Shown: piece by piece, positions 1 to 64,000 of the stretch
How positions within the stretch are numbered: position 1 is the first letter of the stretch
Layout of the letters: every line of letters begins with the position of its first letter
Assembly: GCA_965205045.1 (NCBI GenBank)
Contig: OZ242031.1
Coordinates: 4,572,044-4,636,043 of the forward strand
Source: Candidatus Rariloculaceae bacterium
GTDB lineage: Bacteria; Pseudomonadota; Gammaproteobacteria; Steroidobacterales; Rariloculaceae
Reading direction: 5' to 3'
DNA: 64,000 nucleotides
The notes under the pieces: model-generated
Told to the model about the DNA's origin: nothing
Databases searched by the model: none
What the model saw: only the letters and a program-made list of their open reading frames with translations
Translations under genes and position numbers: made by a program

Positions 1-552
1 CTTGGAGGCGATGGCGGTCATGTGAGTGGCACGGTAGGCGAATTCGATACGCAACTGGGGATCGTTGCCGAAGGAACCGCCCGGACCCTGGTGTCCCATG
101 TCCGTCGCCGACAACGCGAAGTGGCCTTCCATGACGGGCAGGCAGCCGTCGGCAGCGGCGATGCGCACGGAAACATTTCCGCAATGCCCGCCGCAACCGG
201 TCTGAAGATAGCGCTGCCGCCAGGTGTCCGTCGGCAACAACACCTGGAATCCCGTGGACGGCGCCAGCATGCCCTGAACGTCGCAAACGGCAATACCCTC
301 GAACGTCGACAAAGCCACGCTCGTGATTCGGCTGCCGTCGCCTCCGATCGCCGCCAGATCAAAACTCCGGAGGGACTCGCAACTCGTGACGGGTGTGACG
401 ACTGCCAGGGGTTCGCGACCGGTTGCGGATTCGTCAACCGGTCCGGATTCGTCAACCACAACGGGAGATTCTGAGTCGCAGGCGGCAAGCATGCCCGCGC
501 AAACAAGAATGAAACCAGCGGCCCCTGACGAGCCGGCTCTCACGCTAAACAT
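1..552 (-). CDS. Tannase/feruloyl-esterase-family lipoprotein, N-terminal part (gene runs off the left edge)
   Basis: Absent from the ORF track because it has no stop in the window. Hand translation of the minus strand from ATG 552 gives MFSVRAGSSGAAGFILVCAGMLAAC (lipobox LAAC) ...LPTDTWRQRYLQTGCGGHCG...SATDMGHQGPGG. I associate these motifs with tannase/feruloyl esterase hydrolases. Confidence 0.55.
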   Translation of the reverse strand, partial: MFSVRAGSSGAAGFILVCAGMLAACDSESPVVVDESGPVDESATGREPLAVVTPVTSCESLRSFDLAAIGGDGSRITSVALSTFEGIAVCDVQGMLAPSTGFQVLLPTDTWRQRYLQTGCGGHCGNVSVRIAAADGCLPVMEGHFALSATDMGHQGPGGSFGNDPQLRIEFAYRATHMTAIASK

Positions 553-649
553 AGGCTTCCCGCTCCTTGATCCGGTGAAACTCGCCTTTCGCGGTCGGCA
601 ACTTGGTCGGCCGGGCCGGTTCCACAGCCACATGATTGTCCATCCGGCG

Positions 650-2314
650 CTAGAAATCATACGCAAGTGTAATCCCATAGGTGCGCGGGCGGTTGACGTT
701 GACCGTGATTTCGTTCGCGCGGTCGGGTGGCCGAAATCCCCCGATGCCGCTCGTCGCCTGAAGTTCATCTTCCAGATTACGCAGAAAGAGGCCGATGCCG
801 AGCCGCTGATCCGCGCTGCGGTAGGTAAGGTTCAAATCCGTTCGAGTGAAGCTCCCCTGCTCGTACTGGAATGCATTGGGAATGTCGGACATGAGATAGC
901 CGCTGCTGTACTTGGTACGGACTCTTCCGATCAGCGTGGCGCCGTTTTCCAGTGCGAAATTGCGGGAATACGTGACAGCGCCGGCAGCCTCGGGCATGCG
1001 ATCGAGCGCAAACCCATCCCACGACGTAAACGGAACACCCGGTCCGAATGGCGTATTCCCCCGGGCGCCGGCGTCGAAATCAACGTATTGAGAATCTCCC
1101 AATCGCAACTCAAGATCGAGTTGAGACTGATCGTCAGGACGCCATGAGAGCTCGTTTTCCCAACCCGAGACCTCCGTCGGTGCGGTGACCGTGAACAACA
1201 CGAACGTGGCAAACGCGACCTCACGAACATACGAGAGTTGCATCACCTCGTAGTCGTAAAAGAACACCGACGTGTTGTAGGTCAGCGTATCGGTTATATC
1301 CCCCTTGTAGCCGGCTTCGTAGGCGATCAGGTCTTCCGGACTGTAGTAGTCGGCTCCGGCCAGGGGCCCGGCCGGCCCGAAGTCGCTGAAACCGCCCGCC
1401 TTGTATCCTGTGGCGATGGAGCCGTAGATCATGCCCGTATCGCTCACGTCGTAGTCCAGGCCCAGGCGATACGTCACCTTGGTGTTCTCCTGATCGGCGT
1501 TGTTGGGAACACCGATACAGGGATCCGGGGCGCGGCAGGGTTCGCCATCGGGATTGCGCCAGGCATTCGGCGGCACTCCCGGCGGGGGCGGCCCGGGCGG
1601 GTAGCCCGTTCCGAGAGCAAATGTGCCGCGGCGACTGACGCCATCTTCCGACCAGCGCAGTCCGAAAGTGAGGGTCAGATCTTCCCTCCAGCCTTCGCTG
1701 TTATTCGAATTCAGGGCCAGCCTGAGCTTGACGTTGTCGGACACCGGCATGTCCAGTCCCGCCGTCGTTCGAATCGTGTTGAAGTTACTCAATTCGAGAT
1801 CGATCTTGCCGCCGAATTCCTCGCCGGGCCGCCGGGTAACCACACTAACGACACCGCCGGACGTGGCCTTGCCGAACAGCGTACCCTGCGGCCCGCGCAA
1901 TACCTCGATACGCTCGATGTCGAAGAACGCAAGTGCCCGTTCTCGTGGACGCCCGACATTGATGCCGTTGATCGTGTACCCGATACCCTCGTTACCCTTG
2001 GGCGTACTATCCGTTGTGGTGATGCCGCGTATGGCGATGACGGGACCGAAGAACCCGTTTTCGACCTCGACTCCAGGCGCGACATTGGGTAGGTCATGGA
2101 TGTCCGTGATGCCGGATTCAATCAGGGCATCCCCCGTCAGCACGGTGAGCGCGATGGGCGTTTCCTGCGCCGTGCCGCCCATCTTCGTGGCAGTAACAAC
2201 GATCTCTTCCAGGACATTGTCATCGCCGGCCGCATCCTGTGCGTACACTGGCGTGACAGCGGACAAGGTGAGTCCGGCAACGAAGCAAATGAGGTATTCT
2301 CGCGGGCGAATCAT
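650..2314 (-). CDS. TonB-dependent receptor (short, about 554 aa)
   Basis: ORF 650..2347. ATG at 2314 is preceded by AGGGGAGAG. Signal peptide ends ...TPVYAQD. Plug motifs EEIVVTATK and IERIEVLRGPQGTLFGK. C-terminus is ...TLAYDF. Confidence 0.85.
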   Translation of the reverse strand: MIRPREYLICFVAGLTLSAVTPVYAQDAAGDDNVLEEIVVTATKMGGTAQETPIALTVLTGDALIESGITDIHDLPNVAPGVEVENGFFGPVIAIRGITTTDSTPKGNEGIGYTINGINVGRPRERALAFFDIERIEVLRGPQGTLFGKATSGGVVSVVTRRPGEEFGGKIDLELSNFNTIRTTAGLDMPVSDNVKLRLALNSNNSEGWREDLTLTFGLRWSEDGVSRRGTFALGTGYPPGPPPPGVPPNAWRNPDGEPCRAPDPCIGVPNNADQENTKVTYRLGLDYDVSDTGMIYGSIATGYKAGGFSDFGPAGPLAGADYYSPEDLIAYEAGYKGDITDTLTYNTSVFFYDYEVMQLSYVREVAFATFVLFTVTAPTEVSGWENELSWRPDDQSQLDLELRLGDSQYVDFDAGARGNTPFGPGVPFTSWDGFALDRMPEAAGAVTYSRNFALENGATLIGRVRTKYSSGYLMSDIPNAFQYEQGSFTRTDLNLTYRSADQRLGIGLFLRNLEDELQATSGIGGFRPPDRANEITVNVNRPRTYGITLAYDF

Positions 2315-2485
2315 GATCTCTCCCCTTTCGTCAGCAATCGCTTGCACTGTTAAGGCACACTAGAAATACATAGCTATCTATATATAATTTGACCATAACG
2401 CGGAAATTTTTCAAATTCAACCGATGGGCTATCTCTTCCAACATGACATGACGGCACAATGGCCTGACTGCGAGTGATTGTTTCC
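2315..2485. promoter_or_regulatory. AT-rich divergent intergenic region between the receptor operon and the MarR operon; candidate MarR operator
   Basis: This stretch is markedly AT-richer than its flanks (tagaaatacatagctatctatatataatttgacc). It contains the perfect 8-bp palindrome ATAGCTAT at 2370..2377. The promoter and operator roles are inferred only. Confidence 0.3.
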
Positions 2486-2968
2486 ATGAAAAATCCTGTC
2501 GAGACGACTCAGGCGTGCGGCCTGTCCCTGTCCGAAAGCGTCGCGGCCATCATGCGGTCGCTGGCACGTGACTACACGCGCGCGCTGGAACGCCGTATTG
2601 CCGCGCACAACGTCACGGTCAGCATGTGGTTCCCGTTACGAATACTCTGGGAAGAAGATGGGATTACCCAGAATGAAATTCAGCAGAGGCTCGGTCTGGC
2701 CCAACCGACACTGACCATCGCTCTGGAGCGGCTCGAACGGCGTGGGCTGATCGTGCGGCAACGCAGCGAAACGGACCGCCGCAAGATTCGCGTTCGCCTT
2801 ACCCGTGAAGGTATTGTTCTGAAGGACGAAGTTCTACACTACGCGGACGAGGTTCAGGCGATCGCCACAAAGAACGTCTCCAAAGGGGAACTCGATATGC
2901 TCTACCGCGTCTTCGCAAAAATGAGAGAATCACTCGAAGCAGAGCAGGAGACAACGCGTGTCCGCTAA
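2486..2968 (+). CDS. MarR-family transcriptional regulator
   Basis: ORF 2474..2968 (GTG 2474, ATG 2486). Winged-helix stretch: [47 protein letters not shown]. Confidence 0.85.
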
Positions 2969-5900
2969 GGTATACGAATTCGCGTTCTCGGTCCTGCTGT
3001 ACGCCATCTACCGGGCCATTCGGCTCACGGCCTGGCGGCATCGGGATTTCGCAGACCGCCTTCGAGAACGGAACCTGGTTGCGCAGATGCGCGCCAGGGA
3101 AGGACCGGGACGATATTTCGTCATAAGGGAGGGAACGGTTTCGTCGCGGCACGGTATCCACCCGGCGCCGGACGTGACGGTCGGGTTCAAATCGGCGCGT
3201 CTGGCCCTTCGCATATTCCTGAATCCGGGCGATCAGCTCGGACGAATCAACGCCGCCAAGACATTCAGCATGACTCTGGATGGCCCGGAGGACAAATCCA
3301 TCTGGTTCATGTTCACGCTCGAGAGCATGGTCTCTGCGGGCTGGCGTTATGGCATCGATGTCGGCAACGGCGAGACGCGCTACTGCAACATGGCCAACGG
3401 CGGTCCGCTGTTCGTCTATGTCCGCGACGGCAAGATCGTGCGCATGACCCCGATCGTATTCGACGGCGACGACCCCCAGCCCTGGTCCATCAGGGCAAAG
3501 GGCAAGACCTTCACCCCGCCCCGAAAAACGACGCTCGCGCCCCACGGCCAGAATGTCAAGTCCATCGTCTATTCTCCCGACCGGTTGCTCCACCCGATGA
3601 AGCGCGTCGATTTCGACCCGGACGGGGAGAGAAACCCCGAGAATCGGGGGGTCTCCGGCTACGAGCGCATAAGCTGGGACGAAGCGCTCGATATCGTCGC
3701 AAACGAGATCAAGCGGCAGAAAACCGTTCACGGACCGGGATCGATTGCCTGCAGTCACCCGTCCCATCACACGTGGGGCAACATCGGCTACTACCTGAGC
3801 GCTCTGCGCAAATTCGAGAACGCGGTGGGAATGACCGAAGTCCACCACAACCCGGATAGCTGGGAAGGCTGGTACTGGGGGGCAAGTCACCACTGGGGCG
3901 GCTCCATGCGCGTGGGGCAGTGCGAGACCTACGGCACCGTAGAGGACTGTCTGAAAGAAGCGGAAATGATCGTATTCTGGTCAAGCAACCCGGAATCGAA
4001 CAGCGGCGCTTACGGCGCCCTTGAGGGCACGGTCCGCCGAAAGTGGCTCAAGGAAGCCGGCATCAAGCTCGTGCATATCGACCCGTACTTCAATGACTCG
4101 ATCCAGTTTCTCGGAGGCAAGTGGATCGCGCCCCGCCCGACGACAAGCCCCGCGCTCGCAATCGCCATTGCCTACGTCTGGATCACGGAAGACCTGTACG
4201 ACAAGGACTACATTGCAACGCATACGACCGGATTCGAGACATGGCGGGACTACGTACTCGGCAAATCCGACGGCATACCCAAGTCACCCGAATGGCAGGA
4301 GGACGAGACCGGCGTGCCTGCGAGCGACGTCAGGGCGCTGGCCAGGGAATGGGGCACGAAGAAAACCTACCTCGGGGCGGGCGCCTGGGGTAACGGCCAT
4401 GGCGGCGCCTGCCGCAACGCCACCGGCATTCAATGGGCGCGAACGATGGTCTGTCTCATTGCCATGCAGGGATTGGGCAAGCCGGGCGTCAATATGGGGA
4501 ACCTGCAGTGGGGCACGCCGCAGGACTTCAATTTCTATTTTCCGGGTTACGCCGACGGCGGAATGTCGGGCGATCTGCGCAAGACATCCATGTCCGTCGC
4601 GCTGTACCAGCGCATGCCGCAACTCCCCTCGATCAATACCAACACGCAGGTCATCCCGAGGATGCAGCTTCCCGAAGCGATTATCGACGGCAAGGCCGAA
4701 GGTTACGCCTGGGACGGCTCGAGCATCGAGGCACAGTTCACCAAGATCACTTACCCCAAGCCGGGATTTTCCCCGGTACACATGCTCTACAAGTACGGCG
4801 GATCCCTCGTGTCGACCATGCCGAACAGCAACCGCTACATCAGGATGTTCCGGTCGCCGAACCTGGAATTTGTCGTCAATCAGAACATCTGGATGGAGGG
4901 GGACACCCTGTTCGCCGACATCATTCTGCCGGCCTGCACGAACTTCGAGCGGCCGGACATCAGCGAGTGGGCCGGGCTCGGCGGCTATGCGCATCACGGC
5001 GAGATGCAACTCAATCATCGCGTCATCACGTTTCAGCACAAGTGCATCGAGCCCCTGGGCGAGTCGAAGTCGGACTTCACCATCTTCAGGGAAATCTGCG
5101 AGCGGCTGGGACTGGCAGCCTATTTCTGCGAGGGCGTCAACGAACTCGGTTGGGTCAAACGCCAGTTCGAAGGGTCTGACCTTCCGAAATACATCTCATG
5201 GAAAAAGTTCATCCGCAAAGGGTACTTTGTAGTCCCGACGGAGAAGGAAAAGTTGCGCGTACCCGTCTCCTGGAACTGGTTCTACGAGGGCAGGAAGAAG
5301 GACGTGCCGGAACCCATGCCGCTGCCGTCCGATTATTCGGAGGAGTACCTGAAGGGGCTGCAGACGCAGTCGGGGAAAATCGAGTTCGATTGCGAGAGCC
5401 TCAAGCGGTTCGATCCGGACTGCGAAGAGCGGCCGACCATCGTCAAGTACCAGCGCGCCGACGAGAGCCCGAACGGGGAAGGCTATGAAGCGTATCCCCT
5501 GCAGCTCATCTCGCCGCACCCCCGCTTCTCGTTCCACACCCAGGGCGACGGCAAGGACAGCTTTCTCAACGACATTCCCGAACACCGCGTCCTCATCGAC
5601 GGCTACTACTACTGGATCGCTCGCCTCAATCCCGCCGATGCGGAGGCTCGGGGCATCGAGGAGGACGATCTCGTACGTCTGCACAACGCACGCGGCGCCG
5701 TCATCTGCGCCGCAAAGCTCACCCACCGCGTCGAGCCGGGAGTCGTCCACTCATACGAATCCTCCGCCATCTACGACCCGGTCGGCGAGCCAGGCTACTC
5801 CGCCGACAGGGGCGGCTCGGTGAACCTGCTTTCGTCCAGCCGCTCGCAGATTCGCAAGGCCCACTCCATGGGGGCGAGTTGCTGCCAGATCGAAGTCGAC

Positions 5901-5990
5901 AAATGGCACCCGGACCAGGCTTCGATGCCCCCTCCGACGCACCGGAAGTTCGCAGGGACTGAAGAGTCTTCTGCCAGGCAAACAGCATGA
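2958..5990 (+). CDS. Molybdopterin oxidoreductase catalytic subunit, pyrogallol hydroxytransferase (AthL)-like, with an extra N-terminal region of about 135 aa
   Basis: 1010-aa ORF. GTG 2958 lies 7 nt after GGAG. From about aa 140 it reads [18 protein letters not shown]...[11 protein letters not shown]...[12 protein letters not shown]...[14 protein letters not shown]...[10 protein letters not shown], resembling my recollection of the Pelobacter transhydroxylase large subunit. Confidence 0.85.
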
Positions 5991-6832
5991 AGAAGTGGAA
6001 CCTCATCGTCGACGTTGCCGAATGCACGAACTGCAACCTGTGCACACTGGCAAACCAGGACGAGCACGTCGGCAACGAGTTTGAAGGCTACGCGGCGCCG
6101 ATGCCACGCCACCGCAACCGATGGATCGAGATCCTCTCCCGCGAGCGCGGTCACGGCCCGGTAATGGACGTCGCCCACGTACCGGTCATGTGTCAGCACT
6201 GCGACGACGCGCCATGTGTGTCCGCCGCAGAAAACGGCGCAGTGACAAAGCGCGAAGACGGTATCGTCGTCATCGACCCGGTCAAGGCGAAAGGCCAGAA
6301 GGCGATCGCCGACGCCTGCCCCTACGGCGCGGTGCGCTGGAACGAAGACGCCGAACTGCCGCAGCACTGGTTCTTCGACGCCCATCTGCTCGACAACGGT
6401 TGGGACGAACCGCGCTGCAGCCAGGTCTGTGCAACGGGCGCCCTGCAGGCCGTCAAGGTGACCGACGCGGAAATGGCGCAACTCAAGGAGCGGGACGGCC
6501 TTCGCGAGCTCAAGCCGGAAGCGAGAACGCAGCCGCGAATTCATTACAGGAATTTGCATCGGTTTACGCACGAGTTCGTTGGCGGTACCGTCGTTGCGAC
6601 GGTAAACGGCGTCACCGACTGCGTGGCGGGCGCGTCCGTAAGACTGTCGGCGTCGAGCACAACCGTAGGAGAGACTGTCACTGACGCCTTCGGCGAATTC
6701 AAGATCGACTACCTGGAGCCCGACAGCGGCGAATACGAGCTTGCGATCGAAATCGACGGACGGGCGGTCAAGGCGCTGCGCGTGGAGGTCACCGACAGTG
6801 TCTACCTCGGCAGAATCGATTTGACCGCCTGA
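5987..6832 (+). CDS. 4Fe-4S ferredoxin-type beta subunit of the molybdoenzyme (BthL-like)
   Basis: ATGA overlap with the alpha-subunit stop (5987..5990). Cys clusters CTNCNLC and CQHCDDAPC. The C-terminal beta-sandwich-like tail [22 protein letters not shown] is as in the transhydroxylase small subunit. Confidence 0.85.
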
Positions 6833-6905
6833 CGGGCACGGTGCCGAACACAACCGACACAATTGCATCGGTGGCCGCAGGGCGCATCCACCAGGGAACA
6901 CGAAC

Positions 6906-7895
6906 ATGATTGCGAGCTACAAGGACCGATTCCGCAGTTCGGCAATCCTCCTGCTCATCGCTACGCTCACGCCTGCCGTAGGGCTGGCCGAGCGCTTTCG
7001 CATGGGCGTTCCCACTCCCCCAACCCATGTCTGGACCATCGAAGCGATGGCCTTCGCCGAGAATCTCGAGGAACGGACGCAGGGCGCCCACTCGGTCGCC
7101 GTTTTCCCCGCCGGCCAACTCGGTAACGACGCGCAAATGCTGCAACAACTGCAGACCGGCGCGCTGGACATGGTCTTCATGCCCATCGCGGAGATCACCA
7201 ACAGGCTGCCCGAGTTCGGCGCGCTGTACGCCCCCTACCTTGTCGACGATGTCGCGAGCGCGTCAGTTTTGTTGAACAGCGACATCGCCCGGGGGCTGCT
7301 GGATCAGCTTCCCGCCAGAATCGGGGTCGTCGGAATCGGCTATGCGCTTGGAGGAATGCGGCAGATCGTGTCCCGAGATGCCATTTCCTCGGCGGAGGAT
7401 CTGCGGGGACTCAAGTTGCGCGTCACGCCGTTGGAGCCCATCAGGGACTTCTATCTCGAGCTCGGTGCGGCGCCCATCCCGTTGCCCATCGGTTCCGTCT
7501 ACGACGCTCTCGCCAACGGCCAGATTGACGCCATCGACATGGACATGGAGAACACCTGGAAGCAGCGATACCACTCCCTCGGCGAGACCGTCGTGCTGTC
7601 GAATCACATGATGTTCCCGATGATCGGGCTGGTCTCTGGCGTACGCTGGCGTACGCTGACGCCGGAAATGAGAGAGCTCGTCAGCTCGCTGATGACCGAG
7701 CACTTCTCGTCGATCGCGGCAACCTACGTGCAGGCGGAGATGGAGTACGAGGCGCAGCTACGGGAAGCCGGCATCGAGGTCCTGCGAGCCGGGCCGGAAT
7801 TCTTCGGAGGCGCACTGGAGCGATGGGAAGAGAAGTGGCTTGTAACCGCTCCGATTCTCGAAGATCTGCGCCACCTCGCGGGCACCTTGCCTTAG
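6906..7895 (+). CDS. dctP: TRAP transporter substrate-binding protein (DctP family)
   Basis: 329 aa with a signal peptide (AILLLIATLTPAVGLA). DctP-like stretches: FPAGQLGNDAQMLQQLQTGALDM and LKLRV. Followed by the Q and M subunits. Confidence 0.85.
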   Translation: MIASYKDRFRSSAILLLIATLTPAVGLAERFRMGVPTPPTHVWTIEAMAFAENLEERTQGAHSVAVFPAGQLGNDAQMLQQLQTGALDMVFMPIAEITNRLPEFGALYAPYLVDDVASASVLLNSDIARGLLDQLPARIGVVGIGYALGGMRQIVSRDAISSAEDLRGLKLRVTPLEPIRDFYLELGAAPIPLPIGSVYDALANGQIDAIDMDMENTWKQRYHSLGETVVLSNHMMFPMIGLVSGVRWRTLTPEMRELVSSLMTEHFSSIAATYVQAEMEYEAQLREAGIEVLRAGPEFFGGALERWEEKWLVTAPILEDLRHLAGTLP

Positions 7896-7955
7896 GCGCC
7901 ACTGCCCAGCACGCCAGGCATCCCACGGCGAAGGTTCCCCCGAATTCAAGCGACA

Positions 7956-8519
7956 ATGCACCTATCGCGACTGTCCGATGCGCTGCTTCGCCTGGAGAAG
8001 CTGCTGATCACGGCGCTGGCGGCCGTTCTCGTTCTTCTGATTCTTCTGAGTATTGTCACGCGTGCCGCCGGTGCGCCCATCTTCTGGGTTGACGAGCTGG
8101 CCATCTACACGATGATCTGGATGGCACTCATCGGCGCCTCTGCGATGGTCAGGATGCGCTCCGGAGTCGCCGTGGTGCTGGTAACGGAGCTACTTCCGGC
8201 CACTCTCCGGAGATACGTCGCACGGTCGGTGGACGTACTCGTCGTCTTGTTCGCGGCCGTGGTGCTTTACCTGTGCTGGGGCTGGTACGAGCCGCTCTCG
8301 CTGGCGCGTAGCGGCTTCGACGGAGATCTGTTTGTTCGGAATACCTTCAATTTCATCTATAACGAACCCACCAACACGATCGGCATCAGGAAGTTCTGGA
8401 TCTGGCTGGCCGTTCCGCTGATGGCGCTCGGCATGACGCTGCACGCGGTCGCAAACCTGCTGGAAGGTCCGCCCGAGGACGCGGCGGGGGACGACGGCAG
8501 CCAGACGCCGATGAGCTAG
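7956..8519 (+). CDS. dctQ: TRAP transporter small permease (DctQ family)
   Basis: 187 aa, four hydrophobic segments, located between the dctP-like and dctM-like genes. Confidence 0.8.
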   Translation: MHLSRLSDALLRLEKLLITALAAVLVLLILLSIVTRAAGAPIFWVDELAIYTMIWMALIGASAMVRMRSGVAVVLVTELLPATLRRYVARSVDVLVVLFAAVVLYLCWGWYEPLSLARSGFDGDLFVRNTFNFIYNEPTNTIGIRKFWIWLAVPLMALGMTLHAVANLLEGPPEDAAGDDGSQTPMS

Positions 8520-8529
8520 AGCGTAGACA

Positions 8530-9798
8530 GTGATTGGCCTGATCTTTCTCCTGCTTCTCTTCCTGGGCGTCCCGATTGCCTTCGTGCTGCTCGGTACCTC
8601 ATTGGCCTATATCGAACTCTCCGATAACTCCGTTCTGTTTCAGTCCTTTCCTCAACAACTCTTCAGCGGCATCGAGAAATACGGCCTGATGGCCATTCCG
8701 CTGTTCATGCTCGCCGGCGAGATCATGAATCGCGGCGGGCTGATCCGCCGCCTGATCGGGCTCGCAAGCATTTTCGTCTCCGGCCTCCGCGGCGGCCTGA
8801 CCTACATCAACCTGCTCGCCAACATGATGATGGCCTCCATCATCGGTTCGGCAACCGCACAGATATCGATCATGACCCAGGCCATGGTCCCGGAAATGGA
8901 GAAGTCAGGTTACAGGCGGGATTTCGCCGCTGCGACCACGGCCGCCGGCGGACTCCTGTCGCCCATCATCCCGCCATCGATGCTGTTCATCATCTTCGGC
9001 GTCCTCGGCCAGATTGCCATCGGCGACCTGTTTATCGCCGGCATCGTCCCGGGTCTCATGCTGGCGTCGGGCTTTATCCTGGTCGTCGCGCTGCTCGGAA
9101 TCGTTCATGATTTTCCGCGAGGGCGGTGGCCGACAGGCAAGGAGATGCTGCGCGCCGCACTGAGGGGACTGCCATCGACGACCGTGCCGATCGTTATCGT
9201 CGGCGGCATCCTGCTCGGAATCTTCTCACCGACGGAATCGGCCGCGGCAGCCGCTCTCACAGCGCTGGTCATCGGCAGATTCGTTCACAAGGAACTCGCG
9301 TTCGACGAGCTTCCCGACATGCTGCTGCGAACCGCGATCAACTCGACGACGGTGCTGTTTCTGATCGCAACGGCGAACGTCTTCGGCTGGGTCATCGTAT
9401 TCGAAGAAGTACCGCAGCGCCTGACGCTCTGGTTGACCCAACTCTCGGACGATCCATTCGTCTTCATGGTGCTGGTCAACCTGGGACTGCTCCTGATCGG
9501 CGCCTTTATCGACTCGATCGCCGCTCTGATCCTCATCGTGCCGCTGCTGCTGCCGATCGCGGTACAGACTTACGGAATCGACCCCTTCCACTTCGGTGTC
9601 GTCATCTGCATCAACCTTGTACTGGGCATCCTGACGCCACCTGTAGGGACAGGTCTCTTTATCTCTGCAACACTGGCACGCGTAAGGCCCGGGAAACTGT
9701 TCATCGCCCTGCTCCCGTTTCTGTTGGTCACCTTCGGCATTCTCATCCTGCTGAGCTGGCAACCCCAGCTTGTGACCTTCGTCCTGACGGGCCGGTAG
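8530..9798 (+). CDS. dctM: TRAP transporter large permease (DctM family)
   Basis: 422 aa, polytopic, GTG start. Typical DctM N-terminus: GVPIAFVLLGTSLAY...GLMAIPLFMLAGEIMNRGG. Confidence 0.9.
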   Translation: MIGLIFLLLLFLGVPIAFVLLGTSLAYIELSDNSVLFQSFPQQLFSGIEKYGLMAIPLFMLAGEIMNRGGLIRRLIGLASIFVSGLRGGLTYINLLANMMMASIIGSATAQISIMTQAMVPEMEKSGYRRDFAAATTAAGGLLSPIIPPSMLFIIFGVLGQIAIGDLFIAGIVPGLMLASGFILVVALLGIVHDFPRGRWPTGKEMLRAALRGLPSTTVPIVIVGGILLGIFSPTESAAAAALTALVIGRFVHKELAFDELPDMLLRTAINSTTVLFLIATANVFGWVIVFEEVPQRLTLWLTQLSDDPFVFMVLVNLGLLLIGAFIDSIAALILIVPLLLPIAVQTYGIDPFHFGVVICINLVLGILTPPVGTGLFISATLARVRPGKLFIALLPFLLVTFGILILLSWQPQLVTFVLTGR

Positions 9799-9801
9799 CG
9801 A

Positions 9802-10785
9802 CTACGTCCGGTACAGCAGTTCGTCCGCCGTGTCGCAGCGGACGATGCGCTCGCCGGCTTTGGCAAGCTGTGCCGGATCGGTAACGGTTTCAAGCCGTCG
9901 GGCGAACTCCGACGCCGCCGCGCCGCCGAACCTCACTTCTACCAGGAGGCGCAGCGTTTCCCGATGGGCCGCCACGCTTTGCTCGGCGCCCTGCTGGCGG
10001 GCCTGGCGTCGCTGCGAGCGCAGCATCGGATCGTCGTCCGGCCCGGTGCCTTCGCGCGCGCCCAGCACCGCGCCCACGCGCTCCAAGACCGCGATCGTCC
10101 CGGCCGACGGCACCGGTTCGTCAAGGGCGGCATGAATCTCGCCCGCCGTCCAGCCCGGAAACGCCCGGCTCTCCCCGGAGACCCGGTACGCGCCGCCCTC
10201 CAGCAAGTAAATGGTCAACTCCGGCAGGCGGCTCTTCGGGCGGCTCGGCGACGCCGCGCTCGGCACCTGAATCCACACCTCCGGGAAGCCCCACGCCTCG
10301 TACAGCTTCAGCTTGCCCCGGCGCGCGTCCGTGGAGTGATCCACCTCCACCACCACGTCGGGGAAATCGTGCTCGCCGACCGCCATCGACACGTCCCAGG
10401 GCACGCTCGCCGACAAAGGGCGCAGGTAAAGCGACTGGTCCGCCTGCATGACGCGCCGGGGGGCGCCGTCCGCGTCCCGCACCACCAGGCCCACCGGCCC
10501 CAGGCAGGCGATGGGCGAGCCGCGCACCTGCGCGATGCGCTCGGCCAACCCGGCCAGCCGCTGCGACGGGCGCTCGTGGGCCGCCGTCACCGGCGGCTCG
10601 GCCACCCAGGCCGTCGCCGCCTCCGCGTCCCAGAACTCCAGCCGGCCCTCGTACGCGTCGAGATCGGAGCGGCTCATGGGGATGGGCGTGCAGCCCGGGA
10701 ATTCGAGCCCCGGCAGGTCAGGGGGCGTCCAGCCATCCGGCACGGCGGGTTCGGTCGGTTGAAGTATCGGCTCCGGACGGTTCAC
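9802..10785 (-). CDS. Uma2-family (DUF820) endonuclease-fold protein with a C-terminal DUF4351-like extension
   Basis: Core reads ...FPDVVVEVDHSTDARRGKLKLYEAWGFPEVWIQVP (PD-(D/E)xK-like). About 120 extra C-terminal residues end in LRLLVEVRFGGAAASEFARRLETVTDPAQLAKAGERIVRCDTADELL. Confidence 0.7.
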   Translation of the reverse strand: MNRPEPILQPTEPAVPDGWTPPDLPGLEFPGCTPIPMSRSDLDAYEGRLEFWDAEAATAWVAEPPVTAAHERPSQRLAGLAERIAQVRGSPIACLGPVGLVVRDADGAPRRVMQADQSLYLRPLSASVPWDVSMAVGEHDFPDVVVEVDHSTDARRGKLKLYEAWGFPEVWIQVPSAASPSRPKSRLPELTIYLLEGGAYRVSGESRAFPGWTAGEIHAALDEPVPSAGTIAVLERVGAVLGAREGTGPDDDPMLRSQRRQARQQGAEQSVAAHRETLRLLVEVRFGGAAASEFARRLETVTDPAQLAKAGERIVRCDTADELLYRT

Positions 10786-10952
10786 AGGTTTGCTCGCACT
10801 ACGCTGATGCCCCCATTCTAGCCGCGCATGCCGTACCGCATCTATACCGAATCAGTTGCCTTGGCTATCTGGGAGAAACAACACCGCGCTGGACAATCCG
10901 GGGGCTTCCCTCGGGGACCGCATGCCGAGTGCGGTCGATGAGATAGCGAGCG

Positions 10953-12200
10953 CTACCCCCCGATCCACTCCACCACCGTACTCACCCCCATCCCGACGCC
11001 GACGCACAGCGTGGCCAGCCCGTAGAACGGCCGGGGCTGCTGCGGCGCGCGTCGTTTCATTTCGTGGATGAGCGTGACCAGGATGCGGGCGCCCGAGCAG
11101 CCCGTGGGATGGCCCAGCGCAATGGCACCGCCGTTTACGTTGGTGATGTCGTGGCGCAACCCCAGCTTGCGCATGCAGGCCAGGGTCTGGGCCGCGAACG
11201 CCTCGTTGATCTCGATCAGGCCGATGTCGTCCAGAGTCAGGCCCAGGCGATCCAGCAGCTTTCTGGTGGAGGGGACCGGACCGTAGCCCATGACGCCCGG
11301 GTCGACACCCGCCACGGCGGAGCCAACCCAACGTACCAGGGGGCGGAGGCCGAGCTGCGATGCCCGCTCGCCCACGGTGAGAACCAGCGCCGCAGCGCCG
11401 TCATTGATGCCGCTTGAATTGCCCGCCGTAACCGTCCCGCCCTTCTGAAACGCCGGCCGCAGTTTTGCCAGCCGCTCCAGGCTCGTATCCACCTCGTAGT
11501 GGCCATTGACGTGCCGGTAACGTGGATGTTCGTCGACGTCCACAATCAGGGGATCGCCGCGCCGCCGCGGAACCTCCACCGGGACGATCTCATCCGTGAA
11601 CCGGCCGTCGTTGATGGCCGCGACGGCGCGCCTCTGGCTTTCCAGTGCGAAGGCGTCCTGATCCTCGCGGCTGATCTGCATGTCCTCGGCCAGCGCCTCC
11701 GCCGTCTGCCCAAGGCTGATGATCGGATACAGGGCATCCATTTTCGGATTGTTGTAGCGCCAGCCCACCGTGGTGTCGTACATGACGGGCGGTTTGGTGC
11801 TCGGGGTCCGATCGGGCTTCGGCACGCTCCACGGCGCCCGGCTCATGGACTCCACGCCGCTGCCGATACAGATATCGGCCTCCCCGGCCAGGATGGTCTT
11901 GGCGGCCAGGTTGACCGACTCCAGCGCCGACGAGCACAACCGGTTGACGGTCACTCCCGGCACCGTGCTCGGGAACCCCGCCAGCAATGTCGCCATGCGC
12001 GCCACGTTGCGGTTGTCCTCCCCCGCCTGGTTGCTGCAGCCCGCGTAGACGTCGTCTACGGTGGCGGGGTCGATCCCTGTCCGGCGTATCAGCGCCTCGT
12101 AGGTCACTGCCAGCAGATCGTCCGGCCGCACGCTGGATAACCCGCCGCCGTAGGCTCCGATCGGCGTGCGAACGCCGTCGACGATGACAACTTCCTTCAT
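10953..12200 (-). CDS. Acetyl-CoA C-acetyltransferase (thiolase)
   Basis: The ORF extends to 12257, but [15 protein letters not shown] starts at 12200. Motifs: [29 protein letters not shown]. Confidence 0.9.
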
Positions 12201-12580
12201 TCGAACAATCTCCTTCGGCGATATGCGGCTGCGATCATGGCGCAGGCATCGAAACAAATCGATATTAGCGCATCACTGATCGCAAAATCGCCCATGTGGC
12301 GTGCGTGCAAATCATTGCTGAATGCCTCGGCAGGTTCACGCCCTTGATGTTGGCATGTCACCCGCGAAGCGGCGCAGATCGCCCTCGACACGCGGGATGG
12401 GGCGGGAGCTGCCGCGCCGCTTGACGATGACCGGACTCAACGGTTCCCAGAGCTTGCCGTCGGGCGAGGATTCGTGCTCGAACGACGTCTCCGCACTCGC
12501 CACCAGATTGCCATGGCCGACGGATGGATTGCGTTCGGGTCCGGGCGCGCGCGGACACGGCGCCGAAGGCGCGGGACATG

Positions 12581-12617
12581 CCGGCCGGCGGGGGAGTCGC
12601 GGCCCCCCGCCGGCCGG
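12581..12617 (-). terminator. GC-rich hairpin immediately 3-prime of the small secreted-protein gene
   Basis: Perfect 14-bp arms: ccggccggcggggg (12581..12594) and cccccgccggccgg (12604..12617). The hairpin lies 2 nt after the stop. No clear U-tract, so terminator function is uncertain. Confidence 0.4.
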
Positions 12618-12619
12618 GT

Positions 12620-13255
12620 TCATGACGTGCCGCCCGGTTCCGTGGCCCCGCCGCCGGTATCGTCGGCGCCGTCCGCCTCCCCGGCGCGCGTGTCGCCCTC
12701 GAAGAGCAGCAGGTCGGCGCGCGCGGGCACGTAGGGCTCCCTCGCATCGGCGCAGATCATCCGGCCGGCGACGGGGCCGGCGTAGACGATCGTCTCGTCC
12801 TGCGGGCCGCCGTCGTAGGGGCCCGGGTGCTCGTACTCGGCGTACTCGTGGCCGGCGTCCGGGTGCGCCCTGCCGTGGTGGATGAAGCCGTCCGCGGCGC
12901 CGCCGTCCCGGGCGAAACCGCAGTTGCGGTATTTCCATCCCCCTTCCCAGTCCCCGTCCGCGTCCCACAGGCACATGTCCCAGCGTTGCCCGGTGTGCAG
13001 CTCGAAGGTGTAGACCGGCGTTTGCATGTCGCCCATGGCGGCGGCGAGCGCTTCGGCCCGCGCATGGGCGGTGTCGGCGAGCGCCCAGCAGAAGTGCTCG
13101 CCGTAGCCGTACCCGGCCAGTTCGCGGCCGGCGAAGGACTCCACCGGGTTCTCCGGTTCCACGGCCTCCACGCCGGATTGGCCGAAGGCCGGGGAGCCGA
13201 GGATGAGGATGGGCGCGGCCGCGATGCCGGCGGCGGTGCGGTTCAAGGTAATCAT
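12620..13255 (-). CDS. Secreted 211-aa protein with a four-Cys domain, paralogous to the C-terminus of the upstream gene
   Basis: This is the last 211 codons of track ORF 12620..15043. ATG 13255 follows GGAGGA. Signal peptide: MITLNRTAAGIAAAPILILGSPAFG. ATGA overlap with the upstream stop. Confidence 0.6.
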   Translation of the reverse strand: MITLNRTAAGIAAAPILILGSPAFGQSGVEAVEPENPVESFAGRELAGYGYGEHFCWALADTAHARAEALAAAMGDMQTPVYTFELHTGQRWDMCLWDADGDWEGGWKYRNCGFARDGGAADGFIHHGRAHPDAGHEYAEYEHPGPYDGGPQDETIVYAGPVAGRMICADAREPYVPARADLLLFEGDTRAGEADGADDTGGGATEPGGTS

Positions 13256-15639
13256 TCGGTGTCCTCCGTCCCGGTGTTGTCGGGGTTGTCGGGCGCGATG
13301 CGCAGTCGCCAGGCGCCGCCTCCGGCGGCCGCTTCGGCGGGAACGACGCAGGCCATCAGCCCGGGCGCGCGTTCCACGGAAATCTCCTCCCGGCCGGCGC
13401 CCCGGACGGGGCTCGCGTGTTCGGGCAGCGCGCCGCCCGCGCCGCGGCAGGAGGCGTAGGCCGGGGCGTCCCTCCAGTTCGGGTCCGGCGCCCACAGGCA
13501 CAGGTCGAAGTCCCGCGCGCTGTCGAGCCGGTAGGCCAGCCGCGCGCTCTCGCCGAGCGCGCCCAGCTCGGCGGCCCCGGGCACGAAACAGTACGGCGAA
13601 CCGATGGCGCGCGCGCGCCGGCCGATCACCGGCGGCTGGGCGCGGCGGTTTCCCCGGCCCGGTTCCGCGGCCGGGCCCGGGACGCCCGGGACCGCCGCCG
13701 GCGCCCCGCCATGGCCCGGCGGGACGCCGCCGCCATGCTCCCCGGGCGCAGCGTCCTCCCCGTCCGATGCCGTCGGCGGGCCGCGCCGCCCCTCCTCGCC
13801 GGAACCCGGCGGGGTCCCCTCTTCGGGCGTCCCCGCCGCCGGCGCCGCCGGCGCCGCGGCCGGCGCCCCGGTCACCTCGATGCGGTAGGTCGTCGTGCCG
13901 CCCGCCATCACCCACAGCTCGGTCGCGCCGCCGTCCGGCGCCAGCGCCAGCTCCACCGCCGTGCCCGAGGGCCGCACCCGCGCCGGGCGCGTGAAGGTCG
14001 TCCCGCCCCGGCGCGAGCCCGCGAACACGCTCGCCCCGCCGTCCCAGCGCGGCGCCAGCGTCACGCGCGCCGTCCCCGCCGGCACCGACGCCCGGTACGA
14101 CAGCACATCCGTCGAGAAGGCCGGGCTCAGCGCCACCGCCCCCGAACCGGCCGCGAGCGCGAGCCCGGTCACGGTCTGCGGGTCGCGCTCCTGCGTCCTC
14201 GCCGCGTTCTGGGGGTCCTGGACAATGACGGTCACCCGGGCGCCCAGGTAATCCGCCGGGACCTCCGGCGAGTCGACGCCGTGGTCGACAACCAGGACCT
14301 CGTTGCGGGAGTCCGCGTCCCTTCCGGCGCTGACCGTGAACGTTATCGGGCCCGTGTCTCCCGCCTCGACCCGGACCCGCCCGGGAGAGACCGCGATCGC
14401 GCCGGGGTCGCTGTCGCCGGGGACGCTGACGCGCGGGGAAATGTACGCGGCGTCCCCGAGCGGCTCCTTCAGGCGGACGGTGTAGGTCGCGCTGCCGCCC
14501 TCCTCCACCGACACCTGGCCCGGGGAAGCGGCCAGATATTTGCAGTCGTCGTCGATGATTTCGATCGAAATCACCAGGCCATGGTGGCGGTCCTGCCGGT
14601 CCCAGCCTCCCCAGTCGGGACCGCCGCCGCTGCCGTGGTGCCTGATCCAGTACCGGGTGCCGGGCGGCGACTTGCACTCGTTGTCGTCCACGGCGGTGAG
14701 CCTGACCGATTTGGGATTCATCCAGTCCGTGTGGAGGTAGGACTGGGCCGGAAAGGTGACCGCGTTGTGGATCGTGAGCAGTCCGTTGTCGACCTGGGGG
14801 TAGTCGCTGCCGTCCGGCCGGACGTTGTGGTGTCGCGGCGTGATGGTCAGATCCGCGGTCGGCGGCTGGTCGATCGCGATGGGGTAGGTGATCGATGTGC
14901 CCTCGGCGATCTTCAGCCGTCCGGGTCCGAGCGGGTAGAGCCCCGGGGTGGACATGCTGCCGGCGCGGCCCAGCGAGGGATGCGCCAGCCTCACCGCGAC
15001 CTGCTGGTTGTCGGTCCAGTCCGTGGCTGGATCGTACGACCATTTGACGCCGCCCTCCTCAGCTGTGGTGGCGTCGTTGGCGGCAAGCGGTGTTCCGTCG
15101 ACGGTCAGCGTCGCGAACCTGCCGATGGCGACCTCAGAGTCGGGGCCGGTGGAGCCCGGATTGCGCTTGTTGAAGAGAATGAAAGCGTTGGCAGGGAGTG
15201 TACCGCCGTTTATATGCACAACCAAGTGTAGTCTATTAGTTGCTGAATCCCAATAGAGTGACACGACCTTATAGTTCGCCCCGTTATAGGTGAATTCATC
15301 TTCCGACAAGACGGTCGAGCTTGAGCAGTTGTCCTGGGTGGCCTCACTGTTGTCGCAGCCGAAAAAGCCGTCGTCCTCATCGACTGTCAGCGTCGCCGAC
15401 CAGATCTGGGACTGCGCCTGGGCGGGCGCGGCCGCGAACAGGCCGAGCGCGCCGAGCACCAGCGCGAGGACGGGGAGGAGGGCGGGGCCGCGCCATGCGG
15501 ACGCGGCCCGGCGCGGGCCCGCCGGAGCGGCCAAGCGGCCGCCGGTCAGTCCGGATGAAGGGGAGGGGAGCTTGCGTGCGCGCCCTCGATGGGCGGCGGC
15601 CGGTTCAGGCGGGCCGGCCTCCCGCCGCGCGCACCTCAT
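13252..15639 (-). CDS. Large secreted protein with a cadherin-like beta-sandwich domain and a C-terminal four-Cys domain (start uncertain)
   Basis: ORF 13252..15729. Hydrophobic signal: ALLPVLALVLGALGLFAAAPAQAQS. Cadherin-like stretch: LSPAFSTDVLSYRASVPAGTARVTLAPRW...TTYRIEVTG. Start candidates are ATG 15639, an in-frame TTG near 15530, or TTG/GTG upstream of the repeat. Confidence 0.65.
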   Translation of the reverse strand: MRCARREAGPPEPAAAHRGRARKLPSPSSGLTGGRLAAPAGPRRAASAWRGPALLPVLALVLGALGLFAAAPAQAQSQIWSATLTVDEDDGFFGCDNSEATQDNCSSSTVLSEDEFTYNGANYKVVSLYWDSATNRLHLVVHINGGTLPANAFILFNKRNPGSTGPDSEVAIGRFATLTVDGTPLAANDATTAEEGGVKWSYDPATDWTDNQQVAVRLAHPSLGRAGSMSTPGLYPLGPGRLKIAEGTSITYPIAIDQPPTADLTITPRHHNVRPDGSDYPQVDNGLLTIHNAVTFPAQSYLHTDWMNPKSVRLTAVDDNECKSPPGTRYWIRHHGSGGGPDWGGWDRQDRHHGLVISIEIIDDDCKYLAASPGQVSVEEGGSATYTVRLKEPLGDAAYISPRVSVPGDSDPGAIAVSPGRVRVEAGDTGPITFTVSAGRDADSRNEVLVVDHGVDSPEVPADYLGARVTVIVQDPQNAARTQERDPQTVTGLALAAGSGAVALSPAFSTDVLSYRASVPAGTARVTLAPRWDGGASVFAGSRRGGTTFTRPARVRPSGTAVELALAPDGGATELWVMAGGTTTYRIEVTGAPAAAPAAPAAGTPEEGTPPGSGEEGRRGPPTASDGEDAAPGEHGGGVPPGHGGAPAAVPGVPGPAAEPGRGNRRAQPPVIGRRARAIGSPYCFVPGAAELGALGESARLAYRLDSARDFDLCLWAPDPNWRDAPAYASCRGAGGALPEHASPVRGAGREEISVERAPGLMACVVPAEAAAGGGAWRLRIAPDNPDNTGTEDTE

Positions 15640-15640
15640 C

Positions 15641-15724
15641 GCTCGGCGCTCGGCGCTCGGCGCTCGGCGCTCGGCGCTCGGCGCTCGGCGCTCGGCGCTC
15701 GGCGCTCGGCGCTCGGCGCTCGGC
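15641..15724. repeat. Perfect heptanucleotide microsatellite, (GCTCGGC)x12 on the plus strand (GCCGAGC on the gene strand)
   Basis: Counted directly: 84 nt of uninterrupted 7-nt units, ending 1 nt upstream of ATG 15639 of the secreted-protein gene. Confidence 0.95.
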
Positions 15725-16222
15725 ACCAATTATACCGCGCCTGTCAACCCCCGCAACGAAACGAACGTTTGATGTCATGACCTGCCCCTCGAGACACCGG
15801 CAATCAATGCGGCGTGGAAGGAATTTGAACAGAATCCGCCTGCGAATTCAAGACTGCCCCGGCCGTGCGAGCGGGCCTGTTCGAAAGTCACGGCGCGGTT
15901 CTCCCGGGGGAGGCGATCGAAGCGGCCCATCGCGCGCACGATGGAGATGGCGGCGTTGCCGATCGCGGCGAGGTTTTGCGGCGGATGCCCGGCCGCGGCG
16001 CGGCGAACTCCCCGAACGCGCTCACGCCGCGGTGGCGGGCCAGCCGCGCCGCGGCCGCGATCGTCGGATGGCGCGCCAGGCTGTTGGGCGGCATGACTTC
16101 ATCCCTCCCCGTCCATGGCCTCAGGCTATACGCCCCGACTTTTGAATAGTCCTGCGCGCGTGCGCACGGTTACGGACGCGCGTATCCAAAACCATCGATT
16201 CGCTCCAGCACACCGGCGTATC

Positions 16223-17032
16223 TCAGGCCAGTTCCCTGCTCCGTCGGGCGGCGGCCTGCACCGCCTCGCTGAGGAGCGCTTCCAGAGCGCCCGAGTCGCC
16301 GATCAGCACCTCGAGCGCGGCCTGCGTCGTCCCGCCGGGACTGGTGACCTGGCGGCGCAGTTCCGCCGGGTCCGTACCCGACGCCATGGCGTAGGCACCC
16401 GCGCCGGAAACCGTTGCCAATGCCAGCCGCTCGGCCAGACCCCGCTCGAAACCGACCTTCACCGCCGCCGCCGCCAGGCATTCGATCAGCAGGAATACAT
16501 AGGCCGGGCCGCTGCCGGAGACGGCGGTTACCGCATCCATGAGGCTATCGTCCTTAAGCCACACCACCTGTCCCACCGCGGCCATGAGCGATTCGCAAAG
16601 CCGCTGCAGGTCCGGGCCCACGACGTCGCTGGCGGCCAGCGCGGTGATTCCCCTGCCGATCGAAGCCGGCGTGTTGGGCATGCCGCGGACGATGGCCGCA
16701 CCGGTGCCGAGCAGGCCCTGGTAGAACGCGATGGTCTTGCCCGCGGCAATGGTGAGCAAGACAGCCCGGCCGTCGGCCAGGTCGCGATAGTCCTGCAATG
16801 CTCCCTCGACCAGGTGTGGCTTGACGGCCAGTACGATCACATCGGGGCGAAACGAATCCGGCCGCCCCGGGGAGGCCTTGATACCCAGCGATTCGACGGC
16901 CGCGCGCGCCCGGCCGTCCGGGTCCACCACGTGAATCGTCTCCGGCGCCCGGCCGTCCGCGAGCCACCCACGCAGCAACGCCTGGCCCATGTTGCCGCCG
17001 CCCGCCAGCAGAATCGCTTTCCGACCGCTCAT
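16223..17032 (-). CDS. proC: Pyrroline-5-carboxylate reductase
   Basis: MSGRKAILLAGGGNMGQALL (Rossmann fold)...VTSPGGTTQAALEVL signature. The ATG at 17032 overlaps the upstream stop (ATGA). Confidence 0.9.
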   Translation of the reverse strand: MSGRKAILLAGGGNMGQALLRGWLADGRAPETIHVVDPDGRARAAVESLGIKASPGRPDSFRPDVIVLAVKPHLVEGALQDYRDLADGRAVLLTIAAGKTIAFYQGLLGTGAAIVRGMPNTPASIGRGITALAASDVVGPDLQRLCESLMAAVGQVVWLKDDSLMDAVTAVSGSGPAYVFLLIECLAAAAVKVGFERGLAERLALATVSGAGAYAMASGTDPAELRRQVTSPGGTTQAALEVLIGDSGALEALLSEAVQAAARRSRELA

Positions 17033-18390
17033 GATTCCGACTCCAATCCAGCTTTTGATTCCGATGTCGGTGACATTGCGCTCTCCGCGCTTCCCCGGGG
17101 ACCGGTCACTACACGGCCCTTCCTGGCCAACACTTCTGGAACCCCCTCGCTGTGGGCCACCACACACGCCGTGACACCGTCGCCGGTCACGTTCACCGCT
17201 GTCCTCATCATGTCAAGCAACCGGTCGATCCCGAAAATGAGCGCAATACCCTCCACCGGCACACCCACCTGAGTCAATACCATGGTCAACGTGATCAGGC
17301 CGGCGGAGGGGACCGCCGCCGTGCCGATGGAGGCAAGCGTGGAGAGCAGGATAATCACCAGGAAGTCCGCAAAGACCAGATCCACACCGTACACGTTGGC
17401 AATGAACACGGTGGCGATGCCCTGCATGATGGCCGTTCCGTCCATGTTGATGGTCGCACCCAGCGGGACGGTGAACGAGGCAATGGAATTCGGCACGCCC
17501 AGGCGTCTCGTCAACGCGTTGAGCGTGACCGGGATCGTCGCCGCCGACGAGGCCGTGCTGAAGGCAAACGTCATCGGCGACCGCATGCGCGCCAGAAACC
17601 TGAGCGCATTCAGCCCGAAGGCCCGCAACACGAGCGAATAGACGACCAGCAGATACGCCAGCAACGTACCGGCGAGGAGCAGAAAGTAGCCCGCCAGCGG
17701 AATGAAGATTTCCCATCCCTGCGTGGCGAACGTTCGGGCCAGCAGCGCGAAAAGTCCGATCGGCGCAAGCTGGATGATGAGCATCACCATTTTCAGGATC
17801 ACGTCGTTCAGGCCCCTGAACAGCCTGACCACGGGTCCTGCCCGCTCGCCGGCCAGATTCGCCGCGAACCCGAACAGCAGCGCGAAAACAATAACCTGGA
17901 GCATCCGCCCGTCCGCCATGGCCTGGAACAGATTCTCCGGGAAGATGTCGATGAAAGTGTCCGCCAGGGGAGGCATTTCCCGGGGCGCGACTTCGCCGAA
18001 ATCGCCCTCCAGTTCGAAGCCGGCTCCGGGCGATACCGCAAGGCCCATCGACAGGCCGACGGTGACGGCCACGGCCGTGGTCGCCAGGAACAGGCCCACC
18101 GTCTTCGCACCCACCCGCCCGAAGGTCTTGAGGTCGCCCATGGCATTGACCCCGCAAATCAGCGAGACGAGAACCAGCGGAACCACCATCAGCCCGAGCA
18201 GCGCGAGGAATATTCCGCCAACGACGTAGAAGAGACCGTCCACGAGAAACGCGTTCAGCGACGGCAACGCCCCCGCCGATGCGTTCAGGCCAATGCCCAC
18301 CACGATTCCGGCCAGCATCGACAGCAGAATTCGCTGCGTAAAGCTCACACGGTCTCCTTGTGCCCGGGGAATCCCGTAAATTCGCGACAC
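17029..18390 (-). CDS. Dicarboxylate/amino acid:cation symporter (DAACS family)
   Basis: 453 aa, polytopic. Motifs: FSTASSAATIPVT, PLGATINMDGTA, AVPSAGL, DRLLDMMRTAVNVTGD. Confidence 0.9.
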   Translation of the reverse strand: MSRIYGIPRAQGDRVSFTQRILLSMLAGIVVGIGLNASAGALPSLNAFLVDGLFYVVGGIFLALLGLMVVPLVLVSLICGVNAMGDLKTFGRVGAKTVGLFLATTAVAVTVGLSMGLAVSPGAGFELEGDFGEVAPREMPPLADTFIDIFPENLFQAMADGRMLQVIVFALLFGFAANLAGERAGPVVRLFRGLNDVILKMVMLIIQLAPIGLFALLARTFATQGWEIFIPLAGYFLLLAGTLLAYLLVVYSLVLRAFGLNALRFLARMRSPMTFAFSTASSAATIPVTLNALTRRLGVPNSIASFTVPLGATINMDGTAIMQGIATVFIANVYGVDLVFADFLVIILLSTLASIGTAAVPSAGLITLTMVLTQVGVPVEGIALIFGIDRLLDMMRTAVNVTGDGVTACVVAHSEGVPEVLARKGRVVTGPRGSAESAMSPTSESKAGLESES

Positions 18391-18538
18391 TTCCTGTCTG
18401 CATTGAAGCCGCCGGACATCGGCAACGCCCGGCGTACCGCTGTAGAATACCGCACAGAAGGACGCCCGGCATTCTTCGGGAGTGTGGGTTGTGCGCCTTC
18501 AGACCACGACTATTTTCAACTTTTTTGAGGAGAAACCG

Positions 18539-19159
18539 ATGAAGGGCACCTTTATTCTATCGACGGCGGCGTTGATCCTGCCGGCCCTGGCGGCTGCCGA
18601 ACCCATGGAGTATTCACTGGACATGAGCCACTCCCGGGTCTTTTTCGATGTCGACCACCAGGGATATTCCATGATGCGCGGAATGTTCCGAAGCTTTGAC
18701 GGCACCTTGATGTACGATGAGGAGGATCCGTCGGCCAGTTCCGTCAGCATTGATATCGACGCTTCCAGCGTGGACATGTACCACGACGGCCTGAACGATC
18801 ACCTCCTGAACGACGACTTCTTCGGCGTGGAAACTCACCCATCGTTGACGTTTGAAAGCACGTCGGTCGAAGATCTGGGAGACGGGCAGCTTCGCGTCAA
18901 TGGCAATCTGACCATGATCGGCCAGACGCATCCGGTCACGCTGGATGCAGTTCTCAATCAGGCCGGGCAGTATCGCGGCAACCCCAAGGTCGGTTTCAGC
19001 GCCACGGGTTCCCTGGATAGAACAGCCTATGGAATGAACTTTGCCGCGCCGATGATCGGTTCCGAAGTCAATATCGGCATCCAGATCGAAGCCACGCGGC
19101 CCGGCGAGGGCGGCGCCGCCCCGGCCGGCATGGGCATGGGTATGGGCATGGGGCAGTAA
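18539..19159 (+). CDS. YceI-family periplasmic protein
   Basis: MKGTFILSTAALILPALAAAEP signal. LDMSHSRVFFDVDHQGYSMMRGMF...LTMIGQTHPVTL. C-terminal GMGMGMGMGQ tail. Confidence 0.85.
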   Translation: MKGTFILSTAALILPALAAAEPMEYSLDMSHSRVFFDVDHQGYSMMRGMFRSFDGTLMYDEEDPSASSVSIDIDASSVDMYHDGLNDHLLNDDFFGVETHPSLTFESTSVEDLGDGQLRVNGNLTMIGQTHPVTLDAVLNQAGQYRGNPKVGFSATGSLDRTAYGMNFAAPMIGSEVNIGIQIEATRPGEGGAAPAGMGMGMGMGQ

Positions 19160-19279
19160 TCGGGTCAAATGGCTCGATCGTGGCCACCGGAGCGCCCGGT
19201 GCGTTTGCGGCGGTTACAGTCTCCTGGTCGCTCGAAGTCGCGGGCGGACAGCGGTTGGGACCTTTTCCGGGGGAGTGTC

Positions 19280-19639
19280 ATGCGCTCGAGGCTTGTGATT
19301 GCAATCGTATTCTTTCTCGTTCTATCGAATAGTTACGCTCAGGATACCAACAACGATCTGGAAGACCGGATCCGCAGCCTGGAGGCTGCGGTGGCGACGC
19401 TGGATACCCGCCTCGCAACCCGGACCACGGCAGGCGCAGGCTCGCTGGATACTTCCGTGGCGGGCCTGTCGGTGCAGCGCCGCGTCGACGCCCTGGAGAG
19501 GCAGGTTGAGAGCCTGGCACGCCAGGTAACCGCGCTCCAGCGGCAGGTAGAGCAAGCCGGGCGCGATGCATCCAGCGCCATTCGCGAAGCCGAGGCCGCC
19601 CGGCGGGACGCGCGGGATGCACTGATGCGCGCACGCTGA
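19280..19639 (+). CDS. Secreted coiled-coil protein
   Basis: MRSRLVIAIVFFLVLSNSYAQD signal, followed by heptad-like LEDRIRSLEAAVATLDTRL...LERQVESLARQVTALQRQVEQ. Confidence 0.55.
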   Translation: MRSRLVIAIVFFLVLSNSYAQDTNNDLEDRIRSLEAAVATLDTRLATRTTAGAGSLDTSVAGLSVQRRVDALERQVESLARQVTALQRQVEQAGRDASSAIREAEAARRDARDALMRAR

Positions 19640-19822
19640 GGTTCCTGCGCGAGGATCGCATCACGCCATCAGGGCGCACGGCGGCCTTCCTCGACCGGTC
19701 CGAGGTACCGTGTCGCTCGGGGTGGCGTCGCACCAGGCCATCGGGCCGCACGGCGGCCTTCGCCGCCTGTGTTAGCCTATGCGCCCAACGCCGCTTGAAC
19801 GCGCAAACAACGGAGTTGATCC

Positions 19823-20203
19823 ATGGCAGACAATCCAGCGGATGGCGAAATCCGCATGTCGGCGGGCAACCTCTACCGGGAGGAAACCTATACCGACCGG
19901 CAGGTCGGGAGCCTGCAGATACTCACTCCGGTCAAGAAAGACGGATCCACCGACTTTTCCCGGCAGCGATTGTTCGTGGGCCAGACCCAGATCCTGACGC
20001 CCGCGGGCGCCTTGCCCCTGAGTTTCGAGATCGAGGCCAAGTCGCTGGAAGAGGCGATCGGGAAGTTCGGTGACAGCGCGCAGACGGCGCTCGCGGGAAC
20101 CATGGAGCGCATCGAGGAGATGCGCCGGGAAGCCGCCTCGTCCATCATCGTGCCGGGGAGCGATCCGATGGCAGCCCCGGGCGGGGGGCTCCAGGTTCGC
20201 TGA
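19823..20203 (+). CDS. Hypothetical cytoplasmic protein
   Basis: 126-aa ORF with ordinary protein-like composition (…YTDRQVGSLQILTPVKKDG…LSFEIEAKSLEEAIGKF…). I did not recognise a family. Confidence 0.45.
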   Translation: MADNPADGEIRMSAGNLYREETYTDRQVGSLQILTPVKKDGSTDFSRQRLFVGQTQILTPAGALPLSFEIEAKSLEEAIGKFGDSAQTALAGTMERIEEMRREAASSIIVPGSDPMAAPGGGLQVR

Positions 20204-20257
20204 CGCGTCGCCGCTGCACGGGCGCCAGGGCCAGGCCGAGTCTCTGCGGATGCAACG

Positions 20258-21163
20258 ATGAGAAAATTGCTGAAGGATCCGCTGCTGCACTTCGTGGTAC
20301 TGGGCCTCGGCCTGTTCCTGCTCTATCGACTCACCGGCCAACAGGCCGACGGCGACGAGGTCCTAATCGACCGGGATGCCCTGCTGCGCCACTTGCAGTA
20401 CCAGTCCGTGGCCTTCGACCGGGCACAGTTCGAACTGTTCCTCGAAGACATGGCCGGGCGCGAAACGGCGGACCTGATCGTGGAAGCCGCCCGGGAGGAA
20501 ATCCTCTACCGCGAAGCACTGGCCATGGGACTGGACCGGGACGACTACATCATTCGCAGCCGTCTCGTTCAGAAGCTCATGTACCTGGCGGAAGGCTTCG
20601 CCAGCGACGCGGTCGGCCTGAGCGAAGAAGAAATTGAAGCGTATTTCGAAGCCAATCGCGACAGTTACGAACTCGATCCCTACATTACGCTGACCCACGT
20701 GTTCTTCAATGCCGAGCGCCGCGGGTGGGATGAGGCGCGCGCGCTGGCCGAGGCCAAACTCCGGGAACTCAACGACGGACTCGTGCAGTTCGAAGAAAGT
20801 TCCGCCCATGGAGACCGGTTCCCGTACTTCGTGAACTACATCGAGCGGCCTCCGCAACTCATCGCCAGCCACTTCGGAGGCGCAATGACCGAGGCGCTGT
20901 TCCAGCTCCCGGTCGACGCGGCATCGTGGCGGGGGCCGTACGAGTCCCGGTTCGGAACGCACCTGGTGATGGTCACCAACCAGCAACCGGAGCGCATGCC
21001 CGACTTCGATGAAGTCAGGGACCGTGTGGCGGCCGACGCCCAGGCCGCCCGCGACCGGGCACTGACGGACGCGGCCATCGATGAAATCGTGGCGCGCTAC
21101 ACCATCGTCATCGGCGCCGATCTGCAAAGCGCCGATGAGGGGACCGGGGCCCCGCCGGAATGA
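20258..21163 (+). CDS. Membrane-anchored parvulin-type peptidyl-prolyl isomerase
   Basis: N-terminal TM segment LLHFVVLGLGLFLLY. C-terminal rotamase-like stretch WRGPYESRFGTHLVMVTN. Confidence 0.7.
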   Translation: MRKLLKDPLLHFVVLGLGLFLLYRLTGQQADGDEVLIDRDALLRHLQYQSVAFDRAQFELFLEDMAGRETADLIVEAAREEILYREALAMGLDRDDYIIRSRLVQKLMYLAEGFASDAVGLSEEEIEAYFEANRDSYELDPYITLTHVFFNAERRGWDEARALAEAKLRELNDGLVQFEESSAHGDRFPYFVNYIERPPQLIASHFGGAMTEALFQLPVDAASWRGPYESRFGTHLVMVTNQQPERMPDFDEVRDRVAADAQAARDRALTDAAIDEIVARYTIVIGADLQSADEGTGAPPE

Positions 21164-21358
21164 GGCGGCTTGCCTTACTCGCCAGTTTGAGGTGGCTGGC
21201 CGCGTTCGCCGGTTTGAGGCGGCCTGCGCCACCCGCCAGTTTCAGGCGGCCTGCGCCACCCGCCAGTTTCAGGCGGCCTATGCCACCCGCCGGTTTGAGG
21301 CGGCCTGCGTCACCCGCCGGTTTGAGGCGGCCTGCCACACTTGACGGTTTGAGGCGGG
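21159..21358. repeat. 27-bp tandem array, about 7.5 units (consensus TTTGAGGCGGCCTGCGCCACCCGCCAG)
   Basis: Units were phased by hand at 21159, 21186, 21213, 21240, 21267, 21294, 21321 and 21348 (decaying). The array begins at the PPIase stop codon and ends at the HupE signal peptide. Confidence 0.9.
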
Positions 21359-22359
21359 CACCGCTCCTTCTGGGCCTTTGGCTCGCCCTCGCCGCCACCG
21401 CACTCGGCCACGATCTGCGCCCGATTTTCATCGACATATCCCAGACGTCGGAAACCGATACCACCCTGCGCTGGAAGATCCCGTACACGATATCGCGGGC
21501 TCAGCTCCCGGCGATTTCCCTTTCGGAGGAGTGCACACCGGAATCCGAACCTCGCCTCGTCGTGCGGGCCGACACCTACCAGGGCGAGCAATCGTACCAG
21601 TGCACCGCGGCCCTGGCCGGTGCCGCCGTTTCGCTGGACTTTCCCTCAACCAACCCATCGCTGACCACCATCATCCGGGTGCTGACCCACGATGGCCTGC
21701 CGCTCTCGGGACTGCTGGCCCCGGACGAAGTCACCTGGACGATTCCCGAAGCACCCGGGCGCTGGGAGGTCGCTGCGAATTACACCGAACTGGGCATCGA
21801 ACACATCGCCGTGGGCTGGGACCACCTGCTGTTCGTGGCGCTGATGGTCCTGCTGGCCCGCACCCCCCGGCGCACCCTGATCATGGTCACCGGCTTCACC
21901 GTGGCCCACTCGCTGACCCTGGCGCTGTCCACCCTGGACCTGGTGTCGCTGCCCATCCCGGTGGTGGAGACCGCCATCGCGCTCAGCATCGTATTCCTCG
22001 CCGCAGAAATCGCCCGCGGCAACCGGCAGACCCTGACGCACCGCTTCCCCCTGCTGGCGACCGGCCTGTTCGGCCTCCTCCACGGCTTCGGGTTCGCCTC
22101 GGTACTGCGCGAAGTGGGCCTGCCGCCCACCGAGCTGCCCACCGCCCTGCTCTTCTTCAACGTGGGCGTGGAAATCGGCCAGATCGTATTCGTGGTGGTG
22201 ATCTACGCCGCCGGCCTCGGTTGGCAGGCGGCGATGCGCCGATCGCGTTTCGGGCGCCGCGGGTTCATGGTTGAGGGGTCCCCCGCTGCTACGGCGACCG
22301 CCTACGCGGTGGGAGCCATCGCCAGCTTCTGGACGATCGAGCGGTTGCTGGCGATCTGA
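21160..22359 (+). CDS. HupE/UreJ-family membrane protein (alternative start TTG 21349)
   Basis: C-terminal half reads GWDHLLFVALMVLL...VAHSLTLA...GLLHGFGFA...FNVGVEIGQ. An ATG at 21160 would translate the repeat array. TTG 21349 gives a clean signal: (M)RRAPLLLGLWLALAATALG. Confidence 0.8.
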   Translation: MRRLALLASLRWLAAFAGLRRPAPPASFRRPAPPASFRRPMPPAGLRRPASPAGLRRPATLDGLRRAPLLLGLWLALAATALGHDLRPIFIDISQTSETDTTLRWKIPYTISRAQLPAISLSEECTPESEPRLVVRADTYQGEQSYQCTAALAGAAVSLDFPSTNPSLTTIIRVLTHDGLPLSGLLAPDEVTWTIPEAPGRWEVAANYTELGIEHIAVGWDHLLFVALMVLLARTPRRTLIMVTGFTVAHSLTLALSTLDLVSLPIPVVETAIALSIVFLAAEIARGNRQTLTHRFPLLATGLFGLLHGFGFASVLREVGLPPTELPTALLFFNVGVEIGQIVFVVVIYAAGLGWQAAMRRSRFGRRGFMVEGSPAATATAYAVGAIASFWTIERLLAI

Positions 22360-22468
22360 TAAGGGAAAAATCGTTCGACGGTTTCGACGTGATTCGGTTG
22401 TGGTGAACGCAGCGTCGTCTTCCGCCATTACGGGGACTTGGAAGATGAATTGCGACTGACGGATTCGG

Positions 22469-22762
22469 TCAGCCGTCCGTCCCGGTCCTGTGCCGGTCCG
22501 GATCGGAATCCGGGTCGGGCGGGTCCACGCGTAGCCGGAAGAAGGTTTCCACTGTGGCCTTGAGGGCAGCCAGACCCTGTTCGACCTGGCCCAGCCGATC
22601 ACTCAGCCTGTCGAGCCGATCATTCAGCTTGTCGATGCGCCCGCTTTGTTCCTTGATATCCTGGCGCAACTGGTCGCCCATAGCCTTGATATCCTGACGC
22701 AGCCAGGCAAACAGGCCGATGATGAGCGCGGCCAGCGCGATGAAAGATGCCCACTCGTTCAT
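22469..22762 (-). CDS. Small membrane-anchored coiled-coil protein
   Basis: MNEWASFIALAALIIGLFAWL TM segment, then LRQDIKAMGDQLRQDIKEQSGRIDKLNDRLDRLSDRL. No family recognised. Confidence 0.5.
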   Translation of the reverse strand: MNEWASFIALAALIIGLFAWLRQDIKAMGDQLRQDIKEQSGRIDKLNDRLDRLSDRLGQVEQGLAALKATVETFFRLRVDPPDPDSDPDRHRTGTDG

Positions 22763-22900
22763 GATCGCAGTATAGCAGTCCCGGTCCCCGGGCAAGCTGT
22801 TAAAATCCCGCCATGTCCGGACCCGATTGCGGCGTCGTGCCCGCCTGCGGGTCCACAGCACCTTGCCGAAGATGCGGGTGCCCACGCTCTGCGAGCCATC

Positions 22901-23110
22901 ATGCGTACATCAAGCGCTCGCCCTATCGCCACGGGCCTGTTTCGGGAGCGCGGCCTTTTCCTGGGTCTCGCGGCGAAATATGCCGGACTTGGAATAGCCG
23001 AGTTCATCGAGCATGTGTCGAGACTCGGAATTCCGGTGGTTTCGGGAACGGTCGAAGCTGTGCGCGACGACACCAGATCCGTGGAAGCATGGCGCCGCGG
23101 CTCGTCGTAG
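22901..23110 (+). CDS. UPF0175-family antitoxin-like protein
   Basis: GLFRERGLFLGLAAKYAGLGIAEFIEHVSRLGIPVV matches the UPF0175 pattern as I recall it. The start is uncertain. Confidence 0.55.
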   Translation: MRTSSARPIATGLFRERGLFLGLAAKYAGLGIAEFIEHVSRLGIPVVSGTVEAVRDDTRSVEAWRRGSS

Positions 23111-23247
23111 CCGACGTCAGCGCAGGATTCCGGCATGCGATCCCACACTCTCTCGCGGCTGCCAGCGCGACAGACCGTGAACAATGCCACGGCATTGGCC
23201 AATGGCTGCCACGCGATGACCGGGTTGACGCGCAGATCCATGTCTAT

Positions 23248-23265
23248 CCATAATGTCCATTATGG
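23248..23265. promoter_or_regulatory. Inverted repeat overlapping the phd start; candidate toxin-antitoxin operator
   Basis: ccataatg-tc-cattatgg has perfect 8-bp arms and spans ATG 23253 and ATG 23262. Confidence 0.35.
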
Positions 23266-23540
23266 ACACATGGGGAATTGGCGAAGCAAAGCAGCGGTTT
23301 TCGGAAGTCGTCAGGCGATCCGGAACCGAACCGCAGAAGATTTACAACCGCGACCGTCTGGTGGCCGCCGTGGTGAGCCCCGATTTGCTTGACTCCGTCC
23401 AGAATCTCCGTAAGGAGCAGTCCACTCGCTCGCTTGCCGAGGATTTTTCCGAAATCCGTGAAATCTGCACGGAGGAGAACTACAACCTCGAAATCGGCAA
23501 ACGCCAGAATCGCAGGAATTGGATCGTCGAGGATTCGTGA
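23253..23540 (+). CDS. phd: Phd/YefM-family antitoxin
   Basis: MDTWGIGEAKQRFSEVVRRSGTEPQKIYNRDRLVAAVVSPD. The stop overlaps the vapC GTG (GTGA at 23537..23540). Confidence 0.8.
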   Translation: MSIMDTWGIGEAKQRFSEVVRRSGTEPQKIYNRDRLVAAVVSPDLLDSVQNLRKEQSTRSLAEDFSEIREICTEENYNLEIGKRQNRRNWIVEDS

Positions 23541-23751
23541 TCCTGGTCGACACCAACGTTCTCGGTGAACTCTGCCGACCCCGCCCGGCCCCCGCAGTCC
23601 AGCGATGGGCCGCGGAGGTGTTGCCGCCATTCGGGTTGAGCGCCGTCACCATTGAAGAGATCCACTTCGGACTGTGCTGGAAACCAAATGCTCGGATCGA
23701 AAATTGGTTCCGACGGTTCCTGGCGGAACGATGCGAGACCTTACCTGTAAC
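23537..23751 (+). pseudogene. vapC: vapC (PIN-domain toxin), N-terminal fragment, interrupted by IS21
   Basis: VILVDTNVLGELCRPRP...IEEIHFGL...RFLAERCETLPVT, after which the reading frame runs into the IS end and stops at 23756..23758. Confidence 0.8.
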
Positions 23752-23905
23752 TGCGTAATCCCTTCAAAGTTACCAGCCAGTCCCAGTCAAAAGTACCAGT
23801 CGTTCCCGCTCAAAAGTACCACCCGATCCGCGGCAAAGTTACCGCTTCGCCGATGGTCGTCGAACGATGGCTCGGCGCGAGGCGACGCGTGGCCGGATTT
23901 TTAGG

Positions 23906-24658
23906 CTAAGCGGCGAGTGATCCACCTCCTCTGGCTTTCATTTTACGCATGGATTCCCCTTCCAGCGCGATTCGATAGGCATTGTGCACGAGCCGGTCGA
24001 GGATCGCATCGGCGTGGGTGGGTTCTCCGATCATCTTGTGCCAGTGTTCAATGGGCAACTGGCTGGTCACCAGCGTGGAGCGCCGCTCGTGCCGATCCTC
24101 GAGGATCTCCAGCAGTTCACGGCGCTGGGGCGCTGTGAGCTTGGCCAGACCCCAGTCGTCCAAAATGATGACGTCGGTCCGGGCGAGCTTTTTCATGACC
24201 TTCGGATAGCGGCCGTCGCCGTGCGCATAACCCAGTTCATCGAAGAGCCTGGAGAGGCGGCGGTACTGCACGGTGAAGCCGTCGCGGCAGGCCTTGTTGC
24301 CCAACGCGCAGGCGATCCATGACTTGCCCGTGCCGGTCGGCCCGGTGATCAGCAGGTTGAGCTTCTTCCTGATCCATTGCCCGGTGATGAGCCGCGTCAT
24401 CAGGGCCTTGTCCAGGCCCCGGGGGTGCCGGTAATCCAGATCTTCGACGACGGCGGAGTAGCGCAGCCGCGCGATGCGAAGCCGGTACTTCAGCCGCCGC
24501 TCGGCGCGGAAGGCGGCCTCGTGATCGAGCAACAGCCCGAGCCGTTCCTCGAAGCTCAACGCCTCGATCTCGCTCATGTCCTGCTGCTCCATCAGCGCCG
24601 TTCGCATGCCGGTCAGGCGCAGCTCGGCGAGTTTGTCGATGGTGGGGTGATACAACAT
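23906..24658 (-). CDS. istB: IS21 helper ATPase IstB
   Basis: 250 aa. Walker A: LLITGPTGTGKSW. Walker B: VIILDDWG. Typical IstB N-terminus: KLAELRLTGM. Confidence 0.95.
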   Translation of the reverse strand: MLYHPTIDKLAELRLTGMRTALMEQQDMSEIEALSFEERLGLLLDHEAAFRAERRLKYRLRIARLRYSAVVEDLDYRHPRGLDKALMTRLITGQWIRKKLNLLITGPTGTGKSWIACALGNKACRDGFTVQYRRLSRLFDELGYAHGDGRYPKVMKKLARTDVIILDDWGLAKLTAPQRRELLEILEDRHERRSTLVTSQLPIEHWHKMIGEPTHADAILDRLVHNAYRIALEGESMRKMKARGGGSLAA

Positions 24659-24676
24659 GGTGCAGTTCCTCCTGAT

Positions 24677-26215
24677 TTACTTGAAGTAGCCCGGCCCCCT
24701 GAGATTGTGGTGGTCGATGTTCGGCAGTTCCGGGGTGCGCGGCGGCAGCGGTTTGCGGTCCAGCCCGTTCTTCAGGATCGCCGCCACACTCTTGTAGGAG
24801 TACGATCCCAGCGCGATCGCCCGCCGGCAGGCGGCCTCCAGGCGATTCTCGGTGTAGCGTTCGCCGAGCCGCATGATGCCCAGGCAGCTTCGGAAGCCCT
24901 GTTCGGGATGCGGCCTTGCGGCCATGATGCGCTCGACCAGCGCCGCGGTGGACGCACCGACCTGGCCCGCCCAGCGGATGAGCCGCTGCGGCGTCCATTC
25001 GGCCTGGGCGCGATGCCCCCGCGGCATGTGCGCGGTCACGGTGGTGTGCCCGCCGCGGCGGCGCGAACGCAGGTGACTGGCCACGCGCCGGCCCTTGTGC
25101 AGCAGTTCCACGGTGTTCGCGGTGATCCGGGCCTGAAGCTGTTCCTTGATCAACTGGTAAGGCACCGAGTAGTAATGCCGCTCGATCTCCACGTGGTAAT
25201 CCATGTGCACGCGCACCGTTTTCCACTCGGCGTATTCGTAGGGCCGCGGCGGCAACGGGCGCATCGCCGGACGGTCCAGCGTCTCGAACAGCTCCCGCCG
25301 GCACGTGGGCAACTTCTGGAACGGCCGCGCATTGAGCGGCTTGAGCAACTCCCCGATGGCCTCGTTCAGATCGGACAGGCAAAACACCTGCAGGTGCCGC
25401 AGCCGCGCCAGGATCCAGCGCTCCACCAACAACACGCCCGCCTCGGCTTTCGCCTTGTCCCTGGGTTTTTTCGGCCTGGCAGGCAAGATGGCAACCCCGT
25501 AGTGCTCGCCCATCCCCCGGTACGTGCGGTTCAGCCGCGGCTCGTATCGATGCGCCTTGTTCACGCCGCTCTTCAGGTTGTCCGGCACCACGATCTCCGG
25601 CACCGCCCCGAAGTACTCGAACGTGCGCACGTGCGAACCGATCCAGTCCTCCATGGACTGCGACCAGGTCGCCTCCGCGTAGGTGTAGCTGGAGGCGCCC
25701 AGCACGGCCACGAAGACCTGGGCCTCGCGGACCTCGCCCGTGCGCCGGTCGATCACCCCGGCCGTCTGCCCGGCGTAATCCACGAACAGCTTCTCCCCGG
25801 CCCGGTGATCCTGGCGCATCACCACGTCCAGACGCCCGCGCCACTTCTTGTAGTGACGGCAGAAGGTCGCGTATTCGTAGCCGTCCGGATGCGCCGCCTT
25901 GTACTCGTCCCACAGCACCAGCAGCGTCATGCCCTTGCGCTTCATCTCCCGGTTCACCGCCAACCAATCGGGTTGCGGGCGCGGCACGCTCGGCGCCGGC
26001 GGCGGCGGGAACAACCGCCGTTCCAGCTCCGCGTCGTCCAGCTCCGCCGGCAACGGCCAGGACAGCCCGCAGCCTTCGGCCCGCTCGATATACCTCAACA
26101 CCGTCGGGTGGCTCAGACCGCTGCTGCGCGCGATCCGGCGCACGCTCAGCCCCAACTCCCACTTCAAACGCAATATTTCCCTGACTCGTCGCATGGCGAT
26201 TCTGGACCTCGGCAT
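24677..26215 (-). CDS. istA: IS21 transposase IstA
   Basis: N-terminal HTH: MRRVREILRLKWELGLSVRRIARSSGLSHPTVLRY. DDE core: VDYAGQT...AILPARPKKPRDKAKAE. The ORF extends to 26263, so the start is uncertain. Confidence 0.95.
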   Translation of the reverse strand: MPRSRIAMRRVREILRLKWELGLSVRRIARSSGLSHPTVLRYIERAEGCGLSWPLPAELDDAELERRLFPPPPAPSVPRPQPDWLAVNREMKRKGMTLLVLWDEYKAAHPDGYEYATFCRHYKKWRGRLDVVMRQDHRAGEKLFVDYAGQTAGVIDRRTGEVREAQVFVAVLGASSYTYAEATWSQSMEDWIGSHVRTFEYFGAVPEIVVPDNLKSGVNKAHRYEPRLNRTYRGMGEHYGVAILPARPKKPRDKAKAEAGVLLVERWILARLRHLQVFCLSDLNEAIGELLKPLNARPFQKLPTCRRELFETLDRPAMRPLPPRPYEYAEWKTVRVHMDYHVEIERHYYSVPYQLIKEQLQARITANTVELLHKGRRVASHLRSRRRGGHTTVTAHMPRGHRAQAEWTPQRLIRWAGQVGASTAALVERIMAARPHPEQGFRSCLGIMRLGERYTENRLEAACRRAIALGSYSYKSVAAILKNGLDRKPLPPRTPELPNIDHHNLRGPGYFK

Positions 26216-26404
26216 CTGCCTGCCTCCTCTGTTGGAAAACAGGCAGCCTATGGGGTCCGGCATCCACGCCGCGGACGCGCCAGAGAGCGGTACTTTTCAG
26301 CGAGTTTGGGCGGTAACTTTCAGCGAGAATCGCCGGTACATTTGAACGAGAATCGGTGGTACGTTTCGGCGAGATTCACCGGTACATTTGGCTGAGAATA
26401 CGCA

Positions 26405-26609
26405 TGTAACTGGGTCGATCGCACGGCGTGCCGGTGAATTACGCGGAAATTTTCGCTCTGCTGGCCAGACTCGCACCCAGGCCGACATGCTCATAGCCGC
26501 AACGGCGCAGGCGCACCAACTTACACTGGCGACACGCAACGTGCGTGATTTCGAAAATTGCGGTATCGCGCTTCTCAATCCTTTCGACCTGGTGGGGCAT
26601 CAAAGGTGA
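26405..26609 (+). pseudogene. vapC: vapC C-terminal fragment
   Basis: Removing the IS and one TGTAAC copy joins ...ETLPVT to GSIARRAGELRG...DMLIAATAQAHQLTLATRNVRDFENCGIALLNPF in frame. Confidence 0.8.
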
Positions 26610-26803
26610 ACTGACAGCAAACCGGGGAGGCGACTTTGAGATACAAAAATAGCTCCCATGGAGGTAATGATCACAGGAACGATGGCGCCAACTACGATGG
26701 AATCGTAGCTGGTTTCAGCGGTCAGCGACCCGGATAGCCACCCGACGGCTGCCGCAGCGACAAGGGCAATTGCCGCCGAAAGCGCCTTTACCTTTATGTT
26801 CAA
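26600..26803 (-). CDS. Possible small two-TM membrane protein
   Basis: 67-aa ORF with a TTG start, two hydrophobic segments and an AT-richer sequence. Weak support. Confidence 0.25.
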   Translation of the reverse strand: MNIKVKALSAAIALVAAAAVGWLSGSLTAETSYDSIVVGAIVPVIITSMGAIFVSQSRLPGLLSVHL

Positions 26804-26808
26804 TTTGA

Positions 26809-27123
26809 TTAGCGCTGCGACTCGGCTAGATGCAAATATGCCTGGAACCGCTCAGCGGCGGAAGGGGTCCAGATTCTGGCGCCAATAGCACCAACTGAGG
26901 CCGCGTCAGAATTATCCCCATTCTCATTTTCAACTTTCGTTAACAGTCCCTGAAAAGGATTGGCAGTGGAAGGAGGAGCGGAAACATGGACAAAACACTC
27001 TGCTGCGGGCTTTTCACCCGCATCAACGCACTTCCTGAACTCAGCAGTCTCGTCACTTGCCCATGCTGAAGAATTGAGCAGCACAATTAGGCATAGTGAA
27101 AAACCTGCATAAATTCGCGACAT
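26809..27123 (-). CDS. Possible small secreted protein
   Basis: ATG 27123 lies 9 nt after GAGG. Signal-like MSRIYAGFSLCLIVLLNSSAWA. No family recognised. Confidence 0.4.
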   Translation of the reverse strand: MSRIYAGFSLCLIVLLNSSAWASDETAEFRKCVDAGEKPAAECFVHVSAPPSTANPFQGLLTKVENENGDNSDAASVGAIGARIWTPSAAERFQAYLHLAESQR

Positions 27124-27290
27124 AATGGCCACCTCGTCACGTTAAGAAACCAGTGTATTTTGGGCGAAGCCGGAAATCAAGCTATCAAGCACGTACTGTA
27201 ATCCATTGATTAATAGTGCATTTTTTCTCTAGGTAGTACATTGGCAATCAGGCATTTCCGTTACGATTTGGAGGGGACGAGCGTAATCGT

Positions 27291-27596
27291 TCAAACTTTC
27301 CACTCGTCTTGCAGATTCGACCTCGCCTTTACGAGCAGGTCGGGTTCGGTCCAATCGCGCATGACGGGATTGTAGGGCGGCTCAAAGTGATTTTCGATAA
27401 CCGAAACTGGCGGAAACGACCGGAAATGGGCACCACGACGGTATCCAACTGCACAGACATGGGCGCAGCCACAATCGATAGGCGAGGGGTCGCGCCTTAG
27501 CTCGCGCGGCAGCAGCTCCAGGTCCACGCCGCTGTCCGACCCGAACCAGGCTCGGGTATTCTCCGCAAGATCGCTAGAACTCGCCTTGCGCTCCAC
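27291..27596 (-). CDS. Hypothetical 101-aa protein downstream of res
   Basis: GTG start 32 nt after the res stop. Contains a CGCAHVC cluster. No family recognised. Confidence 0.3.
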   Translation of the reverse strand: MERKASSSDLAENTRAWFGSDSGVDLELLPRELRRDPSPIDCGCAHVCAVGYRRGAHFRSFPPVSVIENHFEPPYNPVMRDWTEPDLLVKARSNLQDEWKV

Positions 27597-27628
27597 CGCC
27601 TCGTGAAGAATTCCCCACCCAGAATCCG

Positions 27629-30613
27629 TTACCGATCCGCAACGCCCCTTGCGAGCAACTGGTCAAGGCTGGTGGCTACCTCGTATTTGGCGGGGTTCTC
27701 ACGCACCCCCAGCGCTTGGAAATGCTCCTTGCCACACTTGATCTTGTAGGCTTCGGTGAGGCGCAGATCATCCTGCAGCGTGCTGCCTTTCGTCTCGACC
27801 ACGAGATATAGCCGTTCGGCTTCATCGGTGTCGATCAGAACGGCCCAATCGGGGTTGTAGCTCCCGAGCGGCGTGGGAACCTTGAACCAGCCCGGTAGCT
27901 TGGCATAGACCTTGACGGCGGGGTTGTTCTCCAGGTCGTTCGCGAACTTCGCCTCGGTGCCGTGCTCGTAGATGACCTTCTCGTACACCGATCGTTCGGC
28001 GTCGAGCATGTTGCGCAGGTAGCCCGTTAGTTCCTCCTGTTCGAAGAGTTCCTGCGCGTAGCAGGATCGATCACCGATTCGTTGGTACTTGATGCCGTCC
28101 ACCAGGACACGCCGCTTGCACCGGTTGATGATGCTCGCGGCGAGCTCGATAAACTGCTGCGGGTTGCGCTTGAAGTCGTTGAGGCGCTGACTGCCGATCA
28201 GGATTCTGCAAATGCTGCGCCGGGTGAGCTGCGTCCGGTCCTGCAACTCGGTGAGGATATCCGGTAACTCTATTTCCGGCTCATCGAGTACGACCGTAGC
28301 GGCACCTGTGACCTCGCTTGCCTCCACGCCTGCCTGACCGATGGCGATACCCGCCTTTCGCCATTGCAGCCGGGTCCGGGGGATCGGATCCGAGTTTCGC
28401 AGCTCGCCGATCGATCGCTCCAACAGTTCTTCGTTGTCGAAGGTCACGCGATAGGTGGTCTTGTGCTTGATGCGGTCCCACAGGGCCTTGAATTCGGCAC
28501 CCTCGAGCACTGCCTGGCGCGGGCGGACAGCCCGACGCTCGTCGGCGTTCTTGACCTTGAGACGCCCTGAGAGTTTCCTCAGTACGGCGGCGATGTCCGC
28601 CCTCTGGGCGGCAAATTCTTCCGGCAGGTCCAGAGTATCGTCCCGGATCGCCTTTCGGAGAGAGTCCTGTATCCGCCCCTGTGGGTCGATATAGCCTTGC
28701 GACCGCAAGTGCTCGTACAGGGTCTGCGACTGTTCGAATCCGAGGGCTGCCGTTTCTCCCGCATTGACCGCTACCGGAATCTGCGCAAACTGATGCGGTT
28801 CGACAATGCCGAAGCGGATTCCAGTCTCCTCCTCGATCTCGCGTTGAAGGTTTTCGGCAAACTCTTCGTAGCTCTCTCGGGCGATCACCGTGAGCGTATT
28901 CAATTCGAAACCGTGCAATCGTTCGCCGTCCTGATTGACGCAAAGGCGCAGCCCTCGCCCGATCGTCTGCCGGCGTTCGCGCTCGGTCCGGATGTCGCGC
29001 AGGGCGCAGATCTGGAAGACATTGGGGTTGTCCCATCCCTCGCGCAATGCAGAATGAGAGAAGATGAACTTGAGCGGCTCATCGAGGCTGAGCAGCTTCT
29101 CCTTCTCCTTCATGATCAGGTTGTAGGCGCGCTCGGCGTTGTCTCGATTCGTCTGGTTGTTCTCGGCGGTGTCGATCCATCCGCCCTTCTTGTCAATCGA
29201 GAAGTAACCATCGTGAACCTTCTCCGCCGCCGCGGTGAGGTCGGTCTCTCCGAACAGCGGCCGGTAGACGGGGTGGCGCGCAAACTTCCGGTATTCTTCC
29301 TCGAACATGCGGGCATAGTCGCCCTTGACCGCGTTGCCCGCCTCGTCGTAGCTGCGGTAACGCTCCACCGCGTCGATGAAAAAGAGGCTCAGCACCTTGA
29401 TCTCCTGCGGGCGCAGGCGCTTCTCCTTGTCGAGATGCTCGCGAATGGTTCGCCGGATCATTTGTCGCGTAACGGCGGCGGCGTCCACGTCGCCCCAGGC
29501 TTCGCCATCGCTGAGAAAATGCTCGCCTCCCGGCACGCGGAGTTCGACGAACGCGCTTTCCCGTCCGACCCTGATCTCGCCGATGCGGCAGTCTCGGTAG
29601 ACCGGTCGGCCTGTTGTCTGTTCGAGATCGTCGCCATCCATGACGACCCTCTCACCGCGACGCACTCGTCCGGCACTATCCACATCGAGCTCGACCTTCG
29701 CGCTGATGACGCCGCGTCTGTTGCTTGTCGAGAGCAGCCGGACATAGGGGCGGTTGTGGGCGTCCTCGACAGTCGCGGACGCCACCTCGATCTGCTTGAC
29801 GAGCTTGCGCTCGTAGGCATCGACCGCATCCAGCCGGTAGACCATGTGGTGCCTGTCGACGTGCGTTGCCGAGTAACGCAACGTGCAGAGCGGGTTCATC
29901 GCACCCAAGGCTGCCTTGCCCTGTCCCTTGAGGCCGCCGTCCACGCTCTGCGGTTCGTCCACGATCAGGACAGGCCGGGTGGCGCTGATTAGGTCGATGG
30001 GCTTTTCTCCGCCAGTCTTCTCGCTGTCCTTGTAGAGATTGTTGACAGCCTTCTTGTTGATGGCACCCACTGTCACCACCATGATCTGGATTTGCGGGCT
30101 GGTGGCGAAGTTTCGGACCTGGCCGAGTTTCGCCGAATCGTAGAGAAAGTACTCGAACGGCGTGCCAGAATACAGCGCCCGGAAATGATCGTCGGTTATC
30201 TGCAGCGACTTGTAGACGCCTTCCTTTATCGCGACCGACGGGACCACGATGACGAACTTGGTGAATCCGTAGCGCTTGTTCAGCTCGAAGATCGTGCGCA
30301 GGTAGACGTAGGTCTTGCCGGTGCCGGTCTCCATCTCCACTGTGAAGTCGCCGGAGGCCAGGGACCCGGACGGCGGCAGGCCGTTGCGAAGCTGGATGTC
30401 GTTGAGGTTCGCCAGAATCTCTTCGTCCAGCAAGTTCAGCCGGTTGCCGACACCGAGATTGTTGTGCGCAAAGGCAAGCGCTTCCTGCCTATCCGACGGG
30501 CTCCGGGTAACCGTGAACTCCGTGCGGCAGACCTCCTGGCCGTGGAACAGATCGCACACGGCACCCACCGCCTGCAACTGGAAATCGAGGTTGGGATCGA
30601 AGCGGAGCTTCAT
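27629..30613 (-). CDS. res: Type III restriction enzyme Res subunit (helicase plus PD-(D/E)xK nuclease)
   Basis: 994 aa. METGTGKTYVY (motif I), LIVDEPQS (motif II). C-terminal nuclease: YNPDWAVLID...LYLVVETKGS. GGAG lies before the ATG. Confidence 0.9.
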   Translation of the reverse strand: MKLRFDPNLDFQLQAVGAVCDLFHGQEVCRTEFTVTRSPSDRQEALAFAHNNLGVGNRLNLLDEEILANLNDIQLRNGLPPSGSLASGDFTVEMETGTGKTYVYLRTIFELNKRYGFTKFVIVVPSVAIKEGVYKSLQITDDHFRALYSGTPFEYFLYDSAKLGQVRNFATSPQIQIMVVTVGAINKKAVNNLYKDSEKTGGEKPIDLISATRPVLIVDEPQSVDGGLKGQGKAALGAMNPLCTLRYSATHVDRHHMVYRLDAVDAYERKLVKQIEVASATVEDAHNRPYVRLLSTSNRRGVISAKVELDVDSAGRVRRGERVVMDGDDLEQTTGRPVYRDCRIGEIRVGRESAFVELRVPGGEHFLSDGEAWGDVDAAAVTRQMIRRTIREHLDKEKRLRPQEIKVLSLFFIDAVERYRSYDEAGNAVKGDYARMFEEEYRKFARHPVYRPLFGETDLTAAAEKVHDGYFSIDKKGGWIDTAENNQTNRDNAERAYNLIMKEKEKLLSLDEPLKFIFSHSALREGWDNPNVFQICALRDIRTERERRQTIGRGLRLCVNQDGERLHGFELNTLTVIARESYEEFAENLQREIEEETGIRFGIVEPHQFAQIPVAVNAGETAALGFEQSQTLYEHLRSQGYIDPQGRIQDSLRKAIRDDTLDLPEEFAAQRADIAAVLRKLSGRLKVKNADERRAVRPRQAVLEGAEFKALWDRIKHKTTYRVTFDNEELLERSIGELRNSDPIPRTRLQWRKAGIAIGQAGVEASEVTGAATVVLDEPEIELPDILTELQDRTQLTRRSICRILIGSQRLNDFKRNPQQFIELAASIINRCKRRVLVDGIKYQRIGDRSCYAQELFEQEELTGYLRNMLDAERSVYEKVIYEHGTEAKFANDLENNPAVKVYAKLPGWFKVPTPLGSYNPDWAVLIDTDEAERLYLVVETKGSTLQDDLRLTEAYKIKCGKEHFQALGVRENPAKYEVATSLDQLLARGVADR

Positions 30614-31119
30614 TTCTCCATGTCCGCTCTAAGGCGTGCGTTTAGTTCGCCGGGGACGATACGGCCTTGCTCGATCGCTGATGCCAGGAGCGCCTTCACC
30701 CGCGCCTTGCTTATCCTCCGCCAATGTTTCTCCCTGACGGCCGCATCCACCTTTTGAGCCAGCCTCCCAAGGCGTACGTAATCGAGCTGGCAAATGTCAA
30801 CGTGGCGCTCGGCAAGGTCGGCGACGGGCGTTCGTCCCGGCGAGTCCCTGAGCGGGTGTCCATCGGATCGTAGCGCCTCCTCGTCCACCCAGACGATGTC
30901 CACCTTCGCAACGCGCTCCGCCGCCGCTGCAATCGCCAGCACCGCATCCTCGATGTCAGCGACCGCGCCAGCGTGGCATCTCCAAAACGACAGGGCATCC
31001 TGCCGGGTGCGCAGATCGCCAGTCACCGCGTCCGCTGAAATTTCGCCCCTCGACAAGCCACGCGATAAATTGCGGTCATCGTCCCACTTCGAGCGGGAAA
31101 ACTTCCGGGCAAGAAACAC
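30610..31119 (-). CDS. Hypothetical 169-aa protein, translationally coupled to res
   Basis: GTG 31119 lies 9 nt after the upstream stop. Its own stop overlaps the res ATG (ATGA at 30610..30613). N-terminus: ...SRSKWDDD...ISADAVTGDLRTRQDALSFW. No family recognised. Confidence 0.6.
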   Translation of the reverse strand: MFLARKFSRSKWDDDRNLSRGLSRGEISADAVTGDLRTRQDALSFWRCHAGAVADIEDAVLAIAAAAERVAKVDIVWVDEEALRSDGHPLRDSPGRTPVADLAERHVDICQLDYVRLGRLAQKVDAAVREKHWRRISKARVKALLASAIEQGRIVPGELNARLRADMEK

Positions 31120-31128
31120 GACGGGCGC

Positions 31129-31836
31129 CTACTCGCCGAGATCTTCCAGGACATCTTTAATGTAATCGCGGAGCCACGATACCTTTTCGGTATGGCAACG
31201 AAGTACGTCCTGGACCTCCGTGTCGCCCCATTCCTCCGCAGCCTGCACGGCTGCGTCCCTCATCTCGACATCGTTGGATGCAAGCGCATCTCGCGCAATC
31301 CGAGCTCGCCATGCCGACGTTGCGGGCCGGCGACGGCCAAGGCAGCGTAGAACCGAGGCCGCAATGCCCGGTTGCTCTACATCAATGGCCAGTCCGCGTA
31401 GCCATGAAAGTGCATCATGACTATTGAGCGAAAGCAATGCGTCGTCGATTATCTGCTCCGCTGGATGAGTGATACCATCTTCAACAGGTTCCGATTCCAG
31501 GGCAATTCTCAATCTGGTTTCAAACGATCTCGGGTCAAGGGCCAAGCCGGGGTCCAGGTCCGCAAAAAAGGTTCTGTCAACGACGGCTGGAAAAATCGTC
31601 TCTCCCAGCAAAGCAACAATCGCTGTTCCATCCGCCACATCAACCAACTCTTGCCCTAACTCGAGGAACAGGACCCTGAGGCGGGCTTGTTCCGGCGACG
31701 CTCCCAGCGACTCCCTACCGCTTGGCAAGACGGCCATTCTCTTGTAAGGCACGCTACGGCGTTCAAAACGAGAAATTGAATTGCCATGAATCATCGACGG
31801 CGACCGCGACTCTATTTTCCTGGCTTCAAGCGGCAT
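31129..31836 (-). CDS. Hypothetical 235-aa protein with a HEAT/PBS-lyase-like C-terminal repeat
   Basis: ATG 31836 overlaps the TIGR04255-like gene by 11 nt. C-terminus: ARDALASNDVEMRDAAVQAAEEWGDTEVQDVL. Alternative starts at 31794 and 31737. Confidence 0.55.
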   Translation of the reverse strand: MPLEARKIESRSPSMIHGNSISRFERRSVPYKRMAVLPSGRESLGASPEQARLRVLFLELGQELVDVADGTAIVALLGETIFPAVVDRTFFADLDPGLALDPRSFETRLRIALESEPVEDGITHPAEQIIDDALLSLNSHDALSWLRGLAIDVEQPGIAASVLRCLGRRRPATSAWRARIARDALASNDVEMRDAAVQAAEEWGDTEVQDVLRCHTEKVSWLRDYIKDVLEDLGE

Positions 31837-32596
31837 CGAAAATCCTCCTGGCCTTGTCCGTTACAATTGCTTCGAATGCGGAACCAACTCGTTCGTGAAG
31901 AGCATCGGCCAAGACCGACGCCTGCTCCGAGCCGATTGGTGGTTCCTCGTCTCTTATGGCATCCAGATCGAGGAGACACTCCACGCCGCTCTCCGAAGCG
32001 CCAAGTAGTCCGTACGATACGACCAGTCGTGCTGCATCGTCATATATGTATTCCACCCGGCTGAGGAAATTCGAATAGTCCTCTGGTAGCCCTTCGACCT
32101 TCATGTGTGCACAGTTGAGATACTCTTCGATCTCCACGTTTTGCCCAGGAATCAATATTCGATTGATGTATCGCACCCCAACACGACTGATCGCGCTTCC
32201 TTCGACGATCTTCAAGTAGGCTTCCAGCGCATCCATGATGCGGGGCCTGAACTCCTTCCAACCGCCTCGTTCAATATGTTCAGCGCTTTGGTACGGGCGC
32301 AGCATATGGATGCTGAGCACATTCGGGCCGATGCCGACCAGTCGGTTTCCGTCTTCGGTCACGAGTTGGACCTTTGCCACCCCCTCTTCGTAACTCAGGT
32401 TGGCTGGCTGCCCATCCTTGACGCTGAGTTCGACTTGCAACGCCTTCTGCTCTCTCGACTTGCCGGAATATTCGTTTCCGAGAGCTGCTTGAAGCTTTCC
32501 CGGAATGGTGAAGTCCCAATCCGACCCTGGCACAAATCGAAACTCACAGAACGCTTCCTGTATGGGAGGGCTCCTGTACCTTTTGCGCTGGTTCAT
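31826..32596 (-). CDS. TIGR04255-family uncharacterised protein
   Basis: N-terminus YRSPPIQEAFCEFRFVPGSDWDFTIPGKL and length (256 aa) fit my recollection of TIGR04255. Confidence 0.7.
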   Translation of the reverse strand: MNQRKRYRSPPIQEAFCEFRFVPGSDWDFTIPGKLQAALGNEYSGKSREQKALQVELSVKDGQPANLSYEEGVAKVQLVTEDGNRLVGIGPNVLSIHMLRPYQSAEHIERGGWKEFRPRIMDALEAYLKIVEGSAISRVGVRYINRILIPGQNVEIEEYLNCAHMKVEGLPEDYSNFLSRVEYIYDDAARLVVSYGLLGASESGVECLLDLDAIRDEEPPIGSEQASVLADALHERVGSAFEAIVTDKARRIFDAA

Positions 32597-32697
32597 TGTC
32601 TGCTTTCTCGAGTTGGGTTTCTGTCTACAGGCCCGTTACAGGGACCACTTAACTCCTGCAATCGGAAATCGAGGTCGAGTTTGAAGCGGAGTTTCAT
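32593..32697 (-). pseudogene. Fossil res 5-prime end, now a 34-codon leader ORF overlapping the TIGR04255-like start
   Basis: 32655..32697 matches res 30571..30613 at 36 of 43 nt (hand count). Peptides: MKLRFKLDLDFRLQ versus MKLRFDPNLDFQLQ. Its TGA overlaps ATG 32596 (ATGA). Confidence 0.6.
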
Positions 32698-32740
32698 GGT
32701 TGTGGCCAGCCATTCTTTTCTCAGGATCGGTTGCGAACCG

Positions 32741-32953
32741 TCATGCGTACATCAGGCGCTCGCCCTTCGGCTGGGGAATTGGATCGCCAAATTCCCCAGC
32801 CGTGTCGATCCAGAGTTGCATTGCCTCGTTGACATTTTTCAGCGCATCGTTCTGGCTGTCGCAGTGGGCCACGCAACCCGGAAGCTCCGGCACTTCGGCA
32901 ATAAAGGCCGAGTCCTCGTTGCTCCAGTACAGGATGATCTCGTACTTGTACAT
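32741..32953 (-). CDS. hicB: HicB-family antitoxin (UPF0150-type)
   Basis: MYKYEIILYWSNEDSAFIAEVPELPGCVAHCDSQNDALKNVNEAMQLWIDTAGEFGDPIPQP. Confidence 0.75.
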   Translation of the reverse strand: MYKYEIILYWSNEDSAFIAEVPELPGCVAHCDSQNDALKNVNEAMQLWIDTAGEFGDPIPQPKGERLMYA

Positions 32954-33082
32954 CAACGTTACCTTCCCTATTGATATTTCAGGAAAATCCGACGAAGCTG
33001 CTTGACCTGTTTCGGAAAAGCGAATGTTGGCATCCGACCTTCCGCCGAGGATGGTCTGCAACAGACGCTCATGGCGATTCAT
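32954..33082 (-). pseudogene. hicA: Truncated hicA toxin remnant, fused in frame to the hicB upstream region
   Basis: MNRHERLLQTILGGRSDANIRFSE resembles the first 25 or so residues of the HicA variant MNSKxRKTLxAIFxDPVxAxIxWxDIE. The rest of the toxin is missing. Confidence 0.4.
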
Positions 33083-33108
33083 GGGTTGTCCTCGTCAACT
33101 CTTCGGCA

Positions 33109-35091
33109 TCACAGGCTTCGGACGTTGCCGAGACCGCGCTGCTTGAGGATCTCTGTGAGGTTTGTCTTGGCGACATCGTCGGTGAAGGCGCTGTCGCGAA
33201 ACACGACGGTGGAGTCACCCGCCGGCGCGAGCGCATCATGCCAATTGGCGATGCCCTCCGCCAGCGGCTCCGCTTCGTCGCGGGAGATTGCTTCGTCGAG
33301 GCAGGCAATCAAAGTGCCAGCGCCGACTGAGTGCACGGACTTATCCAAGATGGATCGCGTTTCGATGGGAACGCAGAGATCCAAGCCTTGTTTCAGGAGG
33401 ATTTCATAGAGGATGTCCTGCTCGGTCCGTCCCAGCTCGATATGGTCGAGATCGGAAAGCAGTGCGCCTTCCAGATCGCTTGGCGTCGGGTCCCAAGCCC
33501 GGATGTTCGAAGTATCGAGCTTGAAGACGCGGAAGCCGAGATCACCATGGTAATTGGGATTTTCGTCCCTGATCTTTCTTGTGGCGCGGCGAAGTCTCTC
33601 TTTTGTGAGTGCGGCAATGTTTCGCGGCATTCCAAGTTGGTCGCAAAACTCAACAGCAGATCGATGACTTTTGTTGCGCGGGCTAAGCCGTTCCGGTAAC
33701 TGCACAGAAATATGCCTTCTGGCCCCTCCGTCAATAGAATTCTGAGCCATTACGGCGTGTGCGGTAGTGCCCGAACCAGAGAAAAAATCCAATACGACAT
33801 CATCCGGCTTAGTTGTTATGAATACGCATCGACGCAACAATTCGACTGGTTTAGGATGATCGAATACCCCGCCCATACCCAAACGTCCGAGCTCCTTGGT
33901 TCCCTGTTCGCTGATAAACTCTGTATCAAGCCAAATCGATTTGGGTTTGGTCGTGTTCTTTCTCGATTTTTGATAGACATTCCATTTTCCATCGCGAAGC
34001 TTACGCGCAACCAATACAGGAGAATTATCCTTCAAGGAGAGGCTCGATATTTTTTCTTTACTCCAACGCCAACAGCCATCCTCTCCCTTGCTGTTCTTTG
34101 GGTATACCGCAATAGAATCAGAGTCATTCGTCAGAGAAACCTTGGAGTAGCCACATTCATCCAGTGAATCCTCTCTTGCGTATATTGGAAAAAAAAGATT
34201 CGGCCTATTATGTCGACCAAACTTTGGGTTTCTGTTACGCAATTCCCATAAGTCGAATGAACCGAGAGAATCCTGATAAGGAAGCGAACTATTTCCCTTC
34301 TCCAATTCATTAAGGCCAATACCTTCATCTTTCGAGTAGATCACCAAGAATTCATGTGTTTTGGCGATCTGCTTGTAAGTCTGTCCTCGCTTATTGGATT
34401 GGACAATAATTTGTGCTTGAAATTGTTCTTCGCCAAAAATTTCATCCAATACTTTGCGAATATTGGATACTTCCGTATCATCAATTGAAACTGCAATTAG
34501 CCCATCGACCGTCAAGAGGTTTCGTGCAACTTTGAGTCGAGGATAAATCATACTTAGCCAGTCCGTATGGAATCGGCCTGATGCTTCTGGATTGGATGTT
34601 ACGACGTGGGTGTTCTCATCTATCTGACCTGTGATCGCAAGATAGTTCTTTACGTTGCTACGATAATCGTCCGGATAAATAAAGTCCTTGCCAGTGTTGT
34701 AGGGAGGGTCGATATAGATCAGTTTCACCTTGCCGGCGTAGCTCTTTTGAAGGAGCTTCAGCACTTCCAGGTTGTCGCCTTCTATCATCAGGTTTTGCGT
34801 CGAATTCCAATCTATGCTTTCCTCGGGGCAGGGACGCAGAGTGCCGGTTGACGGTGTGAGCGCGAGTTTCCGCGCACGGCGTTTGCCATGCCAGTTGAGG
34901 CCATACTTCTCCTCTCCTTCGTCGACCGAATCTCCGAGAAGCTGTCGGAGCACGTCGAAATCCACTTTTCCCTCAGTGAATGCTTCGGGGAGCAGACCTT
35001 TCAGTTGTTCAAGGTTGTCGGCGACGATATCCGCCGAGTGCGTTTCCGGGTCGCCGGCGACGATCCTTTCCATAGTGTGCGTCTCTTTCAC
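33109..35091 (-). CDS. mod: Type III-like Mod DNA methyltransferase (beta-class amino-methyltransferase)
   Basis: KLIYIDPPYNTGKDF (motif IV) precedes VLDFFSGSGTTAHAV (motif I). GTG 35091 overlaps the DUF4391 stop; alternative ATG at 35073. Confidence 0.9.
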   Translation of the reverse strand: MKETHTMERIVAGDPETHSADIVADNLEQLKGLLPEAFTEGKVDFDVLRQLLGDSVDEGEEKYGLNWHGKRRARKLALTPSTGTLRPCPEESIDWNSTQNLMIEGDNLEVLKLLQKSYAGKVKLIYIDPPYNTGKDFIYPDDYRSNVKNYLAITGQIDENTHVVTSNPEASGRFHTDWLSMIYPRLKVARNLLTVDGLIAVSIDDTEVSNIRKVLDEIFGEEQFQAQIIVQSNKRGQTYKQIAKTHEFLVIYSKDEGIGLNELEKGNSSLPYQDSLGSFDLWELRNRNPKFGRHNRPNLFFPIYAREDSLDECGYSKVSLTNDSDSIAVYPKNSKGEDGCWRWSKEKISSLSLKDNSPVLVARKLRDGKWNVYQKSRKNTTKPKSIWLDTEFISEQGTKELGRLGMGGVFDHPKPVELLRRCVFITTKPDDVVLDFFSGSGTTAHAVMAQNSIDGGARRHISVQLPERLSPRNKSHRSAVEFCDQLGMPRNIAALTKERLRRATRKIRDENPNYHGDLGFRVFKLDTSNIRAWDPTPSDLEGALLSDLDHIELGRTEQDILYEILLKQGLDLCVPIETRSILDKSVHSVGAGTLIACLDEAISRDEAEPLAEGIANWHDALAPAGDSTVVFRDSAFTDDVAKTNLTEILKQRGLGNVRSL

Positions 35092-35846
35092 AGTCTAGCC
35101 CGCGCCGCGTCCCGGCCGACGCGCAACCGCGCCAGCTCAATATTCATTTCGGCTCGACGGGCCATCTGTTTCTCCTTGCTTGCGGCGGAGTATACATTCG
35201 CGATCCTCTCGCTGAGATACCTGTATTCCCGTAATGCTGCCTCCTTTTCGGAGGCAGCGGCCGCCGTGGGCGGAAGGCGAAAGCCGCCCGTAATCGTGGC
35301 AGCTTGGAGCGCCTGGACCGTAGCGATCCACCCCCGATACAAATCCCGGAGCGTCCCGCGCGGTTGCCTCACTAGGGCAAGGGCGTCGCGAAACGCTGCC
35401 AATGACTCGCCCGGGCAGTCACCGCTGACCCGCGTGGAGACGATCTCACCGTCGATCACGATCTTGTGGGATTCTCCCAGCGAATGGCGCTTGTGGGCCA
35501 GCGAGAGTCCCGGCGTTCCTTCACTCCATGCGATCAGGAGCACCGGATACGGGATGGAACGGTGAATCAATTCGACAAGACGCTCGCTACGTGCGGCGGG
35601 ACGCAGCACGAGCTTCAGAATAGTAATCTCATGGTACTCTCGGTCGGCGTCACGGTATTCGGCAACGCCGACGGTGGCCGGTTTGAGCGCCGCGAGCCAC
35701 CGTAATTCCTCGATACCCTCCCCGATGCGCCGCCGGTCGCCCGCTGCGAAGGTGCCGTTCTCGATGAGCAGAGTCTTGGGAACGCGGCGGTCGACGAGCG
35801 CATCAGCTGGGAGCGCGAGCGCCTCGAAGGGATCGAATGGTGTCAC
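35088..35846 (-). CDS. DUF4391-domain protein
   Basis: RRVPKTLLIENG...IEELRWLAALKPATVGV...YHEITILKLVLR...IHRSIPYPVLLIAW...LSLAHKR fits the DUF4391 pattern as I recall it. GTG start overlaps the helicase stop (GTGA). Confidence 0.7.
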   Translation of the reverse strand: MTPFDPFEALALPADALVDRRVPKTLLIENGTFAAGDRRRIGEGIEELRWLAALKPATVGVAEYRDADREYHEITILKLVLRPAARSERLVELIHRSIPYPVLLIAWSEGTPGLSLAHKRHSLGESHKIVIDGEIVSTRVSGDCPGESLAAFRDALALVRQPRGTLRDLYRGWIATVQALQAATITGGFRLPPTAAAASEKEAALREYRYLSERIANVYSAASKEKQMARRAEMNIELARLRVGRDAARARL

Positions 35847-38701
35847 GACGCTACTCCCGCGAGCACGACGAGAAACGCCACCACCTCAAAGTCGTCCATT
35901 CCGGCGAACTCGCCAGACAAGGCGTGAGTGCCTCCGGGTGAGAAGAGGCTGGCGATGGCGCGCTCCTCACCCTTTCCGACGATGGCAGAAATGGCAGCGG
36001 CAAGCTGACGTTGCACGGCGTGCATTTCCTTCCCCTGGCGGGTGGCCGCGTCGAAATGGCGACAGGCCGAAGCATCAGGTATGTCCTTGCCGACACAAAG
36101 CCGCTTGAGGCGATCGAGAATGGCCTTGGCCTGGATGAACGGCAGCAAAACCGACCCATCCTCACCAACATGGACCAGATAGTGCGGCGCCAGCGGATAG
36201 CCCGGCTGAAACCGGGCATCCGCAGCGGTGCCCTCGGCACGCAGACAGAAGATCACGCCCGGTGGAACGTCGTCGTCTGCCGCAATGGCGATCGCGTGCA
36301 TACCGAGCGGGACCGATTCCAGCGCTTCCGGGTCGGCCCTGCGATAGTCGGCCAGGTCGATCCGAAAATCGGTCAGCGTCAGATCGGCGATGGAGACGCC
36401 CGATGACAAGTCCTCCAGATCGATCACCGCGTCCAAAAGCTTCAGGAGATGCTTGCGTCGGTACGCCAGATCATTCATTGGATCGCCGGACTGCTGCTCG
36501 ATCAGGTTTTCCTCGCCGGTGGCGGAAATATCCAGAAGCACCATGCGCCCGCTCACGCGCTGCTCCAGCCGAAGATATTCCTCCAGTTCCATGTTTGGCC
36601 AAAAGTTGACGAGTTGGATCCGCTCGTTGGGCGAGCCGATGCGGTCGATGCGCCCGAAGCGCTGGATGATGCGCACCGGATTCCAGTGAATGTCGTAGTT
36701 GATGAGCCAGTCGCAGTCCTGCAGGTTCTGACCTTCCGAGATGCAGTCCGTCGCGATCAGAAGATCGATCTCGCCTTCGCTCGCCAGATCGTCCGGACAC
36801 TCCTTGGTTCGAGGCGCGAAGGCGGTAAGGATGGACGCAAGGTCGCGCCGCAGGTCGGGCAATGTCGTCCGATTGCCCCCCGTGCCGGTGACCAAGGCGG
36901 CTTGCACCCCCAGGGAATCCCGCGCCCAGGGCGCCAGCGCGTCGTACAGGTAACGCGCGGTGTCGGCGAAGGCCGTGAACACGATGATCTTTCGGTTCCC
37001 GACGTTGATTGGCTCGCGGCATTTCCGCTCGATCATCGCCCGCAGCTCGGCCAGCTTCGCATCGCGTTCAGCGGTCACCTTGCGGGCTGCGGCGTGCAGC
37101 GTTGCCAGCCGGTCGCGGTCTTCGATCAGGTCCTGGCGCCAACGAACCGGATCGACGTCCTGGAGCAGAACCTTGACCTTGCGGCCGACCAGAAGGCTCT
37201 CAAAGGTCGGATCCTCGATATCGATGTCAGCGATATCGAACTCTTCGAGGTCGGCTTCTTGTGCCTCGATACGCGCAAGCAGGACCTCGATGTCATTGAG
37301 CTGACGCTGCACGGTCAGCGCGAAGGAGGCGACCGAGCTTTCCATGCGCTTCGGCACGTTCGCGCGCAGGAGGTGAACCAAGCTCTCCTCGCGGTCCAGT
37401 TGCCGGAACGTCCCGCCTCCGCGGCGAAGTCGGGTGCTGTATTTCTTGTCATACGCTTCTTGCCTGTGCGCCAATACATAGCGCAGCGGTGCGTACTCGG
37501 TGGCGAATGCAATCTGGTTACGCAGATCCGCCAGCCGATTGTTCACGGGCGTCGCCGTCAGCATGAGGACCCGGGTCTTCACGCCTTCACGCACGATGCG
37601 GCGCATCAGCCGGTCGTAGCGCGTTTCGCTGCCCTGCCGGGGTGATCGCTTGTTGCGGAAGTTATGCGACTCGTCAATGACGACGAGATCGTAGTTGCCC
37701 CAGTTCAAATGGGCCAGGTCGATATCGCCCGACAGGCCGCGGTCGCGCGACAGGTCGGTGTGATTGAGCACATCGTAGTTGAAGCGGTCGCGCGCCAGGA
37801 TGTTGCGGCGGTCGTTGGCGCGGTACAGGGTCCAGTTGTCGCGGAGCCGCTTGGGACAGAGCACCAGAACGCGGTCGTTGCGTAGTTCGTGGTACTTGAT
37901 GATGGCCAACGCCTCGAAGGTTTTTCCGAGCCCAACGCTGTCGGCAATGATGCAACCGCCAAACCGGTCGAGCTTGTCAATCGCACCGACGACTCCGTCG
38001 CGTTGGAAACGGTAGAGTCTCTGCCAGACCTCGGTTTCGCGAATCCCGGTTGCAGATTTGACTACCCGGTCTTCATCGAGTTCGCCACCCTCGATACGAA
38101 ACAGGTGGTGCAGGATCAGCGCGTAGATGCTGGACGGAGCGCGATGTTCGGCAAGGCGACGCAACGTGTCAATTGTCAGCAACTTCGCAGTGTCGTCGCC
38201 CGCCAATCCGGACCACTGCGAATCGAACCATACCCCTAGCCGCTTACATTCTTCGGGCGTTTCGGACGCCTGAATCAAGTTGAGTGGATTGCCGGGTGCG
38301 AGGCCGAGCCCGTCGGTGCTGAACGAGAACGAACCGATCAGAGCCTGTCTCGTGCGACCATCTCCGTTCCGCAGCACGATCGCGCCCTGTGGGACCGCTC
38401 CGTTTGCTTTGCGCACCTCCGCCGATTTCTCGACCCAGTCCGCGCATTGGCCCGCCAGCCAGCGGGTCTGCAGGCGATTACGGGCGGCGCGATCCGCATC
38501 GGTTCCCAGAAGGTCGAGTTCGGCTGCTTCGGGAGGCAGGACGAGTCGCGCACCGGCCATTTTCGCCAATTGTCCGGCAAGCTCTCCAAACGCAAAAAGC
38601 GACAGCGTTCGGGACGCGAGATCGACCCGATTGCCGGTCCCTAGCCAGGGCCGGACGATGTCGACCACGCGGTCGGCGCCGGTATTGGGAACGATCCTCA
38701 T
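35843..38701 (-). CDS. SNF2-family helicase with N- and C-terminal extensions
   Basis: ADSVGLGKTFEA (motif I), LVVIDESHNFRN (motif II), MLTATPVNN (motif III), QRFGRIDRIGS (motif VI). ATG 38701 forms an ATGA overlap with the upstream small ORF. The track ORF starts at 38719. Confidence 0.9.
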   Translation of the reverse strand: MRIVPNTGADRVVDIVRPWLGTGNRVDLASRTLSLFAFGELAGQLAKMAGARLVLPPEAAELDLLGTDADRAARNRLQTRWLAGQCADWVEKSAEVRKANGAVPQGAIVLRNGDGRTRQALIGSFSFSTDGLGLAPGNPLNLIQASETPEECKRLGVWFDSQWSGLAGDDTAKLLTIDTLRRLAEHRAPSSIYALILHHLFRIEGGELDEDRVVKSATGIRETEVWQRLYRFQRDGVVGAIDKLDRFGGCIIADSVGLGKTFEALAIIKYHELRNDRVLVLCPKRLRDNWTLYRANDRRNILARDRFNYDVLNHTDLSRDRGLSGDIDLAHLNWGNYDLVVIDESHNFRNKRSPRQGSETRYDRLMRRIVREGVKTRVLMLTATPVNNRLADLRNQIAFATEYAPLRYVLAHRQEAYDKKYSTRLRRGGGTFRQLDREESLVHLLRANVPKRMESSVASFALTVQRQLNDIEVLLARIEAQEADLEEFDIADIDIEDPTFESLLVGRKVKVLLQDVDPVRWRQDLIEDRDRLATLHAAARKVTAERDAKLAELRAMIERKCREPINVGNRKIIVFTAFADTARYLYDALAPWARDSLGVQAALVTGTGGNRTTLPDLRRDLASILTAFAPRTKECPDDLASEGEIDLLIATDCISEGQNLQDCDWLINYDIHWNPVRIIQRFGRIDRIGSPNERIQLVNFWPNMELEEYLRLEQRVSGRMVLLDISATGEENLIEQQSGDPMNDLAYRRKHLLKLLDAVIDLEDLSSGVSIADLTLTDFRIDLADYRRADPEALESVPLGMHAIAIAADDDVPPGVIFCLRAEGTAADARFQPGYPLAPHYLVHVGEDGSVLLPFIQAKAILDRLKRLCVGKDIPDASACRHFDAATRQGKEMHAVQRQLAAAISAIVGKGEERAIASLFSPGGTHALSGEFAGMDDFEVVAFLVVLAGVAS

Positions 38702-38955
38702 CGTGGCCCGGCGGTCCATCGGTTCAGGGTGGCGACACCGGAGTTGCGGCGTTCGTCGGTACTCTGCGTTACTACTGCAACCCTGTGGCTGGCCGCTGCC
38801 GCACGAATGGCATCTGGCAAGCGATCATCGAGCAGTTCGCCACGCCGGTGGTTTTCCCCCATGATCTGCGCACGTTCCCGGCTGTCAGCCAAGACCCACC
38901 CGACTATCCGGCCCACGAACGGATCGTCGAGATTGCGGGTCGTGATGCCGGCCAT
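38698..38955 (-). CDS. Possible 85-aa leader gene of the helicase operon
   Basis: Acidic/basic protein-like composition. Its stop overlaps the helicase ATG (ATGA at 38698..38701). No family recognised. Confidence 0.3.
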   Translation of the reverse strand: MAGITTRNLDDPFVGRIVGWVLADSRERAQIMGENHRRGELLDDRLPDAIRAAAASHRVAVVTQSTDERRNSGVATLNRWTAGPR

Positions 38956-39742
38956 GGCCGCGCCTTGCGGTAGTTGCGGAACGCCGAATTATGCCACGCT
39001 CGCGGCTTGATCACGGTACGTGGCCAAGCACGCCTGCGATTGCCGAGGTCGATAAGCCTGATTTTGTAGCCAATGAGTTACCAATAACTCTCCATTGACA
39101 ATTGTGGTCCCGTCCTCGCTGGTGGAAACCTCCATGCTCAGGGCCCCGAGGCGTCCAGCAATTAGAAGTGGTCGGCCTTCCAAGATAGGCAGCAAAAATC
39201 CCCATGACGACGACATGAAACTCGGCAGGGTGCGTTCGAGCCAACCGCCCCAAGGTCAAGACGCTGCTGACCCGAATGATCGCCGATGGCTTGATCTCGC
39301 TGCTTGTTTCCTTGCCAAGGAGATCGGCTGCAGCGAGAAACTGTTCCTATCGAAGACTCTTGTCGGCCGTCCAGAACCTCCATGCAGCAAAGATCGCGGC
39401 AAAAATGGCACCTGCCAAAGTGCCCACTTGCAAAACAAGGTCCGGGCTACAGCACATCGCAATCTCCACGCTATGGGTCGGGACAGGCACGAGCCTTACC
39501 TCCCGAATCTCTCAATCTGTTGAAGTCGTTCAATTGTCGAAGTATGCCGCAACCCTTGTATGGAACATGCGTAACTCATTGATTTTGTGTCCGCGCATTG
39601 TTCTTTCCGCGACTGCGGGGCGGCGCGATGCGCCAGTGTGGCACGCTTACAAGAATTTTCCGACATGCCCATACCGCGAACGAAGAAACCGAAATTCACG
39701 GTCCTGTTCCCGCGCATTACGCAACGGTAGGAAGCTTTCGCC

Positions 39743-39958
39743 GTGCGGGGGGGTTCAGCGGTGTCGACCGCCACGCCGTCGCCGGCGGGCTACGCGGTGT
39801 TGAAAGGCGACCTGCAGCGACTGATCGAGAAGGGCTGGCCGGCGCTCGTCGACGTGCCGGTGGTCTTCGTGTCCGCCTATGGCCCCGGCGACACGATCGC
39901 CCAATCGCTGGAGACCCGCGCCCTGAGGCCTTGGAATCGGACAGGGTTTCGCGATTGA
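39743..39958 (+). pseudogene. Response-regulator receiver-domain fragment
   Basis: LQRLIEKGWPALVDVPVVFVSAYGPGDTIAQSLE resembles the alpha3-beta4-alpha4 region of receiver domains. No N-terminal Asp pocket or output domain is present. Confidence 0.3.
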
Positions 39959-40460
39959 CAGCTACGGCGGGACAAGCCGACAGCAAGACATCATCATTTA
40001 CGAGCGAGACATTTGCCTGGTATTCTGCGTAAACGAGACGCCAGAGGTGACCTACTACCCGTGCGAAGGCGTGGTCGCGGTGGGTGAGGTCAACAGTTAT
40101 CTTAATCGGCATTCCCTTGAAGACGCGTTCGCAAAAGCGGCATCGGTGAAAGCGCTACAGAGGCATATTGTCTCCGATCAAGCACCCCATCCGACGACGG
40201 GGGAACCGATCCCGATGAGACGAAATTATCTGTCTCCGCATGCCCCATCGATCAGAGTGTTGAGCGATAAGCCGGAAAAGAACCAGCGCCGCTTCAGCGA
40301 GTTCCCGCGTTTGCTCACCCTCTCCACACCTGTCGAGGAATCTGGACCGGAACCCGCACCGAAGCGCGTCGACGCCGAGATAACGAAGCAGCTTCGACCG
40401 CCCGTTGTCGCTCATACGCTGTCCGGTCGCCTACGGGAAGGCCAAGTCGTTCTCCCGTAA
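39927..40460 (+). pseudogene. DUF6602-like (restriction-endonuclease-fold) C-terminal fragment
   Basis: Hand translation upstream of track ORF 40047 gives AIDSYGGTSRQQDIIIYERDICLVF...YYPCEGVVAVGEVNSYLNRHSLEDAFAKAASVKAL. The frame opens right after a stop at 39924, and the N-terminal part is missing. Confidence 0.35.
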
Positions 40461-41505
40461 TTCTTGGGCCTCGGCCAAGACCTCCGCCGCCCGACAGCTA
40501 ACCGGCAACCGGTGCTCGCGCCCCGCCACATCCCGTTTCGGCAGGGTCGGCGTAGTCCCGCAGCGACGCCTCCGATTTCGCGTTACGCTAACGTGGGGTC
40601 CCACAAATCCAAGCGCATTTCCGTTACGTGAAAGATTGTTATAACCTTCTGATTTATTTATGTTTTCTATGCGTGTGATCGCACGTAATTTCTCAGATAC
40701 TTACGGGACAGGACACTAGGTCGCACGGTGCAGATTTATCACCGCGGCACCCTATCCGTTCCATCATCTTGCCGCGCTTCCTTCATTGGGTCTAAAATTA
40801 CAAATGGCTTTCTTACCCTTGGGTTATTACAGTCAAATGAATTCTGAGGCCCAACATCCCCAGCAGGCACCCTAAGCCCCATCGCTCTGGTTAACAATTT
40901 CAGGGATTCACTCCGAGAAATGGAGACTATCACTTCAACGCCGACACCAAAATTCGATGCGCGCCGCGTGCGCCCACTGAAGTATTCCGCACGAGACGTT
41001 CAAAGTCCTGCAGAAGCAAAGCAACAAATTCCAAAACAATTTCACCGATGGCGAGAACCTCTTCTCCATCGTGTTCGCTCAATTGCTGATCATTGGCCGT
41101 TCTTGTCGACATCAGACGACAGCCATTTGTTCTGCTGGCCCGCGCAGCTAGGCTTGGTGCTCTCTTTTTCTCGCGGACAAACTCCGAAACCTGTTCGTGC
41201 ACCTCTTTGTACCCTTCCGAAATATCCTCCAAAACTCTATAGACTTCGGCTCTCGCGCCACAGTCGAGGGGTACATCACCGCCTGAAAGCGCGACGCCAT
41301 CGCAGGTGCGAGTTTTTTGATGCTTCGCGGGAGAAAACGGCCACACGCCTCATCCAGAGCCACGCACGAGGAAACCGCATCTCCCGTCGTTGCCCTTATC
41401 TCAGTGACCAACGTCAACCTTGGCCGACTGCAGATTCAAATCCCATTTGCCCAAATTGCACCAGCAATTTCCACACAATCAAGCTTATTTGTACTGAGGA
41501 GCACA

Positions 41506-42681
41506 ATGCGTTACTTGGCTCGACTTAAGGATGATCCAGCAACCTCCGCATTGGCATTCGCTGACGCCCGCGTTGACGCAACAAACCGTGTACTGCAGGT
41601 TGATAAGATCTCAAAATTTCAGCAAAGCGTCGACTCCCGAGGGCAAATGGCTGATCGACTGCGGGAACATGACATGTCCTTCGTTGCCCATCCGATTGCG
41701 CAAACCCCGATCAGTGGCATCGCGGTCGTCGATGGAACCCATGAGGCAGTATCGGAGCTGGGAATTTCGTTTCCCGAATACGAAATCATCGCCGACGCAC
41801 CCATTTCTCTCATCAGCCCAGAACAAACCGACACACATCTCACGTCCGACGACACCCTCGACCTTTGGCATTTGGACAAAGTTTTCGCTAGCAGTAATCG
41901 CGAGGACGACGGTGGTGAGGATGTGAGGGTGGCTGTGCTAGACACTGGTGTTAGTAACGTGCCGGAGATCGTCGGCCGAATATCCGGCCATCAGGCTTTG
42001 GACGTTAACAATTGGCAGGTCTCAACAACCACACAAGGCGATACCCACGGTCATGGTACGCACGTTAGCGGCTTGATTTGTGGGGAACGTGTAGGCATCG
42101 CCCCAGGCGCCCAAGTTGAGAGCGTCACGATGATCCCCAACGGCACGGGAAACATGAGCAACTTTATATTGGCGATGGAATGGGTGGGCGCGCAGCCGGA
42201 AGTATCGATTCTCAACATGTCAGCGGGCATTGTCGGCTACAGGCCCGGGATGCTTTACATTATCGAAATACTTCAGCGTCTTGGCGTGCTCACGGTGATC
42301 GCCACTGGAAATGAAGGTGTACACCAAACTCGCAGTCCAGGCAACTACAGCTCACCGATTTCCGTCGGCGCCAGCACGAAAGAAGACAAGATAGCCTCCT
42401 TCAGCAGTGGCGCCGACATGACGATCGACGGCGTCAATTACACGGTGCCTGACTTAGTCGCGCCTGGCAAGGAGGTTACATCATGCCTCATGAATGGAGG
42501 ATATGCCGCGTGGAACGGTACATCCATGGCCACTCCAGTTGTGGCAGGCATTGCTGCACTCCATATCCACCACAATCCACAGATTCCAGTGTTGGATCTA
42601 CGCGAAAAAATTCTGAACTCTTGCCGGGACCTTGGGTTCCGAGCAAACCGGCAAGGAGTCGGATTGATCCAAGTCCGATAA
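41506..42681 (+). CDS. S8-family (subtilisin-like) serine peptidase, no signal peptide
   Basis: GAGGA lies 6 nt before ATG 41506. Catalytic triad context: VAVLDTGV, HGHGTHVSG, NGTSMATPVVAG. N-terminus MRYLARLKDDPATS is not hydrophobic. Confidence 0.85.
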   Translation: MRYLARLKDDPATSALAFADARVDATNRVLQVDKISKFQQSVDSRGQMADRLREHDMSFVAHPIAQTPISGIAVVDGTHEAVSELGISFPEYEIIADAPISLISPEQTDTHLTSDDTLDLWHLDKVFASSNREDDGGEDVRVAVLDTGVSNVPEIVGRISGHQALDVNNWQVSTTTQGDTHGHGTHVSGLICGERVGIAPGAQVESVTMIPNGTGNMSNFILAMEWVGAQPEVSILNMSAGIVGYRPGMLYIIEILQRLGVLTVIATGNEGVHQTRSPGNYSSPISVGASTKEDKIASFSSGADMTIDGVNYTVPDLVAPGKEVTSCLMNGGYAAWNGTSMATPVVAGIAALHIHHNPQIPVLDLREKILNSCRDLGFRANRQGVGLIQVR

Positions 42682-42695
42682 TGGGAGATAGAGAC

Positions 42696-43103
42696 ATGGA
42701 CGAACCGAACAATTGCAAGATTGATGCTCTCTTGCTAGAGGCGCTCAAAAAAGCCGCCCCAGACGAGGAAATTCGCATAATCGCTACCTTGGACACAGGT
42801 ACGTCAAGAACAACAGAGGCCTTTACAAACATCCCTACTGGAAAGTTACTATCCCGAGCCGAACTCCGGCGACATGCCATCAAACAATATGACGCTAGCG
42901 CAGATAGCGCAATGCAAGACATAATGACCACCTTACGGAACATTGGCCTAACGGTCAGGGGATCTGGATTAGTAGGTGCCTTGGTGCTAGATGGTACGCC
43001 CACTCAACTACGCCACTGCCTGGAATTGCCCGCAATGACCTCAGCGACGCTTGATCGTCCAATCGATAGCACATTGCCTGCACGGTGGCGACCGTTGCCT
43101 TGA
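42696..43103 (+). CDS. Small protein downstream of the S8 peptidase, resembling its pro-region
   Basis: GGAG lies 8 nt before ATG 42696. An alternative ATG at 42681 overlaps the peptidase stop (TAATG). The stretch GALVLDGTPTQL...TLDRPI echoes GIAVVDGTHEAV...IADAPI in the peptidase N-terminus. Confidence 0.5.
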   Translation: MDEPNNCKIDALLLEALKKAAPDEEIRIIATLDTGTSRTTEAFTNIPTGKLLSRAELRRHAIKQYDASADSAMQDIMTTLRNIGLTVRGSGLVGALVLDGTPTQLRHCLELPAMTSATLDRPIDSTLPARWRPLP

Positions 43104-43222
43104 AAGGCGCTTGCTGCTTTGTTACTTGAATCACGGAACACCAAACGCACACATGCCAGCGTTAAGCCAGATACAAAGCACAAACGTTAGCGCGTCCGCG
43201 CCCGTTTCAAATGAGGCACCCC

Positions 43223-43560
43223 CTACCAGATCTCGTATGTCTCGAACAACACCGCCACAGCTAGGTCCTTATCTAGAGTCGCCTCTCCCTCACCAACGCT
43301 TTCCGTGTACGTCCTGACCGCAGTCTCAGTTTTTGCGCCAGATCGAGGTAATCCACGACTAGGCCGCTAGGCTGGTCCTTGAACACATGGTGACCCGGGC
43401 GATCATTTGCATCAAGCTGTGTAGGCGGTTCGCCTATTCCACCTTCCATTCGTTGAGCCAATGAGAATGGATTACTCCTCTTATATGTGTAGGAGGAGCC
43501 GTCCATCCGTTCGACAGCATCGTAGCGGGTGATCCCAAATTTCTTGTTCACGAGGGCGCG
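43223..43560 (-). pseudogene. hsdR: Type I restriction enzyme HsdR remnant (multiple frameshifts)
   Basis: Three minus-strand frames give, in order, LHSLMQMIARV, HHVFKDQPSGLVVDYLDLAQK and VRTYTESVGEGEATLDKDLAVAVLFETYEI. These resemble HsdR helicase motif VI and the following region. Confidence 0.5.
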
Positions 43561-43631
43561 ACAGGGACACCGAAAGATTGCTCGGAAAATCAATCGGTCA
43601 GTGTGGCACCCGTAAAAACGCCCCAGCAACC

Positions 43632-44050
43632 TCAGCCGAAGTACTCCCGCCTCACCACAAACAGCCCCACAAGCGGCGGCACCGCCATCACCAAGTGCTG
43701 AATTTCAGCATTCAGGCTCGGGGCGGCGAGTTCGACCATGAAGGGTGTGCCGGCCCAGAATGGCGCGTAGAACCCCAGCAGCAGCACCAGCATGGTCCAC
43801 TAGATCACCGGTGCCCGGAGTTGAATTGGCACCCACAGCAGGATCAGGACTCCGATCATGGCGCCGAAGTCTCCGAATACTTCGCGGAAAAATGGTGCCA
43901 GCTATGTGATCGTGCGAGGGGAGTCTCCGGGGTGAGCAGAAACAGGTCGCTGCCGATATGCCCACAGGTGAACATCACGCTGCGCAGCCCCACCACAAAG
44001 CCAATAATCACCAGCGCCCGGCCGATGTTCATGCGGTTGATGTATTCCAT
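43632..44050 (-). pseudogene. Degraded small membrane-protein gene
   Basis: MEYINRMNIGRALVIIGFVVGL... continues only after a frameshift and two in-frame TAG stops (...FGAMIGVLILLWVP...LVLLLGFYAPFW...). The family is unknown. Confidence 0.3.
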
Positions 44051-44239
44051 GGGTGGATCTCTGAACTCGCTACGGCGTATCGAGTGTACCAGCACTCCAT
44101 CCCGTGGCAACGCGCTCCGCTCCGCGACATGCGCTCTGCGACAGCGGTCCATCAGAGCGTTCCGCGATCAGGGAAATCCATCGCCGCCCTTGTGGGTATC
44201 GGCGGCTTGCCTTAACCTGCGGAGCAGGTCGGCAACCGG

Positions 44240-45325
44240 TTGATTGGCGGTATGGTGGTTACGCATGTGAAGACCTGCACTTCCAGACATCCGAGTCCAC
44301 GCGCCTGCGCGAACCGCGTTGCGCCACCGCGCTCCACTGCCGCTGCGCGCTCCACTGCCGCTGCGCGCTCCATCGCAGCGTGGACTCTGGCGGCGGCGCT
44401 GCTCGCCGGCTGCGACAACACCGACTCGTCCCTGCCCGCCGTGGGCACGCTGGAACGCGACCGGATCGAACTGGTGGCCGAAGCCAACGAACCCATTGTG
44501 GAGATCGCCGTCACCGAAGGCCAGACCGTCGAGCAAGGCCAGCTTGTGCTGCGCCTGGACAACGCACTCCACGAAGCCCGGCTTGCGGCCTCCGTCGCCG
44601 CCCTGGAGCGGGCGCAGCAGCGCCTGGCCGAACTGGTCCGCGGACCGCGCTCCGAACGCATCATCGAAGCGGAAGCCCGCGTCGAAGGCGCCCGGGAGAA
44701 TCTCGACGCCCAGCGCCGCGAGCACGACCGGGTGCAGGCGCTGGTGGATGACGGCTTGCTCAGCCCATCGATGCTCGACACCGCGTTTGCGCGCCGCGAG
44801 TTGGCGGAGGCCGACTTCGAAGGCGCGGAAGCCCGGCTGCAGGAATACCTGGAAGGCACCACGCCCGAAGAATTGGCCCAGGCCAGGGCCGCGGTGGATG
44901 AGGCCACCGCCACCATCAACGCCCTGCGCATCACGGTTTCGCGGCTTGCCGTGCACGCGCCCGCGGCCGGCGCCGTGGAGGTGCTGCCCTACGAGCCTGG
45001 TGAACGCCCCGCCGCCGGCGCGGTGGTGGCCACGCTGCTGGTCGATGCGGCCCCCTATGCGCGAATCTATGTGCCCGAGCCGGTTCGCGCCCGGGTGACG
45101 CCGGGTCTGGCGGCGGTGGTGCGGACCGATGGAATCGACACCGAATTCGAGGGCACGGTCCGCTTCGTGTCCTCGGAGGCCGCCTTCACGCCCTATTTCG
45201 CCCTCACGCAGCGGGACCGCGGCCGTCTCAGCTACCTTGCGGAAGTGACGCTGACGGGAGAGGCGGCAGCCAGCCTGCCCACCGGGATCCCCGTGGAAGT
45301 GGATTTCCCGACGCTTCGGGAGTGA
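44240..45325 (+). CDS. HlyD-family periplasmic adaptor lipoprotein
   Basis: Lipobox AALLAGC. Barrel-sandwich and coiled-coil arrangement: VAEANEPIVEIAVTEGQTVEQGQLVLRLD...long helical segment...VHAPAAGAV. Confidence 0.85.
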   Translation: MIGGMVVTHVKTCTSRHPSPRACANRVAPPRSTAAARSTAAARSIAAWTLAAALLAGCDNTDSSLPAVGTLERDRIELVAEANEPIVEIAVTEGQTVEQGQLVLRLDNALHEARLAASVAALERAQQRLAELVRGPRSERIIEAEARVEGARENLDAQRREHDRVQALVDDGLLSPSMLDTAFARRELAEADFEGAEARLQEYLEGTTPEELAQARAAVDEATATINALRITVSRLAVHAPAAGAVEVLPYEPGERPAAGAVVATLLVDAAPYARIYVPEPVRARVTPGLAAVVRTDGIDTEFEGTVRFVSSEAAFTPYFALTQRDRGRLSYLAEVTLTGEAAASLPTGIPVEVDFPTLRE

Positions 45326-45391
45326 CGAGTGGGGCTGCGCGACGGGCCGATGGCGCCGGCGAAGCACCGCATGGCGCCGCAGGAGTGAAGC

Positions 45392-46324
45392 GTGGGGGCC
45401 TCCGCCGCCATCGTGACGCAGAACCTCAGCCGCCGGTTCGGCGCGGTCCTGGCGGTGGACGACCTGCACCTGCAGGTTCCGGAGGCGCAGATCTACGGGT
45501 TCCTGGGTCCGAACGGGTCGGGCAAGTCCACCACGTTTCGGATGCTTTGCGGCCTGCTCAAGCCCACGGCGGGCGAGGTCGACGTGCTGGGGCGCCGTTT
45601 GCCCGGGGACGCCGAGCGAATTCGCAGCCTCATCGGGTACATGACCCAGCAGTTCTCCCTGTACCGGGACCTGACGGTGCTGGAGAACCTGCAGTTCATG
45701 GCCCAGATCCAGGGACTGTCGAGGCGCGAGCGCCGCGATCGCGTCCGCCACAGCCTCAGGGCCTACCGCCTCGAGCGTTACCGCAAACGCCGTGCGGAAC
45801 ACCTGAGTGGCGGCGAGCGCCAGCGCCTGGCCCTGGCCGCCGCCCTCCTCCACCGCCCGCCGCTGCTGCTGCTGGACGAACCCACCAGCGCCGTGGACCC
45901 GCAAACCCGCCGCGATTTCTGGGACGCGCTGTTCGAGCTCATCAACCAGGGCACGACCATCCTGGTATCGACCCACTACATGGACGAGGCCGAGCGCTGC
46001 CACCGGCTGGCCATCCTGGACCGCGGCCGTCTGGTCTGCGAAGGCGAACCGCTCAAGCTAATCGGAAACATCGACGCCACCGTCATCGAGATCACCGGAG
46101 CGGACCTCAAGTCGCTGCGCGAAACGCTGTCCGGGCTGCGCGGAGTCTGGAATCTCACGCAACTCGGCAGCCGCCTGCACGCGCTGGTGGACCCCGGGAC
46201 GGAGCGACCCGTCGAACTGGTCCAGGGGACGCTCGCGAACGCCGGCCTGCAAGCAAACGTGTCCATGGCCGAGGCCGGTCTTGAAGACGTGTTCGTGGCC
46301 GCAACCGGCCGGAGGCCTTCGTGA
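45392..46324 (+). CDS. ABC transporter ATP-binding protein
   Basis: GFLGPNGSGKST (Walker A), LSGGERQRLALA (signature), LLLLDEPTS (Walker B). Confidence 0.9.
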   Translation: MGASAAIVTQNLSRRFGAVLAVDDLHLQVPEAQIYGFLGPNGSGKSTTFRMLCGLLKPTAGEVDVLGRRLPGDAERIRSLIGYMTQQFSLYRDLTVLENLQFMAQIQGLSRRERRDRVRHSLRAYRLERYRKRRAEHLSGGERQRLALAAALLHRPPLLLLDEPTSAVDPQTRRDFWDALFELINQGTTILVSTHYMDEAERCHRLAILDRGRLVCEGEPLKLIGNIDATVIEITGADLKSLRETLSGLRGVWNLTQLGSRLHALVDPGTERPVELVQGTLANAGLQANVSMAEAGLEDVFVAATGRRPS

Positions 46325-47448
46325 AAGGGGTTCGAAGGATGTGGGCCGTTGCCCTGAAGGAGTTCAGGCAACTGGCGCGGGACCGCCTGACCTTTGCCAT
46401 GGTCATCGGCGTCCCGTTGATATTCATCACCCTGTTCGGCTACGCGATCAACATGGATGTGCGCGGCTTGCGCGCCGGAATCGCGGACCAGGCCGGCACC
46501 CAGACGTCGCGGCGGCTGGTGGCCGACCTGACGGCGACGCAGGTGATCGCCCCGGTGCGCCGGGCGGCCACCGCGGAGGAACTGGAACGGATGCTGCTCG
46601 GCAACGAGATCGTCGTCGGCGTGTTCATACCGCGGGATTTCGAGCGGCGTTTGCAGGACCCCAACAGGGAAGCGGCCCAGTTGCTTGTCGATGCCACCGA
46701 CCCGCTCATCCCCGGCATCGTCTCCGCGATCGCGGACATGCCCTTTGCGCTGCGGGAACACGGCGCCTCATCGAGGCTGATCCCGCGCACCGGGCGCAGC
46801 GAGGAAGGCCGCCTGTTTTCCATGCGCCAGTTCTACAATCCGGAGGGGCGCTCCGCGGTGATGATCGTGCCGGGGACGATCGGCGTCATTCTCACCGTCA
46901 CCATGGTGCTGTTCACCGCCATCGCCATAGTCCGCGAGCGCGAACGGGGCAACCTGGAACTGCTCATCACCACCCCCGTCCGGACGGTCGAACTGATGCT
47001 CGGGAAGATCATCCCCTACATCTTCATCGGCCTGCTGCAGGTGAGCCTGATCCTTTCCGCCGCGGCATTCCTGTTCGACGTGCCGCTGCGCGGTTCGTTG
47101 CTGGATCTGTACGTGGCGTCGCTGGCCTATGTCGTCGCCGTGCTGGGGTTCGGACTGCTGATATCCACGATCGCCAAGGTGCAGTTCCAGGCGTTTCAGT
47201 TGACGTTCTTCCTGTTGCTGCCGTCGATCCTGCTGTCCGGGTTCGTCTTTCCGTTCGACGGCATGCCCCGGCCGGCGCAATATTTCGCCCAGGCGTTGCC
47301 GCTGACGCATTTCATCGTCCTGGTCCGCGGCATCCTGCTCAAGGGCGCCGAGCTTGGCGACCTTCTGTTACCGCTGCAGAAGCTCGGCATCCTCTTCGTG
47401 ATCTCGATGACCCTGGCGATGATCCGCTTTCGCAAGCGGCTGGACTAA
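46321..47448 (+). CDS. ABC-2-type transporter permease
   Basis: 375 aa. N-terminal TM segment, large loop, then five TM segments. Overlaps the ATPase stop by 4 nt. Confidence 0.9.
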   Translation: MKGVRRMWAVALKEFRQLARDRLTFAMVIGVPLIFITLFGYAINMDVRGLRAGIADQAGTQTSRRLVADLTATQVIAPVRRAATAEELERMLLGNEIVVGVFIPRDFERRLQDPNREAAQLLVDATDPLIPGIVSAIADMPFALREHGASSRLIPRTGRSEEGRLFSMRQFYNPEGRSAVMIVPGTIGVILTVTMVLFTAIAIVRERERGNLELLITTPVRTVELMLGKIIPYIFIGLLQVSLILSAAAFLFDVPLRGSLLDLYVASLAYVVAVLGFGLLISTIAKVQFQAFQLTFFLLLPSILLSGFVFPFDGMPRPAQYFAQALPLTHFIVLVRGILLKGAELGDLLLPLQKLGILFVISMTLAMIRFRKRLD

Positions 47449-47473
47449 CGAACCCCAATTTGGTGTATCCTAG

Positions 47474-47499
47474 AGACTAGTCTTACATTTAGGTCTAGA
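47474..47499. promoter_or_regulatory. Palindromes just upstream of the second phd; candidate operator
   Basis: AGACTAGTCT (47474..47483, perfect 10-bp palindrome) and TCTAGA (47494..47499), in an AT-rich stretch ending 2 nt before ATG 47502. Confidence 0.3.
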
Positions 47500-47501
47500 T
47501 T

Positions 47502-47762
47502 ATGAACAGCACGGTTCGGGTCACAGCATACGAATGCAAGACCAAACAGGCAGAGATCTTCCGGCGAGCCGCCGCCGGCGAGACGATCATCGTCACCAAT
47601 AACGGGAGGCCGCAAGTGGAGATTCGCAAGGTGTCCCCCGAAAACGACAGGATTGCGGCCGCGGTCCGCACCCTCGGTGAGTTGCAGCGAGAGCAGTTGG
47701 CGGCGGGCGTCGGCGGCGGCGCGGACGAATTGCGCCGAATACAGGAGCAAGGACGGGACTGA
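47502..47762 (+). CDS. Phd/YefM-type antitoxin
   Basis: VTAYECKTKQAEIFRRAAAGETIIVTNNGRPQVEI. The stop overlaps the toxin ATG (TGATG). Confidence 0.8.
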   Translation: MNSTVRVTAYECKTKQAEIFRRAAAGETIIVTNNGRPQVEIRKVSPENDRIAAAVRTLGELQREQLAAGVGGGADELRRIQEQGRD

Positions 47763-48196
47763 TGGCGGCAGACATCATCGTCCTGGACAACAGCATCAAC
47801 TCCCGCATGCTTTGGCCGGATTCGGAGAGTCCGGAGAACAATGCCTACGCCCTTCGGACGATCCAGCAGGCGGACGGCGGCAGCGTGTTCCACGTGCCCA
47901 CGATCTGGCACTACGAGGCAGCGCATGTTGCCGCAGCATTGGTGCGATCGGGTCAAGTATCGCAAGCGAGCGCGACCCGTTATTTCGAGCAAGTCGGGAA
48001 GTTGCCCATCAAGACCGATACGACCAGCCATGACATTGCCAGCACGGCAGTATTCGCTCTCAGCATCCAGTTTGGCCTGTCCGTTTACGATGCCGCCTAC
48101 CTGGAACTCGCTTTGCGCTCGGGCGCCACGCTCGCGACAAACGACAGGCGATTGAAAGCCGCGACGCGCGAGGCCGGTGCGCCACTGTTCGAGTGA
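47762..48196 (+). CDS. vapC: VapC PIN-domain toxin
   Basis: IIVLDNSI...VYDAAYLELALRSGATLATNDRRL. 144 aa. Confidence 0.85.
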   Translation: MAADIIVLDNSINSRMLWPDSESPENNAYALRTIQQADGGSVFHVPTIWHYEAAHVAAALVRSGQVSQASATRYFEQVGKLPIKTDTTSHDIASTAVFALSIQFGLSVYDAAYLELALRSGATLATNDRRLKAATREAGAPLFE

Positions 48197-48267
48197 CGGG
48201 CACTTGAAGATGCCGTTGCTATACGCCGCCCGCAACCCCAACCCGCGCCCATTTGCTGGAAATTTTC

Positions 48268-49221
48268 TCAAGCGTCGCTTGACACTCCAGGGGACGGGGA
48301 CTCTTTCCGCGAACTGCCCTTGCCGGACAGGTTCTGCGACGGGCGAACCGCCATGAGTATCCCGGCGACCACGAGGCCCGCACCGACCAGATGGTAGGCG
48401 AACAGGCGCTCGTCCAGAAAACCGATGGCGAGCGCGGCGCCGAAGACCGGGATCAGGTTCACGAATATCGCCGCGCGGTTGGCCCCGACGGTACGAATCG
48501 CCGAATTCCAGAAGTACACCGCATACAGCGAGACGCCAATCGAAAGAAAAATGACGGCGCCAATGGTATGCGGCGTCGGCAGGAATGGCCGATCCAGGAG
48601 GCTTTCCGCCAGGTAGAACGGCAACCCGGCGATGGCGCCGCCCGCAGCGATCAGGAACAGCAGCACCGCCGTACCGGGTAACTCTGTCGCGCGATGCAAC
48701 GTAATGGCGTAGAGCGACCAACAGCACACCGCAACGAACATGATCAGATCGCCGCTGTTGACGCTCAATTGGAGCAGTGCCTGAAAGCTGGCCTGAAACG
48801 CCATGACGAGGATTCCAATGAAGGCCGCCACGACCCCCAGGAAACGAACCTTCGTGAGCCGCTCCGCGAACACAAGGAACGCTGCGAGCGCCGTCACCGC
48901 AGGTTGCGTGGCGTTGATGACGGTTGCATTGATGGCCGTCGTATAGCTCACGGCAACGACCGACAAGGTGGAGCCGGCCACCATGTACGCGCAGATGAGC
49001 GCTACCTGTCGGCGCGCCGACGGCGACGACGGGAGTTCCCTGGCCACGCGGTTCCACACGAACGGCAGCAGCATCAGGGTCACGCCCAGCCAGCGCCAGA
49101 ATGTCAGCGCGAATGGCGGCGCGATCTCGTGAACGCCCCGAACGACAACGGGCCCGGCCCCCCACAGCGCCATGGCCAATACGAGGTACAGGTAGGCGAC
49201 GGGTCGCCGAACCGGCTTCAC
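48268..49221 (-). CDS. DMT-superfamily (EamA) transporter
   Basis: 317 aa, ten hydrophobic segments, duplicated EamA-like halves. Confidence 0.8.
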   Translation of the reverse strand: MKPVRRPVAYLYLVLAMALWGAGPVVVRGVHEIAPPFALTFWRWLGVTLMLLPFVWNRVARELPSSPSARRQVALICAYMVAGSTLSVVAVSYTTAINATVINATQPAVTALAAFLVFAERLTKVRFLGVVAAFIGILVMAFQASFQALLQLSVNSGDLIMFVAVCCWSLYAITLHRATELPGTAVLLFLIAAGGAIAGLPFYLAESLLDRPFLPTPHTIGAVIFLSIGVSLYAVYFWNSAIRTVGANRAAIFVNLIPVFGAALAIGFLDERLFAYHLVGAGLVVAGILMAVRPSQNLSGKGSSRKESPSPGVSSDA

Positions 49222-49243
49222 GGTGCGACTCCCCGCTTTCGGA

Positions 49244-50425
49244 CTATGCCACGGGCACGAGCGAGTAGCGGCCGTCCGCCGCCAGGCAGTCGGCTTCCGG
49301 CAGTCCCAGTTCGCGCTTCACGATGTTGGCGCCCTGCACCAGCGCGGCCATCTTGTAGCGGGCGTGCCGGCGGCTCATGCCTTCCCGCCCCATGCCGCAG
49401 TCCGAGCACAGGATCAGCCGCTCGGCAGGAATGTGCTTGAGGGTATCCCGGATCCTCTGGGCGATTTCCTCCGGCCGCTCGATCTGCAGGGAATGGTGAT
49501 CGATCATGCCGATGGCGATCTTCTTCTCCTCGATCACCCTGCCGATGGCCGGTATGTCCCGCATCCCCGAACTTGTGGATTCGAACGTGATCACGTCGGC
49601 ATCGACACCGTTGTACGTCTCCAGCGCCGATTCGTAGCTCTGAACCTCCTTGAACATCCGCTGCTGCGACGGGTTGCCCCAGCACGTGTGGCACCAGACC
49701 TCCGTCTTCTCGCTCAGACCCTTGACCGTGTTGTCGTATACACCCGCCATGTCGGCCATGTCGTGCTTGCCGAAGACCTTGCCCCGCACCGGGATCATGT
49801 GGATGGCCGGTTCCTCGATCTGGATGACCGGGCAGCCGGCATCGGCCAGATCGTTGAGTTCCTCGTTCAGCGCATCGCTGAACGCCATCATCCGGTCGAA
49901 GGGGTCCTTGTAATAGCGGTCATCCACGGCCGCGGAGAGGATGTCGGGCGTCACGGTGCCGAACTTGACCGGCCTGGGGGTGAGCCGCTGGGCCGTCTTC
50001 CACATGGCGGTGTACTGCAGGTCGCCCCGGCCGATGGGCCCCACGACCCGCGGCATGATCCGGGCTTCCAGGTAGTCGTGGAGGATATGTCCCATGGGGA
50101 ACGCCACGCCGCCGGTTTTCATCACGGTTGGCTGGGGATCGGTACGGTCGAGCCCGTCCATGTGGAACAGCGGATAGCTCGTCCAGCTCTGTCCGCCCAC
50201 TTCCTCGTCGTAGTGGGCGTCCCCATCGGTGCAAATGTCCAGGCCCGCGATCTCCTGATCGCGCAGGTGCACCGCCACCGCATCCGTGTACTGTTCCCGG
50301 TAGCGGGAGTTCATCATCCGTCGGAGAAACGTCTCCGAACCCAGATTCTCGGTAAACCAACTGGGCCGGGGCAGCGATCCGATGATCGTTGTCGGAAGCA
50401 ACAGGTCGGCGGTGGCTCTCAGCAT
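49244..50425 (-). CDS. Cobalamin-independent methionine synthase (MetE C-terminal domain)-like protein
   Basis: LLPTTIIGSLPRPSWF...GLDICTDGD...CHTCWGN...LILCSDCGM. 393 aa. Confidence 0.75.
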   Translation of the reverse strand: MLRATADLLLPTTIIGSLPRPSWFTENLGSETFLRRMMNSRYREQYTDAVAVHLRDQEIAGLDICTDGDAHYDEEVGGQSWTSYPLFHMDGLDRTDPQPTVMKTGGVAFPMGHILHDYLEARIMPRVVGPIGRGDLQYTAMWKTAQRLTPRPVKFGTVTPDILSAAVDDRYYKDPFDRMMAFSDALNEELNDLADAGCPVIQIEEPAIHMIPVRGKVFGKHDMADMAGVYDNTVKGLSEKTEVWCHTCWGNPSQQRMFKEVQSYESALETYNGVDADVITFESTSSGMRDIPAIGRVIEEKKIAIGMIDHHSLQIERPEEIAQRIRDTLKHIPAERLILCSDCGMGREGMSRRHARYKMAALVQGANIVKRELGLPEADCLAADGRYSLVPVA

Positions 50426-50679
50426 GCTCTGAAACTCCTTCGGTTGATGCGGGGACCGTACCCCCGCAGAGCGATTTCGAATGGATCGAACCCGAGCTTG
50501 CGGCGGTTGGCCAATCGCTGGCTGCCGTTATGATGCGGCGATGCGGAAAAAAGTCAAACGACGCTGTCGCGGCGCCTGATTTTGGGCGGAAGCGTGGCTC
50601 CGGCTCGATTGCGCCGGCACGCCTCCCTCCTATAATGGCGGTCGCACACTGCGAGCAAGCTGCAATTGGGGTCGAACCG

Positions 50680-52383
50680 ATGACTGGCAACAAGATCATG
50701 CGATTACCGGAATCCCTGCAAAGGCGATCACGGGGACGTACCGGCGATCGCTGCCATCCGGGCTCGACGCCCTGCATCGGCCGCCACAAGGGCGCTTTCC
50801 TGGCGGGATTCGTCACGGTGCTGTGCGGTGTATTCGCGAGTGCGCCAACGCTCGCCCAGGGCTTCGATACCTACGGTGGCGAATGGCTGACCTACGGAGG
50901 CGACCTCGCCAACACACGCTACGCGCCCCACGGCCAGATCAACGCCGAAAACTTCAACGATCTGGAAATCGCCTGGCGCTTCAACACGGCTTCCCTGGGC
51001 CCGGAGCCCGAGTTCAATCTCCAGACCACGCCCCTGATGGCCAACGGCGTCATCTATACCACGGCGGGAACGCGCCGCTCGGTGGTGGCGCTGGACGCCG
51101 CGACCGGCGAACTCTTGTGGCTGCACCGCGAGAACGAGGGCGAACGCGGCGAGGTGGCGCCCCGCCAGCAGTCCGGGCGCGGGCTGGCTTACTGGAGCGA
51201 CGGCGAGCAGTCCCGCATCCTCTATGTCACCAAGGGCTACCGGATGATTTCGCTGGACGCGGTCACCGGGACTCCGGACCCGGGGTTCGGCGAAGGCGGC
51301 GTCGCGGACCTGAAACTGGAGGCCGATCAGGACATGGACCTGATCACCGGCGAAATCGGGCTGGCGGCCACGCCCATCGTGGCCGGGGACGTGGTCATCG
51401 TCGGCGCCGCGCACCTGGTCGGCAACCGTCCCGTGAGCATGCGCAATGAGAAAGGCTACATTCGCGGCTACGACGTTCGCACCGGCGAGCGGCTGTGGAT
51501 CTTTCACACGATCCCGATGCAAGGCGAGTTCGGTTTCGATACCTGGGAAGGGGATTCGGCCTCGTACACGGGCAATACCGGTGTGTGGACGCAGATCAGC
51601 GTGGACCTGGAAAACGAACTGGTATTCCTGCCGGTGGAGCAGCCGACCAACGACTGGTACGGCGGGCACCGCCACGGCGACGGGTTGTTCGGCGAGAGCG
51701 TCGTGGCCGTCGACCTGTACACGGGCGAAAGGCGCTGGCACTTTCAGCTCGTCCACCACGGCATCTGGGACTTCGACATTCCCAGCGCCCCGGTACTGGC
51801 CGATCTTGTCGTTGACGGTCAGCCGGTCCCGGCGGTCATTCAGCCGACCAAGCAGAACTGGCTCTACGTCTTCAATCGCCTGACCGGCGAACCGGTGTGG
51901 CCCATCGAGGAGCGTCCGGTGGAAGCGTCGGATGTTCCGGGCGAACTGGCGAGTCCGACACAACCATTCGTCACCTGGCCGCCACCCTACGCCCGCATCA
52001 CCGCCTACGACATGAACACGGGCAACATCGTCTGGCAGGTCCCCCACGGCGACACGCCGGACGAGGTGCGCGATCATCCATTGCTGGCGGGCATGGACAT
52101 CCCGCGCACCGGCCGGCCCGGCCGCGGCGGCGTGCTCGCGACATCGACCCTGTTGATCGCGGGCGAGAACGGCTTCGTCACGACACCCCACGGGCGCGGT
52201 GCCATGCTCAGGGCATACGACAAGGCGACGGGCGAGGACATCGGCGCCGTCTACATGCCGGCGCCGCAATCCGGCGCACCGATGACCTATATGCTGGACG
52301 GCAAGCAGTACATCGCGGTCGCCGCCAGCGGGCAGGGCTTCGGCGCGGAACTGCTGGCGTATGCGCTTCCTGAAGAAGAATAG
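50680..52383 (+). CDS. PQQ-dependent dehydrogenase (beta-propeller quinoprotein)
   Basis: Signal peptide ...VLCGVFASAPTLAQG. WLTYGGDLANTRYAPHGQINAENFNDLEIAWRF. Repeated propeller W-motifs. The start is uncertain (50680 or 50698). Confidence 0.8.
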   Translation: MTGNKIMRLPESLQRRSRGRTGDRCHPGSTPCIGRHKGAFLAGFVTVLCGVFASAPTLAQGFDTYGGEWLTYGGDLANTRYAPHGQINAENFNDLEIAWRFNTASLGPEPEFNLQTTPLMANGVIYTTAGTRRSVVALDAATGELLWLHRENEGERGEVAPRQQSGRGLAYWSDGEQSRILYVTKGYRMISLDAVTGTPDPGFGEGGVADLKLEADQDMDLITGEIGLAATPIVAGDVVIVGAAHLVGNRPVSMRNEKGYIRGYDVRTGERLWIFHTIPMQGEFGFDTWEGDSASYTGNTGVWTQISVDLENELVFLPVEQPTNDWYGGHRHGDGLFGESVVAVDLYTGERRWHFQLVHHGIWDFDIPSAPVLADLVVDGQPVPAVIQPTKQNWLYVFNRLTGEPVWPIEERPVEASDVPGELASPTQPFVTWPPPYARITAYDMNTGNIVWQVPHGDTPDEVRDHPLLAGMDIPRTGRPGRGGVLATSTLLIAGENGFVTTPHGRGAMLRAYDKATGEDIGAVYMPAPQSGAPMTYMLDGKQYIAVAASGQGFGAELLAYALPEEE

Positions 52384-52402
52384 CGAGAATATGGAGATTA
52401 GG

Positions 52403-53461
52403 ATGAAAGGACTTTCACTGGGGACAGCAACGGTCCTCTTGTTGTCGGGCCTGTGCGCCCACGCTCAACAGACGCTGGACATCTACTGGACCGATGCCGA
52501 CGGCGCCGCCGCGACGTTGATCGTCACGCCCGAAGGCCAGTCGATCCTCGTCGATTCGGCCTTCGAACGGCCGGAGAACACCTACGCGAACCGCATCAAG
52601 GCCGCGATGGACGATGCCGGCGTCACGCAGATCGACTACGCCTTCACGACTCACTATCAGGGCGATCACGTCGGCGGGTTGTTTGCGCTGGCTGAAATGG
52701 TGCCGATCATCGAGTTCGTCGATCATGGGGAAACGACGTTGACCGACGAGAACGGACAGGCGCGGTACGCGCGATATGTGGAACTTGCCGCAACCGGAAA
52801 GCGAACCACGGTCCGTCCGGGCATGACCCTGCCGGTGCGGGGCGTGGACCTGATCGTCGTCGCGTCACACAAGGAGTTTCTGACGGAACCGCTCACGGGA
52901 TCGGCCGAACCGAACCCCATCTGCGAGACGGCAAACCCGTCGAATCAATATTGCAGAGGCGACGAATGCGTGTCGACGGCGCTTGCGGATTTCGACGGCG
53001 AGGACATCTACAGCGCCGGATTCCAACTCTCCATGGGCAGCTTCGAGTACGTTAACGTCGGCGATCTGTCCTATGGCGGACTGCACGCCCTCGTCTGCCC
53101 CGTGAACCTCATCGGCACGATCGATCTGCTCGAGTTTCCGCACCACGGCAACGACGTGGCGCCGCAATTCGTGTCGTCGCTGGCTCCTGTCGCGGCAGTC
53201 TCCAACACCGGCGCGACCAAGGGCGGCAATCCGGACGGGTACGAGGCGGCTGCGGCAAGCCCGGGGCTTGAGGGATTCTGGCAAGCGCATTACGCGACCG
53301 GCACGGATGACGAGCACAACACCGAAAGGCGCAAGATCGCCAACCTGGCCTTTGAAAACGAACACGGTCACTGGATCAAGGCGGAAGTGCAGCCGGACGG
53401 CAGCAGCTTCACGATCACCAACGCGCGCAACGGCTACAGCGAAACCTACACGTCGCGCTAA
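52403..53461 (+). CDS. Secreted MBL-fold (ComEC-type lactamase_B-like) protein
   Basis: Signal peptide MKGLSLGTATVLLLSGLCAHAQQ. DGAAATLIVTPEGQSILVDS...TTHYQGDHVGG (variant of the HxHxDH motif). Confidence 0.65.
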   Translation: MKGLSLGTATVLLLSGLCAHAQQTLDIYWTDADGAAATLIVTPEGQSILVDSAFERPENTYANRIKAAMDDAGVTQIDYAFTTHYQGDHVGGLFALAEMVPIIEFVDHGETTLTDENGQARYARYVELAATGKRTTVRPGMTLPVRGVDLIVVASHKEFLTEPLTGSAEPNPICETANPSNQYCRGDECVSTALADFDGEDIYSAGFQLSMGSFEYVNVGDLSYGGLHALVCPVNLIGTIDLLEFPHHGNDVAPQFVSSLAPVAAVSNTGATKGGNPDGYEAAAASPGLEGFWQAHYATGTDDEHNTERRKIANLAFENEHGHWIKAEVQPDGSSFTITNARNGYSETYTSR

Positions 53462-53508
53462 GAAACGGATTCTTGGGCGCATTCGAAAAGTACCGCCGGG
53501 AGACCGAA

Positions 53509-54159
53509 ATGCCGCAACTCCGTGAACTCAGCCGCAGGACTTTCTTGAAAGGAGCGGGGACGACGGCGGCCCTGGGCGCGGTCGGGGCAAGGCCGACACT
53601 GGCCGGCGCGCAAGGACTGCCGGCATCCGGTACCCGACAGACCTTCGATTTCGACGAGATCTACGATCGCAGGGGCAGCGAAAGCATCAAGTGGGACCGG
53701 CCCATCGAAGGGGTCGAAGCTGAAATCGAAGTCGGCATGGGAATCGCCGACATGGACTTCCGCGCCGCGCTCATCGAAGGCGATGACTGGCTCGATCAAC
53801 TGCTCCCCTACATCGACGCCAATCACGACTTCGTGGAACGCTACCTGCGGGAAAACATCCCCGCGATCAAGTACACAAAGGCGCAGGGAACCTACCTGGC
53901 GTGGCTGGACGTGAGCGAATTGCCGGAGCGGGTCGGCGCCCGCGAGATGGCCGAGCGGGAGAACGGCACGGCGGAATCCACGGTCACGCCCGAGGAGATC
54001 ATGCAACGCTGGTTCGGCAACAACGCGAGGGTCTACCTGAACCCGGGCAGCGCCTACGGCACGGGCGGTGCCGGCCACATGCGCATGAACCTCGCGACGT
54101 CGCGCCTTCTCATCCGCCGGGCGCTGGACAACATATCGGCGGCAGTGGCGACGGCGTAA
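53509..54159 (+). pseudogene. PatB/MalY-type PLP C-S lyase with a Tat signal and a large in-frame internal deletion
   Basis: Twin-arginine signal SRRTFLKGAG. The N-terminal FDFDEIYDRRGSESIKWD...GIADMDFRAA is joined directly to a C-terminal-type region LPYIDANHDFVERYL...GTYLAWLDVSEL...GAGHMRMNLA. The central PLP-lysine region is absent (216 aa, versus about 390 aa as I recall for this family). Confidence 0.55.
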
Positions 54160-54302
54160 GCCGAGGCGCCACTCCACAGAGTAATGCCTGATGGCGTGGC
54201 GTGGGTCGTTTGAAACAAATCTGCGTTTGATTGCGGTTTTTTTCGCATCATCTGTTCTCTAGTACAACCAGGCCGCGTGGTGCGGGTCTGCACTATGTTT
54301 CC

Positions 54303-54404
54303 TACGGCTTGATTACGCGTGAGCTGGAACGGGTCGGCTCCGGCTACCGCTCGATGATGAGCGTACAGTCGTCGCTGGTCATGCTGCCGATTCACGAGTT
54401 CGGC
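54303..54404 (+). pseudogene. Glutaryl-CoA/acyl-CoA dehydrogenase scrap
   Basis: [34 protein letters not shown] resembles an internal GcdH segment. It has no N- or C-terminal continuation. Confidence 0.5.
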
Positions 54405-54521
54405 AAGCCGCTGGCCGCCAGCTCGCTCGCGGGCATCTTGAATCTACTATCCGGAAATCAGATGACGTACGCTCATATCACGTCAAGTCCATTCCAGACA
54501 TTCATATAGAGGAACACGCTC

Positions 54522-55724
54522 ATGCGCCAGGCCACCATTGTTTCGACCGCCCGTACCCCGATCGGTAAAGCCTACCGCGGTGCTTTCAACAACACCTCGG
54601 CACAGGTACTTGGCGGACATGCGGTAATGAATGCCGTCGAGCGCGCCAAGGTCGACCCGGCCGAGATCGAAGACGTGATCATGGGTGCGGCGCTGCAGCA
54701 AGGCTCATCCGGTGGCAACGTCGGTCGCCAGGTGGCGCTGCGTGCGGGATTGCCGACCAGCGTTCCCGGCATGTCGATCGATCGCCAGTGCGCTTCGGGC
54801 ATGATGGCTATCGCTACCGCAGCAAAGCAGGTCGTCGAAGACGGGATGCAGGTGACCGTCGGCGGCGGGCTCGAATCGATTTCACTGGTACAGAACAAGC
54901 ATCGCAACCTCTACCGCGCACAGGATGAATGGCTGAAAGAACACGTGCACGCAGTCTACATGTCGATGCTGGAAACGGCGGAGATCGTAGCCGAGCGCTA
55001 CGGCGTCAGCCGTGAGTCGCAGGACGAGTTCGCATTCCAATCACAGCAGCGTACAGCGATCGCGCAACAGGCTGGAAAATTCGACGACGAGATCGTGGCG
55101 CTGACGTCTACCATGTTGGTACAGGACAAGGAGACCAGGGAGATTTCACAGCGCGAAGTGACGCTGGAAAAAGACGAAGGCAACCGGCCGTCGACGACGA
55201 CGGATGGCCTTGCGGCGCTGCAGCCCGTGTTCAAGGACGGAATGGTCGTCAGTGAAGGCAAGCACATTACCGCCGGCAATGCCTCGCAACTTTCCGATGG
55301 CGCCTCGGCTGCGGTGGTCATGGAGGCCAGGGAAGCCGAGCGGCGCGGTCTGCAGCCACTCGGAATCTATCGCGGCATGGTTGCCGCCGGCTGCTCGCCG
55401 GATGAAATGGGCATCGGACCCGTCTATGCGGTGCCGAAGTTGCTGGAGAAACATCATCTCAAAATGGACGATATCGATCTTTGGGAACTCAACGAGGCGT
55501 TTGCCGTGCAGGCTCTCTACTGCCGTGACAAGCTCGGCATCCCCAATGAGAACCTCAATGTCAACGGCGGGGCGATCTCGATCGGCCACCCGTACGGGAT
55601 GTCGGGCGCGCGCCTGGTCGGCCACGCCTTGATCGAGGGTAAGCGCCGCGGCGCCAGGAACGTTGTCGTCACGATGTGCGTCGGCGGCGGCATGGGCGTA
55701 GCCGGCCTGTTCGAGGTGGTGTAG
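54522..55724 (+). CDS. Acetyl-CoA C-acyltransferase (thiolase)
   Basis: [45 protein letters not shown]. Confidence 0.9.
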
Positions 55725-55857
55725 TCGTTCAGTTACTCCGTTGACGACCAGCATTTCCGGGCCTTGGCGCCAGGAATTTTCTTTTTGCATCGGATCGCGA
55801 GGCTGTTATCTTGACGCCCTTTGATCGAGACAGGCCGGAAAGACCCTGGAGGAAATC

Positions 55858-57363
55858 ATGAAGCCGGTGAGCGCGGCCGACTACACCGTTGGTGTTGTGG
55901 GCGCAGGCACGATGGGGCAAGGCATCGCTCAGGTATCGGCTCAAGGCGGCCTCAAGGTGCTGGTGTTCGATGCCAGACCAGGTGGTGGCGCAGAGGCGGT
56001 TGCTCAGGTTGGGAAGCGCATCGACCGGCTCGTCGAAAAGGGGCGTATTGGCGAAGATGATGCCGGCAATGCCAAGGCCAACCTGCAGGCGGTGGACGAG
56101 CTCGATGCTCTGGCCGGATGCGATGTCGTCCTCGAAGCCGTATTCGAAGACTATGGTGTCAAGGCCAGGGTCTTCAAGGACCTTGAAGCGATTGTATCCA
56201 GGGACTGCATCATCGCCTCGAACACATCTTCGATCCCGATCTCGTCGATCGCGCGCAATTGCGAGAAACGCGACCGCGTCGCCGGGCTGCATTTCTTCGT
56301 TCCCGTACCGCTGATGAAGCTGGTGGAGGTGATCAAGGCAGCAGAAACCAGCGACGAGACGGTCGCAGCACTGACGGAACTCGGCAAGCGCATGACGCGC
56401 GTGCCTGTGACCGTTGCCGACATGCCCGGCTTCCTGGTCAACATGGGCGGGCGCGCGTTCACTACGGAAGGGCTCAGGATCGCACACGAGTCGGTCGCGC
56501 GACCGGAACAGATCGATGCCATCATGCGCGACTGCCGCGGCTTTCGGATGGGTCCGTTCGAACTCATGGACCTGATCGGGATCGATGTCAACTTTCCGGC
56601 GAGCCGCCAAATCTACGACGGCTATATGCAGGATCCGCGGATCAAGACATCGCCGAACCACGAGGCGATGTTCAATTCCGGACAGTTCGGCCGCAAGACC
56701 GGTGGCGGCTGGTACCAATATTCGCACGGCAAGATGGTCGAAGCGCCATCCGCTGACCATGCGACCGGTGCGGCGCCTGCGGGCAAAGCAGCGCTGGCGG
56801 AAGCCGACGATGCGCTTGCCGCCCTGTGCAGGGAACTCGAGCTCGCGCTGGGTGAGGATGACGGGTCGTGCCCGATTCTTGCCGCGCCGTTCGGCGACGA
56901 TGCGACCCATACGGCATTGCGCACCGGTGCTGACCACACGCGCCTGGTGTGCGTCGACCTGTCATGCGACACCTCCAGACGCCTGACGATCATGACCGCG
57001 CCCGGTGCCGACCCGGCGATACGTGACTGCGTTGCAGCCGCTGCGAATGCTGCCGGCCGCGCCGTTACCGCGATCGGCGACAGCCCCGGCTTTGTCGCGC
57101 AACGCATGACCGCGATGATCGCCAATCTCGGCTGCTACATGGCGGAGGTGTCGCTGGCGACACCGGACGACATCGATCTCGCCCTGAAGTTGGGCTTGAA
57201 TTATCCGCTCGGGCCGTTGGAGCTGGCCGCCGATCTCGGGCTGAATCGATGCCTGCAGATTCTTGAACGCATGCAGGCCATCACCGGCGAAGATCGCTAC
57301 CGCCCAACAATGTGGTTGCAGCGTCGTGCTGCGCTTGATCTGCCGATCCATCTGCCTCACTAG
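55858..57363 (+). CDS. 3-hydroxyacyl-CoA dehydrogenase (long form with a duplicated C-terminal domain)
   Basis: VGVVGAGTMGQGIAQV, SNTSSIPIS, PGFLVN. 501 aa. Confidence 0.9.
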   Translation: MKPVSAADYTVGVVGAGTMGQGIAQVSAQGGLKVLVFDARPGGGAEAVAQVGKRIDRLVEKGRIGEDDAGNAKANLQAVDELDALAGCDVVLEAVFEDYGVKARVFKDLEAIVSRDCIIASNTSSIPISSIARNCEKRDRVAGLHFFVPVPLMKLVEVIKAAETSDETVAALTELGKRMTRVPVTVADMPGFLVNMGGRAFTTEGLRIAHESVARPEQIDAIMRDCRGFRMGPFELMDLIGIDVNFPASRQIYDGYMQDPRIKTSPNHEAMFNSGQFGRKTGGGWYQYSHGKMVEAPSADHATGAAPAGKAALAEADDALAALCRELELALGEDDGSCPILAAPFGDDATHTALRTGADHTRLVCVDLSCDTSRRLTIMTAPGADPAIRDCVAAAANAAGRAVTAIGDSPGFVAQRMTAMIANLGCYMAEVSLATPDDIDLALKLGLNYPLGPLELAADLGLNRCLQILERMQAITGEDRYRPTMWLQRRAALDLPIHLPH

Positions 57364-57432
57364 TGGCCTGTATCGGCTCGCCCGGGAGCGGATTCATGAG
57401 CTGGGACACCAGAACACAACGGGACCCTGATT

Positions 57433-59514
57433 ATGACTACGATCAATGATCTTCTCGCACCAAGGTCGGTTGCCATTGTCGGCGCCTCCGACAATCCCAC
57501 GCGTATTGGCGGACGGCCGCTTTCGCACTTTCAGAACCTCGGTTACGAGGGTCGCATTTATCCTGTGAACCCCAATCGTGATGTTGTGCAGGGTCTCCAG
57601 GCCTATCCGACCCTTAATGACATCTCCGGTGACGTCGACTTTGTTCTGGTCGCTGTGCCGGCAAAATGGGTGCTCGACGTCGCGCGCGACGCTGTCGCAA
57701 AAAAAGCCAGGACCGTGATGATCTTCTCGGCCGGCTTCAGCGAAATGAGCGAGGCGGGACAGCGCGCCCAGGATGAGCTTACGCGAATTGCTTGCGACAG
57801 TGGCGTGCGCATCATCGGGCCGAACTGCTTCGGCGCATTCAATGCCGCAATCAACTTCTATCCGACATTCTCCGCGACAATCGCGTACAAGCAGCCGACA
57901 CCGGGTGGTCTTGCCATCGCCAGTCAATCGGGCGCCTACGGCAGCCACATTTTCAACCTGGCCCACCAGCGCGGACTGAATATGACTTACTGGATCACAA
58001 CTGGCAACGAATGCGATGTGCATGTTGCCGAAGCGATCAAACTGCTGGCGGAGAACGACGACGTCCAGACAATTTGCGCCTATGCAGAAAGCATCAACGA
58101 CGGTGACGTGCTCGTTGAAGGTCTGGAGGCAGCGCGTGATGCGCGCAAGCCGGTGGTGTTCATGAAGGTCGGGCGCTCGGAAGTCGGCGCTGCAGCCGCC
58201 AGTTCCCATACCGCCTCATTGGCTGGCGAAGACGCGATTTACGATGCGATCCTCAAGCAATACGGTGCCTATCGCGCGCGCACCACCGAGGAAGCGCTCG
58301 ATGTCGCTTATGCGGCCCGGCCGCGAATCTTTCCCATTGGCAAGCGCATTGGTCTTGTCTCCGTGTCCGGCGGTGGCGGCGTGTTGATGGCGGATGCAGC
58401 CGCTGACCATGATCTCGACGTCGCGGAAATGCCGGCTGAGGCCCAGGCGGAGATGAAGGAGCTGCTGCCGTTTGCAGCGCCACGTAACCCGGTCGACGTC
58501 ACCGCGCAGATTCTCAATGATATGACGTTGGTGCCGCGCTTCACCAAGCTGATGCTCGATCAAGGCAACTACGATGCCCTGGTCGGTTTCTGGTCGGCGA
58601 CCGCGAGCGTGCCTGAGATCACGTCGGCGCTGCGCAAGCACCTGGCCGAGGCCATGGACGGTCAGGATAACAAACTCTTCATCCAATCGGTGATCGCGCC
58701 ACCGGAACTCCGCAAGCAGTACGAGGACGAAGGCTTTCCGTGCATTGAAGATCCGTCAAGGGCGGTTGCAACCATGGCCGCCTTGATGTCGTACGGAATG
58801 GCGTTTGCCGCCGGCCGCCCGGCCATGCCCGAGATCCCGAACCTGCCGGCCTTGCCGGAGGGCCCGCTCGGCGAAAAGGCGGCAAAGAAAATCCTCGCCG
58901 ATTTCGGTTTGCCGCTGGCGGCCGATACGCTGGCAACCAATGCTGCGGAAGCTGCAGCGGCGGCCGAACGAGCCGGCGGCCCTGTGGCGATGAAGGTCGC
59001 CTCAGCGGATATTCTTCACAAGACCGACGTTGGCGGCGTCAAACTTGGCGTCAGCGGCGACGATGGCGTGTGCGCCGCGTACGACGAAATCGTCGCCAAC
59101 TCCAGGGCGGCCGTGCCAGATGCGAAAATCGATGGTGTTCTGATTTCAGCAATGGCCGCGGACGGTATTGACTGCATTCTCGGCGCCAAAGTCGATCCGG
59201 TGTTCGGGCCCATAGCGATGTTCGGTCTGGGCGGCGTCTTCACCGAAGTGCTGAAGGATGTCAGCTTCCGGCGCGCACCGGTGAGTCCGGAAACAGCGCG
59301 CGGCATGATCGATGAATTGAAAGGCGCCGCACTGCTCAAGGGAGCCAGAGGCGCCGAACCCTGCGATCTCGATGCGATCTGCGATGCGATTTCGAAACTA
59401 TCCGTGATTGCCGCAGCCCACAGCGACGCCATCGAAAGCATTGAAATTAATCCACTTCGGGCCATGCCAGAAGGATGCGTTGGCCTCGATGCCCTCATTG
59501 TCAAACGAACCTGA
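57433..59514 (+). CDS. ADP-forming acyl-CoA synthetase (acetate-CoA ligase family, CoA-binding plus ATP-grasp domains)
   Basis: SVAIVGASDNPTRIGGRPL (CoA-binding)...VAMKVASADILHKTDVGGVKLGV (ATP-grasp). 693 aa. Confidence 0.85.
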   Translation: MTTINDLLAPRSVAIVGASDNPTRIGGRPLSHFQNLGYEGRIYPVNPNRDVVQGLQAYPTLNDISGDVDFVLVAVPAKWVLDVARDAVAKKARTVMIFSAGFSEMSEAGQRAQDELTRIACDSGVRIIGPNCFGAFNAAINFYPTFSATIAYKQPTPGGLAIASQSGAYGSHIFNLAHQRGLNMTYWITTGNECDVHVAEAIKLLAENDDVQTICAYAESINDGDVLVEGLEAARDARKPVVFMKVGRSEVGAAAASSHTASLAGEDAIYDAILKQYGAYRARTTEEALDVAYAARPRIFPIGKRIGLVSVSGGGGVLMADAAADHDLDVAEMPAEAQAEMKELLPFAAPRNPVDVTAQILNDMTLVPRFTKLMLDQGNYDALVGFWSATASVPEITSALRKHLAEAMDGQDNKLFIQSVIAPPELRKQYEDEGFPCIEDPSRAVATMAALMSYGMAFAAGRPAMPEIPNLPALPEGPLGEKAAKKILADFGLPLAADTLATNAAEAAAAAERAGGPVAMKVASADILHKTDVGGVKLGVSGDDGVCAAYDEIVANSRAAVPDAKIDGVLISAMAADGIDCILGAKVDPVFGPIAMFGLGGVFTEVLKDVSFRRAPVSPETARGMIDELKGAALLKGARGAEPCDLDAICDAISKLSVIAAAHSDAIESIEINPLRAMPEGCVGLDALIVKRT

Positions 59515-59520
59515 GGAAAT

Positions 59521-60540
59521 GTGATCATGGCGCTACCACCCATACTGCAGAACCTGCGTATCCCTGTGATCGGTGCGCCGATGTTCATCGTCTCCAATCC
59601 CGATCTTGTCATTGCCCAGTGCACGTCCGGGATTGTCGGTGGTTTTCCGGCGTTCAATGCGCGCGAAGAGGAAGGTGAACCCATCGAGCTCGATCGGTGG
59701 ATTACACGCATCAAGGAAGGGTGTGACCGGCACAACCAGGCACACCCCGAGCGCCCGGCAGCGCCGTTCGCGACCAACCTGATCATGCATCGTTCGAACG
59801 AACGACTCGAGCGTGACGTCGACATCTGCGTCAAACAGGAAGTGCCGATCGTGATCACGTCGCTCGGCGCGCGCGAGGAAGTCTACGAAGCGGTGCGTTC
59901 CCATGGCGGCATCACGCTGCACGACATCATCAATAACCGCTTCGCAAGGAAAGCCATCGAAAAGGGCGCAGACGGGCTGATTGCAGTCGCAGCCGGTGCC
60001 GGCGGGCATGCGGGAATAACGTCGCCGCTCGCCCTGGTGCAGGAAATCCGCGACTGGTTCGACGGCCCGCTGGTGCTGTCCGGCTGTATTGCAAGGGGCG
60101 ACTCGGTGCTGGCCGCAGAGGCCATGGGCGCCGACCTCAGCTATGTCGGGTCTGCGTTTATCGCCACAGAGGAAGCCAACGCGGTGGATGGCTACAAGGA
60201 AATGATCGTCGAAAGCGCCGCCGACGACATCATCTATACCGACCTGTTGAGCGGTCTTCACGGCAGCTATCTCAAAGGATCCGTGCGCGATGCCGGGTTG
60301 GATCCCGACAATCTCGAGACTTCCATTGCCTCAGTCCTGAAAGCGGACGAAGGCTCGTCGACGGCACCGAAGTGGAAATCAGGCTCGTCGCGACCGAAGG
60401 CGTGGAAAGACATCTGGAGCGCCGGCCAAGGTGTCGGTGCGATCAAGGACGTGCCGGCGGCGGCGGAACTTGTCGACCGCCTGGAACGCGAGTATCTGGC
60501 CGCACGCGAGCGCCTGAGCCTGAACAGTGACCGCGTCTAG
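59521..60540 (+). CDS. Nitronate monooxygenase (NMO/2-nitropropane dioxygenase family)
   Basis: IPVIGAPMFIVSNPDLV and GADGLIAVAAGAGGHAG. GTG 59521 or ATG 59527. Confidence 0.85.
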   Translation: MIMALPPILQNLRIPVIGAPMFIVSNPDLVIAQCTSGIVGGFPAFNAREEEGEPIELDRWITRIKEGCDRHNQAHPERPAAPFATNLIMHRSNERLERDVDICVKQEVPIVITSLGAREEVYEAVRSHGGITLHDIINNRFARKAIEKGADGLIAVAAGAGGHAGITSPLALVQEIRDWFDGPLVLSGCIARGDSVLAAEAMGADLSYVGSAFIATEEANAVDGYKEMIVESAADDIIYTDLLSGLHGSYLKGSVRDAGLDPDNLETSIASVLKADEGSSTAPKWKSGSSRPKAWKDIWSAGQGVGAIKDVPAAAELVDRLEREYLAARERLSLNSDRV

Positions 60541-62078
60541 GACCAGCTGAAGTCGCGGCGCAGGCGGCCCAATTTGCTATAGAACGCGTCAGAGCGTTCG
60601 TTGTCGGCTGCGGTATTCGGATAAAGCAGGGAACATACGGGAATCACAATCAATGGCACGAGCAGCGTAAGGAATGAGGGATCGCTCCATTCTCCCAGAT
60701 AGGTAATCAATTCATACCACCACTGAGCAAAACCGCCGGCCGTTGCGTTTTCCACACCGTCAAACAAGGTATTCAACAGCCACATAATCAGTCCGCCGGC
60801 AAAACCTGCCGCTATTCCCCAGAACGCCGCCCGTTCCGACGTACGACGCCAGTACAAGACAAAGGTCACCGCAATTGCCGGGGGCACAACCATAGCTAAA
60901 CCAAGTAACAAGAGTTGCAATACCGAGCTGATGTATCCGAGGCTGGCAATGATTGTCGCAATCGAGCCATAGATAATGGTGACAATCTTGTAAGCCCGTA
61001 GCTGTTGATCGCTGCTAAAGTTCTTGACACCGGGTACCCAGTCGTTGACGAACATGGTTGAGCTCGCCAATAGTATCGGCGCGCCGGTAGAGATTATCGC
61101 GGCCAACACGGCTGCCAGGGCGATGCCGGCCAAAACGGGCCCACTGTCGATCGCCAATTGCGAAATATTCCGGTAACTACTCAGCCCGCTCTCGGGGCCA
61201 TAGGCCGCCATGGTCAAGATACCAATGAATCCTGCGACAAAGGACACGACTGCAGCAATGATGCCGGCAAAGAAAAACGCCTTGATCAAATGGTCTTCTT
61301 TGGCCGCCGAATTTGCATAGTTTGCGTAAATTGAAACCGCCGGTGTGTGAATAGTTGCTGCAACAAACAGGGCGATGATAGTAACCAGACCGATGCCGGA
61401 AAAACTCCACCAGGCAAATTCATCTCTTCCAGCTTCCGCAAGTCTGATGGTCGATTGGGTGACGACGGCATCCCAGCCCCCCATATTCTGCATCGCCACC
61501 GTGCCGACAAGAAGAAGTCCGAACAAAATGACAGCACAATGAACGAAGTTTGCGGCTGCAACGCCTTTCAAGCCACCGGTTACCGTAAAGGAAATGATAA
61601 GTAATCCACCAATGGCAGTACTAACAACAAAAGGCAGACCTGTTACGCCAGAAATGATCGAGCCAATCACGTAGGGCTCGAGAATGTTGATTATCAGATA
61701 TTCGGCTTGCACACAGAGACTGATTAGCCACTGGCAGCGATAAGAACCAAATCGACGATCGAATATCTGGCCGACAGTGACAACTTTCAGTCGTCGATAA
61801 GGGATTACGAAGAATAGACCTACCAGAAGCAGGGCCGTGAAGGCATTTACGCCGAACCAGAAATGGCCTATGCCTTCGCTGACTACATCACCCGCTACTC
61901 CGTAGGTAGCGACTCCACCGATGCGTGTTCCGGCAACGCCCGTCATCAACGCGAACAAACCGAGCGTACCGCCGCCTATCGCCCAATCCGATCCACTGGC
62001 GTTGCTGCGATTCATGTAAATTCCGAACGCAACAAAAAAAACCAGGTATAGGATGATGATAATCGTGGTGATGCTCAT
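60537..62078 (-). CDS. Sodium:solute symporter (SSS) family transporter
   Basis: 513 aa with roughly 13 hydrophobic segments. The family call rests on overall architecture and Gly-rich helices and is less certain than the membrane-transporter call. Confidence 0.7.
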   Translation of the reverse strand: MSITTIIIILYLVFFVAFGIYMNRSNASGSDWAIGGGTLGLFALMTGVAGTRIGGVATYGVAGDVVSEGIGHFWFGVNAFTALLLVGLFFVIPYRRLKVVTVGQIFDRRFGSYRCQWLISLCVQAEYLIINILEPYVIGSIISGVTGLPFVVSTAIGGLLIISFTVTGGLKGVAAANFVHCAVILFGLLLVGTVAMQNMGGWDAVVTQSTIRLAEAGRDEFAWWSFSGIGLVTIIALFVAATIHTPAVSIYANYANSAAKEDHLIKAFFFAGIIAAVVSFVAGFIGILTMAAYGPESGLSSYRNISQLAIDSGPVLAGIALAAVLAAIISTGAPILLASSTMFVNDWVPGVKNFSSDQQLRAYKIVTIIYGSIATIIASLGYISSVLQLLLLGLAMVVPPAIAVTFVLYWRRTSERAAFWGIAAGFAGGLIMWLLNTLFDGVENATAGGFAQWWYELITYLGEWSDPSFLTLLVPLIVIPVCSLLYPNTAADNERSDAFYSKLGRLRRDFSWS

Positions 62079-62106
62079 GCAGAGCTCCTTCTACTCTCCA
62101 CTGCTC

Positions 62107-62370
62107 TCAACGCATCAACGCATAAACCGCATGGAAGATCGGGTGTGTGTCGGGTAACTCGATGATGGGCCGGTCCGGAAAGATGCGAATCATCCCTCGC
62201 ACGAAGCCTTGCCATTCAACGGTGCCGCAATAGCTGTCGCAGAGCGGAAAGCCAGCTCGCAGCAAGTACTCGCGCAGCTTCAGAGCGTGCGCGTCGGTGA
62301 GATCCCAGGCACCCATCTGCGTCGTTGTCGTCTCTTGACGTGTGCCCAATACGTCGGCGAGACGACGCAT
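62107..62370 (-). pseudogene. DUF4159-like fragment
   Basis: LTDAHALKLREYLLRAGFPLCDSYCGTVEWQGFVRGMIRIFPDRPIIELPDTHPIFHAVY matches the central DUF4159 pattern. Only 87 aa are present. Confidence 0.4.
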
Positions 62371-62424
62371 CGCATCTGAGCGCTTGTGAACGCGCTGATC
62401 CGAATCTATCGGGTTGAAGGAGCA

Positions 62425-62769
62425 CTAGTGTTCCACGGCGGGCCCGGCTACTTCGGCTCCGGCCGCCGGGACCTCGTCCCCGGAGTACTTGTCACCGACT
62501 CCGGAGCCGTCGAGCCGCGCGCGCCAGACGCCTTTGAGTTCTCCGATGTTGTCCGGCGTGATGTCCGTAAGGGGGGAATAGCGCTGGTTGTAGACGTTGC
62601 CGCCATTGGTGATCCATCCGTCGGTGGGCAGCGCCTTGAGTTCATCGCCGCTGAACCCCGATCCGCTGCCGCCTTGCTGTCCAAAGGCAGCGGAAGCGAG
62701 CGTCGCGGTTATCAGAGCAACTGGGAGAACGGTGCTTCGTCTGGCAACGCGCATCGTGCCTGTCTTCAT
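62425..62769 (-). pseudogene. PQQ-dependent alcohol dehydrogenase N-terminal fragment
   Basis: Signal peptide plus WITNGGNVYNQRYSPLTDITPDNIGELKGVWRARL, after which the frame ends at about 114 aa. Confidence 0.5.
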
Positions 62770-62879
62770 ATCTGACTCCGTGTCAGCCGCTATCAGCGTT
62801 CGAGCGAACTCACAACAAGATTTCGCGCCTGACGTTACCACGAACAGAACAGATGAGGTTCGCAAAACCGTAATTTCGT

Positions 62880-63545
62880 TCAGACTCTTCTCACAAGACC
62901 ATCGCCTTTGAGCCGCCACAGCAGGACATCAAGGCGATCCTGGCCAAAAAACGGTTCTCCCCTGTAAGCGCACGTCGGCACGCCCCAGTGCCCCGCCGAT
63001 TCAAGATCCGTCTGGTTCTTCTCGATTTCGGATTCCAGGCGATCGGCATCCGAAATCACCAGTTTGTCCAGTCCCTCAAGACCCAGACCCGCCTTTTCAC
63101 TCGCGAGCGCAAGATGTTCTCCTTCATGCCAGTTTACGGTTCCGCCCCAGATGAGACGGGAAATCTCATCTGCAAATTCAATACCGTGGCCCAATTCAGC
63201 CGCTACTATTCCCAAGCGGGTCAGTCTGTAAATGTAGGGCTGTTCCTCACCAATTTGCCTTAACCCACTATCATCGATGTAGAAAACAAGCGGGTCGGGA
63301 TTTGGCCAGACGAGCGGCAATTCCAGAAACTCGGCCACCCGAAACAGATCCTTCATGAAGTATGAGGCCCACAGGGGATGGAGCGTTTGGAAAAAATCAG
63401 GCATACGGATGGCAATGGGATACACGGGCCGGAGATTTACCTCGAGCTGATACTCATGCTGCCACTGCCTCAGTCGCGGTACGGCGAGGTATGACCACGG
63501 GCTCCGGAACGACCAGAACACATCTATTTTCAGTGGCTCGCTCAC
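62880..63545 (-). CDS. DsbA-family / 2-hydroxychromene-2-carboxylate isomerase-like protein
   Basis: IDVFWSFRSPWSYLAVPRL N-terminal thioredoxin-fold motif. 221 aa. Confidence 0.75.
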   Translation of the reverse strand: MSEPLKIDVFWSFRSPWSYLAVPRLRQWQHEYQLEVNLRPVYPIAIRMPDFFQTLHPLWASYFMKDLFRVAEFLELPLVWPNPDPLVFYIDDSGLRQIGEEQPYIYRLTRLGIVAAELGHGIEFADEISRLIWGGTVNWHEGEHLALASEKAGLGLEGLDKLVISDADRLESEIEKNQTDLESAGHWGVPTCAYRGEPFFGQDRLDVLLWRLKGDGLVRRV

Positions 63546-63588
63546 TGGTCGCCAGTGGCTGTTTCAGCCTCCCTTCCGTGTGGCGGTT

Positions 63589-64000
63589 TCAGAGCGGCAG
63601 ATAATGCCGCAATACCTTCCAATGGGTATGCACAACGCCCTTGTCGACCAACGCCACGATTTCTTCTTCGCTGTAGCCTGCCTCGCGTAATATCGAAATC
63701 GAGTGTTCCCCGGGTGGGGGCGCCGGATGCGTAGGCGTCAGGGCCGAAAGTTCCGGCCGAATCCAGGTGGCCAATGGGCTCGTTGTCGGGTATCCGGAGG
63801 GGTGCGGCCCACGTAGCAGACGGAACGAATGGTCGGGAACGCTATCGCTGCCGTCGACTGTGGTCTCGACCGTGTATCTCTCACGCAGCTCTGCCAGTGT
63901 CTGTACCGCGATAGCGGCTGCCCCCGGTAGCGCTGCGAGTTTGTCCCTGAGTTGGGCCAGCGTCAGGTCGCGTGCTTCATTGCCGATCGCTTCGGCAGAT
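63589..64000 (-). CDS. Family III CoA-transferase (CaiB/BaiF-type), C-terminal part (gene runs off the right edge)
   Basis: Hand translation shows the frame stays open to position 64000. C-terminus PPPGEHSISILREAGYSEEEIVALVDKGVV is typical of this family. Confidence 0.6.
   Translation of the reverse strand, partial: SAEAIGNEARDLTLAQLRDKLAALPGAAAIAVQTLAELRERYTVETTVDGSDSVPDHSFRLLRGPHPSGYPTTSPLATWIRPELSALTPTHPAPPPGEHSISILREAGYSEEEIVALVDKGVVHTHWKVLRHYLPL

Follow-up and report, generated by a model that had tools for sequence, protein, structure and literature searches.

A perfect heptanucleotide tract abutting the start of a large secreted-protein gene: a probable hypermutable expression switch

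The locus described here raises the question of why a long, perfect array of a seven-nucleotide unit should stand directly before the annotated start of a gene for a large secreted protein, and whether such an array could serve to switch expression of that gene. Contingency loci, in which slippage of short repeats turns surface structures on and off, are a textbook trait of small-genome pathogens under immune pressure. The array was found in a 64,000-nt stretch of DNA, referred to below as the window, and was examined together with its flanking elements, its gene product and its counterparts at related loci.

The minus strand from 15724 to 15641 reads (GCCGAGC)12 with no mismatches. Specifically, a regular-expression count gave exactly 12.0 units, and Tandem Repeats Finder reported a period of 7, 12.1 copies, 100% matches and a score of 170 for window positions 15640–15724; an initial sequence-only reading, which had described twelve uninterrupted units ending 1 nt before ATG 15639, is borne out by both methods. 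At the thresholds used, the 64-kb window holds no second perfect tract, and the origin of this one by chance is ruled out, as a run of ~77 self-matches, each base matching with a probability of ~0.26, is expected ~1e-39 times per 64 kb. In minus-strand order the region reads TTGACA(15747-15742)-ggcgcgg-TATAAT(15734-15729)-tggt-(GCCGAGC)12-g-ATG(15639). The 12 perfect units thus give the length and purity expected of the short-unit tracts at SSR contingency loci, and their placement is also of the expected kind, with a 7-nt unit situated between an upstream ATG with a Shine-Dalgarno (SD)-like core (ATG 15778) and ATG 15639, and 3′ of a −10-like hexamer. Removal of the A from GCCGAGC leaves the palindrome GCCGGC. 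The features of the locus are collected in Table 1.

Table 1. Features at and around the repeat tract, in window coordinates.
Feature	Position	Strand	Remarks
Heptanucleotide tract, (GCCGAGC)×12	15641..15724	−	Tandem Repeats Finder and direct count
ATG 15639	15637..15639	−	Annotated start of the 795-aa protein; 1 nt 3′ of the tract; forms ATGA with the next base
Candidate upstream start, ATG 15778	15776..15778	−	Sole start with a frame open into the tract
Shine-Dalgarno-like GAGGGG	15785..15790	−	6 nt 5′ of ATG 15778
Upstream ORF at n = 12	15605..15778	−	57 codons; ends at TGA 15607–15605
TATAAT, −10-like	15729..15734	−	4 nt 5′ of the tract; contains TAA 15732–15730, which closes the TTG 15729 frame
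TTGACA, −35-like	15742..15747	−	7 nt from TATAAT
TTGCGG, possible substitute −35	15751..15756	−	16 nt 5′ of TATAAT; weak, 3/6
Conserved upstream cassette block	15729..15854	−	Homology with paralogous cassettes begins at ~15854
Large secreted protein, 795 aa	13252..15639	−	All-beta, Ig-like/cadherin-like domains
Signal-peptide hydrophobic core and AQA/QSQ cleavage-like site	15415..15483	−	Residues 53–75
Partner gene, 211 aa, signal peptide	12620..13255	−	ATG overlaps the stop of the large gene (ATGA)
proC	16226–17167	−	Flanking gene, same strand
Thiolase	10956–12257	−	Flanking gene, same strand

The product of the gene is consistent with a role at the cell surface. The 795-aa protein (100% identical to P0001, which begins at ATG 15639) has a predicted helix at residues 55–64, preceded by a disordered N-region; Pfam returned the Cadherin-like family only, and the AlphaFold model is all-beta and weak (mean pLDDT 53), with Foldseek matches confined to generic Ig/Calx-beta sandwiches. 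Taken together, the predicted signal peptide, the Cadherin-like domain and the all-beta model point to the surface-exposed or host-facing product typical of contingency loci. The C-terminus consists of a Pro-rich linker and a small Cys-containing domain, and the beta-barrel translocator domain of type Va autotransporters was not found in the 795-aa protein. In homologs of 1,200–1,300 aa a Calx-beta domain is added, and the C-terminal part can be aligned over its full length with a Pfam Autotransporter-domain protein. Residues ~85–215 are highly variable among paralogs, with conserved flanks on both sides, and a 1.2-kb core (15018–13806) retains 84–90% DNA identity across MAGs assigned to eight phyla. 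The large gene and its partner, also found as a pair in L001, L146, L150, L151 and L152, occupy a GC-rich insert (0.67–0.78 vs ~0.60 in the surroundings). A search of a plasmid collection with the region returned only a ~80% match of proC to Sinorhizobium, by which an alphaproteobacterium is the probable host. An impression of a transposase remnant at 15860–16000 was dropped when Pfam gave no confirmation.

Comparison with relatives of this gene bears on its function. A protein search returned 94 relatives, of which several are encoded on the 5.99-Mb contig that contains the window, and 32 related loci formed the comparison set. Most copies of the gene family in these loci have a perfect 5′ tract, and of 42 tracts counted in 368,594 bp of loci, all but about four lie at the 5′ ends of this family and of a second secreted family. 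Among loci that share one upstream block with the (GCCGAGC)12 of the window, L146 and L150 each carry (GCCGAGC)11, L151 carries (GCCGAGC)6-GC-(GCCGAGC)7, L152 carries (GCCGGAC)13.7 and L001 carries (GGCCCATC)10.5. Ten copies in a Binatia MAG have (GCCCAGCG)n, with n = 8, 9 (six copies), 10, 12 and 13, between flanks that are 92–100% identical; a Poriferihabitaceae MAG has (GCCAGCG)9.3, 11.3 and 16.3, and a gammaproteobacterial MAG has (GTCGAGC)8.4. Written in one rotation, the units AGCGCCG, AGCGTCG, AGCGGCC, AGCGGCCC and ATCGGCCC are mutual one-step variants; together with GCCGGAC they make up the window-related units, present at 8–16 copies. Because the units are one-step variants and each array is internally perfect, the arrays appear to be homologous and continually re-homogenized. 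Across paralogous or related cassettes, the copy numbers for GCCGAGC itself are 11, 11, 12 and 13.

At the same loci, the second secreted family carries (GCCGA)n at 11.8, 15.4, 23.8 and 29.8 copies and (GCCGGAA)n at 4, 12, 12, 30 and 37 copies. Tracts of other kinds occur in other phyla, namely (GA)15 in Nitrospirales, (C)11-15 in nine copies from Thermodesulfobacteriota, (G)21 and (G)15 in Poriferisodalis, and (G)11 in Dehalococcoidia, and all of these are intragenic, a few codons after a clear SD-ATG. The poly-C copies read out of frame in all nine cases; ON/OFF calls for homopolymer copies are not trusted, given possible homopolymer miscalling in long-read assembly. Tractless copies were L007, L014, L147 and those located 3′ of a TcA/TcB-like gene. 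Metagenome scans gave no matches with the conserved 5′ motif, and a 20-mer from the signal-peptide region hit 120 unrelated loci, none encoding the gene family; exact look-up of the source-genome paralogs P0001, P0003, P0004 and P0041 found none on record. Since relatives in about eight phyla carry slippage-prone tracts at the same spot, a stochastic on/off or dimmer switch is suggested, and we regard some form of hypermutable expression switch as probable. In this respect, the family comparison strongly supports the layout of a putative contingency locus at the 5′ end of a surface or secreted protein pair, as proposed in the sequence-only reading.

With respect to how such a switch might operate, the position of the translation start is central. 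Between the ATG 15639-type start and the signal-peptide anchor, copies have 150, 162, 183, 195 or 204 nt, always a multiple of 3, and most copies have no other in-frame start, all of which indicates that ATG 15639 is a real codon boundary. TTG 15534 was considered as the true start and rejected, as the codon is not conserved and the Binatia copies have CTG. No Shine-Dalgarno sequence precedes ATG 15639, and the same genome has GGAGG 8 nt upstream of ATG 13255 of the partner gene. Further upstream, ATG 15778 is conserved in all alpha-type loci and, judged by its sequence context, is a candidate ribosome entry point and a better upstream start than TTG 15729 or GTG 15726. Its frame differs from that of the gene and is out of phase with it at n = 12; stops lie in the other two frames into the tract, namely the TGA within TTGACA and the TAA within TATAAT. 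This type of frame stays open across copies despite 1-nt and 11–13-nt indels, and in the window it crosses the promoter-like hexamers and the tract and passes ATG 15639 out of frame.

Comparable starts recur elsewhere in the family. An SD-like core 3–10 nt 5′ of a start that is open into the tract was found in 5/6 independent upstream contexts, against a background of 9.2% of all ATGs in the loci (p about 4e-5, for candidates that were chosen post hoc). The arrangement recurs with unrelated sequence, as GGGGAG with ATG in the L146 type, GGAGG-7-ATG in L021, GGGAGG-6-ATG in Binatia, GGGAGG-3-TTG in Poriferihabitaceae and AAGGGAG-8-ATG in Gammaproteobacteria, with AAGGA-8-ATG and GGGGAG-6-ATG in the second family in Binatia. 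Among diverged alpha-type copies the core sequence varies and is still SD-like (GAGGGG, GGGGAG, GGAGG). In L021 the array has decayed to two imperfect units and the fused frame is fixed behind the best core, GGAGG. Read in the frame of ATG 15778, an array of n = 11 or 14 is fused to the gene, one of n = 10 or 13 stops on the ATGA, and one of n = 12 overruns to TGA 15607–15605, such that out-of-phase frames terminate early, at a TGA located at +1 (the ATGA) or +32 relative to ATG 15639. Fused frames occur in L146, L150, L152, L020, L022 and, fixed, L021; ATGA-stopped frames in L001 and L009; and overrun frames in the window, L151, L012 and 8/10 Binatia copies. The fused state accounts for ~1/3 of copies, which is the chance expectation. 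For the second secreted family, one of the frames ends 4 nt 5′ of the main ATG or GTG.

We tentatively prefer the explanation that the tract is a contingency switch operated by strand slippage, which sets expression of an adhesin-like secreted protein, and of the partner translated with it, mainly via the reading frame at the 5′ end. Ribosomes would load at GAGGGG and ATG 15778 and translate a short leader through the TTGACA and TATAAT hexamers and the entire tract, with MTSNVRFVAGVDRRGIIG... and (AERRAPS)n among the predicted peptides. With units of 7 nt, any gain or loss of one would set a new frame at the tract exit, with slippage presumably occurring at a useful rate. At n = 11 or 14, translation would enter the adhesin ORF in phase, as for Opa of Neisseria. 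At n = 10 or 13, termination on the TGA of the ATGA at 15639 would offer an ideal geometry for re-initiation at the SD-less ATG. With the assembled n = 12, ribosomes would pass ATG 15639 in the wrong frame and terminate at TGA 15607–15605, which is taken as a low or OFF state. Both the n = 11/14 and the n = 10/13 states would express the protein, for which the predicted mature N-terminus is QSQIW, and of these states the in-frame state is our choice for the main ON state.

Several sequence features would count in favor of frame as the basis of switching. The eight unit types are 5, 7 or 8 nt long and never 6 or 9, and this absence of units divisible by 3 is what a frame switch would predict; a review likewise describes switching tracts as not divisible by 3 (PMC11475388). 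The recurrence of an SD-like core and an open frame in 5/6 contexts, the immediate stops in both out-of-phase frames, the decayed array of L021 fixed in the fused frame behind GGAGG, and the lack of an SD at ATG 15639 in a genome that uses canonical SDs all appear to point the same way. Moreover, the intragenic tracts that follow SD-ATG starts in other phyla mean that a frame mechanism would unify the family. Other observations argue against it. Only ~1/3 of copies are fused, and the upstream start was chosen after seeing the data; the in-frame product would have 100–125 residues before the signal-peptide core, which is unusually long; and gene callers mostly picked ATG 15639-type starts, even with an upstream ATG in frame. 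In four contexts, perfect TTGACA/TAnAAT hexamers spaced at 15–18 nt abut the tract, an arrangement that resembles a real promoter and would yield a transcript without ATG 15778. In addition, a pure Opa-like model does not require the invariance of ATG 15639 or its constant position next to the tract. Finally, a canonical promoter 5′ of ATG 15778 was not found by promoter scan. No terminator-like site was found between proC and the cassette, so that read-through transcripts could carry ATG 15778. On balance, frame as the main mode of the switch has a little less than an even chance of being correct. A broader reading, which we hold to be possible and somewhat doubtful, is that sponge-associated bacteria of about eight phyla share one adhesin cassette (84–90% nucleotide identity), which each recipient lineage has put under a hypermutable tract of its own homopolymer, dinucleotide or 5–8-nt unit type, so that stochastic switching would have evolved convergently in a symbiotic microbiome, combined with a three-state dependence on n mod 3 over an embedded promoter. 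The three-state form (fused, ATGA-coupled, overrun) would be the proteobacterial and Binatia version, with a transcript that begins in the self-folding repeat.

The principal competitor to the frame switch is a 5′-UTR dimmer like those of hmw and uspA2, in which unit number would tune expression gradually and not by frame. A related idea had been put forward from the sequence alone, namely that slippage changes the spacing of the promoter or the ribosome-binding site. Tracts that act as promoter spacers, as in fim, opc and porA, lie between the −35 and −10 elements. The present tract is neither there nor between a ribosome-binding site and its start, and is 3′ of the −10-like hexamer in all copies; as it also abuts an SD-less ATG, the spacing proposal fares poorly as worded and is better recast in terms of 5′-UTR length. 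Transcription would then start ~7 nt after TATAAT, the tract would be roughly the whole 5′-UTR, translation would begin at ATG 15639, and the effect could arise through the length or stability of a GC hairpin, RNase processing or promoter escape. This layout is attractive in that a TAnAAT-like hexamer lies 1–5 nt 5′ of the tract in every lineage, with a perfect TTGACA further 5′, and in that promoter scans scored 11/12 for TTGACA-18-GATAAT in L001 and TTGACA-16-TAGAAT in L009. Lineages differ in the codon phase in which the hexamers are read, and the hexamers therefore appear to be conserved as DNA, not as codons, and ATG 15639 is a conserved start whose frame is kept through five indel classes. 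One tractless copy has TATAAG-9 nt-ATG, a leaderless-type layout, and the location of the window tract 4 nt 3′ of TATAAT makes it likely that the tract is transcribed within a 5′-UTR. Its RNA is predicted to fold on itself (−55.8 kcal/mol, z = −5.8 vs shuffles), and there is precedent in the heptamer hairpin of hmw1A, which is cleaved by RNase III and sets expression (PMC12721329). What detracts from the dimmer is that the TTGACA-to-TATAAT spacer is 7 nt in the window, which lacks 13 nt lost between GCGCGG direct repeats, vs 15–20 nt in relatives (6, 7, 15, 16, 18, 20 and 24 nt across copies), and that no promoter was found by scanning the window copy, for which TTGCGG is a possible −35 substitute. 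Predicted start-codon accessibility is flat, and so independent of n, at n >= 2. Self-folding with z below −3 was obtained for 5/7 unit types and is absent in 2/7, and was dropped as a general trait of all units. Nor did covariation support a structure in the leader: a GGCGGG...CCCGCC hairpin considered as conserved RNA in the coding leader was dropped on a positive (unfavourable) RNAalifold covariation term and only 1 compensated pair, and an Rfam scan of 15200–16000 gave 0 matches. The dimmer also leaves unexplained the upstream SD-plus-start, the lack of 3-divisible units and the intragenic tracts of other phyla. The frame switch is ranked above it because of the 7-nt spacer, the lack of a promoter by scan, the variable spacings, the n-independent accessibility and the missing covariation. 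We consider the dimmer rather unlikely as the main mode, and frame and 5′-UTR layers may both operate.

The remaining accounts dispense with a switch or place the start elsewhere. The tract might be a neutral microsatellite, a GC-rich motif that expanded in a tolerant leader, is copied with the cassette and plays no part in expression; long, pure arrays do homogenize by slippage without selection, and the frame states stand at ~1/3 each across copies. Such neutrality is nonetheless hard to reconcile with units of 1, 2, 5, 7 and 8 nt at the 5′ end of one family in about eight phyla, with the concentration of nearly all of the 42 tracts at the starts of two secreted families, with a window that holds no other such tract, and with arrays that persist while the unit sequence changes, and we judge it improbable. 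Translation from TTG 15729 or GTG 15726, which would make an in-frame (SAERRAP)12 part of the protein, had also been proposed at the outset, and the frame is indeed open across the tract from these codons, with (SAERRAP)n fused in phase at n = 12 to a long ORF (13252..15729). The open frame is uninformative, however, as GCCGAGC contains a stop codon in none of its three frames. The in-frame TAA 15732–15730 lies directly 5′ of the TTG, the two codons overlap or abut TATAAT, no ribosome-binding site or SD-like core precedes them, and their equivalents are missing or in another frame in L150, L001 and the Binatia copies; this start is very improbable. The least credible account is an assembly artefact or collapsed repeat, which draws on the metagenome assembly that is the source of the sequence and on the unreliable homopolymer lengths of such assemblies. 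Independent contigs and genomes show the same architecture with units and flanks that differ, and an 84-nt array of 7-nt units should fall well inside single accurate long reads.

In terms of known systems, the CTCTT(n) tract of Neisseria opa is placed in the signal-peptide region. The opa genes form a multi-copy family of outer-membrane adhesins, with the tract inside the ORF, in the part that encodes the leader peptide (PMC11475388). Under the frame switch proposed here, both systems would have a surface-protein gene whose 5′ coding leader contains a tract with units not divisible by 3, and frame would decide expression; in both, a genome holds numerous paralogs, and copy number is particular to each paralog. 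The proteins are unrelated, however, and the window tract lies 5′ of a second, conserved SD-less ATG with an ATGA overlap; the window family also has promoter-like hexamers inside the leader, GC-rich, quasi-palindromic units of 5–8 nt, and an upstream start that we infer. Phase-variable autotransporters of Neisseria and Haemophilus have intragenic homopolymers. Long homologs in the present family resemble these in their autotransporter-like C-terminus, and some members have poly-C, poly-G or (GA)n after an SD-ATG, whereas the window protein is without that C-terminus and the family is carried not by pathogens but by sponge-associated MAGs of many phyla. The (ATCTTTC)n tracts of Haemophilus influenzae hmw1A/hmw2A are transcribed in the 5′-UTR, where they form a long hairpin and their copy number tunes expression (PMC12721329). 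As in the window, a heptanucleotide tract there lies 5′ of a large secreted adhesin gene, but the hmw tract is located at −175 to −116 from the ATG while that of the window ends 1 nt from it, the hmw repeats pair with a separate G-rich arm where the window tract pairs with itself, and there is no sequence or protein homology. In Moraxella catarrhalis, (AGAT)n of uspA2 and poly-G of uspA1 lie between promoter and start codon and grade expression by length (PMC7302503, PMC4679880). These are likewise autotransporter-type adhesin genes with tracts between promoter and start codon; their tracts are 29–132 bp from the ORF and followed by a normal ribosome-binding site, which the window tract lacks. 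Arrays of the heptamer TAACTGA abut start codons in Beggiatoaceae, Cyanobacteria and Bacteroidetes (PMC4679880). They too lie a few nt from starts without a canonical ribosome-binding site, and TAACTGA arrays differ among strains in 7-nt steps and have a distribution that suggests horizontal spread. In contrast to the window-type units, which are GC-rich, variable, present at 8–37 copies and confined to two secreted-protein families, TAACTGA is one fixed AT-rich heptamer, mostly in 2–6 copies, at many unrelated genes, and its arrays are proposed protein-binding sites.

The kind of system is thus known, and what is new is the layout, the GC-rich units of 5–8 nt and the setting in sponge-associated MAGs of many phyla. 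Searches of a paper library returned no account of phase-variable tracts in sponge symbionts and no description of the variant with an SD-ATG leader, a tract and an SD-less ATG. A leader that begins at an SD-ATG and runs through hexamers and tract to an SD-less ATGA start is a possible three-state switch, not described for the classical systems. More broadly, these observations place contingency-locus logic on an adhesin-like family that is shared horizontally among bacteria of very different phyla associated with sponges. If the tracts do switch, the surfaces of these symbionts would be under fluctuating selection strong enough to favor bet-hedging, the source of which could be phagocytosis or recognition by the host, or phage, and the family would be a prime candidate for the host–symbiont interface.

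The N-terminal portion of the main secreted protein combines a hypervariable domain (residues ~85-215) with flanks on either side that are 90-95% identical between paralogs. From its sequence, this is the arrangement that would be expected of a diversified binding domain or of cassette recombination. Within the annotated gene, codons 1-53 lack GC3 bias, with GC contents at codon positions 1/2/3 of 0.80/0.85/0.81 versus 0.71/0.60/0.88 for the gene as a whole. Despite the absence of this bias, all indels observed within this segment are multiples of 3.

Upstream of the repeat tract, the spacer between the promoter-like TTGACA and TATAAT hexamers is 7 nt long in the window and in four related loci (L146, L150, L151 and L152), versus 18-20 nt in L001 and L021. 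When the window is compared with these latter two loci, the difference corresponds to the loss of 13 nt between two GCGCGG direct repeats. Further upstream, a short minus-strand frame that reads ...PQNLAAIGNAAISIVR... terminates at a TGA overlapping ATG 15778, the candidate upstream start. Its apparent resemblance to the C-terminus of a DDE transposase was not confirmed by Pfam.

Tracts were also found in a second secreted-protein family, for which matches to LapA/Calx-beta are faint. These consist of (GCCGA)n, at 12-30 copies, or (GCCGGAA)n, at 4-37 copies, and are preceded by a TATAAT- or CATGAT-like hexamer and followed by a conserved GGGCCTGACCCC[A/G]TG start, 4 nt upstream of which lies a stop in one frame. 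With respect to homopolymers, the nine poly-C copies with the Thermodesulfobacteriota-type leader (in L010, L015, L019 and L153) comprise seven of (C)11 and one each of (C)12 and (C)15. None of the nine is in frame with its SD-ATG, for which 10, 13 or 16 C would be needed; either most of these copies are OFF, or the assembly miscalls homopolymer length. Separately, another gene in a gammaproteobacterial MAG (L022) begins with an ATG followed directly by (C)16, and tracts of this type may be common in these symbionts.

Features discussed in the text (window positions unless a related locus, L, is named)
Feature	Sequence	Positions
Hypervariable domain	Window	~14995-15385
First 53 codons	Window	15480-15639
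Conserved 1.2-kb core	Window	13806-15018
C-terminal Cys-containing domain	Window	13255-13701
Partner protein	Window	12620-13255
TTGACA-TATAAT spacer	Window	15735-15741
Short upstream frame	Window	15860-16000 (-)
27-nt unit x7.7, 81% matches	Window	21151-21357
23-nt direct repeats, ~4 copies	Window	26288-26399
23-nt direct repeats, ~2.4 copies	Window	23766-23837
Second-family tract	L001	358-476
Second-family tract	L001	7736-7794
Second-family tract	L002	7979-8237
Second-family tract	L004	7940-8023
Second-family tract	L018	7899-8108
Second-family tract	L146	3048-3196
Second-family tract	L151	2106-2182
ATG-(C)16	L022	7558-7573

Other repeats are present in the window. A HupE/UreJ-like ORF has the 27-nt array at its 5′ end; the array is translated as P-A-G/S-L/F-R-R-P-A repeats and carries a CCGCC...GGCGG inverted repeat inside every unit. 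The two arrays of 23-nt direct repeats are imperfect and occupy intergenic-looking DNA.

A weak similarity links the partner protein to the Cys-containing domain at the C-terminus of the main protein (26% over 62 aa, pair E = 5e-6); neither the partner nor this domain has a Pfam match. Two contigs of a single assembly, L148 and L149, are 99.7% identical across 11.9 kb. The differences between them are indels, and these split a TcA/TcB-binding-domain gene directly upstream of a tract-less family member; the two contigs are probably strain variants.

Across the window, L002-L025 and L146-L149, the core of the main gene retains 84-90% DNA identity among MAGs assigned to Binatia, Alpha- and Gammaproteobacteria, Nitrospirales, Thermodesulfobacteriota, Dehalococcoidia and Actinomycetota (Poriferisodalis). 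Core GC is ~0.7 regardless of that of the flanks, which spans 0.48-0.76. At the sequence level, this looks like very recent exchange of the core between phyla.

Follow-up and report, generated by a model that had tools for sequence, protein, structure and literature searches.

What are three additional genes doing between the methyltransferase and the endonuclease of a type III restriction-modification (RM) operon? In the window analyzed here (the whole stretch of DNA, 64,000 nt long), three same-strand open reading frames, A, B, and C, lie between mod and res, and the original prediction read them either as an accessory sensor or regulator of restriction or as an independent second-line defense module riding in the operon. 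We give a probability of roughly 55% to the joint reading that A-B-C is a real, widespread, autonomous, and horizontally mobile cassette, for which the type III operon is a host and not its enzyme, and that it acts as a toxin-antitoxin (TA)-like or abortive-infection-type conflict module carried as mobile cargo of such operons.

Results

The triad and its flanking genes

The cassette is flanked by a bona fide Mod and Res. All features described here are encoded on the minus strand. The type III DNA methyltransferase gene mod (33109..35091) matches PADLOC MTase_III at 699 bits and Pfam N6_N4_Mtase, and the type III restriction endonuclease gene res (27629..30613) matches PADLOC REase_III at 1320 bits together with Pfam ResIII and RE_endonuc, representing its helicase and endonuclease parts. 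Upstream of mod are genes for a DUF4391 protein (35088..35846; Pfam DUF4391, 6.1e-58) and an SNF2-family helicase (35843..38719; Pfam SNF2-rel_dom and Helicase_C). Both are conserved partners in this type III RM family, and among the related loci (L081–L160) that reach far enough, most encode DUF4391 ahead of mod. The helicase of the window has a 113-aa in-frame internal deletion, as its BLASTP alignment to the homologue in L081 skips residues 409–521 of the latter.

An ORF check reproduced the coordinates of A (31826..32596; 256 aa), B (31129..31836; 235 aa), and C (30610..31119; 169 aa, with a GTG start). A fourth gene, a degenerate hicAB (32741..33082), lies between mod and the cassette. 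Aligned with the intact hicA-hicB of L081, it consists of the first 24 codons of hicA fused to an intact hicB (Pfam HicB_lk_antitox, 1.9e-9) by a 125-nt deletion inside hicA. The HicB domain is thus retained in an internally deleted HicAB pair, which occupied this mod-res junction as cargo before the cassette did.

A, B, and C each have more than 200 homologues, and pairwise dN/dS values of 0.18 for A, 0.22–0.27 for B, and 0.22–0.24 for C indicate purifying selection on all three, from which we conclude that they are not chance ORFs. The physical chaining of the genes is exactly as first described: the stop codon of a short ORF ahead of A overlaps the A start codon as ATGA (32593–32596), A and B share 11 nt, C starts 9 nt after the B stop, and the C stop overlaps the res start codon, again as ATGA (30610–30613).

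Features of the individual proteins

Protein A is a member of the TIGR04255 family, as had been suggested from its sequence, with a match to the NCBIfam model that spans positions 1–251 of 252 and reaches 123 bits (cutoff 30; E = 1.8e-35). Its AF2 model (pLDDT 85.4) contains two beta-sheet/helix repeats, for which the PDB held no convincing fold match.

In B, the C-terminal ∼130 aa (residues ∼105–235) are conserved, helical, and HEAT-like, and are preceded by a poorly conserved N-terminal extension (alignment A4). The only Pfam match is to HEAT_2, at 17.5 bits against a gathering threshold of 27.7 and over a single repeat-length stretch (183–213), and PF13646 appears in 1 of the 120 B homologues listed. 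A repeat-like motif, DVE.RDAAVQAAE.WG, is nevertheless visible in the alignment. The proposed HEAT/PBS-lyase-like C-terminus is therefore plausible as a resemblance, while membership in the HEAT family falls short of threshold by sequence. The N-terminal extension is present in B proteins encoded behind a ∼225–280-aa first gene, whereas most other B proteins lack it. A TIGR04255 N-terminal motif stands at the start of some short B proteins and identifies them as A::B deletion fusions.

Protein C is a stand-alone alpha/beta protein (AF2 model, pLDDT 94.3) that belongs to phrog_10743 (E = 1.1e-27, 98 bits, residues 2–160) and matches no family in Pfam, NCBIfam, or PADLOC. Its homologues form 2407 clusters at 50% identity (E≤1e-3), almost all of them 163–180 aa long. 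Foldseek returned no PDB or BFVD match with E<0.01; the best E-value was 0.16, the highest TM score was that to Tpt1 (0.33), and this match and one to DarT (TM 0.27) were insignificant.

The profile and structure searches that the original prediction had proposed thus placed none of the three proteins in a named system. Pfam, NCBIfam, PADLOC, and the PDB held no match that accounts for B or C, none of the three matched PADLOC-DB v2.0.0 (a 2023 library that predates later systems), and no domain of a toxin, nuclease, NTPase, or DNA-binding antitoxin was recognized in the three proteins by profile searches.

The mod-res junction as a cargo hotspot

Comparison with the closest cassette-free loci was likewise called for at the outset. 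The closest relative, L081, whose Res is 89% identical over the N-terminal 300 aa, has the order SNF2-DUF4391-mod-hicA-hicB-res and no cassette. Among 74 close relatives, mod and res abut in 36 (gaps of 8–14 nt) and are separated by 85–3458 nt in the other 38, where gaps of at least 250 nt are mostly occupied by same-strand ORFs. Pfam-confirmed cargo at this position comprises RhuM (10 cases), YhcG/DUF1016 (three cases), 23S_rRNA_IVP, a PLD-like protein, HicAB, DarT with a macro domain protein, and an AAA protein with an S8 peptidase; Fic-, Doc-, and DUF262-like genes also occur there, as judged from reading their sequences. None of the 74 loci encodes A, B, or C. The mod-res junction of the SNF2-DUF4391-Mod-Res type III family is therefore a cargo hotspot, of which A-B-C is one alternative occupant.

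These data speak against a general role of the triad as a sensor or regulator of restriction, since half of the closest relatives have nothing between mod and res and the rest carry unrelated cargo. We likewise rejected the idea that A-B-C is an integral subunit of the type III enzyme: it is encoded in 0 of the 74 closest mod-res loci, and ∼85% of the cassette loci described below have neither mod nor res.

The chaining to res bears on the same question. In 20 of 31 cargo-bearing relatives the terminal cargo ORF overlaps the res start codon irrespective of the type of cargo, making translational chaining to res a generic trait of the hotspot. A Shine-Dalgarno-like AGGAGG lies 7 nt before the B start codon and GGAG lies 4 nt before that of res. 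Hence, although the stop-start chain to res is real, translation of res need not rely solely on coupling, which weakens the proposal that ribosomes reach res largely through the cassette.

Distribution of the cassette

B and C are adjacent in 80 of 80 genomic loci, which represent more than 10 phyla, usually together with A, and in every one the B stop lies 6–13 nt before the C start. The hosts include Binatia, Latescibacterota, Dehalococcoidia, Spirochaetia, Rhodothermales, Gammaproteobacteria, and a cyanobacterium, and the flanking genes are very diverse. The expectation that the triad co-occurs across genomes holds fully for B-C and only in part for A: the first slot encodes a TIGR04255 protein in 48 of the 80 loci and otherwise an unrelated protein of ∼225–280 aa or nothing. 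At least five first-slot families can be told apart, and no relationship could be detected among them or between any of them and TIGR04255. An orphan B was found once (L017), but C was never found without B. B-C is thus an invariant core, and the first slot is exchangeable.

Around 85% of the 80 loci lack mod and res in their neighborhood. Purifying selection persists in these RM-less loci, and B and C are equally constrained where A is missing, as judged by pairwise dN/dS. Together with the mobile-element versions described below, this supports the alternative in which the operon merely carries an independent module. The cassette lies between mod and res in six of the 80 loci, as well as in the window and in L166, giving at least eight genomes in at least five separate clades of the C tree. 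In Dehalococcoidia, it directly follows a different N6_N4 methyltransferase gene in a second ResIII-NYN-MTase operon that is unrelated to the first. The majority of copies reside on chromosomes, outside recognizable prophages.

Housekeeping surroundings had been named as a finding that would count against the prediction. Many loci are indeed flanked by housekeeping genes (ThiC, HisG, ABC transporter), but flanks are otherwise diverse and some copies lie on mobile elements. An ordinary metabolic or regulatory function unrelated to genetic conflict, to which those neighbors might point, is nonetheless implausible given the patchy distribution across phyla, shaped by horizontal transfer and with unrelated flanks, the copies carried by a plasmid, phages, and prophages, the insertion scars, and a hotspot that otherwise holds toxins and defense genes.

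Mobile-element versions

Distant triads occur on several kinds of mobile element. Prophage contigs in IMG/VR show the order integrase, a 245-aa protein, a B-like protein (hhalign 92%, E = 6e-7), and a C-like protein, with the triad situated between the integrase and an AlpA-like gene. Temperate Acinetobacter phages, among them Ab105-1phi, carry a triad after their lysis genes, and in a 4375-bp Klebsiella ColRNAI (ColE1) plasmid (NZ_OW968434.1) a triad is the sole cargo, with a C-like protein recognized by hhalign at 97.9% (E = 4.8e-13). The middle genes of the plasmid and phage triads show weak homology to B (E about 1e-3). PADLOC returned only two isolated and insignificant matches for the prophage, phage, and plasmid versions (E about 0.01–0.02), neither of them to a named system.

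Insertion scars at the cassette edges

The short ORF ahead of A (34 codons, 32593–32697), whose stop does overlap the A start codon, had been taken for a leader. We rejected a dedicated leader peptide, as this ORF combines a leftover of the start of res with a fragment from the end of a mod gene. The first part (32646..32697), which supplies its start codon, aligns with the res starts of the window and of L081 and forms one half of a direct repeat (D1) of 52 nt with 30562–30613, the two copies being 79% identical and 2084 nt apart. The second part (32625..32648) comprises ∼24 nt from the 3′ end of a donor mod (..GNVRSL*), has lost 5 nt, and is followed by a 28-nt spacer and the A start codon; it was recognized by alignment with the 3′ ends of mod in the window, L070, L044, L059, and L001 (alignment A9).

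The duplicated res 5′ end and the mod scrap indicate that the cassette recombined in from another type III operon. In the scenario that we favor, this donor operon would have delivered the cassette through one crossover inside res and one illegitimate junction, which would have fused the resident res, at about nucleotide 50, with the final ∼25 nt of the donor mod and thereby left the duplicated res 5′ end (now the short ORF) and the mod scrap ahead of A.

Such scars extend beyond the window. An HMM of the mod C-terminus found the same mod 3′ scrap upstream of A in nine RM-less loci and gave no match in a reverse-complement control, and res 5′ scraps lie downstream of C in about a dozen. The scraps at the cassette edges vary in length. 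Movement of the cassette appears to proceed by recombination through conserved mod/res flanks and not via an element-encoded recombinase, and the cassette apparently has a recurrent, ancestral-looking link to type III mod. Given the mod and res scraps and the second methyltransferase-linked operon in Dehalococcoidia, the cassette may be functionally linked to Mod/Res in certain lineages.

Discussion

The company that the cassette keeps at the hotspot, its carriage by mobile elements, and the finding that B can stand alone as an orphan, whereas C is always accompanied by B, together point to a defense or TA function. Our guess at the division of labor is that C, judged from its context, would be the effector, that B would be its bound neutralizer or adaptor, and that the first-slot protein would dock on the N-terminal extension of B as a swappable input, or sensor. 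Within the RM operon, to which it is translationally chained and with which it would be co-transcribed, the cassette may serve as a second defense layer, an addiction module, or both; the genomic context makes a second-line defense role a reasonable proposal.

A bolder version of this reading is offered tentatively. B-C with its exchangeable first slot could represent an undescribed and very widespread anti-phage immune family with an effector of new fold, one that arose in the mod-res junction, still preferentially colonizes it, and fires as a backup when restriction is evaded or inhibited, with first-slot proteins of TIGR04255 and at least four other families as phage-sensing inputs. If true, the C proteins of this immune family would fall into over 2,400 clusters at 50% identity, spread over chromosomes, prophages, phages, and small plasmids.

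That the cassette is instead a purely selfish addiction module, which persists by post-segregational killing, gives no protection from phages, and hitch-hikes in RM operons and mobile elements, seems unlikely to us. The tight two-gene core that always stays together, its survival after loss of the surrounding RM genes, its place as sole cargo of a small multicopy plasmid, the orphan B (as expected of an antitoxin), and the adjoining decayed hicAB all fit such a module. However, the proteins contain no recognizable toxin or DNA-binding antitoxin domain, and simple TA pairs do not usually include a strongly constrained (dN/dS 0.18), swappable first-slot protein of ∼250 aa, which looks more like a component for sensing or specificity. 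Moreover, a TA module could also serve in defense, so that the two readings are not mutually exclusive.

Dependence on the RM system is somewhat less probable still. The triad would then physically monitor or tune the type III enzyme, either firing when restriction is blocked or delaying and limiting Res synthesis, as might be expected from its repeated placement between mod and res in several clades, from the flanking scraps that make the junction look like an ancestral home even of many RM-less cassettes, from the methyltransferase neighbor in Dehalococcoidia, and from the stop-start chain to res; PrrC, which is held inactive by EcoprrI, provides a precedent (PMC3710099). Yet the genes are equally constrained in the large majority of loci that have no RM gene at all, the plasmid, phage, and prophage versions have no RM partner, and none of the 74 closest RM relatives needs the cassette. 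The ATGA chaining, shared with unrelated cargo, and the ribosome-binding site of res itself further detract from this explanation.

We consider it improbable that the module serves mobile elements through anti-defense, superinfection exclusion, or lysogeny control, with the RM-embedded and chromosomal copies as captured remnants. The PHROG match of C and the triads at moron positions in temperate phages and beside prophage integrases would agree with such a service, whereas the prevalence of chromosomal copies outside recognizable prophages and the co-orientation and chaining with a host restriction gene would not. A module that counteracts restriction would defeat its own purpose inside an RM operon, and superinfection exclusion is itself a form of defense.

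Comparison with known systems

The preferred reading, a conflict module carried as mobile cargo, has precedents. A second-line toxin embedded in an RM locus is an established concept for PrrC, RhuM, and Doc, and the anticodon nuclease PrrC and RloC are among the closest counterparts; PrrC is an extra module that is co-expressed within the EcoprrI type Ic RM locus and has relatives outside RM systems and in prophages (PMC3710099). A-B-C resembles PrrC/EcoprrI in lying within an RM operon, in being co-expressed with it, and in its proposed place as a second line of defense behind restriction. It differs from PrrC, a single ABC-ATPase/HEPN protein that cleaves tRNA and is silenced by the RM enzyme, in consisting of three proteins, in which Pfam, NCBIfam, and PADLOC recognized no ATPase or HEPN domain, and in standing apart from RM genes in most loci. 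This RM-free occurrence argues against an obligate RM dependence of the PrrC kind. With the RhuM, Fic/Doc, HicAB, DarTG, and IetAS-like cargos, the cassette shares insertion site, strand, and mostly a stop codon that overlaps the res start codon; those cargos belong to named toxin or defense families, whereas A-B-C matches none and is absent from all 74 closest relatives.

Like type II and tripartite TA modules, the cassette consists of tight co-directional genes that stay together, reside on plasmids and in prophages, and outlast the decay of their neighbors, and B-C shows the two small, closely spaced, always co-occurring genes typical of type II systems (80 of 80 loci). Unlike them, it has a large and exchangeable first-slot gene, and Pfam, NCBIfam, PADLOC, and the PDB revealed neither a known toxin fold nor a DNA-binding or neutralizing antitoxin domain.

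A fits the TIGR04255 family, described by NCBIfam as sporadically distributed, also in that plasmid-borne members precede hypothetical genes: distant members on Crinalium and Rhizobium plasmids are followed by two hypothetical genes of similar size, and one on a Thermus plasmid by a single such gene and an unannotated gap, these downstream genes being marginally, if at all, detectable as B or C homologues. Finally, the distant triads beside integrases or at moron positions recall the defense hotspots of mobile elements, with the difference that a type III RM operon houses the hotspot described here.

Operon layout and gene identities

On the minus strand, the operon runs from an SNF2 helicase gene (35843-38719), the first in operon order, through a DUF4391 gene (35088-35846), mod (33109-35091), a HicB-like ORF of 113 aa (32741-33082), a 34-codon 'leader ORF' (32593-32697) and the three cassette genes A (31826-32596), B (31129-31836) and C (30610-31119) to res (27629-30613). 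Mod and Res clearly belong to a type III system, the former matching PADLOC MTase_III (699 bits) and Pfam N6_N4_Mtase and the latter PADLOC REase_III (1320 bits) and Pfam ResIII and RE_endonuc. A matches TIGR04255 over its full length (123 bits; cutoff 30). B and C have no significant PADLOC, Pfam or NCBIfam match; B matches HEAT_2 below threshold only, and C matches phrog_10743 (1.1e-27), a family without known function. The original prediction listed overlapping stops and starts that chain these genes to one another and to res, and every one of these overlaps is present in the window sequence. It also held that ribosomes may reach res largely by translating the cassette; since B and res have Shine-Dalgarno-like motifs of their own (AGGAGG and GGAG, respectively), such coupling is possible and is not the sole ribosome route. 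A scan for promoters and terminators found sites no more numerous than in shuffled sequence.

The remainder of the locus has features of its own. In the SNF2 helicase, 113 residues (409-521 of the homologue) are missing in frame directly after the '..LADLRNQIAFATE' segment; these are present in every related locus covering the region, and the window helicase may be impaired. The middle of mod (33500-34500) has a GC content of 0.40-0.49 versus ~0.60 in the remaining operon, and tblastn identity to relatives likewise reaches its minimum in this stretch; both would fit a swapped target-recognition domain. Region 23906-26609, just downstream of res, holds an IS21-family element on the minus strand (IstA 24677-26263, IstB 23906-24658) and, abutting it, a C-terminal PIN/VapC fragment of 73 aa (26388-26609, plus strand), which suggests that the insertion interrupted a vapC gene. 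A subtilase gene (Peptidase_S8, 3.3e-41; 41317-42681, plus strand) is found ~2.6 kb past the SNF2 gene, the ORFs between the two have no Pfam family, and the island may extend beyond the RM operon.

The cassette is an insertion in the mod-res junction

Comparison with L081, the closest of the related mod-res loci, showed that the cassette is an insertion. The gene order of L081, SNF2-DUF4391-mod-hicA-hicB-res, is that of the window operon without the cassette, and in an alignment of the two, homology extends ~50 nt into res before it breaks off. The first ~50 nt of the 'leader ORF' are a duplicate of the res start (a 52-nt repeat, 79% identical, with copies 2084 nt apart; duplicated peptides MKLRFKLDLDFRLQ versus MKLRFDPNLDFQLQ). 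This duplicate is followed by a ~24-nt scrap from the 3' end of a mod gene (..GNVRSL-stop, 5 nt deleted) and a 28-nt spacer, after which comes the ATG of A. A dedicated regulatory leader peptide was considered for the 'leader ORF' and rejected, since this ORF is a res remnant. The HicB-like ORF is a decayed hicAB, in which a 125-nt deletion took out the greater part of the hicA toxin gene and left its first 24 codons fused to an intact hicB; hicA and hicB are both intact in L081.

In the simplest history, recombination would have brought in DNA from another mod-A-B-C-res operon, with one crossover within res and one illegitimate joint that connects the resident res, at nucleotide ~50, to the final ~25 nt of the donor mod. 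The insertion scars show a route by which such cargo moves, namely recombination via conserved RM flanks.

The mod-res junction is a cargo hotspot

Relatives of the operon were collected by scanning the first 300 Res residues against metagenome contigs and keeping the best 80 (78-89% identity), and the junction was analyzed in the 74 that cover the 3' end of mod as well as the start of res. In this SNF2-DUF4391 type III family, the mod-res junction is a hotspot for cargo: the gap is just 8-14 nt in 36 of the 74 and 85-3458 nt in 38, and where it reaches at least 250 nt it nearly always holds same-strand ORFs. Pfam-confirmed cargo comprises RhuM (10 loci), the YhcG/DUF1016 nuclease (3 loci), 23S-rRNA-IVP four-helix proteins, PLD-like proteins, HicA (with HicB), DarT with a macrodomain protein (DarTG), and an AAA ATPase with an S8 protease (an IetAS-like pair), while Fic, Doc, DUF262-like and AAA+DUF4276-like cargo was assigned by reading sequences only. 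None of the 80 closest mod-res loci encodes A, B or C.

In 20 of the 31 loci with cargo, the stop codon of the last cargo ORF and the res ATG overlap as ATGA. This junction is common to unrelated cargo (RhuM, YhcG, IVP, PLD-like, Doc-like and others), and cargo-free operons keep the 8-14-nt spacer.

B and C form the core of an autonomous cassette

Scanning one genome per species with a C profile yielded 80 loci that span Binatia, Latescibacterota, Dehalococcoidia, Spirochaetia, Rhodothermales, Gammaproteobacteria, Gemmatimonadota, Nitrospirales, a Synechococcus and others. Taken together, the results show that the three genes are real, that the cassette is autonomous and mobile, and that B-C is its core, with an exchangeable first slot 5' of B. 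In all 80, a B homologue ends 6-13 nt upstream of C, and A is complete before B in 48, absent in 30 and frameshifted in 2. The arrangement SNF2-DUF4391-mod-[A]-B-C-res is confined to six of the 80 loci, the window and L166, a further locus with the cassette between mod and res. Flanks are highly diverse and include ThiC, an ABC transporter, aldo-keto reductase, aconitase, AAA_14/DUF4143 ATPases, Eco57I-type methylases and XRE regulators, and five Dehalococcoidia loci (L018, L036, L037, L041 and L029) share the order ResIII-NYN-MTase-[A or other protein]-B-C-UvrD. Purifying selection acts on each of the three genes (dN/dS: A 0.18, B 0.27, C 0.22), and constraint is equal in loci without A (0.22 for B and 0.24 for C). 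A search of 1.8 billion representative proteins (E<=1e-3) placed the C family in 2407 clusters, nearly all of them stand-alone proteins of 163-180 aa; the longer members were rejected as informative domain fusions, being frameshifts, gene-call artefacts or low-complexity tails.

The Dehalococcoidia operon (about 1600-12600), which is of a second, distinct type, encodes a ResIII helicase, an NYN-domain protein, a 934-aa N6_N4 methyltransferase, a TIGR04255 or c17-family protein, B, C and a UvrD-like helicase, so that the cassette again lies directly 3' of a methyltransferase. At the cassette-bearing locus L017 (5144-7740), one short copy of B (158 aa, 6132-6608) is an orphan that lacks an adjoining C and is flanked by proteins of 214 aa and 335 aa, the latter DUF488-like by eye; a complete A-B-C cassette follows 2 kb downstream.

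The conserved part of B is confined to its C-terminal ~130 residues. Its ORF measures 230-327 aa when a gene of ~225-280 aa, encoding TIGR04255 or another family, precedes it, and mostly 143-185 aa when the first slot is empty. Some short B proteins start with the TIGR04255 N-terminal motif and are thus A::B deletion fusions. Alternative first-slot proteins comprise the c17 family (six loci) and those of L080, L161/163, L164 and L167; they have no detectable relationship to one another, and we rejected the notion that they are diverged TIGR04255 proteins, for which hhalign, hmmsearch and phmmer gave no support. B seems to be an adaptor.

Distant versions on phages and plasmids

Window C found no match by tblastn in phage and plasmid collections, and the E. 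coli genome collection gave none; phage and plasmid matches were recovered only with a more distant prophage C as query. Prophage contigs of IMG/VR carry, in order, an integrase, a 245-aa protein, a B-like protein (hhalign 92%, E 6e-7), a C-like protein and an AlpA-like gene, and the temperate Acinetobacter phages Ab105-1phi and AbTJ have a 226/215/197-aa triad 3' of their lysis genes. The Klebsiella ColRNAI plasmid NZ_OW968434.1 (4375 bp) has a 229/199/173-aa operon as its sole cargo, with a C-like protein recognized at 97.9% (hhalign, E 4.8e-13), and a two-gene version resides on a 5-kb Enterobacter plasmid. Plasmids of Crinalium and Rhizobium bear distant TIGR04255 genes, each with two similarly sized hypothetical genes behind it. 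The copy on a Thermus plasmid comes after a DNA methylase and a VapBC pair and has a single hypothetical gene plus an unannotated gap behind it; homology of these partner genes to B and C is marginal or undetectable. The mobile-element versions have no significant PADLOC, Pfam or NCBIfam match.

On the Rhizobium plasmid pCB3060_2 (L170, 1171-6153), the distant TIGR04255-led three-gene operon adjoins a multiubiquitin/ThiF-E1/DUF6527 gene set, and the neighbourhood, which also holds an IS110 transposase and a queC-like gene, looks like a defence island.

Structure and sequence searches

The confident AF2 model of C (pLDDT 94.3) has an alpha/beta fold with six strands, and that of A (pLDDT 85.4) two beta-sheet/helix repeats. 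Foldseek found no match to either in the PDB at E<=0.001 and none to C in BFVD, the weak matches being Tpt1 and DarT for C (TM about 0.3) and TBP-like or Bet v1-like folds for A (TM below 0.3); at these values, C as an ADP-ribosyltransferase was dropped as unsupported. Sequence and profile searches of the PDB with A, B and C gave no match. Polar residues K11, D30, T33, T38, S44 and H106 of C are invariant and D108 and R116 nearly so, and these residues could form a putative active site. Literature searches on TIGR04255, DUF4391 and the plasmid protein accessions returned nothing relevant.

Discussion

Hotspot company, carriage on plasmids, phages and prophages, the strict rule that C occurs with B, and the orphan B lead us to infer a conflict-type role for the cassette, as a toxin-antitoxin-like or an abortive-infection module. 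C would act as the effector and B as a neutraliser or adaptor, with the first-slot protein providing the input; the exchangeable first slot offers a natural handle on which component senses and which executes.

The tie between the cassette and type III RM is old, not obligatory. Scraps of the Mod 3' end were detected in nine RM-less loci with an HMM of the last 50 Mod residues, ending 35-55 nt before the ATG of A (zero matches in a reverse-complement control), and about a dozen RM-less loci retain 10-120 nt of the res start after the C stop, often with the ATGA overlap kept. Since, moreover, RM-embedded cassettes are spread over at least five clades of the C tree (rough neighbour-joining), the mod-res junction appears to be the ancestral site for much of the family. 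The cassette outlives the RM genes or travels with short flanks of variable length, a pattern that illegitimate or homologous recombination fits better than a site-specific mechanism. For the RM-embedded copies, a PrrC-like functional link to the RM enzyme is conceivable. An accessory regulator of restriction, one of the readings offered in the original prediction, is not supported, as the cassette is absent from the 80 closest mod-res loci and most cassette loci are RM-less.

If it proves to be a defence or toxin-antitoxin module, the cassette would add three uncharacterised protein families, B and C being without a Pfam entry and TIGR04255 without a function since its definition. The module is widespread and experimentally very accessible: a 4.4-kb Klebsiella ColE1 plasmid, whose sole cargo it is, makes testing easy. 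Type I hsd loci and prophage hotspots have already been mined for systems; as a cargo hotspot, the mod-res junction of the SNF2-DUF4391 type III family can be mined for further ones. That genes embedded in RM operons, such as PrrC, RhuM and Doc, serve as extra defence layers is an established idea (PMC3710099). The uncharacterised cassette belongs with this accessory cargo of RM operons and with that of mobile-element hotspots.

Follow-up and report, generated by a model that had tools for sequence, protein, structure and literature searches.

Classical type III restriction-modification systems such as EcoP1I and EcoP15I are built from two subunits only (Mod2Res1/2): a beta-class methyltransferase (Mod) with an internal recognition domain, encoded upstream of a Res subunit that joins the motifs of an SF2 ATPase to a PD-(D/E)xK nuclease at its C-terminus. 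Type III cleavage takes two unmethylated asymmetric sites in inverse orientation, and methylation affects one strand only. Class 1 DISARM comprises an SNF2 ATPase (DrmD), a methylase (DrmMI), DrmA and DrmB, and a PLD-family protein (DrmC). The HKD(PLD)-nuclease-SNF2 effectors have an N-terminal PLD fold followed by an SNF2 motor and are associated with a DNA methylase, their partners being DUF3780/PglX-type methylases or sigma-like/ParB-like proteins; the group includes the PADLOC candidate C3a139, type-2 BREX-related systems (10.1101/2025.10.09.681413) and lactococcal AbiRc (PMC13064643). SauUSI, a type IV ATP-dependent restriction enzyme, works alone; its PLD nuclease is active, its helicase is not of the SNF2 type, and it contains a reader of modified cytosine. 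BREX type 3 and ARMADA combine an SNF2 ATPase of unassigned role (BrxHII/ArmA, RapA-like with a TUDOR domain) with a self-marking PglX-like methylase in a defense operon.

The locus studied here lies in a stretch of 64,000 nt (the window), where it forms an operon at 27629-38955 that is encoded throughout on the minus strand (Table 1). An ORF reading of the window confirmed all reported ORFs on that strand. An earlier note on this DNA had claimed a set of four genes, encoding an SNF2 helicase, a DUF4391 protein, a beta-class Mod and a full Res, and this set was borne out by Pfam and PADLOC matches and by sequence motifs. The three 4-nt start/stop overlaps that it listed were all read from the window: ATGA at the SNF2 start (38701..38698), GTGA between SNF2 and DUF4391 (35846..35843) and GTGA between DUF4391 and Mod (35091..35088). 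Four inserted genes separate Mod from Res. The PADLOC comparison did not class the whole set as a named system with roles for SNF2 and DUF4391, PADLOC-DB held no model for DUF4391, and PADLOC, NCBIfam and the searched literature named only the Mod/Res pair and gave no account of a four-gene system or of a role for either additional protein. The view that the locus goes beyond textbook type III thus stands, and it is a real, widespread and undescribed version of type III restriction-modification with two extra genes.

Table 1. Positions of the features of the operon in the window.
Feature	Position	Strand	Basis or remark
85-aa ORF	38698..38955	-	3' remnant of vapC (PIN-domain) toxin gene
SNF2-family ATPase, 952 aa	35843..38701	-	PLD-fold N-terminus, SNF2 motor, C-terminal domain
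SNF2 deletion junction, 339 bp, in frame	37495..37496	-	Alignment to L095
DUF4391 protein, 252 aa, intact	35088..35846	-	PF14335
Type III Mod, beta-class N6-adenine methyltransferase, 660 aa	33109..35091	-	N6_N4_Mtase, MTase_III
Mod target-recognition region, exchanged relative to the closest relative, L095	33544..34623	-	Unalignable, low GC
hicA'-hicB fusion, 113 aa	32741..33082	-	HicB_lk_antitox, UPF0150; hicB proper ~32741-32953
res 5' duplicate scar	32655..32697	-	Alignment to L095
TIGR04255-family protein, 256 aa	31826..32596	-	NCBIfam TIGR04255
Cargo gene p235, 235 aa, no family	31129..31836	-	Sub-threshold HEAT_2 match at most
Cargo gene p169, 169 aa, no family	30610..31119	-	Stop overlaps res start (ATGA)
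Type III Res, 994 aa, intact	27629..30613	-	REase_III, ResIII, RE_endonuc

Co-occurrence of the four genes was assessed in 87 loci with a DUF4391 gene, which came from an archaeal plasmid and from bacteria of many phyla. Twelve of these loci were cut by a contig end. In 71 of the 75 that had enough flanking DNA to be evaluable (~95%), all four genes were present in the order SNF2, DUF4391, Mod, Res and on the same strand, and only four loci lacked a partner. The same order was found on every sampled plasmid with this SNF2, from 10 genera in all: E. coli, Listeria, Enterococcus, B. cereus, Vibrio, Shewanella, Weissella, Acinetobacter, Paraburkholderia and the archaeon Methanomethylovorans. The four genes do not lie together by chance and are co-inherited across phyla. 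In most loci DUF4391 ends directly at or within the start of Mod, the offset being 0 or -1 in 29 of 74, and SNF2, DUF4391 and Mod are usually translationally coupled. SNF2 was intact in 73/81 evaluable loci and DUF4391 in 82/89. Values of dN/dS were 0.09-0.125 for SNF2, 0.135 for DUF4391 and 0.147 for Res, and purifying selection on the two extra proteins is as strong as on Res.

The earlier note had reckoned with the possibility that the SNF2 and DUF4391 genes would prove dispensable and not co-inherited with mod and res. They are co-inherited, as described above, but not strictly obligatory: a Thiodictyon plasmid carries the same Res clade with Mod only, so that the accessory arm formed by SNF2 and DUF4391 is not obligatory, and Cupriavidus and Rhizobium plasmids carry, beside the same Mod/Res clade, a different SNF2 that has no PLD domain and is not accompanied by DUF4391. 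Conversely, DUF4391 was found in every examined context of type A, in which SNF2 is of the PLD type, including a divergent 185-aa form in Listeria; DUF4391 pairs specifically with the PLD-type SNF2. We consider it highly improbable that the locus represents two independent defense systems, an SNF2-DUF4391 pair and an ordinary type III system, lying side by side in defense islands. While defense genes do cluster, Mod/Res of this clade can stand alone and other SNF2 types also adjoin it, both order and strand stay constant in 71/75 loci of unrelated phyla, and DUF4391 is joined to Mod by start/stop overlaps; furthermore, SNF2 and DUF4391 occurred without Mod/Res in only one of the 87 loci (L020), and no effector activity is recognizable in either protein.

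The Mod and Res proteins have the features of a type III pair. Mod matched N6_N4_Mtase (PF01555, 3e-34) and PADLOC MTase_III (1e-210), and the order of its motifs, DPPY128 before FSGSG437, is that of the beta class. The recognition region could not be aligned to L095, its flanks were 86-91% identical, and its GC content was 0.46 versus ~0.62 around it; the recognition domain is swappable. Res matched Pfam ResIII and RE_endonuc (1e-33) and, over its full length, PADLOC REase_III (1320 bits). Its motifs include GTGKT97, DEPQ219 and, as claimed earlier, an intact PD-(D/E)xK motif (PD921...E940-T-K942). It is 93.5% identical to the L095 Res, with a dN/dS of 0.15. The score against the NCBIfam EcoP1/P15 equivalog (PRK15483) was 357.5 bits, under the 564-bit cut-off, which places Res in a clade separate from the EcoP-type equivalog. 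The mod gene lies upstream of res on the same strand, the type III order, with 2.5 kb of co-oriented cargo between them in the window.

DUF4391 was identified by a full-length match to PF14335 (E 6e-58, 196.9 bits versus a Pfam gathering threshold of 29.9). Its family comprises 1068 representative clusters, nearly all of them stand-alone proteins of ~250 aa. The AF2 model (pLDDT 88) shows an alpha/beta domain and three long C-terminal helices; a structure search with this model found no fold relatives in PDB or BFVD, and a profile search against PDB gave no match. Among its charged residues E73 is invariant and H95, R96, K119 and R120 are nearly so, and as judged from conservation these residues could equally be a catalytic site or an adaptor surface.

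The SNF2 protein matched Pfam SNF2-rel_dom and Helicase_C, and its best PADLOC match was C3a139 ('HKD+Snf2', an unnamed candidate family, 1e-88), followed by DrmD. The NCBIfam DISARM DrmD model (NF038317) scored 163 bits (1e-47) against a cut-off of 610. The protein consists of a PLD-fold domain (aa 1-~170), the SNF2 motor and a conserved C-terminal domain without an assigned fold. A Foldseek search with an AF2 model of aa 1-233 (pLDDT 85) retrieved the PLD superfamily (SauUSI, Nuc, NucT, PLD4, BfiI and Tdp1), the top match being SauUSI (PDB 7clg, E 1e-5), and one family member matched Pfam PLDc_2 at 0.0036. Two alignments of the family, with 8 and 42 sequences, showed no conserved H or K in the PLD domain, a Gln being near-invariant instead, and the window protein has no HxK and hence no catalytic HxK(x)4D motif. 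The PLD-fold domain has lost the catalytic His/Lys and is nuclease-dead, so that SNF2 cannot serve as the nuclease of the system.

A dead PLD domain is among the observations that could be explained if SNF2, DUF4391 and Mod were the core of a system similar to DISARM, BREX or ARMADA, in which methylation marks self, the SNF2 motor senses unmethylated DNA, and Res was recruited as the effector nuclease in place of a PLD nuclease that had decayed in an ancestral HKD-SNF2 enzyme. Consistent with such a core, SNF2, DUF4391 and Mod are tightly coupled whereas cargo splits Mod from Res in 50 of 74 loci, PADLOC ranks 'HKD+Snf2' first and then DrmD, and a Desulforapulum plasmid has the order HTH-SNF2-DUF4391-Mod with no annotated Res. 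In addition, AbiR of Lactococcus is a system with a PLD-like-SNF2 protein that requires a methylase against toxicity (PMC13064643), and drmA and drmB lie directly upstream of the operon in B. cereus plasmids. However, tblastn with the B. cereus DrmA helicase and DrmB (DUF1998) queries gave a match in L090 only and none in the window or in 80 genome loci, the DrmD score is far below its cut-off, Mod and Res match the type III families over their full length and with high scores, and the Mod/Res pair is also found without SNF2. We therefore regard this explanation as rather unlikely.

The earlier description of a 950-aa SNF2 helicase was right as to the family but not as to the size, which is that of a deletion form. 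The ORF spans 35843-38719 (958 aa), and the start used by the family, the ATG at 38701, gives 952 aa. Of the 120 closest homologs, 100 are exactly 1065 aa long, and 952 aa was found in the window copy only. The window lacks the 339 bp that correspond to L095 11207-11545 (P0272 residues 403-515, 113 aa), a loss that is in frame and sits just past motif III, inside the ATPase core. The missing segment is 42-60% identical across archaeal, Firmicute and E. coli homologs. Motifs I, II, III and VI are all kept (GLGKT263, DESH349, TATP388 and QRFGRIDR686), but since 113 conserved residues of the core are gone, the window SNF2 is probably crippled and the accessory arm disabled.

Several other parts of the operon have also been rearranged. 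The 85-aa ORF, which the earlier note had taken for a possible leader gene, shares 55% identity with intact PIN proteins of 149 aa over their residues 72-149 (Pfam PIN, 4e-16) and lacks their N-terminal catalytic half. As intact PIN genes in three loci (L007, L009 and L013) overlap the SNF2 start by the same ATGA, and the homology marks the ORF as the 3' end of vapC, the leader was rejected; L095 carries the same remnant. The Mod-Res junction is a hot spot for cargo, which was present in 50 of 74 loci, the gap being 23 nt or less in the other 24. The junction in the window is occupied by a broken hicA, by hicB and by a three-gene TIGR04255 cassette. The 113-aa ORF matched Pfam HicB_lk_antitox and UPF0150, its HicA part being truncated and the HicB-like antitoxin intact. 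L095 has separate genes for an 82-aa HicA-like protein with a GSHH motif (Pfam HicA_toxin 3.5e-4, 21 bits, under the 27-bit cut-off) and a 70-aa HicB, and relative to it the window lacks 119 bp of hicA. This ORF was accordingly rejected as a plain HicB and assigned as a hicA'-hicB fusion produced by the 119-bp deletion. At the upstream edge of the cassette lies a scar, a diverged second copy of the ~45 bp with which res begins: L095 16592-16634 aligns both to it and to 30613-30571 of the window. The first cassette gene encodes the TIGR04255 protein (NCBIfam, 2e-35), and L005, L019 and L032 have the same cassette between Mod and Res. The gene p235 accompanies TIGR04255 and p169 in these loci and in L011, and in all four p169 is again directly upstream of res.

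Given the vapC remnant, the SNF2 and hicA deletions, the duplicated res scar and an IS21 element that adjoins the locus, it might be asked whether the operon in this genome is a decaying relic with no present function. We judge this improbable: the ORFs of DUF4391, Mod, hicB and Res are all intact and of full length, comparison with the closest relative gives dN/dS values of 0.06-0.17, and the SNF2 deletion is in frame with all ATPase motifs kept.

Overall, the locus encodes a restriction-modification system that derives from type III, moves horizontally and in its conserved form consists of four proteins in a fixed order. We propose, with about an even chance of being correct, that Mod and Res restrict as a type III system and that SNF2-DUF4391 is an accessory ATP-driven motor that boosts or broadens restriction and is not required for self-protection. 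Mod would methylate one strand of an asymmetric site, and Res, triggered by ATP, would cut unmethylated foreign DNA. SNF2-DUF4391 would form an accessory ATP-driven translocase on double-stranded DNA, a role drawn from the general behavior of SNF2 enzymes, and DUF4391, possibly together with the dead PLD domain, would tether it to the Mod/Res complex; this contact is a proposal. The translocase might pull DNA or clear it, for example of bound proteins or roadblocks, or active site-to-site communication may replace passive sliding, and by either route restriction would become stronger or broader. In a mirror-tree analysis, the helical tail of DUF4391 co-varied with the PLD and C-terminal domains of SNF2 (partial r ~0.3) and the DUF4391 N-domain with the Mod N-terminus (0.28), both values being small and without a significance test. 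The pair would not be needed to protect the host's own DNA, because SNF2 is broken in the window, and DUF4391 is nonsense-mutated in L095, beside intact Mod and Res. With its accessory arm probably inactive, the window locus would act as an ordinary type III system with added cargo.

These broken genes also bear on the suggestion that SNF2-DUF4391 is a guard or regulator, which senses or counters phage anti-restriction proteins or, on arrival of the mobile element in a new host, controls when or how far methylation acts relative to restriction. Their occurrence beside an intact Res makes it unlikely that the pair is essential for keeping self-restriction in check, and neither protein has an effector domain (toxin, nuclease or protease). 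In agreement with a guard, the system shows high mobility (it occurs on plasmids, at a Tn7-like cargo position and in many phyla), small HTH regulators lie upstream of the operon in many hosts, and the fastest-evolving parts are the PLD domain and DUF4391, with 2-3 times the rate of the ATPase core, as expected of arms-race surfaces. On balance we find a guard function unlikely.

The SNF2 protein shares with SauUSI the order of PLD domain, SF2 motor and C-terminal domain, but its PLD domain is dead and it is encoded in an operon with a methylase. BREX type 3 and ARMADA are similar in joining an SNF2 ATPase to a self-marking methylase, but that SNF2 is of another kind, the methylase is of another class, and neither DUF4391 nor a type III Res is present. 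The resemblance to the HKD-SNF2 effectors extends to the PLD-SNF2 layout and the associated methylase; in contrast to them, the window-type SNF2 lacks the catalytic His/Lys family-wide and is accompanied by DUF4391 and a type III Mod/Res. With class 1 DISARM the locus has in common an SNF2 ATPase partially similar to DrmD, an adenine methylase and a PLD-family module, as well as the adjacent drmA and drmB in B. cereus plasmids, but here a type III Mod serves as the methylase, the PLD module is part of the SNF2 protein and catalytically dead, and a Res nuclease is present. The system is like classical type III in its beta-class Mod with an internal recognition domain upstream of Res and in the SF2 ATPase motifs and C-terminal PD-(D/E)xK nuclease of Res. 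It differs in that Res falls under the EcoP-type equivalog cut-off (357 versus 564 bits), the Mod-Res junction takes cargo in two thirds of loci, and the composition is not confined to Mod and Res, SNF2 and DUF4391 preceding mod in ~95% of relatives (71/75 evaluable loci).

The predicted Mod and Res proteins of the operon (table below) were shown to carry every sequence feature expected of a working type III enzyme. As the earlier note had proposed, Mod belongs to the beta class, with DPPY128 preceding FSGSG437, and Res is full, has GTGKT97 and DEPQ219 and retains an intact nuclease motif (PD921...E940-T-K942). The three 4-nt start/stop overlaps were likewise all found exactly where that note had placed them, at 38698-38701, 35843-35846 and 35088-35091.

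Features of the four-gene operon and of the cargo genes between Mod and Res (window positions)
Feature	Position	Strand	Annotation
85-aa ORF	38698-38955	minus	ORF list; vapC 3' part
SNF2 ORF, 958 aa	35843-38719	minus	SNF2-rel_dom + Helicase_C
DUF4391 ORF, 252 aa	35088-35846	minus	PF14335, 6e-58
Mod ORF, 660 aa	33109-35091	minus	N6_N4_Mtase; PADLOC MTase_III 1e-210
hicA'-hicB ORF, 113 aa	32741-33082	minus	Fusion ORF
TIGR04255-family gene	31826-32596	minus	First of cargo trio
p235	31129-31836	minus	235 aa, without known family
p169	30610-31119	minus	169 aa, without known family
Res ORF, 994 aa	27629-30613	minus	ResIII + RE_endonuc; PADLOC REase_III 1320 bits, full length

Comparison with relatives bore out the view that the genes are inherited together as a single unit. 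A scan with a DUF4391 alignment, using one genome per species, yielded 80 loci spanning Alpha-, Beta- and Gammaproteobacteria, Acidobacteria, Latescibacterota, Nitrospira, Spirochaetia, Cyanobacteria, Chlorobi, Planctomycetes, Myxococcota and others, and in nearly all of these loci tblastn with the window proteins as queries found SNF2, DUF4391, Mod, a gap and Res in this order on the same strand. When 87 DUF4391 loci were counted, SNF2, Mod and Res were all found beside DUF4391 in 71, while 12 were cut by a contig end and four were without a partner. The same order was present on every sampled plasmid with a PLD-type SNF2 (one with an N-terminal phospholipase-D fold), these being from Paraburkholderia, Shewanella, Weissella, Vibrio, Acinetobacter (twice), Enterococcus faecium, Bacillus cereus, E. 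coli, Listeria monocytogenes and the archaeon Methanomethylovorans. The DUF4391 slot in Listeria holds a 185-aa "hypothetical protein" that hhalign identified as a short, divergent DUF4391 (probability 90%), and on a Desulforapulum plasmid SNF2, DUF4391 and Mod are annotated and Res is not. The four-gene system was detected in 10 of 5426 complete E. coli genomes (plasmid-borne in nine; plasmid pHS30-1 has an intact operon at L096 8001-17029), in none of 50,697 GenBank phage records and in only 11 contigs of IMG/VR. On an Acinetobacter gerneri plasmid (locus L087, 1-16533) the operon lies directly after TnsA, Mu-type transposase, TniB and TniQ genes, and from this placement it appears to be the cargo of a Tn7-like transposon.

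To estimate constraint, dN/dS was calculated between the window and its closest relative, the metagenome scaffold L095 (~0.2 synonymous substitutions per site), with a protein-guided alignment for Res. Since the values for SNF2 (0.09-0.125) and DUF4391 (0.135) are near that of Res (0.147), both extra genes are as constrained as the nuclease. Over all loci, SNF2 counted as intact in 73 of the 81 cases that could be evaluated, and DUF4391 in 82 of 89, by a rough ORF-integrity heuristic that is noisy for Mod and Res. Together, these comparisons show SNF2 and DUF4391 to be conserved, constrained and, as predicted from sequence, translationally coupled to Mod. It is very improbable that two independent systems are simply co-located here, given the co-occurrence counts; relatives without the full set do exist. 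A Thiodictyon plasmid carries a same-clade Res (53% identity) with Mod and a RhuM cargo gene only, and plasmids of Cupriavidus (L092 2838-10991) and Rhizobium (L094 1648-10976) carry an HTH gene, a different SNF2, and same-clade Mod and Res. The latter SNF2 proteins are ~949 aa long, have no PLD domain and share 24% identity over the motor only, and DUF4391 is absent from both loci; therefore, DUF4391 pairs specifically with the PLD-type SNF2. It appears that SNF2 motors joined this type III clade at least twice. Fusion of DUF4391 into the Cupriavidus SNF2 was considered and found no support (hhalign probability ~2% against its C-terminal 400 aa), and the C-terminus of the window-type SNF2 was no better matched to the same 400 aa (~2%).

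The N-terminal region of SNF2 (aa 1-233) was modelled from a 42-sequence alignment (pLDDT 85), and Foldseek against the PDB placed it in the PLD superfamily, with matches to the type IV restriction enzyme SauUSI (E 1e-5) and to BJ-TSA-9, Nuc, NucT, PLD4, BfiI and Tdp1. Neither an 8-sequence nor a 42-sequence alignment of the family shows a conserved His or Lys in this domain, where a glutamine is near-invariant instead, and the HxK motif is absent from the window protein; the PLD fold is therefore catalytically dead. The best PADLOC match of SNF2, the unnamed candidate family "HKD+Snf2" (1e-88), agrees with this reading. The alignments and the model thus show a PLD-type SNF2 that would be unable to supply nuclease activity. 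Its C-terminal ~240 residues are highly conserved and match no Pfam family; they include a weak stretch (window aa ~860-930, alignment positions 144-210) resembling GapR/UPF0335 at a profile E of 0.02, which is below significance. GapR is a nucleoid-associated DNA-binding protein.

The SNF2 protein had been described as a helicase of 950 aa, and its domains (SNF2-rel_dom and Helicase_C) support the helicase identity, but the size is not normal for the family. A length of exactly 1065 aa is shared by 100 of the 120 closest homologues, and the window copy alone is 952 aa. Alignment with P0272, a homologue that is 95% identical, revealed one clean gap of 113 residues starting directly after motif III (junction LTATPVNN...AFATE / YAPLRY), which at the DNA level corresponds to 339 bp missing between positions 37496 and 37495. 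In archaeal, Firmicute and E. coli homologues the missing stretch (..LLDRLTIARSRRHLEKYYG..FPERLKPINV..) is kept at 42-60% identity and is therefore an ancestral part of the motor that was deleted in the window; an insertion of 339 bp in all other family members was rejected on the same grounds. ATPase motifs I, II, III and VI are kept. Judged by SNF2 architecture, the region joining both ATPase lobes would be missing, and the window SNF2 is thus probably inactive or severely altered. Pfam coverage is uninformative on the effect of the deletion, as intact SNF2 likewise matches just the start of SNF2-rel_dom.

DUF4391 was modelled (pLDDT 88) as an alpha/beta domain of ~160 residues followed by three long helices. 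The fold had no Foldseek match in the PDB or BFVD, and the sequence profile had none in the PDB. Across an alignment of 52 sequences with identities as low as 20%, P13 and E73 do not vary, and R21, K24, W50, K55, Y71, H95, R96, P99-Y100-P101, S115, K119, R120, Y170, E225, Q227 and N235 are nearly invariant. A PD-(D/E)xK nuclease, raised by the conserved E73, H95, K119 and R120, found no support. The family comprises ~1068 representative clusters, nearly all of stand-alone proteins of ~250 aa. In L095 the DUF4391 gene (13195-13970) has a premature stop at codon 181, possibly a sequence error as this is a metagenome consensus, and SNF2 (1065 aa), Mod and Res are intact. The window and L095 thus each have a lesion in the accessory arm (SNF2 or DUF4391) and none in Mod or Res. 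A further reading takes the locus as a decaying relic in this genome, which we regard as unlikely, with Mod and Res intact and dN/dS low. The module family is of real interest, and the window copy is a partly damaged example of it.

Other changes were located in Mod and in the Mod-Res gap. The recognition region of Mod (33544-34623) could not be aligned with L095 and has a GC of 0.46 versus a background of 0.62, which indicates a swapped specificity domain of foreign origin. Mod and Res are ≤23 nt apart in 24 of 74 loci; the remaining 50 have gaps of 50-6575 nt. Clustering of the gap ORFs identified recurrent, co-oriented cargo: hicA-hicB pairs occur in 15-17 loci, an HATPase_c_4/Fic-like_C protein of 371 aa in 8, the TIGR04255-p235-p169 trio in 5 (the window, L005, L011, L019 and L032) and, in 4, two small proteins that by eye resemble a DUF4258-type toxin-antitoxin pair; RhuM and DUF262 proteins occur in this position on plasmids. 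The junction has thus repeatedly served as a docking point for cargo, toxin-antitoxin genes included. Relative to L095, where hicAB is at 16082-16548, the window has lost 119 bp inside hicA, including the HicA GSHH region, which produced the hicA'-hicB fusion, and has gained the 2-kb trio between hicB and res. At the upstream edge of this insertion, 32697-32655 repeats, in diverged form, the initial ~45 bp of res (30571-30613), which suggests that the cassette arrived by recombination within res and that the duplicate is the scar of a cassette exchange. The stop codon of p169 overlaps the start codon of res (ATGA). The trio had no PADLOC match, and its only plasmid homologue is in Thermus.

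Upstream of SNF2, the 85-aa ORF that had been taken for a possible leader gene proved to be what is left of a vapC (PIN) toxin gene, its 3' half: it matches residues 72-149 of intact VapC proteins (PIN domain, 149 aa) at 55% identity. Intact vapC ends in the same ATGA overlap on the SNF2 start in three relatives (L007, L009 and L013), and a small HTH regulator occupies this position in other hosts. Shorter vapC remnants were seen in L001, L006, L008 and L026. Neither vapB nor the 5' half of vapC was found upstream within the window. The lower GC of the ~26-44 kb region (0.53-0.63 versus 0.65-0.70 in the flanks) is consistent with an acquired island. An IS21-family element (23906-26263; istA 24677-26263, istB 23906-24658) lies ~1.4 kb downstream of res, and the operon is preceded, on the other strand, by a subtilase (Peptidase_S8) gene (41317-42681) and several family-less ORFs. 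A promoter and terminator scan gave nothing above shuffled expectation.

With respect to mechanism, distance matrices were compared over 46 complete loci, with the significance of the correlations untested: the helical tail of DUF4391 co-varies with the PLD and C-terminal domains of SNF2 (partial r ~0.3) and its N-domain with the Mod N-terminus (0.28). This co-variation weakly suggests DUF4391 as an adaptor. Mean distances are 0.42 for the PLD domain and 0.39-0.47 for DUF4391, against 0.15-0.22 for the ATPase lobes; this 2-3 times faster divergence is a pattern expected of interaction or sensing surfaces. We tentatively speculate that DUF4391, with its relative-less fold, might physically couple the nuclease-dead PLD-SNF2 translocase to Mod/Res, and that the SNF2 motor, instead of passive sliding, might drive site communication or the clearance of protected phage DNA. 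The reading that we favour, with moderate confidence, is that SNF2 and DUF4391 make up an accessory double-strand-DNA translocase which is attached to the type III complex and would raise or broaden restriction; the clearing of bound proteins, or active translocation in place of passive sliding, could be the means. SNF2-DUF4391 would be dispensable for self-protection; lineages lesioned in either gene keep intact Mod and Res. That the pair instead acts as a guard or regulator seems improbable to us, considering the same lesioned lineages. If the coupled-translocase proposal is true, it would define a separate class of ATP-dependent restriction systems and, being on E. coli plasmids, the simplest available model for the SNF2 role in DISARM, BREX-3 and ARMADA. 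The module would give DUF4391 its first functional context. It ranges from Acidobacteria to Firmicutes and an archaeal plasmid, and, as E. coli, Listeria, Enterococcus and B. cereus carry it on plasmids, it bears on gene-transfer barriers in clinically and industrially relevant bacteria.

The proposal that this system is undescribed held in the sources searched: PADLOC-DB 2.0 and NCBIfam contain no DUF4391 model, a full-text search for "DUF4391" returned irrelevant papers only, and no description of the module was found in the searched literature, a scope outside which REBASE and many subscription journals lie, such that an earlier mention is possible. SNF2 ATPases recur in methylation-based defence, in DISARM, BREX type 3, ARMADA and Hma-like systems, and no mechanistic role for them was found in the same literature. 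Identity with Hma, ARMADA/ARMADA II, BREX-3, BREX-related type 2 or MORC-associated R-M was rejected after comparison with published descriptions, and an HKD-SNF2 effector system was ruled out because the catalytic motif is absent. DISARM was rejected as DrmA and DrmB are absent and the DrmD score is 163 versus a cut-off of 610. Both DrmA and DrmB are absent from the window and every other locus searched except that of B. cereus, whose plasmid pMRY14-0057_1 (L090 3143-16876) has drmA and a DUF1998 drmB directly preceding SNF2-DUF4391-Mod-Res, an arrangement that is either a composite system or mere adjacency. A DISARM- or BREX-like core of SNF2, DUF4391 and Mod with Res as a recruited effector is a doubtful reading, given that same-clade Mod and Res occur as a pair without SNF2 on the Thiodictyon plasmid. 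Type III Mod/Res is an R-M enzyme type with structural and mechanistic studies, and the pairing of an SNF2 motor with it makes the SNF2 role in defence cleanly accessible to genetics and biochemistry. The window locus passes the sequence-level tests of classical type III systems for Mod and Res but falls outside their two-subunit definition, and its Res scores below the cut-off of the EcoP-type Res equivalog. As judged from its genes, SNF2-DUF4391-Mod-Res is a variant of type III R-M with two extra proteins, in which the Mod/Res type is already known.

Follow-up and report, generated by a model that had tools for sequence, protein, structure and literature searches.

Within the 64,000-nt stretch of DNA analysed here (the window), the methyltransferase gene (mod) and the restriction endonuclease gene (res) of a minus-strand Type III R-M operon are separated by two blocks of accessory genes, and at the seam between these blocks lies a 43-nt copy of the start of res that is very probably a dead 5' stub, left by the illegitimate recombination that stacked the two blocks between mod and res. 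Genes embedded in R-M, BREX and similar operons guide the discovery of immune systems, and the route by which they arrive is not known; the seam in the window would document how two such embedded cargos were stacked. The gene calls made in an initial sequence-only reading of this DNA (SNF2 helicase, DUF4391, Type III Mod, HicB-like, TIGR04255 family and Type III Res) were confirmed, and the features of the operon are listed below with the evidence for each in parentheses (related loci carry numbers prefixed with L).

35843..38719, minus strand: SNF2-like helicase gene with a 339-nt in-frame deletion at 37495/37496 (annotation and comparison with relatives)
35088..35846, minus strand: DUF4391 gene (Pfam, E = 6e-58)
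33109..35091, minus strand: mod, Type III methyltransferase, 660 aa (PADLOC MTase_III, E = 1.4e-210)
32954..33082, minus strand: hicA toxin remnant fused in frame to hicB (comparison with relatives)
32741..32953, minus strand: hicB antitoxin-like gene, 70 aa (Pfam HicB_lk_antitox / UPF0150; aligns to the HicB of L062)
32698..32740, minus strand: hicB-to-stub spacer, 43 nt (L062 is laid out alike, about 40 nt separating hicB from res)
32655..32697, minus strand: fossil 5' stub of res, copied from its nt 1-43 (codons 1-14) (match to the res start, PSSM, nhmmer, position kept in L166, L167 and L168)
32593..32697, minus strand: 34-codon ORF opened by the stub, judged non-functional (its TGA overlaps the TIGR04255 ATG as ATGA)
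32597..32654, minus strand: 58-nt segment between stub and cassette, tentatively a mod end plus the cassette 5' spacer (MAFFT, Smith-Waterman)
31826..32596, minus strand: cassette gene 1, TIGR04255 family, 256 aa (NCBIfam TIGR04255, E = 1.8e-35)
31129..31836, minus strand: cassette gene 2, 235 aa, weak HEAT-like similarity (co-occurrence with genes 1 and 3, seen in more than 80 loci)
30610..31119, minus strand: cassette gene 3, p169, 169 aa, whose stop overlaps the res ATG (214 homologues)
27629..30613, minus strand: res, Type III restriction endonuclease, 994 aa, functional source of the stub (PADLOC REase_III, 1320 bits, full length; Pfam ResIII and RE_endonuc)

Direct alignment of the res start (30613..30571) with the minus strand at 32697..32655 gives identity at 36 of 43 bases. 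Read from 32697, the minus strand is ATGAAACTCCGCTTCAAACTCGACCTCGATTTCCGATTGCAGG, and res read from 30613 is ATGAAGCTCCGCTTCGATCCCAACCTCGATTTCCAGTTGCAGG; the encoded peptides are MKLRFKLDLDFRLQ for the stub and MKLRFDPNLDFQLQ for the res start. The similarity sets in at the ATG, the preceding 60 nt being unrelated, and is gone past codon 14, while a GGAG stands 5' of the real res and is absent from the stub. All of these points had been claimed in the sequence-only reading and were reproduced. That reading had also allowed that the match might prove no better than background; an exhaustive direct self-comparison of the 64 kb, however, returned at least 36 of 43 matches solely for the stub and res and for tandem arrays near 15.6 and 21.2 kb, leaving stub and res as the sole dispersed pair of the window at that level. 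The arrays themselves consist of a perfect 7-nt repeat at 15640-15724 (CGCTCGG, 12 copies) and a 27-nt repeat at 21151-21357 (7.7 copies, 81% matches).

A PSSM derived from 73 Res N-termini was scanned against all six frames of the window and of 80 related loci (about 1.4 Mb), and the stub was its only match outside res; codons 1-14 of the stub score 21.3 and contain the N-terminal motif MKLxFxxxLxYQ of this Res family. At the nucleotide level, an nhmmer profile built from 70 res starts finds the stub with E = 1.2e-3 over 2.3 Mb and E = 1.4e-5 within mod-res gaps, the alignment spanning positions 1-39 of the model. Nucleotide conservation of the res start is moderate, ranking 20 of 77 bins, which rules out exceptionally conserved DNA at this position.

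Through the cluster of p169 at 90%, three independent metagenome contigs were identified, L166, L167 and L168, all of which carry the seam of the window. The 50-kb contig L166 has 91-93% nucleotide identity to the window across the operon; its operon is flanked (1-1512 and 15021-16094) by caspase-like (Peptidase_C14), TIR and patatin genes, and the locus therefore lies in a defence island. Nucleotides 1-43 of res are invariant in the window, L166 and L167, and the L168 contig, which shows nt 1-29 only, also matches. The stub of L168, ATGAAGCTCCGCTTCGATCCCTACTTCGATCTCCAGTTGCAGG, is identical to the resident res start at 40 of 43 positions and shares with it the clade-specific GATCCC and CAGTTGCAGG; the stub therefore originated as an almost exact duplicate of the resident res allele, and the earlier suggestion that a different res allele had come in with the cassette is not borne out. 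In the window and in all three relatives, the similarity of stub and res stops at base 44. To judge from these contigs, the seam-forming event is older than the split of the four lineages. It might still be argued that an unrelated short ORF has come to resemble the Res N-terminus by chance or convergence, the latter being a conserved and simple motif; however, 64 kb and 1.4 Mb of related loci hold no other such match, the DNA identity extends to synonymous positions and to clade-specific codons, as the L168 comparison illustrates, and the stub occupies the position that res itself has in the related loci L001 and L062. A coincidence of this kind is vanishingly improbable and, on the PSSM, nhmmer and L168 comparisons, effectively refuted, so that the 43-nt stub, as judged from its sequence, is a real res paralogue, beyond chance.

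The same relatives bear on what the stub might do at present. The 34-codon ORF that it opens, with a stop overlapping the TIGR04255-like start, is present as first described. Compared with L166, this ORF has undergone five nonsynonymous changes and one synonymous change, and in L168 it meets a premature stop at codon 30, 12 nt early, the C>T substitution responsible also restoring a CTTGAG motif. Both observations contradict the notion of a conserved independent gene, and no purifying selection on ORF length or peptide, as for a small gene or leader peptide, is apparent in the relatives. A Pfam search with the ORF found no match, and the helicase (ResIII/DEAD) and endonuclease domains are absent from its 34 codons; because it is this short, resembles Res only as far as codon 14 and matches no Pfam family, the stub is a fragment of res and not a res gene. 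No Shine-Dalgarno (SD) sequence precedes its ATG. Co-option as a leader ORF, the ATGA overlap linking its translation with that of the first cassette gene, would agree with the intact ORF and overlap in the window and in L166/L167 (two of three lineages) and with the degenerate SD of the TIGR04255 gene in the window lineage (GAGAAAG, versus GAGGA in relatives). Such a role is nevertheless improbable, given that the stub ATG has no SD of its own, that nonsynonymous changes prevail, that the L168 ORF is shortened, that 20 further open codons are not unlikely at 62% GC and that an analogous stub in L031, described below, is frameshifted. Structured RNA, a promoter or a terminator at the seam was likewise rejected: the seam has no Rfam match, its RNA fold is unremarkable (z = -0.22) and no sigma-70 promoter match was found. 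As far as the sequence tells, the stub is a decaying pseudogene fragment, and it is presumably without function today.

On the mod side of the stub lies a degraded hicAB module, on its res side the cassette, with all three genes intact; the hicAB block has a recognisable counterpart among the relatives. In the sequence-only reading, hicB was treated as a plain gene, and a deleted hicA remnant within it was overlooked: the 113-aa ORF is a fusion in which the first 24 codons represent the hicA start (92% identical to the HicA of L062), a deletion of about 129 nt having removed the hicA core with its GSHH and joined the remainder in frame to hicB. The same deletion occurs in L166, together with a TTG start and frame stops. 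In L001 and L062, res directly follows hicB, at the place held by the stub in the window, and L062 contains the full hicA-hicB pair, with a hicB-res spacer of about 40 nt compared with the 43 nt between hicB and the stub; alleles of this kind had been named as a check on the original proposal. The second layout, with the cassette directly between mod and res and the p169 stop overlapping the res ATG, is found in L032, L083 and L170. In the clade nearest to the window, the cassette is embedded in L032, L082, L083, L166 and L170, and the ATGA overlap of p169 and res is kept in L032, L082, L083, L166, L170 and L175. The same clade includes the nearest outgroups, L169 and L175, where a truncated res and an IS come after the cassette and the IS-disrupted flanks favour neither block as the later arrival, as well as loci with the cassette away from R-M genes (L081, L084 and L171-L174, described below). 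The site in the window combines paralogy to the end of a neighbouring gene, an abrupt boundary and the existence of both parental layouts in relatives; the stub is a genuine recombination scar without evident function, an ordinary kind of object. These features, together with L166-L168, uphold the earlier claim that a fossil start of res marks a recombination scar within an R-M operon.

It is proposed that the present arrangement would have arisen from two blocks. Block H would comprise the end of mod, the hicA remnant, hicB, the 43-nt spacer and res nt 1-43, which corresponds to the layout of relatives with hicAB directly before res; block C would comprise a short leader, the three cassette genes (TIGR04255, 235 aa and 169 aa) and res, corresponding to the mod-cassette-res layout of relatives in which the p169 stop lies over the res ATG. 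The two would have been joined non-homologously after res base 43/44, and homologous crossing-over within res or mod probably accompanied this join, through homology-facilitated illegitimate recombination or through unequal exchange between two cargo variants of one locus. Given that stub and resident res were nearly identical at the outset, DNA exchanged between close variants or an intragenomic duplication fits better than a distant donor, and the simple picture of an inserted foreign cassette may be wrong. Neither parental layout was found within the close lineage of the window, and the reconstruction relies on relatives whose res is 75-80% identical.

The 58 nt between stub and cassette (32597..32654) may hold a further trace of this join. 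At 32625-32632, GCCTGTAG may tentatively be read as the final 8 nt of a mod gene, stop included; MAFFT, with a 5-nt gap, aligned the segment to L083, L082 and L032 over their mod ends and cassette leaders, and Smith-Waterman comparison gave p = 0.005 against L083 and p = 0.04 against L032. The stop in GCCTGTAG lies 28 nt before the cassette ATG, compared with 25-31 nt in L032, L082, L083, L170 and L171. Match-count and profile tests for a mod 3' remnant in these 58 nt were not significant, and a mod remnant beside the stub is regarded as plausible.

Which of the two blocks was the later arrival can be argued in both directions. The sequence-only reading had spoken of a recombination or insertion that brought in the cassette; the scar stands, but the cassette is one of two possible newcomers, because the hicAB block could equally have been added later, as L083 and the old ATGA overlap suggest. 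Were the cassette the later element, a mod-hicAB-res locus would have received the leader, the cassette and the 5' part of res from a mod-cassette-res locus; the homologous crossover would have fallen within res, and the illegitimate join at position +43 of the recipient res. This course of events, quite possible if somewhat short of an even chance, accounts for a stub lying exactly where res follows hicB in L001 and L062, and it accords with a cassette that demonstrably moves with mod and res scraps and with a hicA gene that is already decayed, suggesting an old block H. It is at odds with L083 (mod-cassette-res, no hicB), the locus to which the window is closest in DUF4391, in the mod N-terminus and throughout res, with the long linkage implied by the similar ranking of cassette and res divergences across loci and by the conserved ATGA overlap, and with the fact that no distinct donor allele is visible, the stub being near-identical to the present res start. 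A mosaic test placed the window closest to L083 along the whole res gene, this advantage being weakly lost after about 2.0 kb, and no crossover in res could be called by it.

Conversely, a mod-cassette-res locus could have received the last approximately 45 nt of mod, hicAB and res nt 1-43 from a mod-hicAB-res locus, with a homologous crossover in the mod 3' end and the donor res joined illegitimately at +43 just upstream of the cassette. The standing of L083 as the closest overall relative speaks for this order, and the last seven informative sites of mod (about 45 nt, with the TGA stop) are all L062-like, whereas earlier sites are mixed; furthermore, GCCTGTAG and ACAGAAAC past the stub resemble the mod end and spacer of L083. 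The seven-site run, however, reaches only p of about 0.01, the stub resembles the resident res (40/43) and not that of L062, and the mod remnant lacks significance in profile tests, which leaves a late hicAB block likewise a realistic possibility that falls a little below even odds.

Scraps of mod and res ends occur at other loci as well. In L031 (an Akkermansiaceae MAG), a second res stub at 3969-4017, of about 48 nt with about 38 matches, is frameshifted, lies 1.07 kb upstream of res and separates RhuM-like and 148-aa genes from a different two-gene block; immediately after it stands GCCTGTAA, the usual last 8 nt of mod. The nhmmer profile detects this stub with E = 8e-5 overall and 9e-7 in gaps, and by these alignments it is an independent analogue of the stub in the window. 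In L082, the order is the real mod, other genes, a degenerate hicB, a vapC-like stub, a mod 3' remnant and the cassette; here the interval 6387-6504 contains a 14-codon vapC-like stub (MSDTEVILDTNVVS, then a stop), after which comes a mod 3' remnant of 52 nt (E = 1e-7) adjoining the cassette, and res is split into several ORFs. Upstream of its cassette, L081 retains about 126 nt from the 3' end of mod (3608-3738, E = 4e-13), and in L081 (5724-5740) and L084 11-18 nt of the res start lie downstream of the cassette. A mod C-terminal remnant of about 620 nt is present in L171-L174 (5873-6494, E = 5e-12). The cassettes of L081/L084 and L171-L174 lie outside R-M loci, between ubiD and arsC or in IS-rich regions. 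Among 35 cargo-bearing loci, remnants are limited to three with composite gaps, namely the window, L031 and L082. The breakpoints vary, falling at +11, +18, +43 and +48 in res and at about -8, -52, -126 and -620 in mod.

Direct repeats flanking the cassette, the comparable length of two independent stubs (43 and 48 nt) and cassettes outside R-M loci with scraps of both flanks might suggest that the res start, with the mod end, serves as a site-specific, integron-like attachment site and that the 43-nt copies are the attL and attR of a mobile cassette. Such an attachment site is very unlikely, however: the breakpoint differs in each independent case, no recombinase or integrase is encoded among the nine operon proteins or next to the operon, repeats are absent from 32 of 35 cargo loci, a shared cargo brings no excess identity to the 60 nt of mod or res nearest the junction, and the res start is only moderately conserved. 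Differing breakpoints, the lack of a recombinase and the mostly repeat-free cargo loci therefore favour illegitimate over site-specific joins. A transposon target-site duplication was also rejected, as the 43-nt repeat starts at a start codon and the cargo is without transposase. Together, the scraps in the window, L031, L082, L081/L084 and L171-174 point to ordinary illegitimate and homologous recombination and not to dedicated integration machinery.

A Res-based scan yielded 80 loci from many phyla, onto which the window proteins were mapped. SNF2-DUF4391-mod-res constitutes the conserved core of these loci. Where both ends were visible, res lies within a few bases of mod in 34 of 68 loci, and the other 34 carry cargo of 0.2-3.6 kb between the two genes, including Fic, SLFN-AlbA_2/HATPase_c_4, DarT+Macro, RhuM, YhcG/DUF1016, AAA_21+DUF4276, PDDEXK_3, AIG2/GGACT and the TIGR04255 cassette. 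These counts bear out the earlier view of the mod-res junction as an exchange site in an R-M operon, and both kinds of allele proposed as checks on it, with res right after mod and with other cargo (Fic, DarT/Macro, RhuM, YhcG and others), exist. In the window itself, the cassette and hicB are nested between mod and res on the same (minus) strand. A general model in which end sequences travel as handles with the cargo was rejected by a junction-identity test of 56 loci, in which pairs with the same cargo are closer overall but gain nothing further in identity over the 60 nt at the end of mod or the 60 nt at the start of res.

Several observations concern other parts of the operon. Extra DNA of 0.5-3.5 kb also occurs at the SNF2-DUF4391 junction (L006, L014, L015, L025, L052, L059 and L077) and at the DUF4391-mod junction (L012, L020, L023, L035, L037 and L040); embedding is therefore not confined to mod-res. 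Tandem mod genes, two or three before one res, are seen in L053 (89-4852), L032 (1705-7989) and L042 (4117-8111). The target-recognition region of the window's mod (about 33700-34700) contains about 1 kb without nucleotide similarity to L166 between flanks of 91-93% identity, and a specificity-region swap between close relatives can therefore be deduced. The SNF2 gene of the window is without a 339-nt (113-codon) in-frame block that separates the two helicase lobes and is kept in L166 (91% identical at the nucleotide level) and in all of about 50 related loci; the deletion junction is clean, falls on codon boundaries and has no microhomology. The SNF2 helicase of the window is probably inactive, or its sequence has been altered.

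The seam also draws attention to the cassette, which is a candidate new defence system on comparative sequence grounds. As a stand-alone unit, it consists of a TIGR04255 protein, a protein of about 232 aa and one of about 169 aa, and it is widespread, often in defence-island-like contexts (L081-L165 and L169-L175); the three genes occur together in 80 metagenome loci, mostly without a nearby R-M gene. p169 has 214 homologues and matches no Pfam family, the TIGR04255 protein has no Pfam or PADLOC match, and the cassette proteins as a whole match nothing in PADLOC. The AF2 models of p169 (pLDDT 92.6) and of the TIGR04255 protein (pLDDT 84.3) are confident and gave no significant fold or sequence match in a PDB search; the best weak matches of p169 are ADP-ribosyltransferase-like Tpt1, DarT and NarE, with non-significant scores. 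No plasmid homologue of the cassette was found, a literature search for TIGR04255 returned no mention, and one combining DUF4391 with restriction returned a single match, an unrelated phage-structure preprint. It might tentatively be conceived, although the chances lie rather against it, that embedding of this type is built by cargo exchange and stacking between variants of R-M loci, through one homologous and one illegitimate join and with scraps of mod and res carried along, and that the escaped cassette is an anti-phage system in its own right, one that has co-evolved with Type III res, as the stop/start overlap would suggest.

Comparison with known systems places the seam between several familiar phenomena. 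Homology-facilitated illegitimate recombination, which couples one homologous anchor to one non-homologous join and is known from natural transformation of Acinetobacter and pneumococcus, would likewise yield DNA beside a homologous gene, a short duplicated or truncated end and variable breakpoints; in contrast to that process, the case described here is known from sequence alone, and decay hides the anchor side and any microhomology at the join. As at genomic-island sites with duplicated tRNA 3' ends or attL/attR, a gene-end repeat flanks the block and the functional copy lies on one side; unlike genomic islands, there is no integrase, the breakpoints are unconserved and the repeat is the 5' end of a protein gene inside an operon. 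Integron gene cassettes share the stacking of promoterless cargo in one orientation at one junction but differ in having an integrase, a structured attC site and a common junction sequence, none of which has a counterpart here.

The closest parallel is the embedding of defence genes ('guilt-by-embedding') described in Hma, BREX, DISARM and Type I R-M systems, with PrrC in EcoprrI as an example of an embedded defence gene (Payne et al. 2024, bioRxiv 10.1101/2024.01.29.577857). That study offers the idea of a 'genomic sink' only, without an insertion mechanism, and the word 'recombination' is absent from it (bioRxiv 10.1101/2024.01.29.577857); for DarTG2, which lies between hsdS and hsdR, a possible hotspot of recombination has been suggested (PMC12255303), and the Type III mod-res pair is treated in neither bioRxiv 10.1101/2024.01.29.577857 nor PMC12255303. 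As in those systems, accessory defence or TA genes lie between R-M subunit genes, on the same strand and co-oriented, and the cargo of the window's family (DarTG, Fic, RhuM, YhcG, AlbA_2 and ABC-ATPase pairs) belongs to the usual embedded repertoire. Unlike the published cases, the present one shows embedding in a Type III family, at the mod-res junction, where half of the sampled loci are occupied, and preserves the physical seam between two stacked cargos.
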